A stretch of DNA of 64,000 bases from NCBI RefSeq assembly GCF_041146345.1, contig NW_027191411.1:124001-188000 (forward strand). The letters are read 5' to 3'. Positions 1 through 64,000 of the stretch are shown one piece after another. Made by a program: the position numbers and the translations under genes. Origin of the DNA: Neodothiora populina (taxonomy: Eukaryota). The notes below the pieces were generated by a model that saw only the letters and a list, made by a program, of their open reading frames with translations, ran no database searches and was not told where the DNA came from. The number at the start of each line of letters is the position of its first letter. Within the stretch, counting starts at the first letter, position 1.

Positions 1-406
1 CCCGCGATATCCTTTTCCCGGCTGCGTCTGCCTATTCGGGACAACGCACATTCATGGAGCAGAAACAGAGGTTAACACGGCAGCAGAACTATGGCTCGAA
101 AAGGCCGAGACTTGTATATTCCAGACCAAGGTGTGCGATGAACGAGAGAGGGACTGACTGGAAAAGGAATCGACTCTCTTTTGTCTTTCACACAGTAGAT
201 ACCATACCTTTGTTCTTCCGACGTGACTTCAACAGTCAAGTTCATTTCTGCTCAACAGTGAGCAGATACAGTACGGTGATTGGGTCGGGGGTGGGAGATT
301 AATTTCGTTTCGATTCATCATATACAATGTTTTTTTTTCACTATCGCCCTTTTTCCTCCAGCCAGAAGCCATCGTGAAGACGGATGCAAAGAACAATCGT
401 TCCTCT

Positions 407-2226
407 TCAGTCAAGATCGTCATTGCTCGTCGCTGCTGTCGTTGATGATGCCGTCGGCTTTGTGGCGGGATAGAAGTCCAACTTGCCGCCCTCGCCCAGC
501 AGTCCCTCGCGATCGTAATGGCTTCGGGCGCGCAGGTACGGGTCGAGGGTCCAGTAGTTTTCTTGCAGTTTGTCCTTTACCGCGCTTCGTTCGCTGCCGC
601 CGCGTCCGCTGTCGCTCGCCCAGGAGATGGTGTCTCGCTCGTAGGCATCGACGAGCGACTTGCGCTCGGCCTCGATGGTGGCGCGTTGGGATGCGCCCTG
701 CTCCATGACCTTGTTCTCGCCGGCGACGGGCTCAATGTACTTGTACTCGAAGGCTTCGTCGCCGTCCAGCTCCTTCATGATGCGGTCGCGCGGGATATAC
801 GTCTGCAGCTCGTCGATGTTCTTCGCGAAGTGGATCTTCGAGGCGACGACGGGATCTAACCAGCCCTTGATGATGCGCCAGATCTGGTTGAAGACCCAGG
901 GGGCCTTGTAGACGACGACACTTCCGAGGGACTCGGGGTAGTTTGCTTCGAAGCACTTGATCATGAACTTCACGGGAGCGTAGTCCTAGACGTTGGGTGT
1001 CAGTAGCCAATCGCGAAAAAGGAGAGAGAGAATAGAAGACTCACCATGTTGGCCATGCTGAAGCTGGTCATGTCGAAAATGATGGTGGCGGTGTCGACAT
1101 TGCCCCTCAACAGCATGCGCGCCGTCTCAATGGTATAGACAGTGTAACGCTCGAGACTCTTCTCCGTCTGCTCGCCGCCCTTGTGCAGACGTACTCTGAC
1201 CGTCACGACGGGTCTGCCTTCCTTGTCGACGCCGTGAATGACACTCTTACCCATGCGCAATTGTGTCAGGAAGTCGGCCGAGTCCTTGTCCGAGTCCTTG
1301 CGCTTGAAGGCGCCCTCTTCTCCGTGCAGCATTATGTCGTCGTCGACGTGCATCTCCTCTGCGCGCCAGTGCATGGTCGCGATGAGCATGACAAGAGCAT
1401 TGTGGACGTCCCATTTCCTCGCGCGCAGGAATCGAAGAAGCAGAGCGTCGGGGTCGTCGTGCTTGACCATGTTCCAGAAGGCCAGGCGCAATGTCTCGGG
1501 CGAGGTCGAGGCGATGGCCTCCTTGAACTCTCTGGTCTGACCGTGCTTGTCGTTGGATGCGTCGTCTGCGGCGGAAGATGAAGCGGCCGACTCGGCGTCC
1601 TTTGTCTTTTTGGATTTGAACAGGCTCATCTTCTTCTTGTGTTTGCCTCCAGCATCGGTCGCGGGGGTCGCGGTGCCGCTGGCGGAGGCGGTCGTGGTCG
1701 AAGCATCGTCCGAGGTTTCAGTGTCGACACCGAAGACATTCAGAGTGGCGATCCAGAACTCCTTGAGCTTCTTCTCCTGCTCAGGAGTGAGATTGCCGGG
1801 ACGACCGGGAGGGGTTTGGGTGGGCATATCAGGATATGCGCGCGACGATGTCGTTTCGACGGGGGACTCGGCGGGGTCGTCAAGCGGGGCGGCGGCGGCG
1901 GCGGCGGCGGCGGCGGACTTGGAATGCAGATATGGTTCTGCAAAGTATGCAGCACCGAGCACGACAGAAGCGACAAGCAGTAGAGTCAGAGGGTCGACAG
2001 CACTGCGCTGAGGAAATGTCTTGGTGGAGTTGAAGTAGGAAGTAGAGGCGAAAGTGCGCGACTGTATGAGTTGTGGGAAGAGGAAGGGGCGGCGGCGGCG
2101 ACTTCGGTAGCAGTGGCGATTCGGAAGGAGAGACTCTTTGTACACGGCAGCAGCAGTTGTAGGATACGAACGTGACGGAGGGGCACTAATGGGGATGGTC
2201 TTGATGAGACGAGAAAGGGGACGCAT
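407..2226 (-). CDS. CSR1: CRAL-TRIO (Sec14-family) phosphatidylinositol transfer protein, Csr1/Sfh2-like; intron 986-1044; alternative start at 1827
   Basis: Motifs DALLLRFLRARKWD, HGVDKEGRPV, IFDMTSFSMANM|DYAPVKFMIKCFEANYPESLG, WLDPVVASKIHF. A GTGAG...TAG intron joins ORFs 1000-2226 and 407-973 in frame. Confidence 0.9.
1888..1916 (+). repeat. (GGC)n trinucleotide microsatellite encoding a poly-Ala tract
   Basis: Tandem ggc run read directly; it encodes AAAAAAAAA in the minus-strand ORF. Confidence 0.9.
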
Positions 2227-3304
2227 TGACTGAGTTCTGTGTGTTGAAGGGATTTGTTGATAGAAAGACAGAAGGTTTACATGGGCATTTCACTACCTTA
2301 GACGAACCAAACCACAACAATCGCGGGCAAATGGTGGATCTTGAAGGAATGGGAAATGGTTAGAAGCTAAGGTTATTTTGGCAAAAAGTGGTCCCCCTCA
2401 AAAGTCGTTCGTTAATCATTAGGCACTCTACTTCAGGCTTCTTTTATACCGGGTTAGTTGACTACTGTACATCTTGGCTGTCGCGGATGCTTTTGCGCGC
2501 GACGAAGCCGAGAAAAGGCGACGATCTTGGGAGGCAATCCTAGATGCTGTTCCACGTAGATTGGCTTGTCTACCACGGCGTTTGACTGATCGCTTCACTG
2601 GCCTCGTACCTTTTGTCGTTGCTGCGCAAAGACGAGCCAAAGTCAAAAACTGCGGACGACTGGGCGGGCGCCCGATGATGACGTCGCTCGACAGATGCTG
2701 TCCTCGGCACCTCACAGATCACACGCTTCGGTCTCTTGCAGTATTAGAAAGTCGAGGTGGAACTGGATGTGCTATTGTCTATGACCTTCGTGATATTCAG
2801 AGCATCATCGTATCACACATTCGGGAACTCATTCTCAAAGATAGAGAGAAAGAGAGAGGCATCTCGAGCATCCGAGCGAGGCCGAGACAAACGCAGTATC
2901 CATGACTGCGCAAAAGAGATGTTCCTGCATCATCACGGGTGCACTATGACACGACAACAATACTTTTCTGCCGCAAGACGCTGATAGGGCGGAGGAGGTT
3001 TGATCCGAGTATTTCTCTCTGGTGTATTCCAATTGTGATACAAACTTCAGGTGGAAGCTGTAACAATTAATTACTGCAAAAGGTGGGGAGCATCCAAGTG
3101 GTCCGTCCACCGCAGCTTCAGACTTCAAACCCGACGCTGTGGTCCCCAGGCATCCATTTGCTTGGCAGTAAACAATAAGGTAATCTTTGCTATACCATTT
3201 CTCTTTTTCATGCAAGCAATCATACAACGCTGCCAATCGCTGCAGCCAATGCCACCATAAAGCAAAAGAACACCAAAAAGCGAAAGGAAAACAAGAAGCA
3301 AAGA

Positions 3305-4346
3305 ATGTCGACCACGCCCACCTCGGCTCCTCCCTCTCGACCATACCGAGCCTCCTTCCGCGCGCGCTCGACCTCGCGCACCCGCCAATCAAGCAGCAAC
3401 AACAACCACAACCGCAACAACTCCATCTCGCGCCCGACGACCCCTCTCCGCGCCCCCTCGCTGACCTCCCTGCGCGCCGCCGCCTCAACCACAACACCCA
3501 CAGCGCACCACCCCTCCTCGCCCACCTCATCCTCCTCGCGCCGCCACGACCCAGCCCACGACGCGCACAGTCCGCTCGACGCCCTCGAGCCCGCCTTCGC
3601 AGAGTTCAGCGACAGCATGGCCGACCTCGAGGCCAACATGATGCATCTGCAGCTGCTGCACGACTCGCTGTCGCGCTTCAACGAGAACTTTGGCGCCTTT
3701 CTGTACGGCTTGAACATGAATGCTTTCACCGTTGGCTTCACCGAGGAGCCCACTAGTGTCGAGAGTTTCAGACGCGCGGCCGAGAAGGAGATGCACGGTG
3801 GTAGAGGTGGTGGTGGTGGGGCCGAGGACAGAGTCGCCGGGACGGGCGGAGGCATTGGACTAGGTGGAGGCCTGGGCAGGGGTGCGGATGTCGATGCTAC
3901 GTTCCTGTGCGTTTTTTTTTTCCTTTTCCCTACCTACCTTACTCATTCTTCGTGGAAACTAACACCTAATCTCCAGAACGACCGACACGTCCTTTGTCGA
4001 AAACCCGCCCACTCCGCGCGCCGCGACGACCTCGAGCTATCCTCCGCCCGCAAGAGCCAAAACGAGCTCAATGGTTCCATCCTCGGCCTCTTCTGCTTCT
4101 TCGTCGACTCACAACAAATCCCGATTCGGCGGACCCGGCCCGGGAAGCAGGAGCGCCATGTCGAATGCTTCTTCTTCCTCTTCGATACCCGGTGCGGCGG
4201 GGAGAACTAGAGGGGGAGCGCCCGTGGTCAGAGCCACGAGAGCCAGTCAGTTGGCTGCTAGTAGACGAGAGACCATCGCTGCTGCGGCCGCTGCTGCTAG
4301 TGCCGCCAAAGGAGGAAGGAGCGCGAGAACTGGGGGGCTGCGTTGA
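3305..4346 (+). CDS. DAM1: DASH/Dam1 kinetochore complex subunit Dam1; intron 3907-3976
   Basis: Dam1 core AFAEFSDSMADLEANMMHLQLLHDSLSRFNENFGAFLYGLNMNAF. A GTGCGT...CTAAC...CAG intron restores DATFL-TTDTSFVENP and runs in frame to the stop at 4346. Confidence 0.9.
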
Positions 4347-4758
4347 ACCTTTGTCTATGTTCAATGCGCAACATGACCAGATACAGAAATAAGAAGTGTA
4401 GATTTTTATTATCCATTAAGTTCCGCATATCCTTCTTGTGTGTCTTTTTCTATCAGTAAATGTAAAAATAGCAAGTATGACTTTGCCCAACAATGGAGGG
4501 GGTATAAACCGTTGACAGAAACAGGTATTAAATCATGCCAGTCGCATCTCCATTGCAATGCCCTCCGTGCGTATGTTGTGTACACACATATGACTCATGT
4601 CTTTTCCTCTGCTAGACATTCTCTCTGTCTTCATCGAACTGTATGTTCGTCGCTCATTAAAGTAAAATTAATTTCATCGTCAAAAGAAGGCGTTTCCTTG
4701 CTCATAAATGCGTGCATGACATGCGAGGCGCAATAGATCAGTCAAGAAAGAGAGTCCT

Positions 4759-6725
4759 CTATAATCTCTTGGCCTCCCTTCTCATGACCCAGCCCTTGAG
4801 CGCAAAGGTGATCGCCGCCCAGGCCATGATGAGAGCACTGAAGCCCATGGCCACGGTGAACAAAAACATGGCGTCCAATCCGTTCTGCTCGATGGTGCGC
4901 ACAGTGTCGGTCGCGCTGCCCATGAAGATCAGTCCACCTGAGATCAAGCAGAAGGCTGCGGCCAGCTCGGTGGGTGGTCGGCTTGGGAAATAAGAAGTCG
5001 GCGGGCTGATGTAGAGCATGACATACGTCGCTGCGCGGGCCATGGCGAATCCAACAAACAGGTTACCCCATTGCGCGTGCATCATCGTCGACACCATGCT
5101 AGCTTGAACGTGTCCGCCCATCATGCGGCCAAGCAGGAGAATCACCAGCGCAGGCATGGGGTTCAGGCTGTGACGGTAAGTCTTGGGGGTCGCGAACCCT
5201 TCGTGGCTTTGCTCCTCGATCGAGGCAGTGTCGTTGGCTGCAGCCACTGCCGCCGCTGCTTCGCTCTCCTCTTGCTTTAGTGAGACGCCGGCGTTGAACA
5301 GACTCTTGAAGGTCTCGCTCTCTACAAGCATACCCAAAAGACCGCCACCGAAGAACATGATGGTAATGCTGATGTGCTCAAAGTCCTCGAATGTCCATTC
5401 CTTGCCCCAAGCGTTGAGATGCTCGAGGAAGACATTGGATGCGCCGTAAAGCCAGATGACGAAACTCTCGGTGAATTCAGCAGACGGGAGACGGCGAGCG
5501 AAGCGCGAGATCATCGTGTCGCGAGGCTTGATGTTCCATGCCCAGCCAAAGTCGGCGAATGCGCCCATCCATCGGCCGAGGGTGAGGAGTCCATACCAGA
5601 AGAAGATACCACCCTTGACGAAATGCGCTGCGCCAGAGAAAGCAAGACGGTCGCGGAAGAGATCACCCCAAGTGACAATACCGGTTGCGATCTGGACAAA
5701 GCCTAGCAATAGGATAGTGCGCTCAAGGAAAACATACAAGAACTGGAAGACGCTGAATGCTTTGCCGGAAGGGTTGATTCCCGAAAGCTTGAGGGACACG
5801 AATCGGTTCACACGGGTGTTTTGCAGGAAACCACTGTTCTCGGCGGGCTCATCCTGCTCCTCAAAGTCGTGTCCGTGCTCCTCGTCAATAGGTGACTGTG
5901 GCTCAAGTTTGTGGTGAGGCAACGAGTCAGAGCTGTCAGCTCGAGATCCGGGGCAAAGAGTCCCCGACCCTTCACTGCCATGACCAGAGTCGCGCGACCA
6001 TCTGTACATGTGTCTAGGGACAAACTCGGTCTCATTCTGAAGACGATTGTACTGCGCCATGTTCTGAGCCGTCATTGCCGGCCGCGGCGACGAAGCCGAG
6101 GCCTTTCTGCTGCGGTAGATCATGGGCAGCGCCATGACGAACCACGCAAGAGCAACCCATGATGCCACCCAGCCAATCTTGTGATGCGCATTATTCGGGT
6201 ACAGGTCGGGAGTGTTCGCATTGTAGATGATGCTGGTGAAAACACCGAGTCCGTTCACCGCCAAGAAGGAGACCTGCGCCGGAATTGTGAGGCGCGAACG
6301 GGTAACACTAAACATGACGCCTGTTTCCACTTTTGTCAGCCCTTTCCGCTCCGCTCCTCTAGCGTAGTGACAATTCGCAACGTCACGTGCGATGCTGATC
6401 GAAAATAATGGCAAGAAAAAAAGATTCGTTTCCGATGCTTACCGATTGGTAATATCATCACCCATGCAACGACCATGGTGAAGATGTGCGCGTACAGCCA
6501 TCCTTGGTGGTGTGTGTTGTGAAAGTAGCTGTTGTCTACCGGCCGTGCTGCTGCCTCGCTCGCTGCGTTGTTTGCTGCTGCCTCGATCTCTGTCGGTGAC
6601 ATTGCGCCGCCGTGCGCACCCATGTTGATTGCTGCGTGCTCGTCGCCATGAGCAGCTACTAAGGGAAGCAGCCCTATTACGAGCGCCGCAGAGCCGTAGA
6701 GTAATACTGAGCGATCGCGCTGCAT
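4759..6725 (-). CDS. Integral membrane protein, DUF2427 + Ytp1 domain (Ytp1-like); intron 6321-6442
   Basis: Signal peptide and many TM helices. Motifs YNANTPDLYPNNAHHKIGW, AHFVKGGIFFWYG, NVFLEHL, SMVSTMMHAQWG, PSRPPTEL. GTAAG...CTGAC...CAG intron is in frame. Confidence 0.8.
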
Positions 6726-9700
6726 CAGGTCTCTTTGCGGTCCAGTTAATCGCAGAGCGTTGGATGCGATGGTTCAGTAGGCCTTATGCGACTCAGGCTA
6801 CTCTGTGTGGTATGCGCGCAGGGAGAATCGTTCTTGGTTTGTTCGGTCCTCAAATCGTAGCTTGACCAAAAGAAGTGAGTGTCCTTAGTGTGGTCGCAAA
6901 AGTTCACGAATGCAGTAGAGATGACGCTGCTTTCGTAGGAGTGTTAGTGTTCGAGGAGTAAGCGTGCGAGAAGTGTCGGAAAATGGCCAGCTCTTTGTAG
7001 AGCGCGGATGAAGTAGTCATTTATTGGAATCATGCTCAGACACGCATACTGATCCCTCTTCGGCATGCCATCACCGCCGCGCCCATTCTTCGCACGTTAA
7101 GTCAGTATCGGCTGCGATCGCTCGACCGATCGGACATGTGTATAGTCCGCTATCCGTACACTACCGCACGCCGAGACCATCACCCTATGTCAGCAGGCCT
7201 TAGTACTTTCTAGAGTAACCTGAGGCTAGGTTCAATTACCTGAATGCTTAATTGCCTAGAGCAGCAAAAATGGCGAAACAACGAATCACCTCCGAGTCCG
7301 ATCGATGACTTCATACCTAGTAGGCAGCCTAAAGGCTCTAAAGCTTTTTTTTCTGCTCATCTTGCAGGGTCTGATGGGGGCACGAGGCGCTTTCGCTTCG
7401 TTAGCGCGCATCCGGAAGCTGCCCGAACTTAAGGTCGAACGGATTTACTGGCTCTATCGGACTTGTGTCTCCATAGGGCAATCATTCCAACCAATCCAAG
7501 TCATGATCCTGCTATACCAGCAGCCGGAGAAAGCCCATGTGCTCAACGCCTCACTCGTCGGTTCTTCATTTAGAATCGGCATTCTGCTATGCAATTGGAA
7601 ACATCTGCGATACAGGATTCATGCAAAGTCATGGCGGAGCAACAAGAATCTGACCGCCGCGACTAGTTCCTAATGTGGTAACTTTGATTGATTCTCCCAT
7701 CGCAGGGTCTTTGAAATCAGATCGGGTCTCAGCACGATCAGTACTTGGTAGCACTTAACTAAGAACCGTCCAACTTTCTACAGTACTTGGTGTATGTCTA
7801 GTACCATAGTCAGGTTGCCAAAGTACCCAAGCGCCGAGTATCCTATGTAATTCCGCCTCTTCCGCAGCAATCCGTAGGCGGCTCTGCGAGTTTCCAGATT
7901 TCTCGCATCTTCCACATCGAGTCTGACATCGGCCGACATGGCATCATCATCTTGTCGCGCGGTACTTGTCGGATGGCCAAGGGCATCGTGTCACGAATTG
8001 ATAAATCACCACTGTGTCTCTTCATGAAGTTGTGGGACGGCTCAAGAGAAATCTCGTCATGATTTCGTAGCATGCTCATGTCGTTATACTGTCCTCCACT
8101 TCTACATGTGTATTCAATCTATTGACAGGCAATACTATGGCGCATCGTCTCGTGATCTGAAAGCGACATAGCGATCATATGCCTGAAGACTTGCAGTACT
8201 CTCCAAGTACACACATGTTGTACGTGCACGGGACGGACTCCGCAAGGACACAACTCCGATGGCACTTCGAGATGTAGCGCAGCTTTGGTTGACTCACACG
8301 GTATTTGTATGTCTGTGATGCATGAAGATGCATGTATCACTAACAGATAGCGCATATAATGCGTACGACTGCAAGGCCGACACACATCCACGCGCACACA
8401 CACACGTGTCTGGTGCTGTCATTCGTGGCAGATGGCTGTCACCGCCGCAGAAGTCTCATCTGACATATTTGTTGTCAGAGTAAATATGACTATCCCGTCG
8501 ATTCGATCGCGATCCTGCAGCACACAACAACGCGTTCTTTTTCATTTCTAATCAACTTCGGCTTTCGGTAAAGCCGTCTGATGCGACCTTAGAAAGCCGA
8601 TCATCCGAACACTTGTAGAGTATAGACTCATACGGGCGCAACATGGTACATGTACTATACAATTCTCACGTTGCCGATCGATGGTGTCCAGTATGGGCAT
8701 TACCATTTAGTGTCCATGGGTTTTCGTGAACGCCGTCCGAGCTTGTCAAGTGGGTGGTCGATTTGATTTCGTTCTTTAGATCTTCAGGTTTTTCGTCGAA
8801 TATCATTTTGTATCCAGTCGGACCACCGCACTATCCGCCCCCAGGTTCGAGTTCAACTCCTTCACGTGTACCTTTTTCAAAACTCCTTGTACCTTTGGAT
8901 CAGGGACCCGACATATACGGTACTGTCAGATTGTACATTAGTGGCCGCTTAACAGCAGATGCAGGGTCGCTGACAGAGATATATCATAAAGCCACTCATG
9001 TGACGGACCTGTCAAACCTGCAAAGCGGCTTCGTATCCAGATGAATATGGGCGGCTGTGGTACCAAAAAATGTAGCCTGCGAGCGCAACAGTTATACCAC
9101 ACCTTTCATAGACCGTGCACTATACTGGAGCGACACCGCAACCAGTTTAGTAACACCGCAGCATACGATAGCCGAGCTTTCGTGTGTGGGCAGATTGAGC
9201 AGGGATTCTTGGTCTTCTTATGAATCAACCCAACCAGACACACCGCCTTGAGGTCTTGCGCCGATGTCTCGGCAAACACATAGTCTTTGCGACACAGCGA
9301 GCGCGCACATCGCCATTGATTGGATCATGCCATGACAGACACAGAAAGAGAGACAGACGGCCTGGCAAATTGACAAAGAAACAAAAACTCCGCTTATTTC
9401 CGTGTATGACCGTCGCGCATCCATCCCATGCGTGCACAGTAAAAGCATGTTATCTTATCACAGCCCTCACCGATTCTTCGTCGCGACTTATGTTTTCTAC
9501 TAGCAAGAAAACAAGCAACAAAAAGACAGAACAAAATCGAAGAACAAAAATCGGGAGAATCAGAGATCAAGTGACAAGAACAGGCACACAGACACGACCA
9601 GTAGTACAGTACCACGCGAGAACGAGGAGGCCTCTTGCTGTACTTTCCTCTTCCCAGACCCACATAGGATATACTGATCTCCGAACGTACTTTGACCATT

Positions 9701-10579
9701 TCATTCTCCTTCTTCTCCAAGCCCGAGTGAAGCAGAAGAGAAGCGCCAGAGGAAGATGGGTAGAAGAAGCGCCAAAGCAAGGACACAGAAAAGAAGTGCC
9801 GGCGCCGCGCCCAAAGTTCGGTCCCGTAGTTCAGCCCGCCCGCCGCTACTCGACTGCGCTTGTAAGAATCCGCTACTACCACTACTGTACTTCTGTGTCC
9901 TTGGGTCCATACTGTGCAGTACACCGAGATGTCTACTTCCCTATGAACTTTCCTGATAGCAGAACAGCGAAACGCGCAGGGAAAATTTCTCTCTTTTCTC
10001 TCCATACCTAGACTGCACCAATGCGTTTTCTTGGCGACAATGGTCTCTCTAGGTGCGAGCACCTTTCGGGTGTCTCGGAGTTCTTCGTCAATTGTTCTAC
10101 TCGAAAGTGTTTTGTTCTACTGGTCCGAAAGCGCGAAATGGGATTTATATACTTACTGTACTTCTGTTGTTGTACACTCAGTGACTTGTGGATTTGAATG
10201 TGTGTATGCGACTGTACTGTATTGTATTTGAAGGGAGTTCTGAACTATATCGAGATCTCGCAAATCCTATTTGCTGGTAGACCCGACTTCGCTTCGGGCG
10301 GCAAATGGTGCTAGTGGTCTTGTACTGTACTGTGTATCGAGAGTGGAACAGCCTTTTACCGCACTGCATCTTTCTCTTCGTAACAAAGCCTCTGTATTCG
10401 GATCTGGACTATATACTGGCGGCCCTGAACATGACTGTAAAGTACTACAAGATATCCGCGCGGGTGCGTGCCCTAACCCACCCATCATGCATTTTTCCTT
10501 GCTAGGGATCCACCATCTCCACCCATCCTCTCGCCTTCATCTCGGCGGCCTCGGGGAGCGACTCGCAGCAATTGAAATC

Positions 10580-12389
10580 TCACGGGGTAAAGGCATTATT
10601 CTCGCCGACGATAGGACCCGTGCAAGAGAACCCGATCGGCGCCTCGACGCTATCGCAGAGGTACTCCGTGGCAGCATCGCCGCTATCCGCCACGGTGATC
10701 TGCACGTCTTGCATATCCAGCCCGTAGCACGGGGACGCAGCACTGCACTGCAGCTGGCCGACGACACCTGTGAGCGACGTGCCGCGCCAGTCTCGGATCG
10801 TCACGTCGTGAACATTGAACTTGGACGTGTCACAGTCGCCGCCGTTGCCTTCGTAATTGGTGCACTGTGTGATTGAGAAGATGCCACGTGTGCGGTCGAG
10901 CGTGAAGTCTTCGAAGGTAAGGTTCGACACGTAGCCGATGCCGCCTCCGCCGCCGTTGGGAGAGTAGCCTTTGGATACCCCGGTCCAGGTCTTGATGTAT
11001 GCGCCCCAGTCCGTGTTGTGGGTTATGATGTTGCGGGCCGTCACGTTCTCGATGGTTTCGAAGGTGTTATTGAATTGTCCGATACTTCCCATTGCGAGAC
11101 CTACGCCACGGTAGAATTCGCAGTCCTCGATCAGGATGTTGGTTGAGTTTGCTTTGAGGGCGATGGCATCGTCGCCATTCTCAACTATCCAACGGCGAAA
11201 TGTGATGTTGTTCGCGTAGACTGTGTCGGCGCCGTCGGTGTTCGACATTGAGATCTGAGGGTTGGCATTAGATTGTTCCGTATAGATTTATGAAATGCGA
11301 TGCCATATAGGAGCATTCGACTCCATGTTTCCGCCTCATCGCCGCAATGGAGGGCAATCACTCCTTGCTTTATTCTCGTTATGTTCCTCGTCCCCTCTAC
11401 AGGGCTCCCGTTCTACACTCATCGTTGTGTGTAGTTTTGCATACAGTAACCACATGACTTCTCCACAAAGGGATAAAGAAAAGCACTTATTTGCATGAAG
11501 AAAGTATAAAGTGCCATAAACTCACCGAATGATTGGAAGTACTGTTGACGTAGATGTCCTGCAGGAGGATGTTCTCGCTCGAGATTACAGTCATAGTCCT
11601 GAAGATATTAGTCAGAGAGTCCAAAGTATGGTATGCAATCTCAATGCTCCCTTCATATGACCGGACCAGCACCATCATCCTCAATATACACACGCCTGCA
11701 GAGCGTAACGAAGAAGAAAGAACTCTGCACTGCCGGCGAGCGAAGGCAAGGAGAGGAGAGTAAAAGCAAAGAACTACTTCCACTCACCACATCTGACTCT
11801 GCACAAACCTCAGCCCCTCGATGACAGAATCAGTCGTATTCCTGATCGTGACCTGATGCGGCCGTCTCGGATAATTCGACTGTCCATTGATAAAGTCATA
11901 CCAGACCTGCCCATTACCGTCCAGCGTCCCCACACCACCTCCAAACCACCTGATATCGTGCCCACCAAAGTACCATGCCGAGCTCTGGTTCTGGTAGCCT
12001 ACAGGTTGAGAGTGAGTGAGCCAATAATCGATATCCGTGGACCAGAGGAAGGTGCCCTTGTGGTTGATGTCGACATGAGCGAGAGAAGTAGTGTCCATGA
12101 AGGAAGCGATGTGGTAGGTTTCATTTTCAGGAAATATGATGAGGCCGCGCGAGGTCGGGGTGTTGGATCTGCCGCACAAGTCGAAAGCGGACTCGATCTT
12201 GGACACCGAGTCGGTGTTGTTGGGCGCCGGACGCACAACGCATACTTTACCGTAGCTTCCTGTTGGGTCGACGAGGTCACTGTCGTCGCTGGGGACGCTC
12301 GCCTTGTTGCTGGAGAGGACACTGGCTGAAATAAGATAGCTTAGCTGTAGTATGAGAGCACAGGCGGAGAATGAAATCGTTTCTCTCAT
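10580..12389 (-). CDS. Secreted GH28 pectin hydrolase, RgxB-like (exo-rhamnogalacturonan hydrolase / alpha-L-rhamnosidase type); introns 11599-11787 and 11255-11525
   Basis: Signal peptide; motifs GTLDGNGQVWYD, NTDGADT, ENGDDAIALK, GSIGQ, YIKTW. Both GTGAGT...CAG introns splice in frame. Confidence 0.85.
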
Positions 12390-15300
12390 GGTGCTGGTGA
12401 CTTCAATGGCTCTCTTTCTCCAACTTCTAGTATATAGCTCCTTCGCAGAACAGAATTCGAAACTTACTGGTTCCCAAGAAGTACTGAGCGTACTCTTTTA
12501 TTAACATATTGACCGACTACTCTTCAGCTTCAAAAATCATACCAGGCAAAGGCAAAATGCAAACGCTAAGAGAGCAAAGTAAACAATAAACTCTAGAGAG
12601 GTATTGACAATACAAATTAATGGTGGTGGTACTACCCTGGACGGATCAATACATATGCGAGGTACAAATAGAGCTGCCTGGAGTTGCGGGGGAAATGCAA
12701 GGTAAAGCAAGGTACAGTGAGAATGGAGTGTTGGCTGCTCTTGTATGAGGGTTGAGGCCCTGTAGATCCTCCATCTCCTGCGTCACCCGCGCGGGGATGA
12801 TAGCTAGATCTGGTGGAGTCAGGCAACGTTTTCAGCTCTTCATGTTGTGACCCTTTACTGCTTTAGTCAGAAGCCATGTTAGCTCGAGATAGCTACATGG
12901 TATATTCGCCCAGATGTTATCAGATCTTCTGGATACACAATTCCCAAGACGAGCGAGTTCACTTCGAGGGGTTGACCATCTCGTACCTGAAGCTATCCCA
13001 ATTCAGTACAGAGTACAGCTAGAGTTGTGACGTGCGTTTATTGTGGAGACTTCGTATATTCGATATTATATTGACAATATGCAAATCATTAATCCGATAT
13101 GCTGTTATCTGTAAAACATGCAGATTGATTAATGGTATACCTTCTTTTGGTCAATCCTACGATTGCCTCGAGGACTATTGTTCTGCGAGTCAACTTTCCC
13201 CGCGACGGCTGAGGCTGATAATTACTCCACTATGGCGGCAGAAAAGCTGAAGGACTCGATGTTTACTAATAGTGTCCTCGACTTTGCAGTATGTCAATAA
13301 TTGCTTTTTGAGCTTTCAGCTAACATGTGTGCTGCACATCCATGTAAAGAGGGCGTGTCGTACATTCTTGAGGCGGCGGACATTATGGTCTCTCCGCTCT
13401 GGTCCTAGCTGCGGCTGTAAGTTGTTCCTCGATCACTGGCCGAGTCATCAATGACCGAACAGCGAAGACGCTTTGTGGGCCTATCTCTTCCAAGGTGGAA
13501 TGAAGCAGCAAGATCGCGGAAAATCTTCTACCGTCTCTCACGGGACTGCAGAGCTAGCGTGAGACCAAACAATGGTCGAGTCACAAAGGTTCAGGTTGAA
13601 GATACTCAGTAGACAGCACAACGCGATGAAATGACATCTTCGCAGAGCTTCTGAACCTCCAATGCACAATATGGACGAAGAGACGAAATTCGCATGTACG
13701 ACGTGTCGATTGTATGTGTCAAAATCAAAATCTTCAGAGGTCACTGGTATGCATTGCAACAGATGAGCAGTCAAGTCCATCTCTCATGCCTCATAGTAAC
13801 TTATCCGTTATTGCTTTACATGTAATATGTCGTGCAGTCGCACGCCGGACGGTAAGCCTCGTCGAACCTTTCGTTGTCGTTCATCTGCAGATCTGTTATG
13901 AGCATAGAACACGTCTGGAGTCTTCGAGACTGGAACGCTTTGATCTAGTACACTGCGCTTTGCATGCCATAAGCTCATTAACAGTGATGTAACGACTCCT
14001 TTGGTGTCGTCTAACAATAGCAAGGAGAGTTTCGTGACACAATTATTCGATGACCGAGGCCTCACCAGACACGCCAGACATACAGTGTATCGAAATGGTG
14101 GTTCGAGGTTGCCACCTCCACACCTGCTTGCATGCAGTGCGCGATCAGTCTACCTTAAGGTATGCAAAGCGATTCAAGCCACCATATACAAACTAGCATG
14201 CATCGTGAGACTGTCAAGTCGGTGTGTTGGAGAAAGACTGCATACCATGCTTCGTATTCCCGATTCTTGCCCCAATCACTCAAAAGGTCGAGTGGTCTGG
14301 TCCGTTCCACACCATGTTCAGCCTCGCTTTTCGACGACGACGACGACGGCAGCAGCACGAGAATGAAGAACAAGCAAGGAACATACATCATCCTAGTCCT
14401 GTCGACTGTACTGTGCTGTACTCTACCTTTGCTTCTCAGTTGTAGGTCTAGAAAGAATAGAACCATGCAGAGATGAACTCAACCATCGAAATATGGCGAT
14501 TGTCGAGTATCGAGTAAGACGAACCTTCTTTTTCGCAGTAACTCGAGTACATCGTGATACAGGTCAACTCAACGAGTGCCGTGTCCGCGGTGTATCGTGA
14601 ATAATGACCACATCGCATGACCATCAGCATCCAAGTTCCTGGGCAAGATAGACATGTTCGTGGTCAAGGCGGCACAGCGGGTTTCGAAGGTAATCCACCC
14701 CACGGGGCGCGGGACAGAAACCTGACGCAGGACAAGGATCTTTGAGGGGTAGAGGGGGGGAACAGAAGCAGTGACACCCTGAGCAACAAAAAGTCCCCAC
14801 AACCCGTGGGGCTTAGCGACATTATCACCTCTGATTCGGCCCGATGACTCAACCCATCGTCCTACCACCGTCTTGGCTCCTTGTCTTGTCCATACCGACG
14901 ACTTTGCTTAGACGTGAGATTCCCGCGCCGAATGTTCGATCCGATTTCTGTATCGCATGCTCATTTGGCAGCTTGGCTCTGGTCCAAGAGATTTTGCTTA
15001 GGTCTTACACTGTGCGTAGGCCAAGGTGGAATACTAAGACGCTAGAAGCACACATGACTGAACACAATAATATCGTAAGGCGTGAGAGTGGTGTGGTCTT
15101 TCCATGCAGTCCTTTGTTTAAACTTTCCTTCAACTCGACAGTGACTCCACATTACGGTACCTCGTGTCGTGAACTTGCGATGGATGTCCCGCTACCCCTG
15201 TTCCTCCGCATTCTGCCAACCCGCCACACAGGATCATGAATCAACACAGGACTTGGGCAGCGAGCGTTTCGTCTTCGAAGAACATCTAGCAAAAACCGAT

Positions 15301-15914
15301 CTATTCAATAGACACAAATCATGACGAGCTTGTCTTTCTTGTGCTCAGTCCTACTTTGTCGCTTGCAAGCACTGCCACTCGCTTGGTGAGGCTACGACAA
15401 CCTTGGCAACTCCATTGCCGAGCTGCATTAGTAGCGAGACTTCCAGACTTTGAAGCCGTCTTGTCCTCTTGGTATGTACAAAAATCCCCCATATCCAATG
15501 AAATCGCAAGTCGCAAGCTATAGCAATCGGCCCGACCGGCGCATAGTTTCACATTCAGAGCCGTCGCCCCTACAAGCATTCGGCGGTACTCTCACCAACA
15601 TGATACACCGGTGATGATTGTGGCTTCTGTTGGAGAACTACCACCTCCAGCCGCCACGTGCTCAACAGATGCCATGGCTCGCGCTCCCCACACTCGTACA
15701 GAGAGATTGGTTTACATGCTTGGGTCCGTGATCGTCAGGTGTGCCATGGGGAAAGTACACTGTTTCCGGGGTACTGGGGGACAAGTATAAAAACCAGAGT
15801 GGCATCCCTCGAGTGTTGATAGATCCACAATCGTCAAGTCCTTTCCGAGTCTCATCGAGTGACCCATTAATTACTACTTCTCTTCTCCCACGGTGTGGTG
15901 ATCTTTCTTGCAAC

Positions 15915-17845
15915 ATGGGTTTTACTCTCAAGAAACCAGCCGATGAAGCTGGCGCAGCATGGCCTGCCGTGGTCATCGGCCTCTTCGTCGCATTCGGCGG
16001 TGTGTTATTTGGATATGAGTATGACTAGCCGGGCACAACCTGTCTCTCATCCCATACTGACGCAGACGATATAGTACCGGTACCATTGGTGGTATTCTAG
16101 GCATGCGCTACTGGCAGGAGCTTTTTGCAACAAATGGTCGCAGCGAGATCACTGCCAGTGAGGAATCGCTCATTGTCTCTATCCTCTCTGCTGGAACATT
16201 TTTCGGTGCTCTCTTCGCCGCGCCCCTTGCCGATGCGGTTGGAAGACGTCTTGGATTGATCCTCAGTACTGCCATTGTTTTCAACGTGGGCGTTATCCTG
16301 CAGACCGCGGCTACTGCTCAGCCGATGTTCATCGCCGGAAGATTCTTTGCCGGTCTGGGTGTTGGTCTGATCTCGGCCATGAGTAAGTGAAACAACATCG
16401 TACGGGAGAAAGACATTGGCTGACTCGGGATAGTTCCTCTCTACCAATCCGAGACCGCCCCCAAGTGGATTCGTGGTACCATTGTCGGTACTTACCAACT
16501 GGCCATCACAATTGGCCTACTGCTCGCCGCTATCGTCAACAATTCGACAAAACACCGCGAAGATACTGGATCCTACCGTATCCCTATCGCTGTCCAGTTC
16601 GCCTGGGCTATCATCATCGTTGTCGGCATGCTCTTCCTGCCAGAAACGCCTCGCTTCCTCATCAAGAAAGACAAGCACGACAAAGCAGTCGTCGCCCTTG
16701 CCAGAATCCGCCGTCTCGACCCTACAGACCCCGCGATTTCCGAGGAATTGGCCGAAATCGAAGCCAACTACCGCTACGAGCTGAGCGTCACCGAGAAGTC
16801 CATGTTTTCCATGTTCAGAGGCACTGTAGGCAAGAGATTAGCCACCGGATGCGCAATTCAGGCTCTGCAACAGCTCACCGGAGTTAACTTCATTTTCTAC
16901 TACGGGACAGCGTACTTCCAACGATCTGGATTCGAGAACGAGTTCATTATCCAGATCATAACCAACTGCGTTAATGTGGTGTCGACATTTCCTGGTTTGT
17001 ATCTGGTTGAGAAGATGGGGCGTCGTAACCTACTTCTCATGGGAGCGGTCGGCATGTGTGTATGCGAGGTAAGATTTGCGCTGGACCCTGTCAAGGCGGA
17101 TGTTCGACTGACAACGTGGGGTACAGTTTATCGTGGCCATCACAGGTACCGTTGCAGGCACCACTGACCTGGCAGCGCAGAACGCGGCCATCGCGTTTGT
17201 GTGCATCTACATCTTCTTCTTTGCCAGTACTTGGGGCCGTAAGTCTGAAACATGAAAATGTGGAGAAGTACATGTGTGCTGACGTGAAGACAGCGACCGC
17301 GTGGGTGGTAACTGGTGAACTGTTCCCGCTCAGTGTCAGAGCCAAGTGTCTGTCCATGACCACAGCAACGTAAGTGTATCTGAAGATTGCCAGTCCGGGG
17401 TACGGGAGTTGACATAATCCAAACAGTAACTGGCTCCTCAACTTCGCCATCGCTTACGCAACACCATATCTCGTCGACGAGGAGAACGCGAACCTCCAGT
17501 CCAAGGTGTTCTTCATCTGGGGTAGTTTCTGCGCCGTGTGCGCCGTCTTCGTCTGGTTCTGCATCTACGAGACCAAGGGACTGTCGCTGGAACAAGGTGG
17601 GTCAAAGCAACCTAGATGGAGATGTGCCGACTGGTCCGTGCAAGCAGCTAACGATTTCGACAGTCGACGAACTTTACGGCATGGTGAGCAAGGCATGGGA
17701 GAGCAAGAAGTTCCGCCCGGCTCTCAGCTTCCAAGACGTCGAGGATGTGGACAAGGGCAGGAAGATGAGCCTGACCGAGGCCTCGGACGCAGTGGGCAGG
17801 AAGAAGAGCATCACGCACGTCGAGGTGGGTTCGGAGAAGGTTTAG
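15915..17845 (+). CDS. Sugar porter (MFS) hexose transporter, Rco-3/MstA-like; introns 16019-16074, 16383-16433, 17069-17126, 17239-17293, 17370-17426, 17597-17663
   Basis: Motifs GGVLFGYDTG, DAVGRR, GRFFAGLGVG, PLYQSE, PETPRFL, QQLTGVNFIFYYG, YETKGLSLEQVDE. All six introns give in-frame joins. Confidence 0.92.
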
Positions 17846-19466
17846 CGAAGATTGGCGGCAGCTGCACGAGGGTCAAAAGTGGGCAACTCGGTCATGTCTG
17901 CGCTACCTTGACGCCGTCGTGCGGGTTATGTGTACATATGGTAACGACGTTAGATAATGCATGCATCTTTTTCTGCTCTTCGATCAATCCTTGCTGCTGC
18001 TACTGTGAAATCGTTGTGCCACGAGGTAACGGGTGAAGCCGCCATACGACCTGGTAACCTACAGTAGACGACGTGACACCTGCATTATAGGCGCCATCAC
18101 GTGAGGGCGATTCGAGAGGTATATGTCATGTACAACAGGAAGAGAGTTCTTGATCGCCGCGGTCAATCATACCTTAGGTAGGCTACTTGTTTTTTTGTGG
18201 CAGGTGTATGCACACACAGGGCTGCCATGATCCGGAAGGTCCGGAAGTGTGAAAGGGTGAAACCAAGGCACGACGAGATTCAGGTCAGGGTACGAAGATT
18301 GCGGGCGCATCGCTCATCACACACATGACAAGACCGACCACTGATACAAGCAAGCAAGCAAGCGAGCAAGCTTGCAGACAAATCGATAAAAGGTCCGAGG
18401 GGGGAGAAGGAGCATGTCATGTTGCATTAGGGTTGTGGCTGCAAGCAAGCGCGGGAAGAGTGCTAGAACAGATAGCGGGACCGCCTTGCCCTTGGCGCGG
18501 ATCTGGGTTTGGGAAAAACGACGAGTGCGCATTAAAATGAAGATCATCCGCTTTCGGGGTAAGGGTGGGTAAGGGAGATTTGAGATGATGAACGACAGTA
18601 GGGCAGATTATTTTGTTCGGTTTGGGAATTGGAATCATCAAAAAGCCGCGACTAGAGGACGGAGTTATAGAGACAGAGTTCGGAGTATAGGGGAGGTCTG
18701 CTTGCGCGATTGGAGATTTTGAGGCCATGGCAATTGGAAGAGCTATATCGTTTGTCTTTCGAGGAAGAGATGATGTGACGATGATTGAACAACTAAAAGA
18801 GAATGAGTTTGCAGGCAGTGAGACATGCTAGTTTGAGTGCTGACCGAATTAATGGAATTTTAGTGTGAGAGTCAAGCCACTCCACAAGGTTTATGTGATG
18901 CATCAAGGTGGAATGGAAGGAAGGGATTTGTGTGTGGTGTTTGACATCATCACCCGAAATAATGGGAGTTTGAGGAGCAGCACGTACGTCACATCCGTGC
19001 GCAGCGAGAAGTTAAGGTCGACGGGGAGCTGTCGACAGTAGGAGTGTGTGCTCGCAGATTGGCTTAAGTTGGGAGGGAGGTCCACCATAAAAATCAGAGA
19101 AGAGGAATGAATAGATTGACTTCTTCTTATCGTCATTGTCGTGGTTCTTAGTCTCGACTTTCGAGGGGATTGACTATTACCTGACTATACCTACCAACCT
19201 GAGGGATTCATCTTCGACATCAACATTTGCACAAGACGCCTCCGGTTACGCATTTCCCCGGATCCAAGCTCTTGTCCGTGAGTCTGTGAGATCCAGCTAC
19301 AAGGAATCTAACTATTAAAGGGTAAGCAAAGTGGCTCAGCCGTGTAGTGTAGCGCAGCGCATTATTGCAGCGCATTGTAGTGCAGTGCAGTGGCACTCGG
19401 AGCAATATATGGTGTGGATATGTGTGTGCTGCGCGCTGTGTAGCAACCCAACCCAGCCCAACCTGT

Positions 19467-19467
<1 letters not shown>

Positions 19468-19496
<29 letters not shown>
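19468..19496 (+). repeat. (GCCT)n tetranucleotide microsatellite
   Basis: Tandem gcct run upstream of the Slm1-like gene. Confidence 0.85.
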
Positions 19497-19498
<2 letters not shown>

Positions 19499-19884
19499 AC
19501 CCAACAGACCGGTGTCAAAACCCGGTCTTTGAACGTTTCATTTCACTAACAGATAACAGTCGTCATTGCAGCAGCAGTTGACTTACAGTCACAAGTCTCA
19601 ACATCACAGCAGCAACGGAGCCGTATTCATCCTAACTTTTACCTTTTTACCTCCTGGCGTAACGGCGACATTTCCCCTCCTTTCTATCATCATTCCTGTT
19701 GGTTCTTCTACCTGTTAGCTCTGTCAGACTCTAGCCCATCATTGTCGCCATCTCCTAAATTCAGCCTTGCAACCCATCTATTCCCAATAGACGGCTAGGA
19801 TAAATTTATTGTTTCCTGGAATCGCATTGCGATTAGCTGACAAAGAGCGCGCGCCTTCGATCCACACACAGCACAAACACAAAG

Positions 19885-22800
19885 ATGACATCACGAACCG
19901 AGACGCCATCGAATGCCATGTACGGTTCAGTACCCGCGCCTGGACAATCCTACACCGACCAGGGATACGGTTTTTCCGAATCATCAACAGCGCGACCCAA
20001 CGGAGCCTACGGTGGTGGTCATAATGCAACGACTGGAATCGCCGATTTCGCCACGGGCACGCCGAGCGCGCAAATGTCGTCGCGACTGGTCGCTGCCTCC
20101 AACGATCCTCCCGGCTCAGTTATCGTCAAAGACCACTCGAACCCCATGCCAATGCCACCTGCTGCCGCTGCCGACAGTGGGCTCATGCGGTCCACCTCGA
20201 GCGCATCCACTGCATACAACCGTGACTCGGCGACGCCCTCGAGAAGTGGCACGCTGAAGAAGAAGGCGAGCGTCAGTCGCACTCGCAGCCTCAGGCGCAG
20301 CAACAGCAGGAAGAGCATGACCGCCGGCAGCATCAAGGGTGTTGGTTTCGCAGGCGACGGCGCCACTTCAGACGGCGAAGACTACAACAGCGCATTGTAT
20401 ACCCCGATTCCCACCAGTGGCAGTCCTACCGAGATCCTCGCCGATCGCTTCCAAGGTGAGTTCCTGACACTCTGTCGTCTTTTCTTGATTTGCTAACATC
20501 GAAAACAGCATGGCGCACTCTTCTCAAGTCCCTCATCACCTACTTCCGCGAAGTCCAATCATCCTACGACCATCGCAGCAAGGCGCTCATGAAGGTGTCC
20601 AATGTCATCCAGAACATGCAGACGCCCAGCGCATTCATGACGACGGGCGGGCTCGCAGACGCCACTCGCGTCCTCGCCGACTACCACAGACATGCCGTCA
20701 CCGAGTCCACCAAGAGCAAGGATATCGAGACAGACGTCATCCAGGCCCTGAGCGGACTGCGCAGTGACTTGTCTCAGAAGATCAAGGAGATCAAGAGCCT
20801 GCACGGCGACTTCAAGAACACGGTCGAGAAGGAGAAAGACGGCACCAAGAAGGCCATCTCTGCCTTTGCCGAGGCTCTGCACGATGCCGACCACAGCGAC
20901 GCCAGCAAAGCCGATCCCTTCCTCGTCAAGCTCGGTGTCGATCGGTCCATTGAGAGACAGATTGACGAGGAGAACTATCTCCATCGCGTGAGTCTTTTTT
21001 TGTTTTTCGCTGTCATCCGAACGTGACGACTAATTACTGATCAGGCATATCTCAACCTCGAGACATCCGGTCGCGAGCTCGAGGCCATTGTCGTCGGCGA
21101 GATCCAAAAGGCCTACAATGCCATTGCCGGCATTCTCAAGCGCGAGGGCGACGACGCCTACAATGCGGTCGAGCAGCTGCGCACCGGGCCCATTGCCATG
21201 CCCAAAGACATGGAGTGGCTCAAGTTTGTGGAGAACGACCCGCGATTCGTCAACCCACGTCTTCCTCTACGCAGCATAGAAGACATCACTTATCCCGGCA
21301 AGGGCAGCCCTCAAGCCGCCGAGATCAGAGCTGGCATGCTCGAGAGAAAGAGCAAGTACCTCAAGAGTTATACCCCCGGATGGTATGTCTTATCGCCCAC
21401 CCATCTCCACGAGTTCAAGTCTGCCGACAAGATCTACTCTCAGCCGCCCGTCATGTCTCTCTATCTCCCGGATCAGAGACTCGGATCGCACTCGACCCCG
21501 GACTCTGCCTCGCACAAGTTCATGCTCAAGGGCCGTCAGAGCGGTTCCATGCACCGCGGCCACTCTTGGGTCTTCCGTGCCGAGTCGTACGACACGATGC
21601 TCGCTTGGTACGAGGCCATCAAGATCCTGACGGAGAAGTCGCCCGAGGAACGCAACGCCTTTGTGCGCGAACATGCGAGAAGCCTCTCTGGTGGCAACAA
21701 CATCAGGCCGTCCAGCATCAGCAGTGATGGCCTCGAGGAGGACGAGGCAGACCGCGTCCCCTATTCTGCCGCCAGCAGTGTCGTGAACCAGCCTGTCGGA
21801 GAGACCAAGCCGGTGCGGCCTCTTCCAGGTGAGTACGTGCGCCCTATTTTCCCTTATTGACACCATCTCTTTTCTTTTGCATTCTGGCGTCAAGTTCATT
21901 CGTCGTCTGACTTTTGTTACGCAGGCGGTAGATTTCCCTCGGACTTGAATGTCAACCACGAGCGTGATGCGAGCTCGCCGTCTTCAGAGTCCGAGCCGGA
22001 CCGTGACACTATTGCGGCTGCGGGTGTTCTGCCGGGTGGCGGTCTTCCCTTTCCCGGGTCCAATCTCCAAAACCAAGACCGACAGCTCTACGAGACCGAC
22101 CCGTACCGCTTAGAGGGCATTGCCACCAATGTCACTGCCACTCCTACTCCCGCTCAGCAGCAGTTCGAGAGCAACCCCGAGAGTCGTTTCAACGCCCAGC
22201 CTGTACAGAACAGTGCTTATCCTACCTTTGGGGCTCCTCAGCAGCAACCAATCCAGACGCAGACTTACACCATGCCAGTGACTGAACAGCCACCGCTCGC
22301 GCAGGCTCAGCGACAACCGGAGTTGGGCTCGCTTGATGGTCAACACCATGTGCCGTACAGACAAAACACCAACTACGGCGAATGGCTTGCGCCAGTCGCT
22401 GCCGGTGCAGGCGCTGGTACTCTGGGTGCGGTAGCCTACAACCATCACGAGCAGAACAAGGAGCAGCAGCCGTATGAGCAGCAGCAGCAGCAGCAGCCCC
22501 TCGCCCAACAGCCTCTCGCCCAAGACAACGACCGTGCTTTGTATCATGAGCCGGTCAGCACGACTCCCATCGTCACCGCAGTCAACGCCGGCCCTACTAC
22601 CACTATGCCAGCCGCCACCGCTGGCGCCTATACCACCAACTCTGGTGTGTCTGGCGTTACCAACGACGTGTCGTCGTCGCCGTCTTCCCCTCAAGTTTAC
22701 TCATCGTCTGATGCACAACTGGGAGGTCTCGAGCGCGATGGCGCACACGGTACTGGCAACATCTTCCCCGCAGTCATCAGACACGATACAGACATGTCCG

Positions 22801-22889
22801 TCTCCCAGCTTCACATCCCTGGCGAGTTTCCCGCCAAGCGTACCACTGCATCAGCAGCCCCAAGTCGGTGGGATCTGGTAAGAGAGTAG
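19885..22889 (+). CDS. SLM1: BAR + PH domain protein, Slm1/Slm2-like PI(4,5)P2-binding protein; introns 20456-20508, 20988-21044, 21829-21924
   Basis: PTEILADRFQAWR start of the helical domain; DPFLVKL..RQIDEENYLH; PH domain GMLERKSKYLKSYTPGWYVLSPTHLHEFKS...WVFRAESYDTMLAWY. Introns are canonical and in frame. Confidence 0.85.
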
Positions 22890-24578
22890 GACACTCATGC
22901 CGATCCTCCTTCTCTGCGACAACAGCAGTCGCGTCACCAGTCTGTGCCGACGTCGAGAGCAGACTTTGCGTCTACGTTCGTGCGGAACTACATTCGCGTC
23001 GAAGAAGACTTGGAGAGACGCACTCCGCACAGCCTTGCTGTCATGGAGGCTGTGACGCCGAAGAAGAGCAAGAAGTGACTTCAGTAAGAAGGGAGGAAAG
23101 AGTCGCAGCAGGTGACGATGATGACGACGGTATAATTTGTGGAAACTACTGGATGTTGATACACGACAAGTCTATTTGTTTCTTGTTTCTTGTTTCTGTT
23201 TTTGCGTAATTGCTCTCCCTGCTTTGCCTTCCGTCCGGACCTTGCACCTTTTGGTCTCTGAACCGCTCAAATCGATCGACCTAGTGGCTGAATCACTGGC
23301 ATTCCTCAGCTTTGTGGCTGCTTTGGCCTAGGAAGAAAGAAGTCAAGGTCCCGTCGATTAGCTGTTTCTGTTCCGAGTCCTGCTTTGCCTGCATTTCGAA
23401 TGTTTGTTTTGCTCATCTGCAGATGCTATGTTATTGATATCCTGCCCGTGCTATTTCTTCTCCTTTCTTTTCCTTGTGATATACCTATGGAAACGAAGAA
23501 ATGAAAACATATATGCCTCTGTTCTATTTTTCATCTCTTTGCGCTCTTGCTTGCTTGTCTAGGTATGGCCTTATTCTGTGCTATGCATCCAGGCATTCAA
23601 ATCATCACACGCGGCCCGATTCACACAGCACGCCATCCAATCCATATCGCTCAAGACACAGTCAGTCCAGTCTAACCCACTCCACACTCCCACCTGATTC
23701 CCTCCTATCAAATCCCTTTCAAGTCTAATCACAGCCCACCAACCATTTCTCTCCACCTTTCCAAAAAGAAGAGCGCACAAGCAGAGAGAACAAGAAGAGA
23801 TAGATAGGCGTCTAGACAAGGACCACAATGAATTGCACCATCCGTGAATCGAACACGGGGCTGGTCGAACTTGCTGCTGCTGAAAAGCGCTGGCAACGAC
23901 CAAGTTTACCACTAACCCAATGGTGCATGGACTTGTTTGCACTACTGCTTGATCAGGTCTTATCGTTGGGTTGGTTGTGTAATGGCTGTGGATGGCGGCT
24001 GCGGAAGGGCGTGGGTGGTTGATGTATCTTCATCCCCGTTTTTTCTTTTCTTTTCTGTTATTGCGCTCTGGTGAGATGGAATATCGTCAACAGAGCTTGC
24101 GTGGGCTTGTACATTGTGATCTCTACCATGAAGAAACAATAAGGTACGGGTCAGATTCGTACTCCCATGGCGATGGACGATTGAAGGTAGATCTTGTGCC
24201 CTGTTACACTTTTACGCATACCGCGTGTTGCATGAACAATAATCAAAATCGCAACGCATAGATAGATAACAACCAAGGAATTATGAACAAGAATGGAATC
24301 TAGAGTCTGATACTAATGTCATCTGTATATGTAATGCGTACTTCCAATGTATCCTTTGGGTAATGTTCCCTTCAAGACCAAAAAAAAGAGACCAGCAGTC
24401 CAGGGTCGCCCTCCCTACCGTTTCACTTCACCTAACAAAAGTCAAAGCCCAGCCTCGAGTCCATATCCAAGCACAGACGTCACCCCACATTTCCCCTCAA
24501 GAAAATGAGAGAAAAGTTTCTACATTGCGAACATTTTCACTACCACATAAGATGACGAGAAAACCAAAAAAGAAACTG

Positions 24579-24668
24579 GGCTCCAACCGCGATTCGAACG
24601 CGGGACCTCACGCAATTGAACTCAGGGTGTAGCCCTAAGCGTGAATCATACCCCTAGACCATCGGAGC
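24579..24668 (-). tRNA. tRNA-Pro(AGG) with 18-nt intron (24615-24632)
   Basis: Minus strand reads GCTCCGA TGGTCTAGGGGTATGAT TCACGC TT AGG G [intron] T GCGTG AGGTC CCGCG TTCGAAT CGCGG TTGGAGC C. Stems pair, A and B boxes are present, a poly-T terminator follows and TATATATA lies ~33 nt upstream. Confidence 0.95.
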
Positions 24669-24868
24669 TTTGTTTGATGGTTGCTGGTGAGGTTAGTTGG
24701 TATATATAGATATGTAGCATAAGTTCTAGGTCGCGTTGAGGTCTGCTCGATCCCACCCCTACTCCTCAGTAATAGCAGAACTATCCTCTCCGATCTGTGT
24801 CGTGTATGGCCCTGTAGAAAGCCATCTACATCTCATCACTGCTGCTGTAGTCCATGCACTGTTGCTTT

Positions 24869-26182
24869 TCATAGACTATCCTCTTCATTACCCAGTCTTC
24901 TGTGTAATTGGATGCCCAGCGTCTTGCTGATCTTGATATACTCAGGCAAGGCCCAGTCTACCATCCACTCCGACTCAAGTATCCGTTCCGGTGAAGGTCT
25001 ATCCTCGGGCTTGAATGCGAGCATCGAACGTAGCAAGGTGAAGATAACGTCCCTTTCCTTGGACACAAGCAATGGCACTCCGCGATTTTCCTAGGCCGCT
25101 GCACGCTGTCCTCAAATCGGTCCCCCAGTGTTCGGAGACAACTGCGACTCAGCGGTGTACCACTCTCGGTAAATCTGTCTCATCGCGCTTCCCATGTCTG
25201 CCACCACTCCAAAGGCAAAACGCCAAGAGCATCGACATGTTCGCAAGTCATGTCATCTTCCGTCGCGAGAAAGCCCTCGGACAAGGGTCGTTCAGCGAGG
25301 ATACTCCAGATGGTACAAGCGAGCGACCAGATGTCTGCTGAGAAAGACAGAGACTTTGTCGGTTCGAATCTAGCTTCTGGAGGGCGAATCACGAGAGGAG
25401 CGTGAGATTCGAATCTTGTTTCTTGCGAGGGCCGAAAGGCTTCGCCAAAGTCGGCGACGAATGCTCTGGCTTCTGTGAGTGTCATCTCCTCACTCGCTTT
25501 CCCTAGCCATATAGGTACGATCGCCCGGCGTGGCACACCAGGAGGCAGCGGCTGGCCATTTAAAGGGACAACCGGGTCCACTCCGGTTCCCCAAACTCCT
25601 GATATAATTTTGCTACAGAAAGTTGATCGAAGTTTGGCGGCATTCTGAGAAGAATATTGCCTAGGTGGAGATCTCCATGGACCACTCCCTGAGAGTGTAT
25701 TGATTTGATGGCCATCACGAGCTGCGCGGCCAATGCCCTGGCAACGTCGAGGTGTAACAATCGGAACCACGAAGCGTCTTTTGCGTCAGAGAGACAACAC
25801 CTTGCAGGAGTAGTAGCATAACATAGATGACTACCTTTAGACCTTCGATGGTGAATCTATCTAGCACCAAAGGAAACACCGGTTCAGTCTGGCTTTCGAC
25901 GCAAGAGATATTTAGCGACGACAGAATCTCGATTTCTTTCGAGTCGGAATCGGACGTGCAGATCTTAGTTGCAACGTAGACTTTCGCATGCTCGTCGTAT
26001 GCTAGCCACGTCGTAGAATAGGAACCATGACCGAGCTTGTGGACCACGTCGTACTGACCATTTAGTTTTTCACTAATCTCTATCGGATGATAACCTCCTA
26101 TTTGATAGCGTTCGAGCCTCTCGATACCTTCGAGAGGTCCATACATATGATGAGTTGCAGACCTTGTGTTCTTCGCGTCCAT
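24869..26182 (-). pseudogene. Intronless SRPK/Dsk1-like (CMGC) protein kinase pseudogene
   Basis: Kinase motifs YQIGGYHP, KLGHGSYSTTWLA, HGDLHLGN, ADFGEAF, RPPEARF, ADIWSLAC, FKPEDRPS are split across frames. Frameshifts near 25838, 25580 and 25085; in-frame TGA at 25180-25182. Confidence 0.85.
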
Positions 26183-26548
26183 GTGAAACGCATGAGCAAA
26201 TGAGACAAAATCAAGTCTATTGTGGTAAAGCAGTACATTCTCAGCCTTACTGAGCACGTTGTTGGGAAGAGACGAGTACCGAGCTTGACGAAACATTCGA
26301 GAAAGACCTGTCATGGGTAACTTCACGGTCATGTCATGTAAAGTGTTCCAGTAGTACGAGTATCACAAGCGCGGCAGGGCACTCATCCTTGCTTGTCTAT
26401 ATGCAAGGATCATGTATGAGAGACACTTTCAACAGCGCGGTTCCTGCTGATCCTGTGCGAAAGGCGAGCTGCCAGGAGTATGTCGACAATGGCGATATGA
26501 CATGTTGAGAGTAACGAGGAAGTGACGAGAGTTGACGAAAACATAAAA

Positions 26549-26667
26549 ACGTACAACAGCAGGGATTCCCACGTGGTCACCCACCGTAGTACTAATCTGC
26601 CGGTCAACTGCTTATGTCTGGCAGAGCGGACGGGATGCCCAGTTTTCAGCTGCCTGTGGTCGTACGT
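26549..26667 (-). rRNA. Dispersed 5S rRNA gene
   Basis: 119 nt: ACGTACGACCACAGG...CATCCCGTCCGCTCTGCC...TTAGTACTACGGTGGGTGACCACGTGGGAATCCCTGCTGTTGTACGT. Termini are complementary, followed by TTTT; TATA-like box ~25-30 nt upstream. Typical Pezizomycotina 5S. Confidence 0.95.
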
Positions 26668-26907
26668 GAAACATTTCCAAGTTTAATCAGTATATATAAG
26701 TCTGAATAAACGAGTAACCAATGCAAGGCCGACTCGAGGCTTAGCAACCTTAGCTGCCACAAGTTTGCGACGCAACCCAGCATACTCCTAAGCAATGTGA
26801 TGTGAGGGGAGAGATGGGATTATAACTTTATAGAACATCAATTTGCATATATGCAGCTCGACTAAAGCCCGAAATAAAGGCCCGTTCATATTGGCATATG
26901 GTTGGTC

Positions 26908-26990
26908 GCGGGAACCTCAGCTTACTTACGGAGCTTAGGCGGTAAAGTATGGAGCGGGAAACCTGGCTGTTATCTTTTCCGCGCGGGAAA
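26908..26990 (+). promoter_or_regulatory. Cluster of GCGG(G/T)AA(A) motifs upstream of the dialkylglycine decarboxylase; putative Zn2Cys6 binding sites
   Basis: GCGGGAA 26908, GCGGTAAA 26939, GCGGGAAA 26954, GCGGGAAA 26983 and inverted TTTTCCGC 26975, all within ~85 bp. Confidence 0.5.
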
Positions 26991-27109
26991 CCCATACTAT
27001 TCCGTTCCGCCATTGCTCTCAAGCATAAGACGCAGCAACAAGCAGGCAAGAAGTTCAGAGCATACTTCCAATTCCTTCTGCTTTTCAGTGATCCTCAATG
27101 CAGCTCAAA

Positions 27110-28441
27110 ATGTCCACCGATGCTGATGCCTTCTGGACCAAGGCGGACAAGTACCTCATGAGCTCGGGCGTGCCACTTTCGCCCGTCATCATCACCAAAG
27201 CCAAAGGCACCAGACTATACGATGCAGGGGGCAGGGAGATCCTTGACTTCACCTCAGGTCAGATGAGTTCGCTTCTCGGCCACTCACACCCCGAAATCGT
27301 AGAAGTAGTGCGACACTATGTTGGAGAGCTTGACCATTTACTCAGCAATATGGTCACTCAACCAGTGGTTGACCTCGCGGAGAGACTCGCACGACACCTT
27401 CCCGCACCACTCGAAAAGTCATTCTTTCTTAACACGGGATCTGAAGTAACAGAGGCTGCGATCAAGATGGCCAAATGCTATACTGGCAAATTTGAGATCG
27501 TAGCGTTCTCTGCCAGCTATCATGGCTTAACCCAAGGTGCGGCCTCTGCGACCTACTCAGCGGGCCGAAAGAATGGTGGACCTTCTATGCCTGGCCAGCT
27601 CGCCTTCCCGGCCCCTTACCCATACCGTTCTCTGTTCAGGAACGCGGACGGATCATATGATTGGGAAAGGGAGATGGACTTTGCCTGGTCAATGATCGAC
27701 AGTCAGAGCGTTGGCTCGCTGGCCGCATTCATCATAGAACCGATTTTATCGACCGGAGGAATACTCGAACCGCCGAAGGGATACTTTAAACGTCTCAGCG
27801 CCGAATGCAAAAAGCGCGGCATGCTTCTCATCATCGACGAGGCACAGACAGGTGTTGGTCGAACAGGTCAAATGTTTGCTTTCCAGAGAGACGACATCGT
27901 TCCCGATATTCTTTGCTTGTCCAAGACTCTGGGCTGTGGTCTGCCTTTAGCCTCGGTCAGCACGACAGCCGAGGTCGAGAGGGGATGCCAGGAAGCAAAG
28001 TTCTTGTGGTTGACCACTCATCTCAACGATCCATTGACTGCTGCTGTTGGCAATAAAGTACTCGAGATTGTGGAGCGTGACAACATGTGTCAACGAGCTG
28101 CTGAACGTGGTGAACAACTACGAGCAGGACTTCTTGAACTTCAGGAGAAGCATTGGTGCATTGGTGATGTGCGTGGCCGTGGCCTTCTACAAGGTATTGA
28201 GATTATCTCGGACGCAGAGACCAAGGCTCCGGGGTCAGATCTTGGTCAACTTGTTTCGGACCGGGCAATGTCACAAGGTTTGTCTTGTAACATTGTTAAT
28301 CTACCTGGTATGGGTGGTGTGTTCCGATTGGCGCCGCCCGTCACGGTGACAGCTGAGGAGATCCAGGAGGGCCTGAATATTCTAGACGAAGCGTTCTCAT
28401 TCGTACTCGAAAGAAAGGAAGCTACGACGAATGGCGTCTGA
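27110..28441 (+). CDS. dgdA: 2,2-dialkylglycine decarboxylase (PLP-dependent, class III aminotransferase fold), intronless
   Basis: Motifs ILDFTSGQMSSLLGHSHPEIV, ASATYSAGRK, EPILSTGG, DEAQTGVGRTG, SKTLG (PLP Lys) and TTHLNDPL. Colinear with my recollection of Burkholderia cepacia DGD, including the SGQMS Gln. Confidence 0.88.
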   Translation: MSTDADAFWTKADKYLMSSGVPLSPVIITKAKGTRLYDAGGREILDFTSGQMSSLLGHSHPEIVEVVRHYVGELDHLLSNMVTQPVVDLAERLARHLPAPLEKSFFLNTGSEVTEAAIKMAKCYTGKFEIVAFSASYHGLTQGAASATYSAGRKNGGPSMPGQLAFPAPYPYRSLFRNADGSYDWEREMDFAWSMIDSQSVGSLAAFIIEPILSTGGILEPPKGYFKRLSAECKKRGMLLIIDEAQTGVGRTGQMFAFQRDDIVPDILCLSKTLGCGLPLASVSTTAEVERGCQEAKFLWLTTHLNDPLTAAVGNKVLEIVERDNMCQRAAERGEQLRAGLLELQEKHWCIGDVRGRGLLQGIEIISDAETKAPGSDLGQLVSDRAMSQGLSCNIVNLPGMGGVFRLAPPVTVTAEEIQEGLNILDEAFSFVLERKEATTNGV

Positions 28442-28907
28442 ATAGATGGTCAACCAATGGAAATTGGTTAAGCTTAGGGTGATGAGATAATCTCATTCAA
28501 ACTTGGGAAAACAAGTGACTCTTTTGTTTGTTACTTAGTTTAATATTCCGGGATGGGAAGAGAATATCGACAAGATGAAATTGTGGTCGACTCAAAGTAC
28601 CTAGTTCGTGCCTAGCTACTGATGCTATGAAATACGAGTGGGTGTTGCTCTGATATTCCTCAATGATGGGGCCACTAACCACGACAACATTAAACAGTAC
28701 AATCTTCGTGGACCGGTATGTCAATCAGTCCCGGTAGTCACCATAATGGACGCGATGAGATGTAGATGTAGAATATGTATCTCCATTCCTGGGAAGTAAT
28801 TCGTAGCATGACCTCCGCCTTGCCGCGGCAAACTCGGCGTGTAGTTTCCCGCTAGACGTCACGTAACTATGCTTTCAATTTGTTGCGCTTCTACACTGCC
28901 TACAGAG

Positions 28908-31093
28908 ATGGCAACGCAAGTCAGCAGCCGACCCTATCGGTCTCACAAATTCCCTGCTTGCGAAAGATGCCGCAAAAGAAAAATACGCTGTAACTTTGAT
29001 CTCGTGGATCAGAGGTGCGTGTATTGTCGCGCCAAGAACGTGCAGTGTATCACGTCTCCTCCCGCGACAGGTGCAGATGAGACGATCGGCAGTCGCGACT
29101 CGACAGACCACAGACCTCGGAAGGAACCTCGCTTAGGTGAAGATATTCCGAGTCGAAGGACTAGGTCACGAATAGAAGATGAGATCAGTCCGGCGTCGAA
29201 TTTACCAGTTGCTCTTGAGGATCCTCGTTCTAGTACCAGAGCGACATCTAGGTCCTCCCCGGCCTCCATCTTACACACACAGTCGCACCCTACTGCGTTA
29301 CTCAGAGACCAGACTCAGCAAGCATCACAGCGTGCAGACCTTTCAGAAATCGTTGGTCCTGTGAATGCAGAGGATATTGAAGTGCTAGAGTCATATTTGA
29401 TCAATGAGGATAACCCTGGTGGTTCCCGAACCAGGACGTCTAATGGAGAACCGCGCAGACCAGAAAACCCAGTCTTGTATCTCTCTGTACCTCGCCGTCG
29501 GACTGGATTGAAAGTTGCTCTTAACCCTGGTGCATCCCAATATGACATTCTGTATCATATGTTAGGCTCGTTCAGAAAAGAGCTTATTGATCTGTAAGAC
29601 GACAATCCCTGTACACGCAGATCCAGCAGTGCCCAATATTGATCGTATACAGGTTCTTTACCTATATACATCCATGGTTCCCCGTCCTTGATGAATATGT
29701 CCTTACCAGACCGGATTCCAGCGAGAACAAAGAGATACCTCCTGCCCTGTGGTGTAGCATGTTCGCGAGCGCAGTACGCTTGTGGAATCGCTCACAAAGC
29801 CTCAGACGACATCCTCGCCCGGAGATCAACTATGTGTGGAATCTTGCCGTAGAGGCGCTGAACGAGGAGTTTTTCGCTCCAAGTATCGCGACCATCTCAT
29901 GCTCCACGCTTGATATGCTCGGCAGGCCGGTAAGTGATTACTGACTGCGGTGCAGGATATCATTTTGCCATACTGATATGTTGTGTGTAGACTTTATCTA
30001 TCATTGGTAATATCATCAACGAAGGAAGAACAGTATCGTTGGCTCACGTTTTGGGGCTGAACCATAATCCCACGTCCTGGCGATGTTCTGATCAGATCAA
30101 GAGCTTCAGGAAGAGGACATGGTGGGGCGTATTTGTCCACAGTCAGTGGTGAGTCTTACAGCCCAATTCTTACAACCCGTGATTTCTTCTCTCATACCAC
30201 AGACGAGCATAACTAAAAGAACCACATGCAGGTCGAGTTTCGCTCATGGTGTACCGACTCGGATATCGACCGACCAGTACGATGTTCCCCTACCGAACAT
30301 ATCGGACTTGGTCAAGTCGGATGAAACCCGCGATACCCGCATCACCACTGCCAAACTGTTCGTCCATCTTTGTGCGCTATCGCAGATCCTCTGCGAGACT
30401 CTTCCGGTCGCATACAGTTTGAAGCCGTCGAAAGAGGGCGTGGAAAGACTGATCAGACGTATAGAATGCGACCTGGATGAATGGGAAGCTGACTTGCCTC
30501 GTGAGTTCCGCCCTGATTCCCTCGAAAAGTCAGAGGGAATCAGTAATCTCTGGTTCTGCCATCTTTGCGTAAGGCTACTGCTTGCTCGTGCCTCTCTCAG
30601 AGTAAGTGTCTTTGTTGCAGTCCGCAATCGTCGCCAACTTGGGACAGAGCTGAGTTTTTGCTAGGCCGTCTCGAACAATAAAACAAATACAGCTCCCGAG
30701 AATCGACGCTATCGTCTCACCGTACTCCGGACATCGGCCCAGGAAGTAGTCGACTACATGGCCTCGCTATCCGAGGATCAATTCTCTGAGTTCTGGTTAC
30801 CCTGTGAGCCACAACAATCCTCAATTCACCATGGCCACAAAGAAACAAAGTGCGACTGACAAAAATCCCAGACACCGCCCACCTCCTAGCTACAGCAGGC
30901 ATGCTCCTCCTACGCTGCGCCTTCGAACTGACCAACAATGCAAGTATCTCTCAGTCCTGCGCCGCGGGTCTCCAAAGCCTCCAGAAACGTCTGCGAGAAG
31001 TTCGAGACTCCCAGGAGTGGGACCTTGGAGACATATTCCTCGAGCAGTGCAAGCAACCTATTTCTCGGTTGCTGCTGCTTGTTCGCAATAACA

Positions 31094-31133
<40 letters not shown>

Positions 31134-31518
31134 TCACCGCGGTGATGAGGAGTCGAGTGTTACTGTTGCTACTGCTGCTGGTGGAGCGAACAACAACAGA
31201 AGAAAAAGACAAAAGGCGACTCGACGCACAGCGGCTCTCGACGCGATCGATGCCTCGCAGATGGACCAAACGACGTTTCAGGACTCGTCGCTACTATACG
31301 GCGACGACGGTGACCTATTCGATGGCAATTTCAACATGATGGGCGACGACGGTGGAAGTGGAGGTGGTCTAGGGAACATTGGAGCAGCAGGGATAGGATT
31401 TGGGGGAGTAGCAGGAGGCGGTGGTGTAATACCCTTTGATTTGCAGATTGATAATCCAGGGTATCCCTACGAGTCTCTGTGGAGTATGTTGGAGTATTCA
31501 GAGGGAGGTGGAGGTTGA
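28908..31518 (+). CDS. Zn(II)2Cys6 transcription factor with fungal-specific TF (middle homology) domain; about 5 introns (approx. 29594-29652, 29930-29990, 30149-30231, 30602-30664, 30803-30871)
   Basis: ACERCRKRKIRC...CVYC....QC cluster; FFTYIHPWFPVLD; polyQ tract and acidic C-terminal activation-like region. Confidence 0.88.
31096..31128 (+). repeat. (CAG)11 microsatellite encoding polyQ
   Basis: Eleven tandem CAG in the last exon of the TF. Confidence 0.9.
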
Positions 31519-32015
31519 GGGACGGGTAGAGGGAAGAGGAGGGGGGTTGCATGAATGATGTGCCGAAATACATACTCCATGAATCGGTCTAGACCTCCAC
31601 TCCTTCATTCTGCATCTAGTAGCCGTCAAAATGGTGATCTTCTCTGAGAGAAAGTAGCAGAATAACGTCGAGACCAAGAAAAAGACAACGAGAAAGAAAA
31701 GAACTTCAAATGCAGGAAAAGCCGAGTTGTCGTCCATGTGACGAATGATTTCCATCTTTCGTTTCTCTATCCTCTATATACACTATACTCTAAAGTTTGT
31801 TAGTTCTAAATTAAGATTTCCTGTGCCCAAAACGCCACATCATGAAAAGCGAAGTTAAGAAAATATCATAATGCCCTGCCTGCCTGCCTGCCCGCTCGCT
31901 TGAAACCAGAGAACTAAAAAAAAGCGAATCAAAAACCGCTTACACCCACACATAACATCCAAGAAGTGACGCAACGCGAAGAAAAACAAACCATGATAGA
32001 AAAGGACAAAGAGAC

Positions 32016-34003
32016 TCAAACAAGCCCTGCCTTGGCAGCACTCCCAGCAAGCAAGTCCGACCGACTGCCGTTCCGTGCCGCACCGAAAATCGCCTGCTCG
32101 ATCCTCGCGCGTCTCAACTCCTCCTCTTCACCGCGCACGTCCTTGAACACATGATCCATCTGCTCGAGGGTGCGGCCGTTGGTCTCGGGCACGCCGAAGT
32201 ACGTCCACACGCCGCTCAGCATGCAGAAGACGCCGAAGAAGATGTAGGCGCCGTAGTTTGTGTTTTGGACCAGGGGCGGGGTTATGAGGCCGATTATGAA
32301 GTTGTTGAGCCACTTTTCTTTGGTGTCAGTATTTGGCTTGGGGGGAGAGAAGGAGGAAAGTGGGATGGGAGGAAAAGAGGACTTACGTTGGAGCATGTTG
32401 ACATAGCGACACCCTTTGCGCGTAAAGAGCTGGGGAAGATCTCGGATGGGTAGGCCCATGGTACGGGGCCCCACGACGCGCCAAAGGCAAGCATGTAGAA
32501 GAGCAGAAACGCGACGCTGACCCAGCCTTCGGTGGTGTGAGCGGGCCAGTTGGAAGAGTATTTCCCGACGAGCCCGGCGATGACGATTTGAGCGATCGCT
32601 GTGAATAGACTGCCCCAGAGGAGTAGCTGTCTTCGGCCGAATCTGTCCATGGTGAAGATGGAAGAAGCGACGCCGATGAGTTGACACACGTTGAGCACAC
32701 CCGACATGACGAGTTGCATGTCGTACTTGAGACCCATGGTCTGGAAGAGCGTCGGCGAGTAGTAGATGAGCGCGTTGATGCCGTTGAATTGCTGGAAGAA
32801 CATCATGAGCACGCCGACAAGAGTGCGACGCCAGCAGCCAGGCTGGAAGAGACTAGCCCACTGCGCGAGCTCGAGCTTGATCGCGCTCTTCTTGGATCCG
32901 TCTTGGAGGTTGGGGTGCTTTTCCTCGAGGATCTCTTGCTGAAGTGCAACCTCGGTGCGGATGTCGTACCACTCGTGGATGACTCTGTGATCTGTCTCGG
33001 GAAGAGCACGGAGCTTAGCAAGTGCCTGGAGCGCTTCGTCATCGCGACCTTTGCTGCATAGCCATCGAGGTGAGAACGGCAGGAACAAGATGCCAATGCC
33101 CAGTATCAGACCAGGCACGAGTTGAATGAGAAATGGCAGACGCCATGCCCATTCGCTCGGAATGAATCGTGTGCCATAGGTGATCCAGAAAGCAATGACA
33201 ATACCAGAGACCTTTGACAGAGAAGTAAGCATACGCGAATGACCAAGCATCCAAACAGTAACACCTACAACGCTGAACTCCTCGAGCACAAGCAACGATC
33301 CCCTTATCTCAGGAGGACTGATTTCCGCAATGTATAAGGGTGCCACCTGAGTAATCATTAGTTACATGTGTTTGACGAAAACAAATACAGGTACGTACCA
33401 TACTAAGCATACCGATACCCACTCCACCAATGAAGCGAGCCACGGTCAGCATGGCATAATCGACCGAAGCGGTCTGCAAAGCAGAGCCAATAGCAAAGAT
33501 GATGACAGCGACGACGATTGAGTATTTTCTCGAGATCTTGTCCGCGATCCATCCTTGGTTGAATGCACCTATGAGGGCACCGAGCTCGAGCACAGCGGTA
33601 AGGAGTCCCTTGTATATGCCGCCGGAGCTGATCTCCGTGAAACGTTCGAGGAATTGAGGCATGACGAGAATTACCGATATCACGCCTTGGTCGAATCCAA
33701 ATACCAGACCTCCAGTCGCCTGAATATCATCAGTGTTACTGATCCGACACTTCCGAATATTCCAATATTACTCACAGAGAATGCTGCACAGAGAGCGACG
33801 TACGGACTAGAAAAGAGACCTCTGAACCCTATAGTCCTATCTGTTAGATTCATCAAATAATAACGATAATATGCTTGAAACGAACCAGCTGGCCCATAAG
33901 TCTCCCTTGACTCCCATACCGCCTTGTCGTGGTGTGTGACTTTGATACTATCCATACTGTGGTTGTCGTCCTTGATATTCTTTTCTATCGTATAGTCGTC
34001 CAT
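32016..34003 (-). CDS. Sugar porter (MFS) transporter, several introns; substrate unknown
   Basis: Motifs GYDQG-like, ADKISRK, ARFIGGVGIG, PLYIAEISPPEIRG, PFSPRWL, QQFNGINALIYY, DRFGRR, PSEIFP, PETNGRTLEQMD. Start assigned to MDDYTIEK; exact 5' exons are uncertain. Confidence 0.85.
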
Positions 34004-34830
34004 GCCTGCGCTTGCTGGAGTAAACAAACTTTCAAGCGATGGTGATTTTGCAAATAGTAATTACAGAAGTGGAAGTCATGATGGATTAGGATTTGTTGGG
34101 AACACGTTGATGAAGTTTTCCATTTCGTCTCGCATCGAAAGCCGCCGTGGCGGACCTGGCGGTCTACCGCATCGCTCGGCCATGGAAGAATGGATTCTAC
34201 GTGCACTGGTGTTTTGTTCACGATTCCGCTTTCTACGGCCACCGATGGACGCCGAAGATGGTGGAGAGGAACCGAGCCGGCCACGACCTCCGGTCCCCGC
34301 ATTTCTCGGCAAGCAGTCGTCTCTATCACCTCGAGGGACTATCCCTCTACCATCGTCGGCATCGAGTAAAGAGGCAATAGTCTTCATCGATATCCAAAGC
34401 CGACCTACGATAGTGTAGCATTGGACTACTTTTCGTGATGAGGAGTTGACGGTACATGAGGTGGGACATGTGTAGGTTTGCTTGTGGGTTTGCTGATCCC
34501 GTCTCGTGGCGGAAAACCGAAATGCTTGATCGAGTCCGGGATCAATGTTTTTCCGGTGAAAGCCAGTCCTCCGTGTGAGAACTGCAGCCGCCTTTGTCGC
34601 GTGCTCGGTCTTAAAAGTTACTATGATGTTTTCTCAAGATACTCACTGTATTATTGGCAACCAATTGCTGTAGTGGCATGTTGTGTAACCGTACATGCGA
34701 GTGCCGCTGCTGCATATGATATCCATACTATGCTTATGCTATGTGTTCGTGAATCGTCTGGATAATAGGAAAAAGAGTAACGCCGCCATGTTGATTAACC
34801 TCGCTAAGCGCGACCCTGGAATGCTCATGT

Positions 34831-37800
34831 TCATGTCGGCATCAAGCCAATGCCACCGCCAGATCCACCCCGGCCGCCCCCTCGACTGCTACCTCCTCGT
34901 CTCGAAGCGCTCTTACTCTTGTCCTTATAAACAAACTCACTCATGCTCCCTGCGTCGCTGCTACGCTTCGAGGTCGTAGCTCGCTTCTTGACGCCTGCGC
35001 TGTTACGACCACGTGACGAAGTCGAGCTAGCTTTGCGACTGTTGTAGCGGCTGCCCCGACCGCTAGTACTGCCAGTGCTATCCGTGCTGTCTCTAGCCGA
35101 CTGAGGTCGCCGAGTCGCAGTTGCCTTCCCTCTTCTTGCGCCTTTTGCTGGCGGAGGCGGTGGCATCTCTTGATTGGCTTGAGTGGCGGCTTGAGTGGCC
35201 GTGATCCTAGCATTGAAGGCCGCCACGCGAGCGTTAGGTTTGAAATAAGTGCTACGCCGCTCGATGCCGTCGTCGAGATCAGACTCATCGAGACTGCCAT
35301 ATTCGTCGTCGTTGTCATTATCATCGTCGTCGTCGCTAACCAGGTCGATGACTGTCTCGCGATTAGGGTCTTGAACGCGCTCTTCGCTCTGTAGCATCAT
35401 TTCATCGTAGTGTGACTTGGCCTGTTTGATCATCCTCAAGAACGCTTTACCATACTGCTTGACCTGATACGTGTCGACGTTTGGGATGTTGGCTAGCCCT
35501 TGCTCAGTCGTGGGGAAGCCGATTGCCATCTCTCTGAATATCGTGTCCGAAAACGGTGCTGTGCGTAGTCCTCTGCTTACCAAGATCCTCTGAGCTTCCT
35601 TCTTTGCTTCCTCCACAAAGCCCTCGACGATCATCTGGTGGATACTATTCAGGTTGTCCATTTTTTCGTCTATGGTTATTGGTGGACCGACATCTTTATT
35701 TCTTCTGGTTCTGGGAACCGTGGAAACTCTGACAGGCTCAAAGTCATCTTCTTCGTAGTCATCGTCGTCAGGATCGGAGTCGACCATCATACTGCCAGCA
35801 TGGGCGTTGTTGCCGCGACGTGGAGACACGGCCTTCCTCCGCCGCATTGCGTTGTGCACAGGCGACGATATGTTTGTTGACGGAAAGTCTACCGCAGCTA
35901 CTCTGCTTCTCGGTTTGGCAGCACGTGCGACAGCACTTCTGCCGTTGGGAGATGACGGCACGTGAAGTTCAAGCCGTCTGCCTCTCGATATGAATTCTTG
36001 GGCAGTCTTGCCAAGTACGAGGTGCTGTACGGTCCAGCCGCCATTGTTGGTGTCGCTGATCTCTTGCAGAGCTTCTTCAGCCAAGAGTCTGCCGAACAAC
36101 CGCTCTACCTCACCCCTGTCGAGCTCTGCGCCTGCACCATATCCGTCCAAATCACTATTACTGGCCACCGTCTTCTTCTGTCCGGCTCCACGGAATATGT
36201 CCTGACATTGGATCAACGTAACTTTCCTCGGCTTCTTGAACTCACCAACCAGGTTGATGGCCTTCTTCGCATACTCGGTGAACTCCTTAGTGATAAAGGT
36301 CGAGTCTGACGTGCAGTTGTCACACGCGCCCTGACAGTTCTTCTGGTCGAAGCTCTCGGCGAAGTATTGCAATACTTGGACGCGACGACAGTCACTCCTG
36401 TTCTCACAATACTGGACGACTTTGCGCAGCATATCGCGTTGTCGTTGCTTCTGCTCGTAGCTCCCGTCGCCTTCGTCAATCATACGCATTAGAGCAGTCA
36501 TATCCTGGTAGCCGTAGAAGAGATAACAGCCCGATCGCAGGCCATCTCGACCAGCTCTTCCGGTTTCCTGGTAGTAGCCTTCGAGACTCTTTGGGATACT
36601 ATGATGTATGACGAAGCGGACGTCAGCCTTGTCGATACCCATTCCGAATGCAATGGTGGCCACGATGACCTGATAGAATCCTTCTTGCCACTTTTTCTGC
36701 ACTTTGGACTTGTCTTCAGGTTTCATGCCGGCGTGATAATGATGAGCCCTGATGCCCGAGCTCACTAGCTCTTGCGCAAGTTTTTCACATTTCTTCCTTG
36801 ACAAGGCATATATAATTCCGGACTGCTTGTAGTGCTTGCCATTGACGATGTCTACGATGGCCTTGAGGAGTGCAGCGCCTTTAGGCTTAGAGGTGACTTC
36901 GTAGAACAAGTTCGGCCTGTTGAAGCTCATGGCATAGGTCTCGCAGCCGGCGATGCCGAGATTGTTTTTGGTATCTGTTTTGACATTCTCGGTTGCGGTC
37001 GCGGTCAAAGCCATAACAGGCACACCGGGAAAGTTCCTCCGGATGGATCCCAGCTCCTTGTAGTCAGGGCGAAAGTCGTGACCCCATTGGCTGACACAAT
37101 GTGCCTCGTCAATGACAATGCGGGCCAATTTGCGCCTACGGTGGAGATTCTCAAAGATCCTCAGGAAGGCCTGGCTTTTGGCTATCATTTCGGGGGTGAT
37201 GTAGAGGATGCGGACGAAGTCTTCGACGTCGTGCTCATCCAATCCAGCCATGATCTGGTCCCTTTCAGCTTTGGCCATCTCACCATTGATGAAGTAGGCC
37301 TGCACGCCTAGCTTCCGGAGATGATAGACTTGATCTTCCATCAGACTCAGGAGTGGAGAAACGACGAGTGTGACGCCACGCGTCTTGCCGGAATCAACGA
37401 CGGCGGGGAGCTGGTAACAAAGCGATTTACCTCCACCAGTAGGCATCAACACAAAGACATCCTTGCCGGACAGGGTGGCGTTGATGGCGTCAAGTTGATT
37501 GGTTCGGAAGCCACGGAGCTTGAAAAGATGTTGCAGAGCTCGCTTGACATCTCGCGACCATGGATGTTGCATCAGGTCGAGTTGTTTGGCAGGCGATGGT
37601 TTCTTGTGTCGGGGATTCCCGTTCATGGCTAGCTCTCCGAAGACCGGACGGGGGGTTGATTGCTGTGCGAAGCTGCCGCGCGCATGACGATTCTCCGTAT
37701 GGTCGGCTATGTTGAGGAAATGCTCCTCGTCTTCATCGACATCACCATAGTCCTCGTCATCTTCTATGATCACAGGAGCAGGTGGGCTGCCCATGACGTG

Positions 37801-39651
37801 AGAGAACATGTCTTCATCCACACCAAAAGCATCGTCATACACGGATGAGTTTTCTTTATCGTCATAGGTTGGGACATGCTTGGACAATGGCCGGGGAGAT
37901 CGTGTGGCCGTCCTGGCTGTGTTTTTTGACCGGGTCGCAGTCGTGTTTGGCGTCACACGGCTTCTTCGTGTTGGCGATTGATGGGTGGCGTGATCATCTT
38001 CATAAGTATTGTACTCAGACAAGTCCGGATACACAGAAGGCTCGTCTTGACGCATTGTCGCCCTCGCAGTGGCAAATTGAGTCTGCATGACACGACCGGC
38101 ACTGGGCTCGGGAGACTGGAATCTTGGAGGAGCCAAGGCGGGATGTTGTGTGGACTTGATCGAAACAGTGGGCTTCTTTGGACTGGGCGGTAGAGGGCCA
38201 AGGCAGTGTAAAGATTTCAGGACGCGCAGAAGAGGGAGACACTGAGCTTTCAGTTGCTTCTCCTCGCACTTGACTTCGTAGAGAGCACGCTTCTCGGCTC
38301 TGGGGTCGGAAGCCTTTTCTATTTCCCGGACAACGACATCGACCAAGCGCCGCTTCTCCTGTTCGATTGCTGTCAAACGATCCTTCATCACATGCAATTT
38401 CTTCAATGTTTCGCAGATCTGCTTGTGCTGTTCGACGTTGTCGGTAACGTTTGGCGGAGGCTCGTCCTCATCACACTCCAGAAGAGCAGATCTGTAGGCA
38501 TCGAGAGCGAATTTGAGTCGTTCATCAGCTTGTGCGCAGCGTTTCGTGATGTTTTCGGCCGTCCAAGTCGAGAAAATGTCCCACAAGTCAGTGTCTTCAG
38601 AGGTCATGACAGCCATGCCAGACGACATTGGCGCAGTACCGGGGGTACCTGGTAGAGCGGACAAAGACGGGGTGCACGGAATGCGAGGCATAGGTGAGGG
38701 TAGGCTGCGGGCTTTGGGTCTTACCGGAGAAGCGCGAACAGGCAGTGTTTCCTGAATTTCTTCGACATCAAACTCGTCATTGATATCATCGTCCGAGTCT
38801 TCAATCTCAAATTTGACCTTCGCCTTGGCGGTGTCATGACGATGTGATGCGGCATCAGACAGAGAAAGTGAAGGCTCGCTGAGTTTGGCAGGTGGTCGAG
38901 GAGCTAGAGTCGAGTAAGGAGGTGGCGGTTGATCAGGAACATCGGCGAGAACATCATCAATCATCTGATAACTGTCGTCTAGTCCCGATGTATCTTCGAC
39001 GGTCGTGACCGGAGCCAAGTGAGGTGTTCTTGAACGTGACTTCCTCGCGGGCAGATGTTCGCGGAATTCCTCGCTCTTTCTCTTTCTGCCTGCCACAGGC
39101 GCTGGCGAAGCGATTGATGGCGTCGAGTGGTATGGCTCATCAAAGTCGTCGGTCAAGTCCATAAAGTCACAGTCGGCAGAGATGAGGGCGGGTGTACGCC
39201 GACTTTTGGCTGCCGACGCGTTCGTTGGCGCAGACACGGGCTTCCTCTCTCTCGCTGCAGAGGCTTCTGCTCTCTCATGGCCATCCTCGACCTTTCTCGC
39301 TATCCCGGGCGTCTCTTTCACAGGCGAGACAGGTGGATTTCTCAACCTGGCCATGTTTGACTCCGTCTCTTCTCTTGCTCGTCGTGAACAAGATGGCCGC
39401 GTCGACGTCTTCCCTTCGAGTGGCGATTCCTGGGCGCGCTGTCGTTTCACTGTGGCCGGTAGAGGTTGAAGGATAGCCGTAGCAGAGGACTCATTGTGTG
39501 CGTATGCAGGAAGTGCATTTGTCGATAGCACAGGCAATGAAGAAGGAGGAATGGGTGGAAGTGGCGTGGTATTGACGGGCAGGCAGGGCTTCTCCCTCAA
39601 CAGCCAACGAAGATGCTCGTCCAGGTTATTGCGTGTCATTGGGCGAGTCAT
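34831..39651 (-). CDS. SGS1: RecQ family DNA helicase (Sgs1/MusN/QDE-3-like), single exon
   Basis: 1606-aa ORF with MPTGGGKSLCYQLPA, DEAHCVSQWGHDFRPDY, ATIAFGMGIDK, YYQETGRAGRDG, Zn-binding CRR...CDNC, RQC and HRDC-like regions. Confidence 0.95.
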   Translation of the reverse strand: MTRPMTRNNLDEHLRWLLREKPCLPVNTTPLPPIPPSSLPVLSTNALPAYAHNESSATAILQPLPATVKRQRAQESPLEGKTSTRPSCSRRAREETESNMARLRNPPVSPVKETPGIARKVEDGHERAEASAARERKPVSAPTNASAAKSRRTPALISADCDFMDLTDDFDEPYHSTPSIASPAPVAGRKRKSEEFREHLPARKSRSRTPHLAPVTTVEDTSGLDDSYQMIDDVLADVPDQPPPPYSTLAPRPPAKLSEPSLSLSDAASHRHDTAKAKVKFEIEDSDDDINDEFDVEEIQETLPVRASPVRPKARSLPSPMPRIPCTPSLSALPGTPGTAPMSSGMAVMTSEDTDLWDIFSTWTAENITKRCAQADERLKFALDAYRSALLECDEDEPPPNVTDNVEQHKQICETLKKLHVMKDRLTAIEQEKRRLVDVVVREIEKASDPRAEKRALYEVKCEEKQLKAQCLPLLRVLKSLHCLGPLPPSPKKPTVSIKSTQHPALAPPRFQSPEPSAGRVMQTQFATARATMRQDEPSVYPDLSEYNTYEDDHATHQSPTRRSRVTPNTTATRSKNTARTATRSPRPLSKHVPTYDDKENSSVYDDAFGVDEDMFSHVMGSPPAPVIIEDDEDYGDVDEDEEHFLNIADHTENRHARGSFAQQSTPRPVFGELAMNGNPRHKKPSPAKQLDLMQHPWSRDVKRALQHLFKLRGFRTNQLDAINATLSGKDVFVLMPTGGGKSLCYQLPAVVDSGKTRGVTLVVSPLLSLMEDQVYHLRKLGVQAYFINGEMAKAERDQIMAGLDEHDVEDFVRILYITPEMIAKSQAFLRIFENLHRRRKLARIVIDEAHCVSQWGHDFRPDYKELGSIRRNFPGVPVMALTATATENVKTDTKNNLGIAGCETYAMSFNRPNLFYEVTSKPKGAALLKAIVDIVNGKHYKQSGIIYALSRKKCEKLAQELVSSGIRAHHYHAGMKPEDKSKVQKKWQEGFYQVIVATIAFGMGIDKADVRFVIHHSIPKSLEGYYQETGRAGRDGLRSGCYLFYGYQDMTALMRMIDEGDGSYEQKQRQRDMLRKVVQYCENRSDCRRVQVLQYFAESFDQKNCQGACDNCTSDSTFITKEFTEYAKKAINLVGEFKKPRKVTLIQCQDIFRGAGQKKTVASNSDLDGYGAGAELDRGEVERLFGRLLAEEALQEISDTNNGGWTVQHLVLGKTAQEFISRGRRLELHVPSSPNGRSAVARAAKPRSRVAAVDFPSTNISSPVHNAMRRRKAVSPRRGNNAHAGSMMVDSDPDDDDYEEDDFEPVRVSTVPRTRRNKDVGPPITIDEKMDNLNSIHQMIVEGFVEEAKKEAQRILVSRGLRTAPFSDTIFREMAIGFPTTEQGLANIPNVDTYQVKQYGKAFLRMIKQAKSHYDEMMLQSEERVQDPNRETVIDLVSDDDDDNDNDDEYGSLDESDLDDGIERRSTYFKPNARVAAFNARITATQAATQANQEMPPPPPAKGARRGKATATRRPQSARDSTDSTGSTSGRGSRYNSRKASSTSSRGRNSAGVKKRATTSKRSSDAGSMSEFVYKDKSKSASRRGGSSRGGGRGGSGGGIGLMPT

Positions 39652-39777
39652 TGGACATGGCCATGTTGTCTTCTTGTCGTGTGATTGTCACGGTATGGAG
39701 AGGATGTCGACATTCACTGAAAGTAGAATGACTCGAAGGTGGAATTACTCGAAGTCGCTCTTTCCTCAAGACTTTGG

Positions 39778-40021
39778 CGCGTTCGAATGCACAACATCCA
39801 TGATAAATCTGGCAGGCACGCGTAGGCAGTAACGCCGATAACGATAAGCCCGACGCGCGACGGCACGTGCGGTTCGTCTGTCTATCTGATCGCCAAGACT
39901 CAAAATCTCCTGTCCGGATCTAGACCGCCTGCACCTTCTTTATTCGCATCTAGCGTGCTACAGTAGTCCATACCAGTCCGCTAATTACTCGACCGTCTTG
40001 TCGGTATCCGAAAGACGCGAA
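39778..40021. promoter_or_regulatory. MCB-like (ACGCG/ACGCGT) elements upstream of the RecQ helicase
   Basis: CGCGT 39778, ACGCGT 39818, ACGCG 39853, ACGCGAA 40015. Confidence 0.45.
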
Positions 40022-40213
40022 CAGGCAAGTCGCTATGGTTGACTCATCTACTGTGGGACCAGATGGACGACTTTAGGCAGACATATTGTAGATAGCACCC
40101 TTTCAATGATCAGGTCATCTCTCTGATTCACACTCCCACACATTGTACGTACATGGATGCAGACATCTCGAAATCTCAATCCGCTTCATAAAACACATTT
40201 CAGTATCATAAGA

Positions 40214-41924
40214 ATGGAGACACATGTTCTACCACAAAAGTCTTCGGTAGACAAAGCGCGGTCTTCCATCATCGCGACTCTCTCAGACGAGCCCAGAGAC
40301 GACGCTACATGTAAGGACGTGATCAGCGCCCTCACCCAAGGACTCAATCAAGCAAGCCTGTCGTCTAGATACTATGGGTTCGTCATTGGAGGAGCCACGC
40401 CGATATCACGTTTTGCCGACAACAAAGTCACCGAGTTCGACCAGAACGTGCATGTTCACCTTCCCGACGAGACCATTGCTACCGACATCGAGCATGCTGC
40501 TTCGAAGATGCTCTGTGATCTGGTCAATCTCGATCCCCAGAAATGGACACATAGGATCTTCACCACTGGAGCCACTGCTAGCAATGTCGTTGGACTGGCC
40601 TTGGGTCGCGAACATGTCATCCGACAAGCCGGTCTTCGTGAGAATGCTGACGGTTCTCTTCCGAGTGTTGCACAGCTGGGCCTGCTCAGAGCGACGCGGT
40701 TGGCAAATGTAGACGAGATCCAGATCCTGACCACCGTACCGCACTCGTCTATAAGAAAAGCCGCTGCTCTCGTCGGCTTGGGTCACCAGTCAGTAAAAGA
40801 CGTGGGACGTGACGGTGCTGCTGAAAAGCATCTGTTCGACTTTGACAAGCTCGAACTGGAATTGCAGAAATCTAACACCGCCTCCATAATTGCTGTTTCT
40901 GCTTGCGAGGTGAACACGGGATTGTTCGCCACTCGCGGAGCAGATGACTTCGGGACACTGCGCCTGATGGCGGACAAGTACGGTGCCTGGATTCATGTTG
41001 ATGCAGCTATTGGTCTTCTGGCCCGTGTCTTGCTTGGCCGTAAAGGCACCGCACCGCAATGGGCAGAGTACGAGAAGATCATGGCAGGAGTCGAAGGACT
41101 CGAGTTGGCCGACTCGATTGGCGGAGACGCACACAAGCTTTTCAATGTGGTATGTTACTACATGACTTTGTAAACAACATTCACTTCACTTCTTACCAGT
41201 GTCAAACTTACCACTCACCATTCTGCAGCCATACGACTGCGGCATCCTGCTGTCGCGACACTTGTCTCTGGCACAAGCCGTCTTTCAAAACCCCGGCGCA
41301 GCCTACTTGTCCACCTCAACCAGCAAAACCAACACCAACATCAACACCAACAACAGCGCCGCAATGCCCTCACCACTAAACATCGGCATCGAAAACTCCC
41401 GCCGCTTCCGTGCTCTGCCAGTCTACGCGAACCTGATCCGCTACGGCCGCGCAGGCTACGAAGACATTCTCCTGCGACAGATCGAGCTGGCGCGGGAGAT
41501 TGCCAGATTCATACTCCAGCACGACGCGTATGAACTGCTGCCTCCTTTGGAATCCAGCACTATTCCTGCTTCTGAAGCAAGGCACAGAGACGACGAGCGG
41601 ACGGTCGAGAACAAGCGGCTTGAAGACGTGTTCATGATAGTGTGTTTCAGAGCTGTAGATGATGGGTTGAATGGGCGATTGGCGGATGCGATCAAGAAAA
41701 CGCACAGGGTCTATGTTTCTGGTACTTCTTTCCATGGGGCGCCAGCTGTGCGGTTCGCGGTATGTAAAGAAAAGATGAGGAAAAAAAAGGGAAAAAAAAA
41801 CGAGAAAAGCACATTACTGACATGCGCACCCACGCTCTAGGTCTCCAACTATCAAGTCAACGTCGACGAAGACTTGACGTGTATCAAAGAGGTCCTCAAC
41901 GAGGTCGCTCACAGCAATCAATGA
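40214..41924 (+). CDS. Group II PLP-dependent amino-acid decarboxylase; introns 41150-41228 and 41760-41840
   Basis: Motifs RYYGFVIGG, FTTGATASN, HSSIRKAA, WIHVDAA, GDAHKLFNV|PYDCG (PLP Lys), ENSRRFRALP. Introns splice in frame. Confidence 0.88.
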
Positions 41925-42335
41925 ACTTAGTTATAGAGTTTTGATCGTGGGGAAATCTTGTTTTAGAGTCGAAAAGTACAGTATGGCGGCCTTGGGTTTG
42001 TTGTTGGCAGTAGTAGTCTTTTGAGAAGCGAAACTCTAAAGAGCTATGGTTCTAGATGGGACCTAAAAGATAGCGGTCATTGAATGCCTTGTATGTCTTG
42101 TCTGTTGTTTCTTTTATGCACATAACCTAATTGTTCTTATATACATGTATATACCAAAAATCCACAGGTCGACACAAGGCTATATACGGCCCCGTCCCCC
42201 TTCTCCAACTCTTCTCCAACTCTTCTCCAACTGCATAAGTGGTTCGGACTTCTCACGATTTACGTTTCAGTCCATCACCACTTTCTTCTCTGTCCACCCT
42301 GTAAACAGGGCAGAAAGGGATCAGAAGGAAGCGAC

Positions 42336-43753
42336 TCAGTCCCAGACAAGAATAGGCTTGACGACCCGACCTTTGATCATGTCCTCGAGGGCATCCTTGA
42401 AGTCTGCCACGGGGTACTTGCGCTGCAGTTTCTCGACCGGCAGACGGCCTTCTTGATAGAGTTTTGCTAGGAAGGGTATGAACTGTTGCCGGTTAGCTTT
42501 CACTAGCTCTTACTGGGGTTTGGAGAATATGGAGGGAGAGGAGTGAAAGAAAGGGGAAAGGGAACAGTTACGTACCTCTTTGCTGTACGCATTACCCTGA
42601 TGGCAACCGCGATACGTCTTGGCCGCAGTCAGCATGCCGAACACATCGACAGCGACAGTCTTTCCAGGTGGTGGGCCGCCGACAGTGACAGCCAGGCCGC
42701 CAGGTCCAACGAGAGCAATCATGTCCGCCACGACGGGGATGACGCCTGTGCAGTCGACCGCAGCATCGAGTCCTTCGCCATCAGTAATCTCATTGATGCG
42801 GGCCTTGAGATCTTCCTTTGCGGAGTTGACTGTGTGGGTGACGCCGAGTTTCTTGGTCAGTTCCAATCTCTCGTCTGCGATATCGATTGCGATGATGGTG
42901 GACAGTATGTCTTGGGCTTTGTCGCTGAGGTGCACGGCGGCCATGATGGCGGCAAATCCCACGCCGCCGGCGCCGAAAATGGCCAGCGATCGCACTTTGT
43001 TCTCCACTGGCTTGATCACGTTGAAGACGGAGCCGGCTCCTGTCTGGAAGCCGCAGCCCATGGCACAGACGACATCAAGTGGTAGACTCTTGTCTATCTT
43101 GACAAGTGAAGCCGATTGCACTATGGCAGGGTTGCAGAACGACGATTGCCCGAAGAAGTTACTGTTGAGAGATTCACCCTCCTTTGCGAGGGCAGCATCG
43201 CCGTCGGCGCTGCTCTTGCCTCGTTTGATGGGAGTCGAGCCATCCTGTCTCTGGCCGCCGAAATTGTATGCGAACATGTGCGTGCAGTGCCACATGTGGC
43301 CGGTCCTGCAGCTGTGACACTTGCCGCAGTAGTTGTACGACAACACCACATGGTCGCCCTGCTGCACGTCTGTCACGTCCGCGCCTGTCTCGAGCACTAT
43401 GCCTGCACCTGTGGATCCATAACAGAGAACATATTAGTGATATGTAGGACGAAAAGGCAGAAACGCGAATGCGAGAAGGAAGAAGAGACTTTGTTGGGAA
43501 GCCGGACTCGTCTCTGCTCCTTTCGGGCCGATGGGAACATAGATATCAACGATTCATCCATACCTTCGTGTCCCAGGACGACTGGAAATGGCATGGGAAT
43601 GTGTCCATGCTGCACCGCCAGATCGGTATGACAAATTCCAGTGGCTTTGAGCTGCACCAACACTTCGTTCGGCCGGAGGGAGTCGAGTTCCACCTGAGCA
43701 CGCTCAAAGGGCCCGCCTTTCTCAGACACGACCAGCGCAGTTGCAGACACCAT
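42336..43753 (-). CDS. Zn-dependent aryl-alcohol (benzyl-alcohol) dehydrogenase, MDR family; introns 43409-43563 and 42483-42575
   Basis: ATGICHTD, VLGHEGAG, structural Zn CGKCHSC..G...HC, FFGQSSF, MGCGFQTGAGSV, FGAGGVG, C-terminal VVKPILVWD. These are signatures of the XylB-like benzyl-alcohol dehydrogenase group. Confidence 0.88.
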
Positions 43754-44216
43754 TTCGTCGTCTTTTTGTATTTATATTCCTTCCGCCTTGGTTCTTGCCA
43801 AATCCCACGAGTCAGCGAATCGGTGGAAGACAAGATGACAATCTGCGGTATCCTGCGGAGTCAAGTATTCTTTACCCCAACTGTTTGCTTTGTTTGCTTG
43901 GCCTTTGGTAAGACAAGACCCACGAGTTGAAGTGCAAATAAAAGTTTGGGGTAAGCTTACGCGAGCTAGTCAGTGCTTCGCGGTCGATAGATTGCAGAAG
44001 AGATTGAACTGGCATCATACAGAACTCATTTCCGAGTGGCATGGGCCCAGATGATATCCACTCCTGGCAAGCTACCGCTGCTAGCCTCGTCGCGTGGGAT
44101 GGCCCGCCAAGCACGAGCAGGGCTAATTCGTAAGCAAGGCAGATCATGTGGAGTCGGAAGCGGGTCTGCGTGGGTGAAGGCGGGGATTCTCCTGCGGGGT
44201 TCTTCGTCTCCCCCCG

Positions 44217-44271
44217 CGGAAAGGCATCCGCCACGACTTCGACACGGTATAATCCATCGGAAGAGGCACCG
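44217..44271. promoter_or_regulatory. Two CGG-N8-CCG sites in the ADH/ALDH divergent promoter
   Basis: CGGAAAGGCATCCG (44217-44230) and CGGAAGAGGCACCG (44258-44271). Confidence 0.6.
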
Positions 44272-44585
44272 GGTAGGTCTAGAGTCGCAACGTCGTGTTC
44301 GGCTGATATTCGCGAGCTGTGCGGCAGATCTCGAGGTGGGGAAGAGAGACAAAAAGAGCTCTAGACGATTCAGGATGATTTTCGCGACCGAGGGATTGGT
44401 TCCCAGTTCCACCGGTAGCTCTGCATATAATATCCCCTAGTTGCCCTTAATCCCAGCCGGTCTGTGGGTCGTCATACATATTTCACTCTACCAAGAACCA
44501 ATCAATACCCCCTACACCATCGTCTTGAAACAGACAAGAGCTATATTCAAGAATCATATCGTCTGCAGCAATAAACATCGTAATC

Positions 44586-46165
44586 ATGGGACACGCAATC
44601 AACGGGAATGGTGCGGTTGGCACTCAACCAGTCCCTCTGCACATCGACGGTCGTGAAGTCCACACGGAGTCGGACCACGCAGTCATCAGCCCGCGCAGTG
44701 ATTCCGAGCTCTGGAAGTTCAGCAGTGCCTCTGTAGAAGATGCGACCAAAGCCATCGCCGCTGCAGAGAAAGCCTTCCCGGGATGGGCCAAGGTGAAGCC
44801 TGCGACGAAGAGAGACATTTTCTTCAAGGCAGCCACCATCTTCGAGTCTCGCGCCGAGGAACTCGCCACGTACATGGCAGAGGAGACCGGTGCTGAGCAA
44901 AAATTCATTGACTTCAACATCTCTGCGACCATCAGTCAAATCAAAGATATCGCCGGCAGAATATCTGCTATCCAAGGTTTCTATCCCACCGTAGACGCAG
45001 AGGGTCGCAGTGCAGTAGTGATCAAGGAGCCATATGGAGTCGTTTTCGGCATCGCACCCTGGTAAGTGCTAACTCGTGTGCAATCGGAGATGAATCTAGA
45101 ATATTGACGATGCTCTAGGAACGCACCCTACATTCTGGGCTGCCGCGCTTTCTCGTACGCCCTCGCGACCGGCAACACCGTCGTCCTGAAGGGCTCCGAG
45201 CTCTCGCCGAGATGCTTCCACGCCATGGTCGACATCTTCTACGAGGCAGGCCTTCCATCTGGATGCCTGAATCTCCTGTTCGTCAAGCCCTCGGATGCCG
45301 CCGAAGTCACGACATCCATTATTGCCCACCCCTCCATCCTCAAGGTCAACTTCACCGGTAGTACTAGAGTCGGAAGCGCGGTCGCTGCAACCGCCGGTAA
45401 ATACCTGAAGCCGGTGTTGATGGAGCTCGGAGGCAAAGCCACAGCAATCGTTCTCGAGGATGCAGATATACAAAAGGCCGCTCTTGGCTGCGCTCTAGGC
45501 GCCTTCCTCCACGTAAGCAAAAACTGTCAGAGGATCAAACTGATGAATATGATGCTAATTTGCCACAGGCTGGCCAAGTTTGCATGGCAACCGAGAGGAT
45601 AGCAGTGCACTCAAGCATCAGAGACAAATTCGTCGAAGCATTCAAGGCAACCATCGACAGCGTGTTCCCGCCCGACCTACCACCTGCCCATCTCATCTCA
45701 GCAGAGAGCGTCGAGCGCGTGCGAAAACTCGTCGCCAATGCTCGCGAGAAGGGAGCCGAGCATCTGCACGGACCGGAGGACCACACCTCGTCCGAGAGGA
45801 CGGCCAAGTTGCGACCCATTGTGCTCGGTAAAGTAGACGAGAACATGGAACTTTACCACGGCGAGTCATTTGGCCCTGTCGTGTCCCTGTTCACATTTGA
45901 CACCGTCGAGGAGGCCATCAAGCTCGCCAACGACACCGAGTATGGCTTGGCTGGCGCTGTCTTCACCGAGAACCTCGGAGTTGGTCTCCGGGTAGCCAAG
46001 GCCTACACCACGGGCGCAGTGCACATCAACAGCATGTCAATTCACGACGAGGCGTCGCTCCCTCACGGCGGTGTCAAGCAGAGTGGTTTCGGCAGATTCA
46101 ATGGCACTCAGGGTTTGGATGAGTTTTTGAGGACCAAGGTCATCACCTGGGAGGATTCTCTTTGA
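44586..46165 (+). CDS. Aromatic aldehyde dehydrogenase (salicylaldehyde/vanillin dehydrogenase-like); introns 45062-45118 and 45513-45568
   Basis: Motifs KEPYGVVFGIAPWNAP, LKGSELSP, NFTGST, LMELGGK (catalytic Glu), GQVCMATER (catalytic Cys), ESFGP, IHDEASLPHGGVKQSGFGRF. Confidence 0.88.
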
Positions 46166-46271
46166 TTTGACTTCTATGATTAGCGATGATGATAAGGTGT
46201 ATATACCTCGCTGACGCCTTTCAATGCTTTAGTATATTCATGACACAGTAAACACTTGAACTTTATTGTTT

Positions 46272-48900
46272 CTATTGTCCTCCCCATTGAAAGTTGTTGG
46301 GTAGTGCATTGAGCCATGATAAATCATTCATGTTGAATGACATGTTGAATCCGTCCACGTCCATCCCAGAGTCAAGCATGCTCGACCCCTCGGCCATGCT
46401 TTCTTGTTGTGGTTGCTGTGGATAATCCGAGTATCTCGCTCCCTCTGTCACCACGCTCCCAGCTGCTCCTACATAGGATCGGTAATCTGGTCGTTGTTGT
46501 AGCGATTGCGCTGCTTCTTCATTGCGCGTCGCGGAATCAGAGACATTCGAGCTCGAGCCATATTCTGTCGCGGCAGGTGTCTGATGCCTCTCGGTTGGCC
46601 CTTGGGTCTTGTGTAATGGGACACGGTGGAATAAGAGCTCGAGAGCAGCTATACTTCTGGAAGCTGAGCTGCTGAATAGTCGGTACTGGTCCAAGATCGT
46701 CATCGCACTTCGCCACGATCTCATGATACTGTCTTTCGGGATTTCCGAGGCGATGGACGGACAGAGGAGTGCCGCGATGAGGATAGTCGCCGCCGTGTAA
46801 ACATACAAAATGTTGTACCACCAAGCAGGCAAAGGGCCGGTCATCGCTGGGCTTTCAGGCAGACGATTGTGTATGGTGTCAATGGCGTCCTTGGCGGACT
46901 CGATGCAGAAGATGGAGCAGCGGAACTCGAGATGTCGCGCCAGGGTGGCGTTATTGAACAAACTATCAGGTGACGAAACATCGGAGACTGCAGCGAATCT
47001 AGCGAGAGCAGGCCTGAAAAGGAGGATGCGAACATGTAAATACCTAATTTTTGCTGTTAAAATCTCCTTCAAGTCCTTCCAAACTAAGCAATTGTGGACC
47101 AAATGCAAGTGGACTCACCGAGAATGGAGTATGTTCGCCTGCCGTTGGAAAACGTCGTCCTCAATTTCACGTCTTTTCGAGTCAAGGTGTGTAGGGAGGC
47201 TTTTCAACCAGGTGTTAAGTAGCAAGTCGAGTTCAAGCAAAATTCCGTACCCACTGGCCTTGTTGAGTGTTCCAGTTTTGTCATCACGACATTCATGACT
47301 GGGAAACAGCTCATCACAGCCGTAGAGTGTTACAAGTATCTTGTTGAGAATCTCGTACAAGTCAAGCGTCTTTATGAAGAAGTCACTGAGCATTGGTGTA
47401 TTCGATGGTCGTGTGGGTTGTTTCTCGGGGCTATCGATAAAGTACTCATCGTCGAGCGCCAAGGGCATGGGTACTTTGGCAGCGGCAGCCTGGTCGATCA
47501 TGGCCGGGCGACCATATGTCATAGACACCACTCTATCCATAAGCACACATCCATGCCATATCTTTCGAGCAAGCTGCCTCTCTCGAGGACTCGATAATTT
47601 GTCTGTGGTTTCTTTCATGTGAAGACCAAGGCTCTGTGCGCAGCGAATCGCTTGTCCAACAACAATCCAGCATTGGTGCACCAAATTCGTACTTTGCAAA
47701 TACTGTGCAAGGAGAAGAAAAATCTGTATCGAATGCACTGTGGCATCCTCCCATATGTTGTAATACGAGGTATCCTTCACACGACTAATGAACATTTCCG
47801 CAGATGCAGCACGTTGTGCGGGGTCAATCGATTCATCCAACTTGCATGAAATAGCAAAAATGACGTTGATTTGGCAGATAAAATAGCTCTTCAGATGTGG
47901 ACCACGTCTGTAAGACCACAATTCTTGATAGACGCGGTTTGCATCTAGTTTTTCAACAAAGGGATACAATGGATAGACAATACGCCAATAGATGGCGAAG
48001 AGCTTGTCACAGATGTCCTTTGGTGGTAGGATCGGGTCGTGGACTGAGTTCCATTGTTGCTGGTCATGAGCTGATGGCATTGACTTGGTCTCAAGTAAAG
48101 ACCTCCGGGATGGATGAGTCGCTGGAGACTGTGCTTTCGCGTCCATGGCCGAACGTATCTGTCTGGTGAAGCTTCCGGCACTTGAAGGTCCAAAAAATGC
48201 CTGAGTCTGCGATGCATCTGCGGTCGCGCCCATCATAGCGTTGACTTCTCCATCCTCAGCATCGTCGCACGGTGTCGTATCTATCGCGATGGCGACGGAA
48301 CTTGCCCGACGACCCGATGGCTCACCTCGCCACTGTCTCTCGTTCGATATGTAGCGATTAGACGAAGCATTCGGGTCAGTCTCGGAAATATGTAGAGGTC
48401 GTGCATTAGTGGACCAGTCACTATGACTTCTGCGCCAAGGACCGTCAGGTCCTTCAACACTTTGATATTGCTGGACTCTGGGAGCCGTGTCATTTGTCAC
48501 AGCGCTTTGCGGGGTGAAGTGGTTCCGCGTCACATCCTGTCCAGGAGAGCTTGGTCCAGTCCGGAAGTCCCTCGACTCTAGGTCTTTGATCTTATTGTCA
48601 AGACGTGCGATGTGGTCTCTCAGAGTGTCAATGTTCTGAGTTGAAGTTGTTCTCAATACACACTCGGCATCTGCGCCAAATCGCTTCATGCATGGGCCGC
48701 AGACTGAGTTGTTAGACTAGATTCGTCACATGATAACTAAAGACCGGGAGTCAGATCTTACCGGGTTGTTGTCCATCACACTTGGATTTTCTTGAGCGGC
48801 ATTCCACACACGCCCTCGAGATCTTATGCCTTTTGGCTTTGGGTGGACGTATCTCACCATCTTCTTGCGGTGGACAGCTCGTTAGCTGTGCATCTGCCAT
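46272..48900 (-). CDS. Zn(II)2Cys6 pathway-specific transcription factor; introns approx. 48704-48761 and 47044-47118
   Basis: RACVECRSRKSKCDGQQP|VCGPC.......C cluster; FFGPSSA, YWRIVYPLYPFV, AQSLGLH, RKIWHGCVLMDRVVSMTYGRP. Confidence 0.9.
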
Positions 48901-49369
48901 GAGAACCTGCACCTCGGGGTTCGCTGTCAGTGGAGATTGGGCAGAGCACCTACAGCTTCGGAAGTGCAGTCGTCGTGGGGGTGATTGGAGCGGATAGTGG
49001 AGTAAATGCGGAGAAACACTTGATGCATTATTCCGAGCTCGTGCAATGGTTCGGTAAAGTATAAAATCTGTGGGATTGTGGAGCATCAGGGCTTCAGCGC
49101 GGGGTGTACGCGAAGCACCAGTAGTGCATCGATGCGTAAGGTAATCAATGAATTGGATGCGCCACAAGGCTTACAGGCGCATAGTTCTCATCATGCGTCC
49201 CTGCCACTCATAATCGATGTAGCAGCTTCCGAAAGCTTCTATGGAGACCAAATCGAAGATGGAGAATGTCGCCACCTTAATCCACTACATTAACGGAACG
49301 TTAGTGTGGGTGAACCTTGCGGGGTTTGTTCCCCTGCTCGTCGGTTTCAGGCTCGGTTGATGTTCAGCT

Positions 49370-49383
49370 CGGAAAACTTTCCG
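49370..49383. promoter_or_regulatory. CGG-N8-CCG site in the TF/FAH divergent promoter
   Basis: CGGAAAACTTTCCG, the exact reverse complement of the site at 53129-53142. Confidence 0.65.
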
Positions 49384-49520
49384 GACATGTGGTCCACATC
49401 TAGCTCTATAGTGAACAATGATCTCGTTTAGATATAATGAGCAGCCTACTAATGAGATGTGTTTCTCCATTTACAATTACCGCCAGACTTCGCAACTATC
49501 AGTCAATTCTGCAGCGCAAC

Positions 49521-50446
49521 ATGTCTTTCTCGAGGTTGATCCGTTTCGAGGGCGCCGATGGTGCTGAGCATTTTGGAGAGCCCCAGATCGACAACGCCGA
49601 TGATCTTACCAAGCTCCTCGAGAGTGGAAAGCTCGTCGCAACCGTTCTCGAGGGTGGCTCGCCCTTCGATCTCAAGTCCGGCAGTGGCAACACACAAGAA
49701 GTCAAGCGTATTCTCCCAATTTTAACACCTAAGGACGTGCCCATCATCAAATGTATCGGACTCAACTACATCAAGCACAGTATGTGAGACTGCAGGGAAA
49801 ATCAAAGGAATTAGAACTGACAGTTATTGAAGTTCAGGAAGGTGGCCGAAAACCCCCACCATACCCATCAGTCTTCATCAAGCCTTCTGCATGTGTTGCC
49901 TCCAGTACTGAGGATGTACCTATCCCAAAGCTTGCACAGGAAGACCAATGCGACTATGAGGGCGAATTGTCAGTCGTCATAGGCAAGGCTGGCAAGAACA
50001 TCAGCAAGGAGGACGCGCTCGATTATGTCGCAGGTTACGTCGCTTCCAATGATGTGTCTGCAAGAACTTGGCAACGTGATCCTGCGTACGCTGGCGGCGT
50101 TCCACAATGGTGTTTCAGCAAGGGATTTGACAAGTATGCTCCGCTAGGGCCCATGATCGTCTCCCCCAAGGTTGTGGGAGATGCGAGCAAGCTCCGTTTA
50201 CAAACCTGGGTGAATGGCGATCTAAGGCAGGACACCGAGACGAGCGATCTACTTTTTGGAGTCAAGGAGATCATCAGCTTCATCAGCCAGGGCACAACGT
50301 TAGAGCCTGGAACTGTTGTCATGACTGGAACTCCCGCTGGCGTGGCAATGGGCATGAAGACACCTCTTTATCTCAAAGATGGTGATGTTGTTAAGGTCGG
50401 CATTTCAGAGCTTGGATACGTGGAGAACAAGATGGTTTTCGAGTAA
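49521..50446 (+). CDS. Fumarylacetoacetate hydrolase family protein (putative fumarylpyruvate/maleylpyruvate hydrolase); intron 49780-49832 (alternative in-frame acceptor 49823)
   Basis: Motifs CIGLNY..H, FIKP, DYEGEL, NDVSAR, SKGFD..APLGP, TGTP. Substrate is inferred from cluster context. Confidence 0.88.
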
Positions 50447-50741
50447 AGCAGCATTTAGAGCACAGAGATGATTCCCCTCATCGCTTGAGAAGCTTAAATT
50501 TTCCAAGGGTCGCAGAGCTGCGGGGTAAATGTATTTATTCGTATATAATAGTGAAAGCGTATTCCGCTGTCATGCCAATCATACAAGTGCAATTCCGCAC
50601 ACAGATGCGGAATGGTTCCGATAGCCATAACTCCAAAACCCGCCCCGTCATGGGTGACAAGTAAATAAGAAGGCCACGATGCCAGTTCGAAAAATGAAAA
50701 TGAACTGTTCTGGGGCAATAGCAAACAGTGATCGAGCCAAC

Positions 50742-51252
50742 ATGTCGGCAAGCTCGTACCAAGGGTCATGTCTTTGCGGGGACATCAAGTTTAGCGTTGA
50801 AGGGGAACCCCAAAAGGTGTTCAACTGCTACTGCTCGGATTGCACCAAGAATGCCGGAGCTCCGTACCAGCTGGTCAGAATTCCAGACAATCCACACTGC
50901 ATGCACGCAGATACGTTTCTTAACTTCAATGTTGCTAGATTGCCAAATATGATTCCAGCAAATTAAGTGTCGAGGATCCGAAGAACCTGCAAACAGTCTT
51001 CACAATCAAAAAGACCATCAGCGGGCATGAGAAAAAGAAGGTTTTCTGCAGGCAGTGTGGTTGTACACTCTGGACTATCCCCATGCACCACAAAGGCGCA
51101 TTGACGATCATGAGGACATCATTGATCGATGGAGGGTGAGTATCACGGGACATATGGAATGAGTCTTGACTGAAATGGTCAGAATCGAGAGATGGAAGCC
51201 GGAGATGGAGATGTTTGGCCAGCTTCGACCTAGGTGGTTCAAAGAGACCTGA
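50742..51252 (+). CDS. GFA/CENP-V (Mss4-like, glutathione-dependent formaldehyde-activating family) Zn protein; introns 50874-50938 and 51136-51182
   Basis: GSCLCGDIKF, CYCSDC, FCRQCGCTLW and C-terminal KPEMEMFGQLRPRW after splicing. Not recovered as a single ORF in the supplied track. Confidence 0.85.
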
Positions 51253-51748
51253 GACTTTGCGAAAGCGTTACGGCACTGGTGCATTCTGGATATGGTGACA
51301 TTCTACATGAAGGAAGTTGGACCTCGGAGAACTCATCAATTACAATTAATTTATCTGTCGTTCGGCACACGTCACGGCAGTGCTCAATCATATGTCTCAC
51401 TGTGTTTTCGCTTTTGTGGCAGTGCTCTTCGAGATCACTGATCAGAACTCACGATTCACTATGGCATAGAAAAGAACAATCCGATGTATATGCGATGTAA
51501 GTCATTTATGCAAGGGGATTGAATATGTGAATAATTACTATCGTTAGATTCATGAAATACAGTCAATATGCATGTCAAGTGACCTGCAAGTTGTATGCGA
51601 GAAATCATTGCGCATGCAATGCCGAAAGTCCAATGGGTGTGAAGGTGTAAGGCAGCCCAACACTTTACTTCTGTCCCGTAGCAGGGGTATCTCTATGGCA
51701 TCGAAAGTGGGCTCTCGCCTAATCCTCAACAGTTTCTGCTCCATTCGC

Positions 51749-52807
51749 TCAAGTCATCTCGACGAATGACAAATTCTCCACCAAGGGCCTGTCATTGATT
51801 GCGAAGAGGTAGGCGGATCCCGAGCCCATAGTACTTGTGTGGGTCACCTCACTGTATGAGGGGACACTGAAAGTATCCCTGCCGACCCACTCAATCTTCT
51901 TCGGCTCTTTCTCTCTTGGCGTCTTGATCAACGAGTAGCCCTTGCCGTCGTAGACATGGTAGATGTACGAAAGGACCTCCTTGCTCACAGAAGTTGTATG
52001 ACCAGCCTCGACACGCTCAGCTTGTGCAGAGATGGTCTTCGAAAGGTGTGAACCACCAGCGAGACGATACTGGTAAATAGCATGCTGAACCCTTTGATTA
52101 TCCAAGTTCTCTTGGACACCCTTCCAAGGGATGCGCGCGGCACTTTCGGGAGCCGGTGCGGACGGATAGCGTGGCGCAATGTACTGTTCAACGAAGTTGA
52201 TTGGGAATTGCTGCCAAACGGGCAGATCAAGCCCGTCGAGCCAAATCACAGGACCAGTGCCTTCGTTGCCATGGTCGTGCCATTGCCAGCTGGGAGTCAA
52301 GACTACATCGCCTCTGTGCATAACAATCTTCTCGCCCTCGACAGCGGTGAAACCTCCGCTACCTTCAATGATGAAGCGCAGAGCGAAGGCTCGGTGTCTG
52401 TGGGCCGGGGCAGTCTCGCCGGGCATAACAATCTGCAGACCTCCGTAGATGGTATCAGTCGTGCATGGCGGTGGTAGAACATCATCAACGAGGACAAGGA
52501 CACGACGTTCGGCATCCTCGGCAGCGACGAGGTCGGCTGCTCGTAACAGAGCCGGGTGTATCTTCTCGTACTTCCAATGGGTTGGTACTGCCTTAGGGTT
52601 TGGGAAAGGAGGAACCATTTTGTCCATGGCCGTCCACAGCGGAGTCACATTTTTGTCCCCCAGCGTGGCAAAGTACTCTTCGGTGAGCTTCTTGTGCTCA
52701 TCAGCCTCGTCGTTGGGACGATGCTCCAAGTGGGAAGATGAGACAGTTTCCTTGTGTTTGTATGCAGCTGTAGCCACCGTTGGCTGGACTGTAGCAGTGA
52801 AACTCAT
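51749..52807 (-). CDS. Gentisate 1,2-dioxygenase (bicupin), intronless
   Basis: PLW, AERRVL, TDTIYGGLQ..MPGETAPAHRH..FALRFIIEG, LTPSWQWHDHGN, WLDGLDLP. Fe-binding His triad present in cupin 1. Confidence 0.92.
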   Translation of the reverse strand: MSFTATVQPTVATAAYKHKETVSSSHLEHRPNDEADEHKKLTEEYFATLGDKNVTPLWTAMDKMVPPFPNPKAVPTHWKYEKIHPALLRAADLVAAEDAERRVLVLVDDVLPPPCTTDTIYGGLQIVMPGETAPAHRHRAFALRFIIEGSGGFTAVEGEKIVMHRGDVVLTPSWQWHDHGNEGTGPVIWLDGLDLPVWQQFPINFVEQYIAPRYPSAPAPESAARIPWKGVQENLDNQRVQHAIYQYRLAGGSHLSKTISAQAERVEAGHTTSVSKEVLSYIYHVYDGKGYSLIKTPREKEPKKIEWVGRDTFSVPSYSEVTHTSTMGSGSAYLFAINDRPLVENLSFVEMT

Positions 52808-52827
52808 GATTGATTGATTGATTGATT
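52807..52827 (+). repeat. (TGAT)5 microsatellite abutting the dioxygenase start codon
   Basis: tgattgattgattgattgatt immediately upstream (minus strand) of the ATG. Confidence 0.8.
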
Positions 52828-53128
52828 TACTGATTGACTGTATACAGTATATTATAATCGTGGATGTCGAGTTCTGAGGCTGGCAAGGCTAAGGAGCTTG
52901 AAGGCTACATACTTATATCGCGAAAGCTGTTTCACCACTTCTCCAACCCTTCATTAAGTGGCGAGAGCCCGAGAGAACCATATGACTGAGTGAGATGCTT
53001 CCGGACGAACCATGCATTACCTCCAACCTGCTGAGGTAGGAAATGCCTCGAGCTTAGCGTGAAAGTACCCCATGGGGAGCCATCACAACAACGGTGCTGG
53101 AAGCCATTCCGAAAAAGCGGAGACCCCA

Positions 53129-53142
53129 CGGAAAGTTTTCCG
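53129..53142. promoter_or_regulatory. CGG-N8-CCG site in the dioxygenase/MFS divergent promoter
   Basis: CGGAAAGTTTTCCG, overlapped on both sides by SYGGRG matches. Confidence 0.65.
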
Positions 53143-53577
53143 GGGCGGTACATCTCCTGTCTACATGTCTTCGATCGACCTCGAAACAAGCAATATCGGG
53201 TCACGACCTAGGTCTTCGGAAGCACCCCACGTGGATCTAGAGCACGCCAATCCAACGGGTTGACAGCTTAGCTGAAGTTAGAGCAGGTGACTAGACACAA
53301 AACTGGACATTGGACTGGACTCGGTTTCGTTGAGCCCTAGATGGAACGCATCCGATGACTCCTAGATCGATCCAGTGGCACCATGACCAACCACGGGATC
53401 ATCCCCATGGGGTTCCAGAGCGCACGCACCTTACCGTTCACTGGTCTCTAGTGAATAGTTGATTTGCAAGGACTACGAAGGGTGTATAAATACTCCTATC
53501 GCCTCCAATGTAGATCACCACGGCCTATCCTCACATCTCAACCCATAGCATTATTTGCATCACACAGGCTCTTCACA

Positions 53578-55279
53578 ATGTCGTGGAACAATGATCCTAA
53601 GATGGAGGTGAGCAACATCGAGTATGCCACCTCACCCTCTCCATCCTTGGGGGATAAGGACAACTTCGATGTACAGGAGCATGTCGTCCGAGAATTCGAT
53701 GTCAAGGAAGGCTACGTGCTCGAGGCCCAGGAGGGCGAGACCAGACTCAAGACAGCCTTGAATGGTCACACCGTCTTGATTCCACAGCCCAGCGATGATG
53801 CCGAAGATCCCCTCAACTGGTCACCAAAGAAGAAGGCTCTACTACTTATCGTGGTTTCTTTAACAGCAGCTCTGCCTGATTATGGTAGTGCCGTTGGTGC
53901 CGTGACCCTGATCGCCCAGGCAAAGTGAGTCCTCTGATCCTCATCATTACAAAAGTGAAAGACACTAACTCGTCTCTTCAGGATCTGGGGACTGAGCCCT
54001 GATACTGTCAACCACTCAGCTGTAGGCAATGTCCTTATGCTTGGTATCGGTGGTATCTTTGCCATTGTCATGGCATCCTACGTTGGTCGTGCTCCCACCA
54101 TCTTTTGGTTCCTCGTACTTGCTCTTGCCACAGCAATCTGGTGTGCCGCAGCGCAGAGCTTCGAGTCCTTTATGGCAGCACGCATCCTCAACGGATTCTT
54201 CGAGACGGTCTCCCAGGCTATTGGTCTGACTTTCATCCAAGATGTGTTCTTCTTCCACGAGAGAGTGTAAGTGATGTTCTTGTCACAATTATATCATCGC
54301 AGGTTACTGATGCATCTTCTACAGACGCAAGATCAACATCTGGTCTGCATTCGTTATTCTTTCACCTTTCGTTGGACCCATGATCACTGCCTTCATGCTC
54401 ACCTCGCAACCGTGGCAATCTGCTTTCTGGCTCTACACTGCATTGACTGGCGCATTCCTCATCCTTGTGGTCCTCTTCCTTGACGAGACGTACTACGACC
54501 GCAGAATCGCACCAAGCCATCAGCCACCCAGGAAGTCTCGTATGCTGAGATTAGTTGGTGTCGAGCAGATGAAGTCGAGAAAGCTTCGCAACACCCTCTG
54601 GCAATCAGTCATGCGTCCAGTAAAAGTCATCTCCAAGCCCACCGTTCTTCTTTCTTGCATCTATTATCTCCTCATCTTCTCCTGGTCTGTCGGCATCAAC
54701 ACCACCCTCAGTATCTTCTTGACCAATCTCTACGGCTTCGACTTCAAGGGCATCGGATGCTTCTACTTCACTCCCATCGTCGGAGCCTTGGTCGGAGAAA
54801 TTACAGGTCACTGGATCCACGACTTCATCGCCAAGCGCTACATCAAGACGCACAACGGCCACTTCAACCCCGAAGTCCGTCTCCGAGCCGCTTACATCGC
54901 GACCCCGTTCCTGTGCGCCGGCCTCGTTCTCCTCGGATTCTCCCTCGAGCGCGGCTGGCACTACATGGTCACCTCGGTCGCCTGGGGCTTCTACGTCTTC
55001 GGCATCATGGTCACCACTGTGACCATCAACTCGTACAACCTCGACTCCTACCCCGAGGCATCGGGTGAAGTCGCCGCATGGATCAACGTCTTCCGTGTCA
55101 CGGGTGGCACAGTCATCAGTTACTTCCAGGTCAAGTGGGCGGCCAAGTCCGGCCCGATCATCAGTTTCGGAGTCCAAGGCGCCGTCTGCGTCGCTGCTTT
55201 CATCATCATCTTGGTTCTGCAGAAGTTCGGCAAGGCGATGAGGGCGAAGAGTGGTCCGCTCAATTTCCACACTGATTAA
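53578..55279 (+). CDS. MFS transporter (HOL1/DHA1-like; candidate hydroxyaromatic transporter); introns 53925-53981 and 54267-54324
   Basis: LIPQPSDDAEDPLNWS, YVGRAP, ARILNGFF, IQDVFFFHERVRKINIW, DETYYDR, PEVRL, about 12 TM helices. Confidence 0.88.
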
Positions 55280-56519
55280 ATTATTGATACACGGATTAAA
55301 GTTTCACGACTACGATTTTCTTCTCTTTTGGTTGGATGGTGTCTAGGGAGTATGTAGACAAGGTTCGAATGGGGTCAGGCACAGGATAGGGTCAGGGGAA
55401 ATCTTCTCAAGAAAGCCCCATATATACCAATAACCGCTTCTTCGTCATATTGAGGGATAAGGGATGGGATCTTGTATACTTAACTCTATATACCACGGCA
55501 GTATTTGCAGCAGCAATACTCGTCAAACAACCCAATTTCTGACACTATATGTTCCCTTTCCCACTTGTGTTTTTTCCATTTTCTTGCTTCTCGATTCACT
55601 AGGCATAGGGCATTGTATAAAACGAGTAATGCCTGTGGTGTATCTCGCATTTGCTCTCTTCCCGTGATCGGCAATTCTGTCAAAAAAAAGGTGGGATGTT
55701 GATAGAGCCCGCATAAAGATAGACAGACAAACAGGGTCGCCCTCTAGATCTGGAAGAACATGCATGCCAGCTCGATGCCTCACATTATCCGCGAGCGAGG
55801 CTGGAACAGCATGGATCAAGACAGCAACGAGCATGATTGACATTATCTCTCATGGCATGGGCAAACTACCTTTGGTCCCATCCGCCAATTTGATCGACTC
55901 ACTGCGAATGCTCATGTTATGGGGCAAAGGGAGTATCCGCAGATTGAGCAGTGGGAGCAGGGTAACTGGGTAGCAAGGAGAATCTATGGGGTAGTGTATT
56001 ATTTAGCAGTATATGCTAGTTCTGTATGTATTGGGTATCATAGCGTAATATCTCGTGACGGAGAGACTATGTATAGAAAGAAAGCAGACAATATTTCATT
56101 AGAAAAAGAAGACAGGGAATGGTAAGCAAGGAGGTGATGGGATTTTCCCCACTTTCTTCTCCTTTGTCAAGAACAGTGCAATCGCAAGGAAAATGACAGT
56201 ATCGACGGCTCCTGGATGCAATTCGATATTTTTAAGAGGTCTCAATGTTTTGTGAATGACCTTTCCCTGACGTCGTAACGTCTTGCCGTGCGAATTTCGA
56301 TACTCGGTCATGAAACTTGGAAGTGCGAAGGGCGAAGGATAATCCGGAGGACCACGACTTGTGTGCAGCGAAGAATGTTAATAAAGGAGTCTGCGAGCCA
56401 ATCTTTAAAGCGAAATCACCGCCATTGTCGGCGTTGTTGCTACCAGACTTTCACCAGGGGCGAGTCGAAGCCACCATTGGTCACTCCTGACTGATGACAA
56501 CAAGCAAAAGAAAAGTGAA

Positions 56520-58236
56520 TCATGGTGACGTTGGCCCTGGACTCCAAGTAGCCCCTCGCTGAGGAGGCATATCAATATCTTCTCCGTCGTCAGGTCCACC
56601 GAAGTCAGTATACAGCTCAGCCGTTTCTCGAAAACCATCCATCTCCGCCATATTATGTCTTGACGAGATGGTTCCGTTGACAGTGCTCCTCCTTCGCACT
56701 GGTGGTATCAGATCGCTATATGGGATGAAGCTTCGGAGATATGTAGGCGGAGCTGGACCTGGTTGGGTCAGGTCGGAATAGGTGGGATCTCTGCACTTAG
56801 CTCGGCGGTGATCAACAAGGTGTTTGGCAAGTTTTTCGAGTTCTCCGTGAACATCTGGATCACGTGTATATTCCATTGTATGGTGCTCGATATAACGAAG
56901 GGTTCGATTAGTTTTACCATCAGAGTCGATTGTGCAAGCATCCAATGCTATCTTTTCCAGCCCAGATCGAACGTTGAAGCGGCTGTAGGTAGTGTGGTGG
57001 GAACTCGCAGTCGCTGTAGGACATAGTTGTGTCATGTGTTGGTGGACCGGCTCTGGATCCCCAAGGCCCTTGATCGCCGTGCTGACGATATTGCGGATCT
57101 TGTAGATAAAACTCCCATCGCTGAACACGTTACACGGCGCATTCTTTCCTGTGCCGAGCGACACGAGATAGCGTATCCCTCCCGAAGTCCGTTTGCAATC
57201 AGTCAGTTGATGCATGATAGTGACCTCATTCCAAGCGACGATACTAGGGTTGTTGGCCATGATACCGCCGTCCATGTATTCGCTGGAATCAATCTTGGCA
57301 ATCTTGAAATAATGCGGTGCAGCAGACGTGCCACGTGCGGCCTCGAGAATGGTTGGCGAGTTTCGGTCACTTTGAATATTCAGGTCCAGCCATCGGGATT
57401 CGTGCTCGACGGAAGCATTGACAGCAGTGGCATCTCCCAGTGTGAGACCTGCGTTGTAATAGGTTCGGAAGAGGTGCGGTTTATGAGAAGGTTTGGCCCT
57501 CCTGGTCGCCACTACTCCACTATAGACAAGTTAGTATTTGTCACTATCGGTCTATTGCTGTCGGCTACGAGGGTAACTTGCACTCTAGTTTGACCAAAGC
57601 GAGAAGGACTGTCCTCGGTGAAGGCTACTGGATTCCACAACGCTGCATCGTTGTCCCTACAGTGTTGGCGGATTTTATCTTTCATGACTTTCTCCAGCTT
57701 GCGATGACTGTACTGGGTAAATCTTAGAGGGCGTTTTTTGCGAAATACCTTCGTGCCAAGATCTTCGTATGTATCAAGGCATTGTTTCACTGACATTCTC
57801 AACCGACCAAGCATGATGGCGATGATTCTGCAGGCCGTAGCGCATCACATGTCAATCAGTGAGGTCAAATGACATGGCTAATGACTCACCCGCCGGTACT
57901 TGTTCCGAACATGTAGTTGAAGTAGTGACAAGGTAGTGGAAGTTCCTTATCAATGTTGCCTGTCGTCTCTGCCTCTTGACCGTTCCGAAATGAGCGGGTC
58001 GTGTCATTTTCTTGCTCTCGACGACGAATGATTATCAGCAGCTCACGCAGTATTACAAGAGAGGAATAGCCACGTATGCCCCCTCCATCTACAAGAATCA
58101 GCGCTGCCCAGCTTGCCAACAGATCCTTGTTAGACGTCTTACCTATGGTGAGAACGCTTTCTCTGAGCTGGTCTGGGCAGCTGCACTCACGGGCATCAGC
58201 AGCACCGTACTGCTCAGACGAGCTGTCAGGCGCCAT
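56520..58236 (-). CDS. Patatin-like phospholipase; introns approx. 58091-58143, 57828-57889 and 57520-57581 (GC-AG)
   Basis: DGGGIRG oxyanion hole, GTSTG nucleophile elbow, MLGRL, AARGTSAAPHYF, DGG..ANNP (catalytic Asp), VSLGTG, YSRFNV. Confidence 0.85.
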
Positions 58237-59194
58237 GGGGTGTCACGATGAATGTCGCTGCAGTGGACCGCAGTTCTTTATAAACAGCGCTCACCAAACA
58301 TCGTCTTCGGTATCGCGAGTCACATTTGCATCGCCATATTTCAGCTACCAACGGGGCATAAGCCATACATTGGCAACTCGATGCAATGTGTGCCATCATT
58401 GCCTGATCAAGGCAGCTTTGCAAGCCATAACAGCAAGTATAGATTGATTATTGCTTCCGGACTCAGGCGACCTTAGCAGTGTAATTATTTGCTCGTTAGC
58501 TACTAAGCCACAAGGCTGTGAGAGCGGCAAGGAAGGCTTGTGACGTGGGTCACACCCTTGAGCTATCGAGCAGGCTGAAGAACGGTATTCTCGCTTGTTG
58601 TTCCGAACGATTGGCTGTCAGGTTTCTGTTTAGGATTCACAGACACACATAGAATTGTGGGCTTGTGATAGGTGCACCCGTCTCCAGAATGATTGGCTGT
58701 GGTTCTCCGCCTTGAAAAAATCCGTACCCCCACGCTTAGCTACTCGACGCAAACATGTGGCGATCCATCGATCACGGCTTACTGTCGACCTTGACAGAAG
58801 GCTAGCCGAAGTGAGGAGCCCCGATGTATCGTACAGCTGATATAATTGCGGCCGCTGACTTCCTAGGCCGCCCTTGTGGACCGCGCCTTGACGTGGTTAC
58901 GATGGGAAATTGCGGTACCCAGATTAGGGGCTGGATGCATCTTGCGACAGCAAACTCCCCAAACCTTGCCGGCGTCTATCATGAAAATGGAAATGGTGTG
59001 ACCGGAAATCCTCAAAGCAAGTAGCCCAAAGGACGTAGCCACCAGGAATATTAGCCGAGGTAGAGCGGAGCCCGACCTCTTATATATATGGCTCCTCATG
59101 TCCTTACCTTAGTTAGCCAGATCCATAGCTAGTGTTGTCTTTTGCGAAGCACATAATCCAACACGAGACTTCTGTGCCATTGACCACTCTATAC

Positions 59195-59627
59195 ATGTCT
59201 TTCAGCTCGGAGACGTCGAATCGATCAATACCTTCATGGGAAAAACGACAGGTTCCACCTCGGTTGCACTCCGAACAACCAAGGCAAGGCAAGCCTATTT
59301 ACGTCTATGACTATAGCAAAGACGAGACTATTCGCATCAAAGACGGCTTTGGGTTCTACAAGCAATTCGGTGAGTGGTTTCGCGCGCCTGTCTGAAAGTG
59401 CGAGATCTCAGCTGACAGGATCAGGCGATACATACATCAATGTGGTACCAATCCCGAAAAAGCCAGGGAGACTGCCAATTCACGTTCGCCGAGAGAAACA
59501 GGACTCAGAACTCGTTGCACTGGTGAACATAAGTCCTGCATTGAGATTCCAGCGTTGGATCGGAGAGCAGAAGAAACTTTATGTTGTTGGAGCGTCCTCT
59601 TGGAATACAAATACTCAGGAGGCGTGA
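59195..59627 (+). CDS. Small hypothetical protein (~125-127 aa); intron 59370-59418 (alternative in-frame acceptor 59424)
   Basis: TATATATA at ~59081, ATG 59195. A GTGAGT...CTGAC..CAG intron joins ORFs 59132-59395 and 59307-59627 in frame. No family recognised. Confidence 0.5.
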
Positions 59628-60059
59628 TTGGCAGAACCATGACCACTGTCAACGATCGTTTCTGATTTTGGAGATCTTCTCGGTGGCTAGGCTGTACGCG
59701 TGCAGCGGAACACGACAGCGCTACATCCGGCACTCGAGTTGCATGGATGTAGTATGGCTGTTCGGGCTTGGCGGGACTTTTCAAGGATTTGTTTGTACAC
59801 CTGGTTTGGCTGAACTGTACTTTTTCTTTCACTTGCGTACATATCAATCTGTTCATTGTAATCAAGCTGTCGCTTTTCTGGTTTTCTTTCCTGCTACAGA
59901 GCAGTCCCGTATTTTGGTTGTGATAGTAATGAAGGCCGTATGGTCAGATCGAGTACTCGACAACACATGTGATAAAATGATGTGATCATAGTCAGCCGAC
60001 CTAGTTTCCTTGACGTAAGTGCGTGTCTGGGCTTTTTCGGAAGACGGAAATTGGAGAGG

Positions 60060-62919
60060 TCATCCGCCTCTTTCGCCAAATTCTCGTGCCCAGTCCTCGA
60101 ACTCCTTCAAGCCTTCCTTGCTGACACTCGGCCTGATTGTTCCCAGGGATGCCTCAAAATCCTGATATTGGATAGGTCGGATGTCTTCGGGGCTCATGTG
60201 CAAGAGTTTCTCTCCCAGAGATCTGAGTGGTCCCATAGCTGCGTCTTTAGCCAAGGCAGTGATATCTGAACCTGAGAAGCCTATCAAAGGAAGATTAGTA
60301 TGCGATTTATCATAGGTTACAACAGAGATCGAGACGAAGAACAGTACCTTCGGTCCTAGCCACCAATCGGTCGAGTTCGGCCTTCCCAAGAGAATGTTTC
60401 TGAGCACTCAGCAGCGTCATCAACTGTTCCTTGCGCACCCAGTCTTCGGGCAGAGGGATGTACTGCCGCCTGACAAAACGTCTACGTGCGGCCTCATCAA
60501 TGGCCCAAGGTAAGTTCGTTGCGGCAAGCACCAGAACTCTGGTTGCGTCGCCTTCCGTGGACTCTCTACCTGCCGCTGCTCTTGCAAGATCGGACCACTG
60601 GATCAAAAACTCCGTCTTTATGCGTCTAGTAGCCTCATGTTCACTGTTACCACCTCGGCTGGACAGCAGAGAATCGATCTCGTCAACGAAAATTATAGCA
60701 GGGGCTAATGCTTTCGCCATTGTGAAAAGCGCTCGTACCAACTTCTCGGATTCACCAAGGTACTTGCTTGTAAGACTGCTTGCACTAATGGCAAAGAATG
60801 TGCTCTTGCTTTCAGTAGCGACCGCTCTTGCCAGCATCGTCTTTCCCGTTCCTGGAGGTCCAAAGAGCAGCATACCACGTGCTGGTTCACGAAGACCCAT
60901 GAAAAGATCGGGACGGAGAAAAGGGTAAACGACTGTTTCCTTCAACGCGGACTTGGCGATTTCCAAACCGGCTACGTCTGACCAGTGGACTTCATCTCCT
61001 TTGATGACGATTTCGTTCAGAATTTGCTTCGCGGCGGCTTCATCTACACCCTTGGGAAGATTCTTCAAGAGGTTGGCGACCTTTTGATCCCACTCGTCAA
61101 CTCCATTAGCAGGTTCTTCCGTCGTCTCTGGTTCGGAAGAATACTCTAGCGGAGGTACCTGGACAGGAATGGTCGATGTTGATGGTGGCGCTGTTCGTGA
61201 AGCTGATGTCGCTGCAGGTTTCTTGCGACGGACCTTAGGTGGAGCATCGACCCCACTACTAAGTGAGTCCTCGCCGCTTTGCATGCCAGCAGCGAGCTGA
61301 TCATCGAGGGCTTTTCTTGCATTTGTAGCATTAACGACGCCAACCGCCTTTCTCGGTATCGGTGGTGGAGGAGGTTTTGTTTTGGGTTTTGGAGGTGGCG
61401 CCGAAGCTTCGGCTTCCAGGTCCCTCAGTGACTTGGGTGGTCTTGCATTCGGAGGCTTACTGTATTTGCTGGGTACCGGTGCGGGATACTCTTTTCGATA
61501 AGATGGTAGACTATCCAACTTCGGCAATCTTGCTGGTGACTGTTTTCGAAGACGAGAATTGTTCGCCGATGGTATACCAGTCGATGAAGGTAGCGCAACC
61601 GAATCTGGCGGCCCTAGCTCGCGAGAACCTAGATCATCAGTAGAATTGCCAGGCGGATTTGCAGGTTGGAGAGGATTCAGGAAATTCGATTCGGGATAGG
61701 GAAGTGGCTGCGGCAGATGTTGACGTCCTCGTTCATTCGTACTGGCGTCGCCACTTCCTTGCCGGTCCATGCCTGGTCTATGAACGAAGTAATCTGATGG
61801 GCTCGGCGCACGTATCACCGGAGTAGATATGGAGGGTCTGCTAGAAGAAGCGTGTGGAGGAGGGGCGGGAGGTACGGGTGAGACTGGCCGCTCGACAAGT
61901 CTCCTTGTGTATGGATCCCAGGTTGTGACTGTAGCAGCAGGAGTGGAGCCGTTGATGTCGCTTGTAGCGTGTTCAATGCTCCCGACGCTGCTTCGCTTCG
62001 TGGTAGTAGTCCAGGCTTGAGTTGCAGCCTTTGCAGCTGCAGGAGGTTTGCCACGCAAGGTGGAAACCATCTTGCTGGAGCTTTGCCTCTCTTTGCCGCC
62101 TGATCTCAAGGTTCGTAGCATGCCGCCTCTCTTTTCCGGGCTGGGTGTCCTAGAGCCATTGCGGGGAGACGAAGCATTCCCAAGCGTTGCTGAGGGAGGA
62201 GACAGGGTGGAAGAAAATGTTGCAGTGCTTGGCTGGACCGGCGAGCTCTTCTTGCGCGAGTTGTCATTTCCAGAACTAGTCCTAGTGGTATATGATGGCC
62301 TCTTGGGTGGACCTCTCGTAGGTAGAGCAGGTGGTCTGACCAGGTCTTTGTAGCCCGTCGGAGGAACGGTTCCACCGCCCAACCAGCCAGAAGGTTGACT
62401 TTCCGGAGTACTATCTTGTTGAGACTGGTAACGGCGATTCTGTTGATGCTGTTGGTACGTGTTACCGTTAGCAGTAGAGGTATTCGTCGACGTCGGTCCT
62501 TGAGAGTTGAGAGAAGTCTGACTCTCGCTGGCAGCGTCCTTTCGACTTTGTTGCAGAGCTTCTAGAAGATCAACACGCTCTTTGCACTGTAGCTCCATCT
62601 GTCTCAGGGAATCCTGCAAGGCGCGTTCTGTTTCTGTCTTGGGTCGCCATGAACTCGGCATGCGATATGCGTTGTGATAATAAATCTGGTCTAGTGCATT
62701 GCGCCATGATCGTAGAGCTTCTGCTTCATTGTTCTGTTGGGAAAGGGAGGAAATGACGTTAGTCTGCGTCTATGATTTTGTCACGGCAGGTGCGACTTGA
62801 GTGGATCGAGAAGGAAGAGCGAAACATACCTGACTCTCGAAATACACCGCGGTAGAGCAAATGAGATAGCAATCATCATAAGTCTTTTGCATCGACGACG
62901 CAGGCTTCCCGCGCATCAT
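60060..62919 (-). CDS. Meiotic-clade AAA ATPase (spastin/fidgetin-like, Yta6/Sap1-like); introns 62734-62829 and 60281-60347
   Basis: VHWSDVAGL..AK..LKETVVYP, GMLLFGPPGTGKT, FVDEIDS, AATNLPWAIDEAARRRF, GFSGSDI, IRPSVS. N-terminal exon MMRGKPASSMQKTYDDCYLICSTAVYFE. Confidence 0.92.
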
Positions 62920-64000
62920 CGTCCTTATCTCTTTCTAATACTGTTTCTTGTCGATGTAATCCAGACACCGCTTTCTTCTTGCTTATTTGAAGCTACTACT
63001 TAACTTCAAACGACAACGAATGACACACGTGCAAATATATGCATGCTCTTTTTCCAGGACCGGTTTGCGAGTAAAAATTGTGAGGTCCAGTTGAGTCGAT
63101 CTGCTTTCGCGACGATTCAAAGCAAAGGTTCCCAAGGAAATCAAATAATTAATCCTCGTCGCCGATCTGAATATACGTCAACAGCCCAGTAAGCCCCTCG
63201 ATTGTGTCTCAAGGCGACCGACAAGCCGATAGTCGATAATAGTCGATCTGCGGACTCAGTATTACAAGTAGTGGAAGAAGTCGCGGTGGGACCCTATTTG
63301 GCTAATCTCAGATGTGTGGTATGTATTCTGCTCTTGGTGTCAAGATGGGGGGGTGAGAGTGACAAGAGACACAGACACAGACTACAAGCAATCACGGAGA
63401 GGGAATGTGGTAGGGTCTGCTGCAAGTGTTACTGCTGCTGCTACAACTGCTGCTGCTGGGCGCAACGCAGTGGGATGACGTAGTGGTCAGGTTTTCCGTG
63501 TCGCATCTGGAAGCCGTACAGAGCAGAGCAGAGACACTAAAAGAGGTGAATCTACTCCAGGCGTTGCTGGTCGCCGCCTCTAATTAGCCCTATGGTGGGC
63601 TGCTTCTTGGTACGAGCGCCCGCCAGTGGGCGGTGCAGAGGCCAAAAGTTCATATCCATCTGTTCGCCTCAGTCGTCTCTGGCTGCCTGGATTTCGTGAC
63701 TCTGACCTGCCTCATTCCTGTTGCTCTCGGGATGCCTTTTTCGCCTCCCGTCACAACGACAGATACGAGTGATCCCAAAACCTATCATCCTGTAAATCTC
63801 AGACTCAAAAGCTTCTTTTTACCTTTAAGATAACACAGTAATCAAAGAAAGTGTAAGTGTACCTAGGCCAAACGATGAGGCATCCACGACATGACATGAC
63901 ATGACATACCACTCCCTGATGTACCATGTTCTGCCGAGGCAGGGTAGGTCCCGAGCCCACATTTTAACAATACACATCATACACAGCCACATGCTACCAG

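Follow-up and report, generated by a model that had tools for sequence, protein, structure and literature searches.

In Neodothiora populina, an alcohol and aldehyde dehydrogenase arm is joined to the conserved fungal gentisate lower pathway in a single cluster of seven genes. The cluster occupies positions 42336-55279 of the 64-kb stretch of DNA analysed here (the window). It is recognised by the identities of its genes, their family placement, synteny that recurs in other fungi, and an element common to its promoters. The gene content, order, orientation and boundaries first described for it were borne out by a Pfam scan of stop-to-stop open reading frames and by splice-aware gene models, which give open frames of 389, 488, 831, about 290, 132 (or 129), 352 and 528 amino acids. 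The genes run as a divergent pair of alcohol dehydrogenase (ADH) and aldehyde dehydrogenase (ALDH); a divergent pair of transcription factor (TF) and FAH-family hydrolase (FAH), followed by a GFA-domain gene (GFA); and a divergent pair of gentisate 1,2-dioxygenase (GDO) and MFS transporter (MFS). The ends are exact, with the ADH stop codon at 42336 and the MFS stop codon at 55279. By Pfam, the flanking genes encode a Pyridoxal_deC protein (40127-41840) and a patatin (56520-57530).

The ADH/ALDH arm probably feeds the gentisate core. The XylB-type NAD(P)-dependent dehydrogenase would convert a hydroxybenzyl alcohol to the aldehyde, and the ALDH, of the NahF/vanillin dehydrogenase type, would take the aldehyde to a hydroxybenzoate. 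The cupin dioxygenase would open the ring of gentisate to give maleylpyruvate, the GFA protein would carry out a glutathione-dependent isomerisation of maleylpyruvate, and the FAH-family hydrolase would release fumarate (or maleate) and pyruvate. The Zn2Cys6 factor would act at CGG-N8-CCG sites to drive each of the three divergent promoters, making the cluster co-regulated.

The ADH gene (42336-43753, minus strand; exons 43564-43753, 42576-43408 and 42336-42482, including the stop) encodes a zinc-dependent aryl-alcohol dehydrogenase of 389 amino acids with Pfam ADH_N and ADH_zinc_N domains. The model agrees letter for letter with the public N. populina protein AAFC00_006554. Among solved structures, 5tnx (E 2e-78) and the benzyl alcohol dehydrogenase 1f8f (E 6e-78) come closest to it, with other ADHs at 1e-46 or worse, and many of the homologues among the matches listed bear the name aryl-alcohol dehydrogenase. 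The zinc-ADH fold, with benzyl alcohol dehydrogenases as closest relatives, points to the XylB type. The ALDH gene (44586-46165, plus strand; exons 44586-45061, 45119-45512 and 45569-46165) encodes an aromatic aldehyde dehydrogenase of 488 amino acids, with Pfam Aldedh matches on all three exon frames and a model that is letter for letter AAFC00_006555. Its three best PDB matches are vanillin dehydrogenase 9ihb (4e-104), salicylaldehyde dehydrogenase 6qhn (5e-102) and NahF 4jz6 (2e-92), and the ELGGK and GQVCM stretches, which are the catalytic Glu and Cys motifs, align with all three. An Aldedh fold closest to aromatic ALDHs is what would be expected of the NahF/vanillin dehydrogenase clade. 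Both enzyme types, XylB for the ADH and NahF/Vdh for the ALDH, accept a broad range of substrates, which cannot be pinned down from sequence.

The core begins with the Zn2Cys6 transcription factor gene (46272-48900, minus strand; exons 48762-48900, 47119-48703 and 46272-47043), which encodes 831 amino acids with Fungal_trans and Zn_clus domains. The protein is 44% identical to the regulators divergent from FAH in the environmental loci L035 and L049. The FAH gene (49521-50446, plus strand; exons 49521-49779 and 49833-50446, with an acceptor at 49824 equally possible) encodes a candidate fumaryl- or maleylpyruvate hydrolase of about 290 amino acids (FAA_hydrolase, E 4e-61). Identity to its counterparts in fungal GDO loci is 52-76%, and its PDB matches are of the FAH superfamily, including maleylpyruvate hydrolase 6jvv and the putative fumarylpyruvate hydrolase 4maq. 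The GFA gene (50742-51252, plus strand; exons 50742-50873, 50939-51135 and 51183, or 51192, to 51252) encodes 129-132 amino acids with Pfam domain GFA (PF04828) and is a candidate glutathione-dependent maleylpyruvate isomerase. It is 43-49% identical to GFA genes sited between FAH and GDO in L035, L048 and L049. A sequence search with exon 2 alone found no solved-structure relative. No GST domain was found by Pfam in the scanned open reading frames of the window, and the GFA protein that is present may be the isomerase, a role which the available text of PMC5144973 raises as speculation only. The MFS gene (53578-55279, plus strand; exons 53578-53924, 53982-54266 and 54325-55279) encodes an MFS_1 transporter of 528 amino acids that is merely 23-27% identical to the MFS genes of the hydroxylase-type loci L049 and L059.

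GDO (51749-52807, minus strand) is a single-exon gene for a bicupin of 352 amino acids (Pfam Cupin_2). It has 1795 homologues, and many among the matches listed are named gentisate 1,2-dioxygenase. Its PDB matches are 2d40 (2e-63), 3bu7 (1e-46) and 2phd (1e-40), with iron-ligand and substrate-site residues aligned. H136, H138 and H177 align with His119, His121 and His160 of 2phd-type chains, which we take to be the iron site. R101, Q125, R144, H179 and D191 align with Arg83, Gln108, Arg127, His162 and Asp174 of the same chains, presumably the substrate site. All eight residues are invariant in a 36-sequence alignment. The locus carries the three marks of a fungal gentisate cluster: a GDO, an FAH beside a Zn2Cys6 regulator, and a GFA gene beside the hydrolase. 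The match to 2phd raises the idea that the dioxygenase cleaves salicylate directly, like the salicylate 1,2-dioxygenase of Pseudaminobacter, so that salicyl alcohol would be degraded without a hydroxylase, and residue diversity in gdoG of fungi may relax specificity according to the part of Greene et al. 2014 (PMC3914699) available. We regard this as very improbable. The classical GDOs 2d40 and 3bu7 are closer than 2phd, and FAH and GFA fit maleylpyruvate, not the product of salicylate cleavage. Where the salicylate enzyme has Ala85, presumably a residue that matters to its specificity, the N. populina protein has Val, as do 2d40 and 3bu7. Gentisate itself is the probable substrate of the ring-opening step.

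A CGG-N8-CCG element is common to all three divergent promoters. The ADH-ALDH promoter (43754-44585) has two sites within 44217-44271, CGGAAAGGCATCCG at 44217 and CGGAAGAGGCACCG at 44258, both of the form CGGAAR-N5-CCG. The TF-FAH promoter has CGGAAAACTTTCCG (49370-49383), and this is the exact reverse complement of CGGAAAGTTTTCCG in the GDO-MFS promoter (53129-53142), so that the two promoters hold an identical 14-mer. For the generic CGG-N8-CCG, 4 of the 11 sites in the window fall within the 2,222 bp of the three promoters. For CGGAAR-N5-CCG, there are 7 matches against 1.07 expected, and none of 100 shuffles reached 7, in a test that is partly circular because the motif was defined after inspection of these promoters. 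The same motif class is found in intergenic stretches adjoining cluster genes in L035, L043, L047 and L049.

The four genes TF, FAH, GFA and GDO make up the core that is conserved among gentisate clusters of fungi. They stand in the same order in L035, L048 and L049, each of which also has the divergent TF-FAH pair, and are rearranged in L043. Identities to the core of related loci are 32-44% for TF, 52-76% for FAH, 43-49% for GFA and 50-59% for GDO. What varies is the feeder. A FAD_binding_3 monooxygenase lies no more than 10 kb from GDO in six of eight eukaryote-like loci (L027, L035, L043, L047, L049 and L059), and none was found within 10 kb of GDO in L048 and L071. Left of its TF-FAH-GFA-GDO block, L049 has a FAD monooxygenase and an MFS gene in the place taken by ADH and ALDH in N. 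populina, in keeping with the earlier note's placement of this arm in the usual position of the hydroxylase. The MNX2- or sahG-type FAD-dependent hydroxybenzoate hydroxylase that is usual in fungal gentisate clusters is absent from the N. populina cluster by Pfam and tblastn. The absence of a FAD monooxygenase or P450, first claimed for the cluster, holds for the window: Pfam found no FAD_binding_3 or p450 domain in the scanned open reading frames of the whole 64 kb, which were all 53 of at least 170 amino acids and 91 of the 221 of 85-169 amino acids, the 91 picked to fill in regions where no gene had been called. Four FAD-monooxygenase pieces from related loci, searched against the window by tblastn, gave no match at E <= 1e-3.

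If the arm feeds the core, the identity of the substrate turns on this hydroxylase. Gentisyl alcohol and gentisaldehyde alone require no additional enzyme, and one of them is a tentative candidate; the choice of gentisyl alcohol is one that we purely infer, and gentisyl, salicyl and 3-hydroxybenzyl alcohol are not separable on present evidence. With salicyl or 3-hydroxybenzyl alcohol, the route would depend on an unlinked hydroxylase as well. Possibly, then, salicyl alcohol (the aglycone of salicin and salicortin) or another mono-hydroxybenzyl alcohol, 3-hydroxybenzyl alcohol, would pass through the arm to salicylate or 3-hydroxybenzoate, and a FAD-dependent salicylate 5-hydroxylase or 3-hydroxybenzoate 6-hydroxylase elsewhere in the genome may then make gentisate. 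Since six of the eight related loci keep a hydroxylase beside GDO, the core ordinarily operates together with such an enzyme. Among the phenolic glycosides of aspen, those of salicyl alcohol predominate. A fungal salicylate 5-hydroxylase is reported in the part of PMC12130555 available, and a bacterial salicyl-alcohol cluster contains a hydroxylase, as described in the accessible text of PMC9959693. Against a hydroxylase at a distance, none was found by Pfam and tblastn in the 64-kb window, and to cluster every step but one would be odd where an intermediate is toxic.

The pairing of ADH with GDO is no local accident. As read from accession or locus-tag order, a XylB-type ADH lies 1-4 genes from GDO in at least four named species. 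In Lipomyces doorenjongii, GDO (KAK9427720), ADH (KAK9427721) and ALDH (KAK9427725) are on one 37-kb contig. The pairs are PYH76967 and PYH76970 in Aspergillus uvarum, and KPI34553 and KPI34549 in Cyphellophora attinorum. In Aspergillus niger, the link is found in four strains, e.g., CBS147322_2911 and CBS147322_2912, and the GDO is An02g12800. Within 5.3 kb, the metagenome locus L071 carries GDO, ADH and an ALDH of 59% identity. For four more GDO/ADH pairs, linkage is read from contigs of equal size. The linkage spans three fungal classes plus Lipomyces, and the synteny with gentisate genes on which the earlier note had staked its proposal is thus found beyond N. populina.

In a FastTree GDO tree of 142 rows, with local supports only, the N. 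populina GDO falls in a clade of 26 rows (support 99). To this clade belong 7 of the 9 rows with a linked ADH, and all 10 rows with a linked monooxygenase lie outside it. The ADH label requires 3 changes on this tree; shuffled labels require 7.7 on average, and none of 500 shuffles was as low; 4 of the 9 ADH-linked labels rest solely on contigs of equal size. An02g12800 is in the sister clade of the N. populina GDO. The same-clade GDOs of Exophiala xenobiotica and Rhinocladiella similis do not, by locus tags, adjoin the ADH matches listed. The ADH and ALDH might instead be a general detoxification pair for aromatic alcohols and aldehydes, a mere neighbour of the gentisate core that does not feed it, which we consider doubtful. 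Both families are broad, and the two genes are adjacent alone in Aureobasidium pullulans (two strains), Fusarium oxysporum (FOVSG1_013405/013406) and Capronia coronata (A1O1_08266/08267). A. pullulans, the closest named relative, has the pair, and no Aureobasidium GDO is among the best 120 of 1795 GDO matches; therefore, the pair can exist without the core. Set against this are the recurrence of ADH-GDO linkage across those fungal groups, the enrichment of the N. populina GDO clade for that linkage, and the CGG-N8-CCG sites that the ADH-ALDH promoter has in common with the core promoters. These are consistent with an arm that feeds the core. If ADH-linked clusters elsewhere carry a hydroxylase, its absence here would reflect a local relocation and not a separate pathway.

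Among known systems, the gentisate cluster of Candida parapsilosis comprises MNX2, HBT1, GDX1, FPH1, the GFA-domain gene CPAR2_704360 and the regulator CPAR2_704370; in the available text of PMC5144973 and PMC5566891, the last two go by locus numbers, not as GFA1 and GTF1. It shares with N. populina a GDO, an FAH-family hydrolase, a GFA-domain protein, a zinc-cluster regulator and an MFS gene. Of the counterparts claimed at first for five of its six functions, GDO, FAH, GFA and the regulator stand, whereas the MFS, given its low identity to those of L049 and L059, is likened to HBT1, a hydroxybenzoate:H+ symporter, by category only. The sixth, the 3-hydroxybenzoate 6-hydroxylase MNX2, is lacking in the N. 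populina cluster, which has the ADH/ALDH pair instead. The Aspergillus fumigatus GC cluster (adhG, sahG, gdoG, ctfG, sdoG, fphG and mfsG, from the part of Greene et al. 2014, PMC3914699, available) shares by family a GDO, a fumarylpyruvate hydrolase, a C6 regulator, an MFS and an ALDH. It has a salicylate-hydroxylase-like monooxygenase and, as its proposed aldehyde source, a stilbene dioxygenase, whereas the N. populina cluster has neither, and its aldehyde source is likely the aryl-alcohol dehydrogenase. The architecture had been thought uncharacterised in fungi. That does not hold for the ALDH, the conservation of which (adhG) across lineages in fungal gentisate clusters was published in 2014 in the same partly available paper; it stands for the ADH, and our literature search found no publication on its link to gentisate clusters. 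The 'gentisate-like' Aspergillus clusters are GDO-centred and without a recognised (GST-type) maleylpyruvate isomerase in the accessible text of Martins et al. 2021 (PMC7842363), which, like that of the FAMeDB preprint (2026, 10.64898/2026.01.19.700319), states their role to be unclear. The Aspergillus terreus example in these excerpts, ATEG_06711-06714, has a FAD monooxygenase, and the same excerpts mention no ADH, whereas the N. populina cluster has an ADH and lacks the monooxygenase. In Pseudomonas fluorescens GM16, a poplar isolate, PMI19_01133-01136 encode an ALDH, an aryl-alcohol dehydrogenase, a salicylate hydroxylase and a catechol 1,2-dioxygenase and are induced by salicyl alcohol (PMC9959693, in the part available). 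This cluster likewise joins aryl-alcohol dehydrogenase and ALDH to a ring-cleavage dioxygenase in a poplar-associated microbe, but it is bacterial and runs through salicylate hydroxylase and catechol (the beta-ketoadipate route), whereas the N. populina route would run through gentisate.

N. populina is the running-canker fungus of aspen, Populus tremuloides (PMC8375349 and PMC8032200, in the parts available), and phenolic glycosides in aspen are mentioned in the latter. An earlier suggestion of a tie to Salicaceae chemistry fits an aspen stem-canker pathogen, and the cluster suggests a way to consume hydroxybenzyl alcohols, such as those from poplar defence glycosides. The cluster type is not specific to poplar, being found also in A. 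niger and Lipomyces, fungi with no tie to Salicaceae. More speculatively, the clusters of the 26-row GDO clade could provide a hydroxylase-independent entry to the gentisate pathway for gentisyl alcohol or gentisaldehyde, by way of ADH, ALDH, GDO, a GFA isomerase and the hydrolase. If so, N. populina would use the aglycones of poplar glycosides of the salirepin or salireposide type, moulds like A. niger would use 6-methylsalicylate-derived metabolites of competing fungi, and the 'gentisate-like' clusters would have a function.

The cluster occupies 42336–55279 and comprises seven genes, identified by Pfam scans of stop-to-stop open reading frames and by splice-aware models. They encode a Zn-dependent alcohol dehydrogenase (ADH; minus strand, 389 aa), an aldehyde dehydrogenase (ALDH; plus, 488 aa), a Zn2Cys6/Fungal_trans regulator (minus, 831 aa), a FAH-family hydrolase (plus, about 290 aa), a GFA-domain protein (plus, 129–132 aa), a single-exon cupin dioxygenase (51749–52807, minus, 352 aa) and an MFS_1 transporter (plus, 528 aa). 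The ends proposed in the earlier note coincide with the stop codons of the two outermost genes, and the three divergent pairs it described (ADH with ALDH, regulator with FAH, dioxygenase with transporter) are seen in the gene models. The models of ADH and ALDH match the N. populina public proteins AAFC00_006554 and AAFC00_006555 exactly. For FAH, splice acceptors at 49824 and 49833 both fit the homologue alignment, as do acceptors at 51183 and 51192 for the last GFA intron. By Pfam, the set is flanked on the left by a Pyridoxal_deC gene (40127–41840, plus), whose match to that domain is weak at 28 and 17 bits, and on the right by a patatin gene. Elsewhere in the window, a class-III aminotransferase (27092–28441, plus) precedes a second Zn2Cys6/Fungal_trans regulator (28845–29941, plus), and these, with a nearby sugar-transporter gene (32016–33767, minus), may be another small metabolic unit. 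Identical 150–220-base pieces of the cluster occur in four public runs under another organism code (2025, one study), at 43307–43505, 44564–44780, 46836–46993, 49509–49683 and 50853–51204. Their boundaries are constant between the four runs, and some of the contigs continue into dissimilar sequence.

The dioxygenase (GDO) has 1795 homologues, many of them named gentisate 1,2-dioxygenase. Its best solved relatives are two classical gentisate dioxygenases, 2d40 (2e-63) and 3bu7, and both rank above 2phd, an enzyme that cleaves salicylate. That ranking speaks against direct cleavage of salicylate by this GDO, which we consider highly improbable. The three iron histidines and the Arg/Gln/Arg/His/Asp set of the substrate site line up with those of solved enzymes and do not vary among 36 aligned sequences. 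Residue alignment does not discriminate specificity, as the classical catalytic residues checked are all kept; the one exception is the position of Ala85 in the salicylate enzyme, where this GDO has Val, like 2d40 and 3bu7. Judged by sequence, regulator, FAH, GFA and GDO together make up the lower gentisate pathway already known from fungi. GFA exon 2 had no match in the PDB. PMC5144973 reports that a gene for a GFA-domain protein next to the C. parapsilosis cluster is induced 1402-fold on 3-hydroxybenzoate, and its authors speculate that the protein is the missing glutathione-dependent maleylpyruvate isomerase. The present cluster offers a further opportunity to ask whether the GFA protein is that long-sought fungal enzyme. 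The GDO reading frame at 51749–52807 is intact and conserved, yet its exact sequence is not on record, unlike those of the neighbouring ADH and ALDH; nothing in the protein collection was at least 90% identical to it, the best match being 70%. The gene may be unannotated or differently modelled in the public record, so that protein-based cluster mining would overlook this cluster.

The absence of an FAD monooxygenase or P450, remarked on in the earlier note, extends to what was scanned of the whole 64 kb: no FAD_binding_3 or P450 domain was found in any of the reading frames examined, which were all 53 of at least 170 aa and 91 of the 221 of 85–169 aa, and tblastn of four monooxygenase pieces from related loci against the window gave no match. 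Among solved structures, the ADH is closest to two benzyl alcohol dehydrogenases, 5tnx and 1f8f (~1e-78), with other alcohol dehydrogenases at 1e-46 or worse, and the ALDH has its three best matches in a vanillin dehydrogenase, a salicylaldehyde dehydrogenase and NahF. Because both families are broad, the substrate cannot be read from sequence. We lean towards a reading in which the ADH/ALDH arm feeds the gentisate core: the arm would oxidise a hydroxybenzyl alcohol through the aldehyde to a hydroxybenzoate, which would then enter the clustered gentisate cleavage route. Gentisyl alcohol or gentisaldehyde would be a start requiring no further enzyme, and is put forward tentatively; salicyl or 3-hydroxybenzyl alcohol combined with an unlinked hydroxylase is just as likely a start. 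For salicyl alcohol there is a bacterial precedent in a poplar-associated Pseudomonas, though via catechol (PMC9959693).

The promoters share a candidate regulatory site. A 14-mer, CGGAAAGTTTTCCG, lies at 53129 in the promoter between GDO and the MFS gene, and its exact reverse complement lies at 49370 between the regulator and FAH; the ADH–ALDH promoter has CGGAAAGGCATCCG at 44217 and CGGAAGAGGCACCG at 44258. CGGAAR-N5-CCG has seven matches in the window (at five places) against 1.07 expected, a count reached by none of 100 shuffles. Four of the 11 window sites of the generic CGG-N8-CCG fall inside the 2,222 bp that the three promoters span together. The motif was defined only once these promoters had been inspected. 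The same site class is found in intergenic stretches by cluster genes of four metagenome loci (L035, L043, L047 and L049). The one 8-mer common to the three promoters in a shared k-mer test was not significant, 93 of 300 shuffles doing as well; the signal resides in the CGG-N8-CCG class. Outside the cluster promoters, CGGAAR-N5-CCG occurs at a single site, 35881–35894, within a RecQ-type helicase reading frame (34831–39687), probably by chance. The locus supplies a candidate regulator site, which is indirect support for, and not proof of, a co-regulation of the three promoters.

The pairing of ADH and GDO recurs in other fungi. Judging by the order of accessions and locus tags, a close ADH homologue (50–57% identical) is found one to four genes from GDO in several species: Lipomyces doorenjongii (GDO KAK9427720, ADH KAK9427721, ALDH KAK9427725), Aspergillus uvarum (PYH76967 and PYH76970), Cyphellophora attinorum (KPI34553 and KPI34549) and four strains of A. 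niger, where GDO is An02g12800. A literature search on An02g12790, An02g12800 and An02g12810 found nothing relevant. Four further GDO/ADH pairs are on contigs of 35612, 77082, 40642 and 19429 bp, the shared contig being assumed from equal size. GDO adjoins ALDH in A. bombycis (ABOM_011036, ABOM_011037), and the ADH and ALDH genes lie next to each other in A. pullulans, in F. oxysporum and in Capronia coronata. A FastTree of 142 GDO rows (118 of 120 database matches, two shorter than 280 aa having been dropped, together with 23 rows derived from loci and the window's own) places the window's GDO in a clade of 26 rows with a support of 99. This clade holds seven of the nine ADH-linked rows and none of the ten monooxygenase-linked rows, while its sister clade contains rows of both kinds. 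By locus tags, the same-clade GDOs of Exophiala xenobiotica and Rhinocladiella similis lie away from the listed ADH matches, and no Aureobasidium GDO is among the best 120 of the 1795 homologues, though an ADH–ALDH pair is present there. These counterexamples argue that the ADH–GDO link would not be a universal rule. That the ADH and ALDH of N. populina are merely neighbours of the core is, on our estimate, improbable. The aryl-alcohol dehydrogenase coupling is old and widespread, not unique to N. populina, and it reaches A. niger, where genetic testing is possible.

A metagenome scan with the 36-sequence GDO alignment gave 80 loci, mostly bacterial-looking (an unsplit GDO match and an adjoining FAH, at 45–49% identity), and none of the 80 belongs to the 26-row clade. 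Pfam and tblastn were used to survey the feeder genes of eight eukaryote-like loci. The order of regulator, FAH, GFA and GDO is that of the window in L035, L048 and L049, and is rearranged in L043. An FAD monooxygenase lies within 10 kb of GDO in six of the eight (L027, L035, L043, L047, L049 and L059). In L049, whose GDO is the nearest to the window's among these loci (59%), a monooxygenase and an MFS gene sit left of the regulator, in the position of the window's ADH/ALDH pair. Because feeder genes vary among the eight loci, the earlier picture of an ADH/ALDH arm in place of a hydroxylase is fair as a description of architecture. Next to its regulator (5542–7147, minus), L048 carries a GH3 beta-glucosidase (2140–4636, plus) that includes PA14 and Fn3-like domains, and no FAD monooxygenase was found within 10 kb; this hints at glycosides as a third kind of feeder. 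On a 5.3-kb contig, L071, there are a GDO, a Zn-ADH and an ALDH that shares 59% identity with that of the window. Set beside these loci, the N. populina cluster shows that the gentisate core can be coupled to differing feeders: a hydroxylase, the pair of ADH and ALDH or, in one case, a GH3 beta-glucosidase. Assembly Ga0207886 carries two unlike GDO loci, L047 with the FAD monooxygenase and L048 with the GH3 gene, a contrast that recalls the two cluster types reported in aspergilli. In L059, an Amidohydro_2 gene (11875–12873, minus), of what we take to be the family of non-oxidative hydroxybenzoate decarboxylases, adjoins the GDO and FAD-monooxygenase pair as a variable accessory.

Hydroxylase-type fungal gentisate clusters are well described (PMC5144973, PMC5566891, PMC8283699, PMC7842363). 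A conserved aldehyde dehydrogenase in such clusters was reported in 2014 (PMC3914699); the ALDH of these A. fumigatus-type clusters is tied to a stilbene dioxygenase, whereas that of N. populina is paired with an ADH. The role of "gentisate-like" clusters is termed unclear in a 2021 paper (PMC7842363) and a 2026 preprint (10.64898/2026.01.19.700319). Our literature search found no published aryl-alcohol dehydrogenase in a fungal gentisate cluster and no fungal genes for gentisyl or salicyl alcohol catabolism; the Gluck-Thaler and Slot supplements and the Martins 2019 review may bear on both. The words gentisate, GDO and alcohol dehydrogenase are absent from the text of the Gluck-Thaler and Slot preprint. 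Feeder routes into gentisate in fungi are barely mapped. The N. populina cluster is a variant of the known gentisate cluster, and what the earlier note observed holds, while its interpretation finds partial support; the proposed hydroxybenzyl alcohol substrate is a testable hypothesis that suits the host. N. populina was described on material from Populus tremuloides stem cankers (PMC8375349), and in Alaska it is reported to cause the running canker of aspen (PMC8032200). In this aggressive aspen pathogen, the cluster is a concrete candidate for using or detoxifying the aglycones of host phenolic glycosides of the benzyl-alcohol type.
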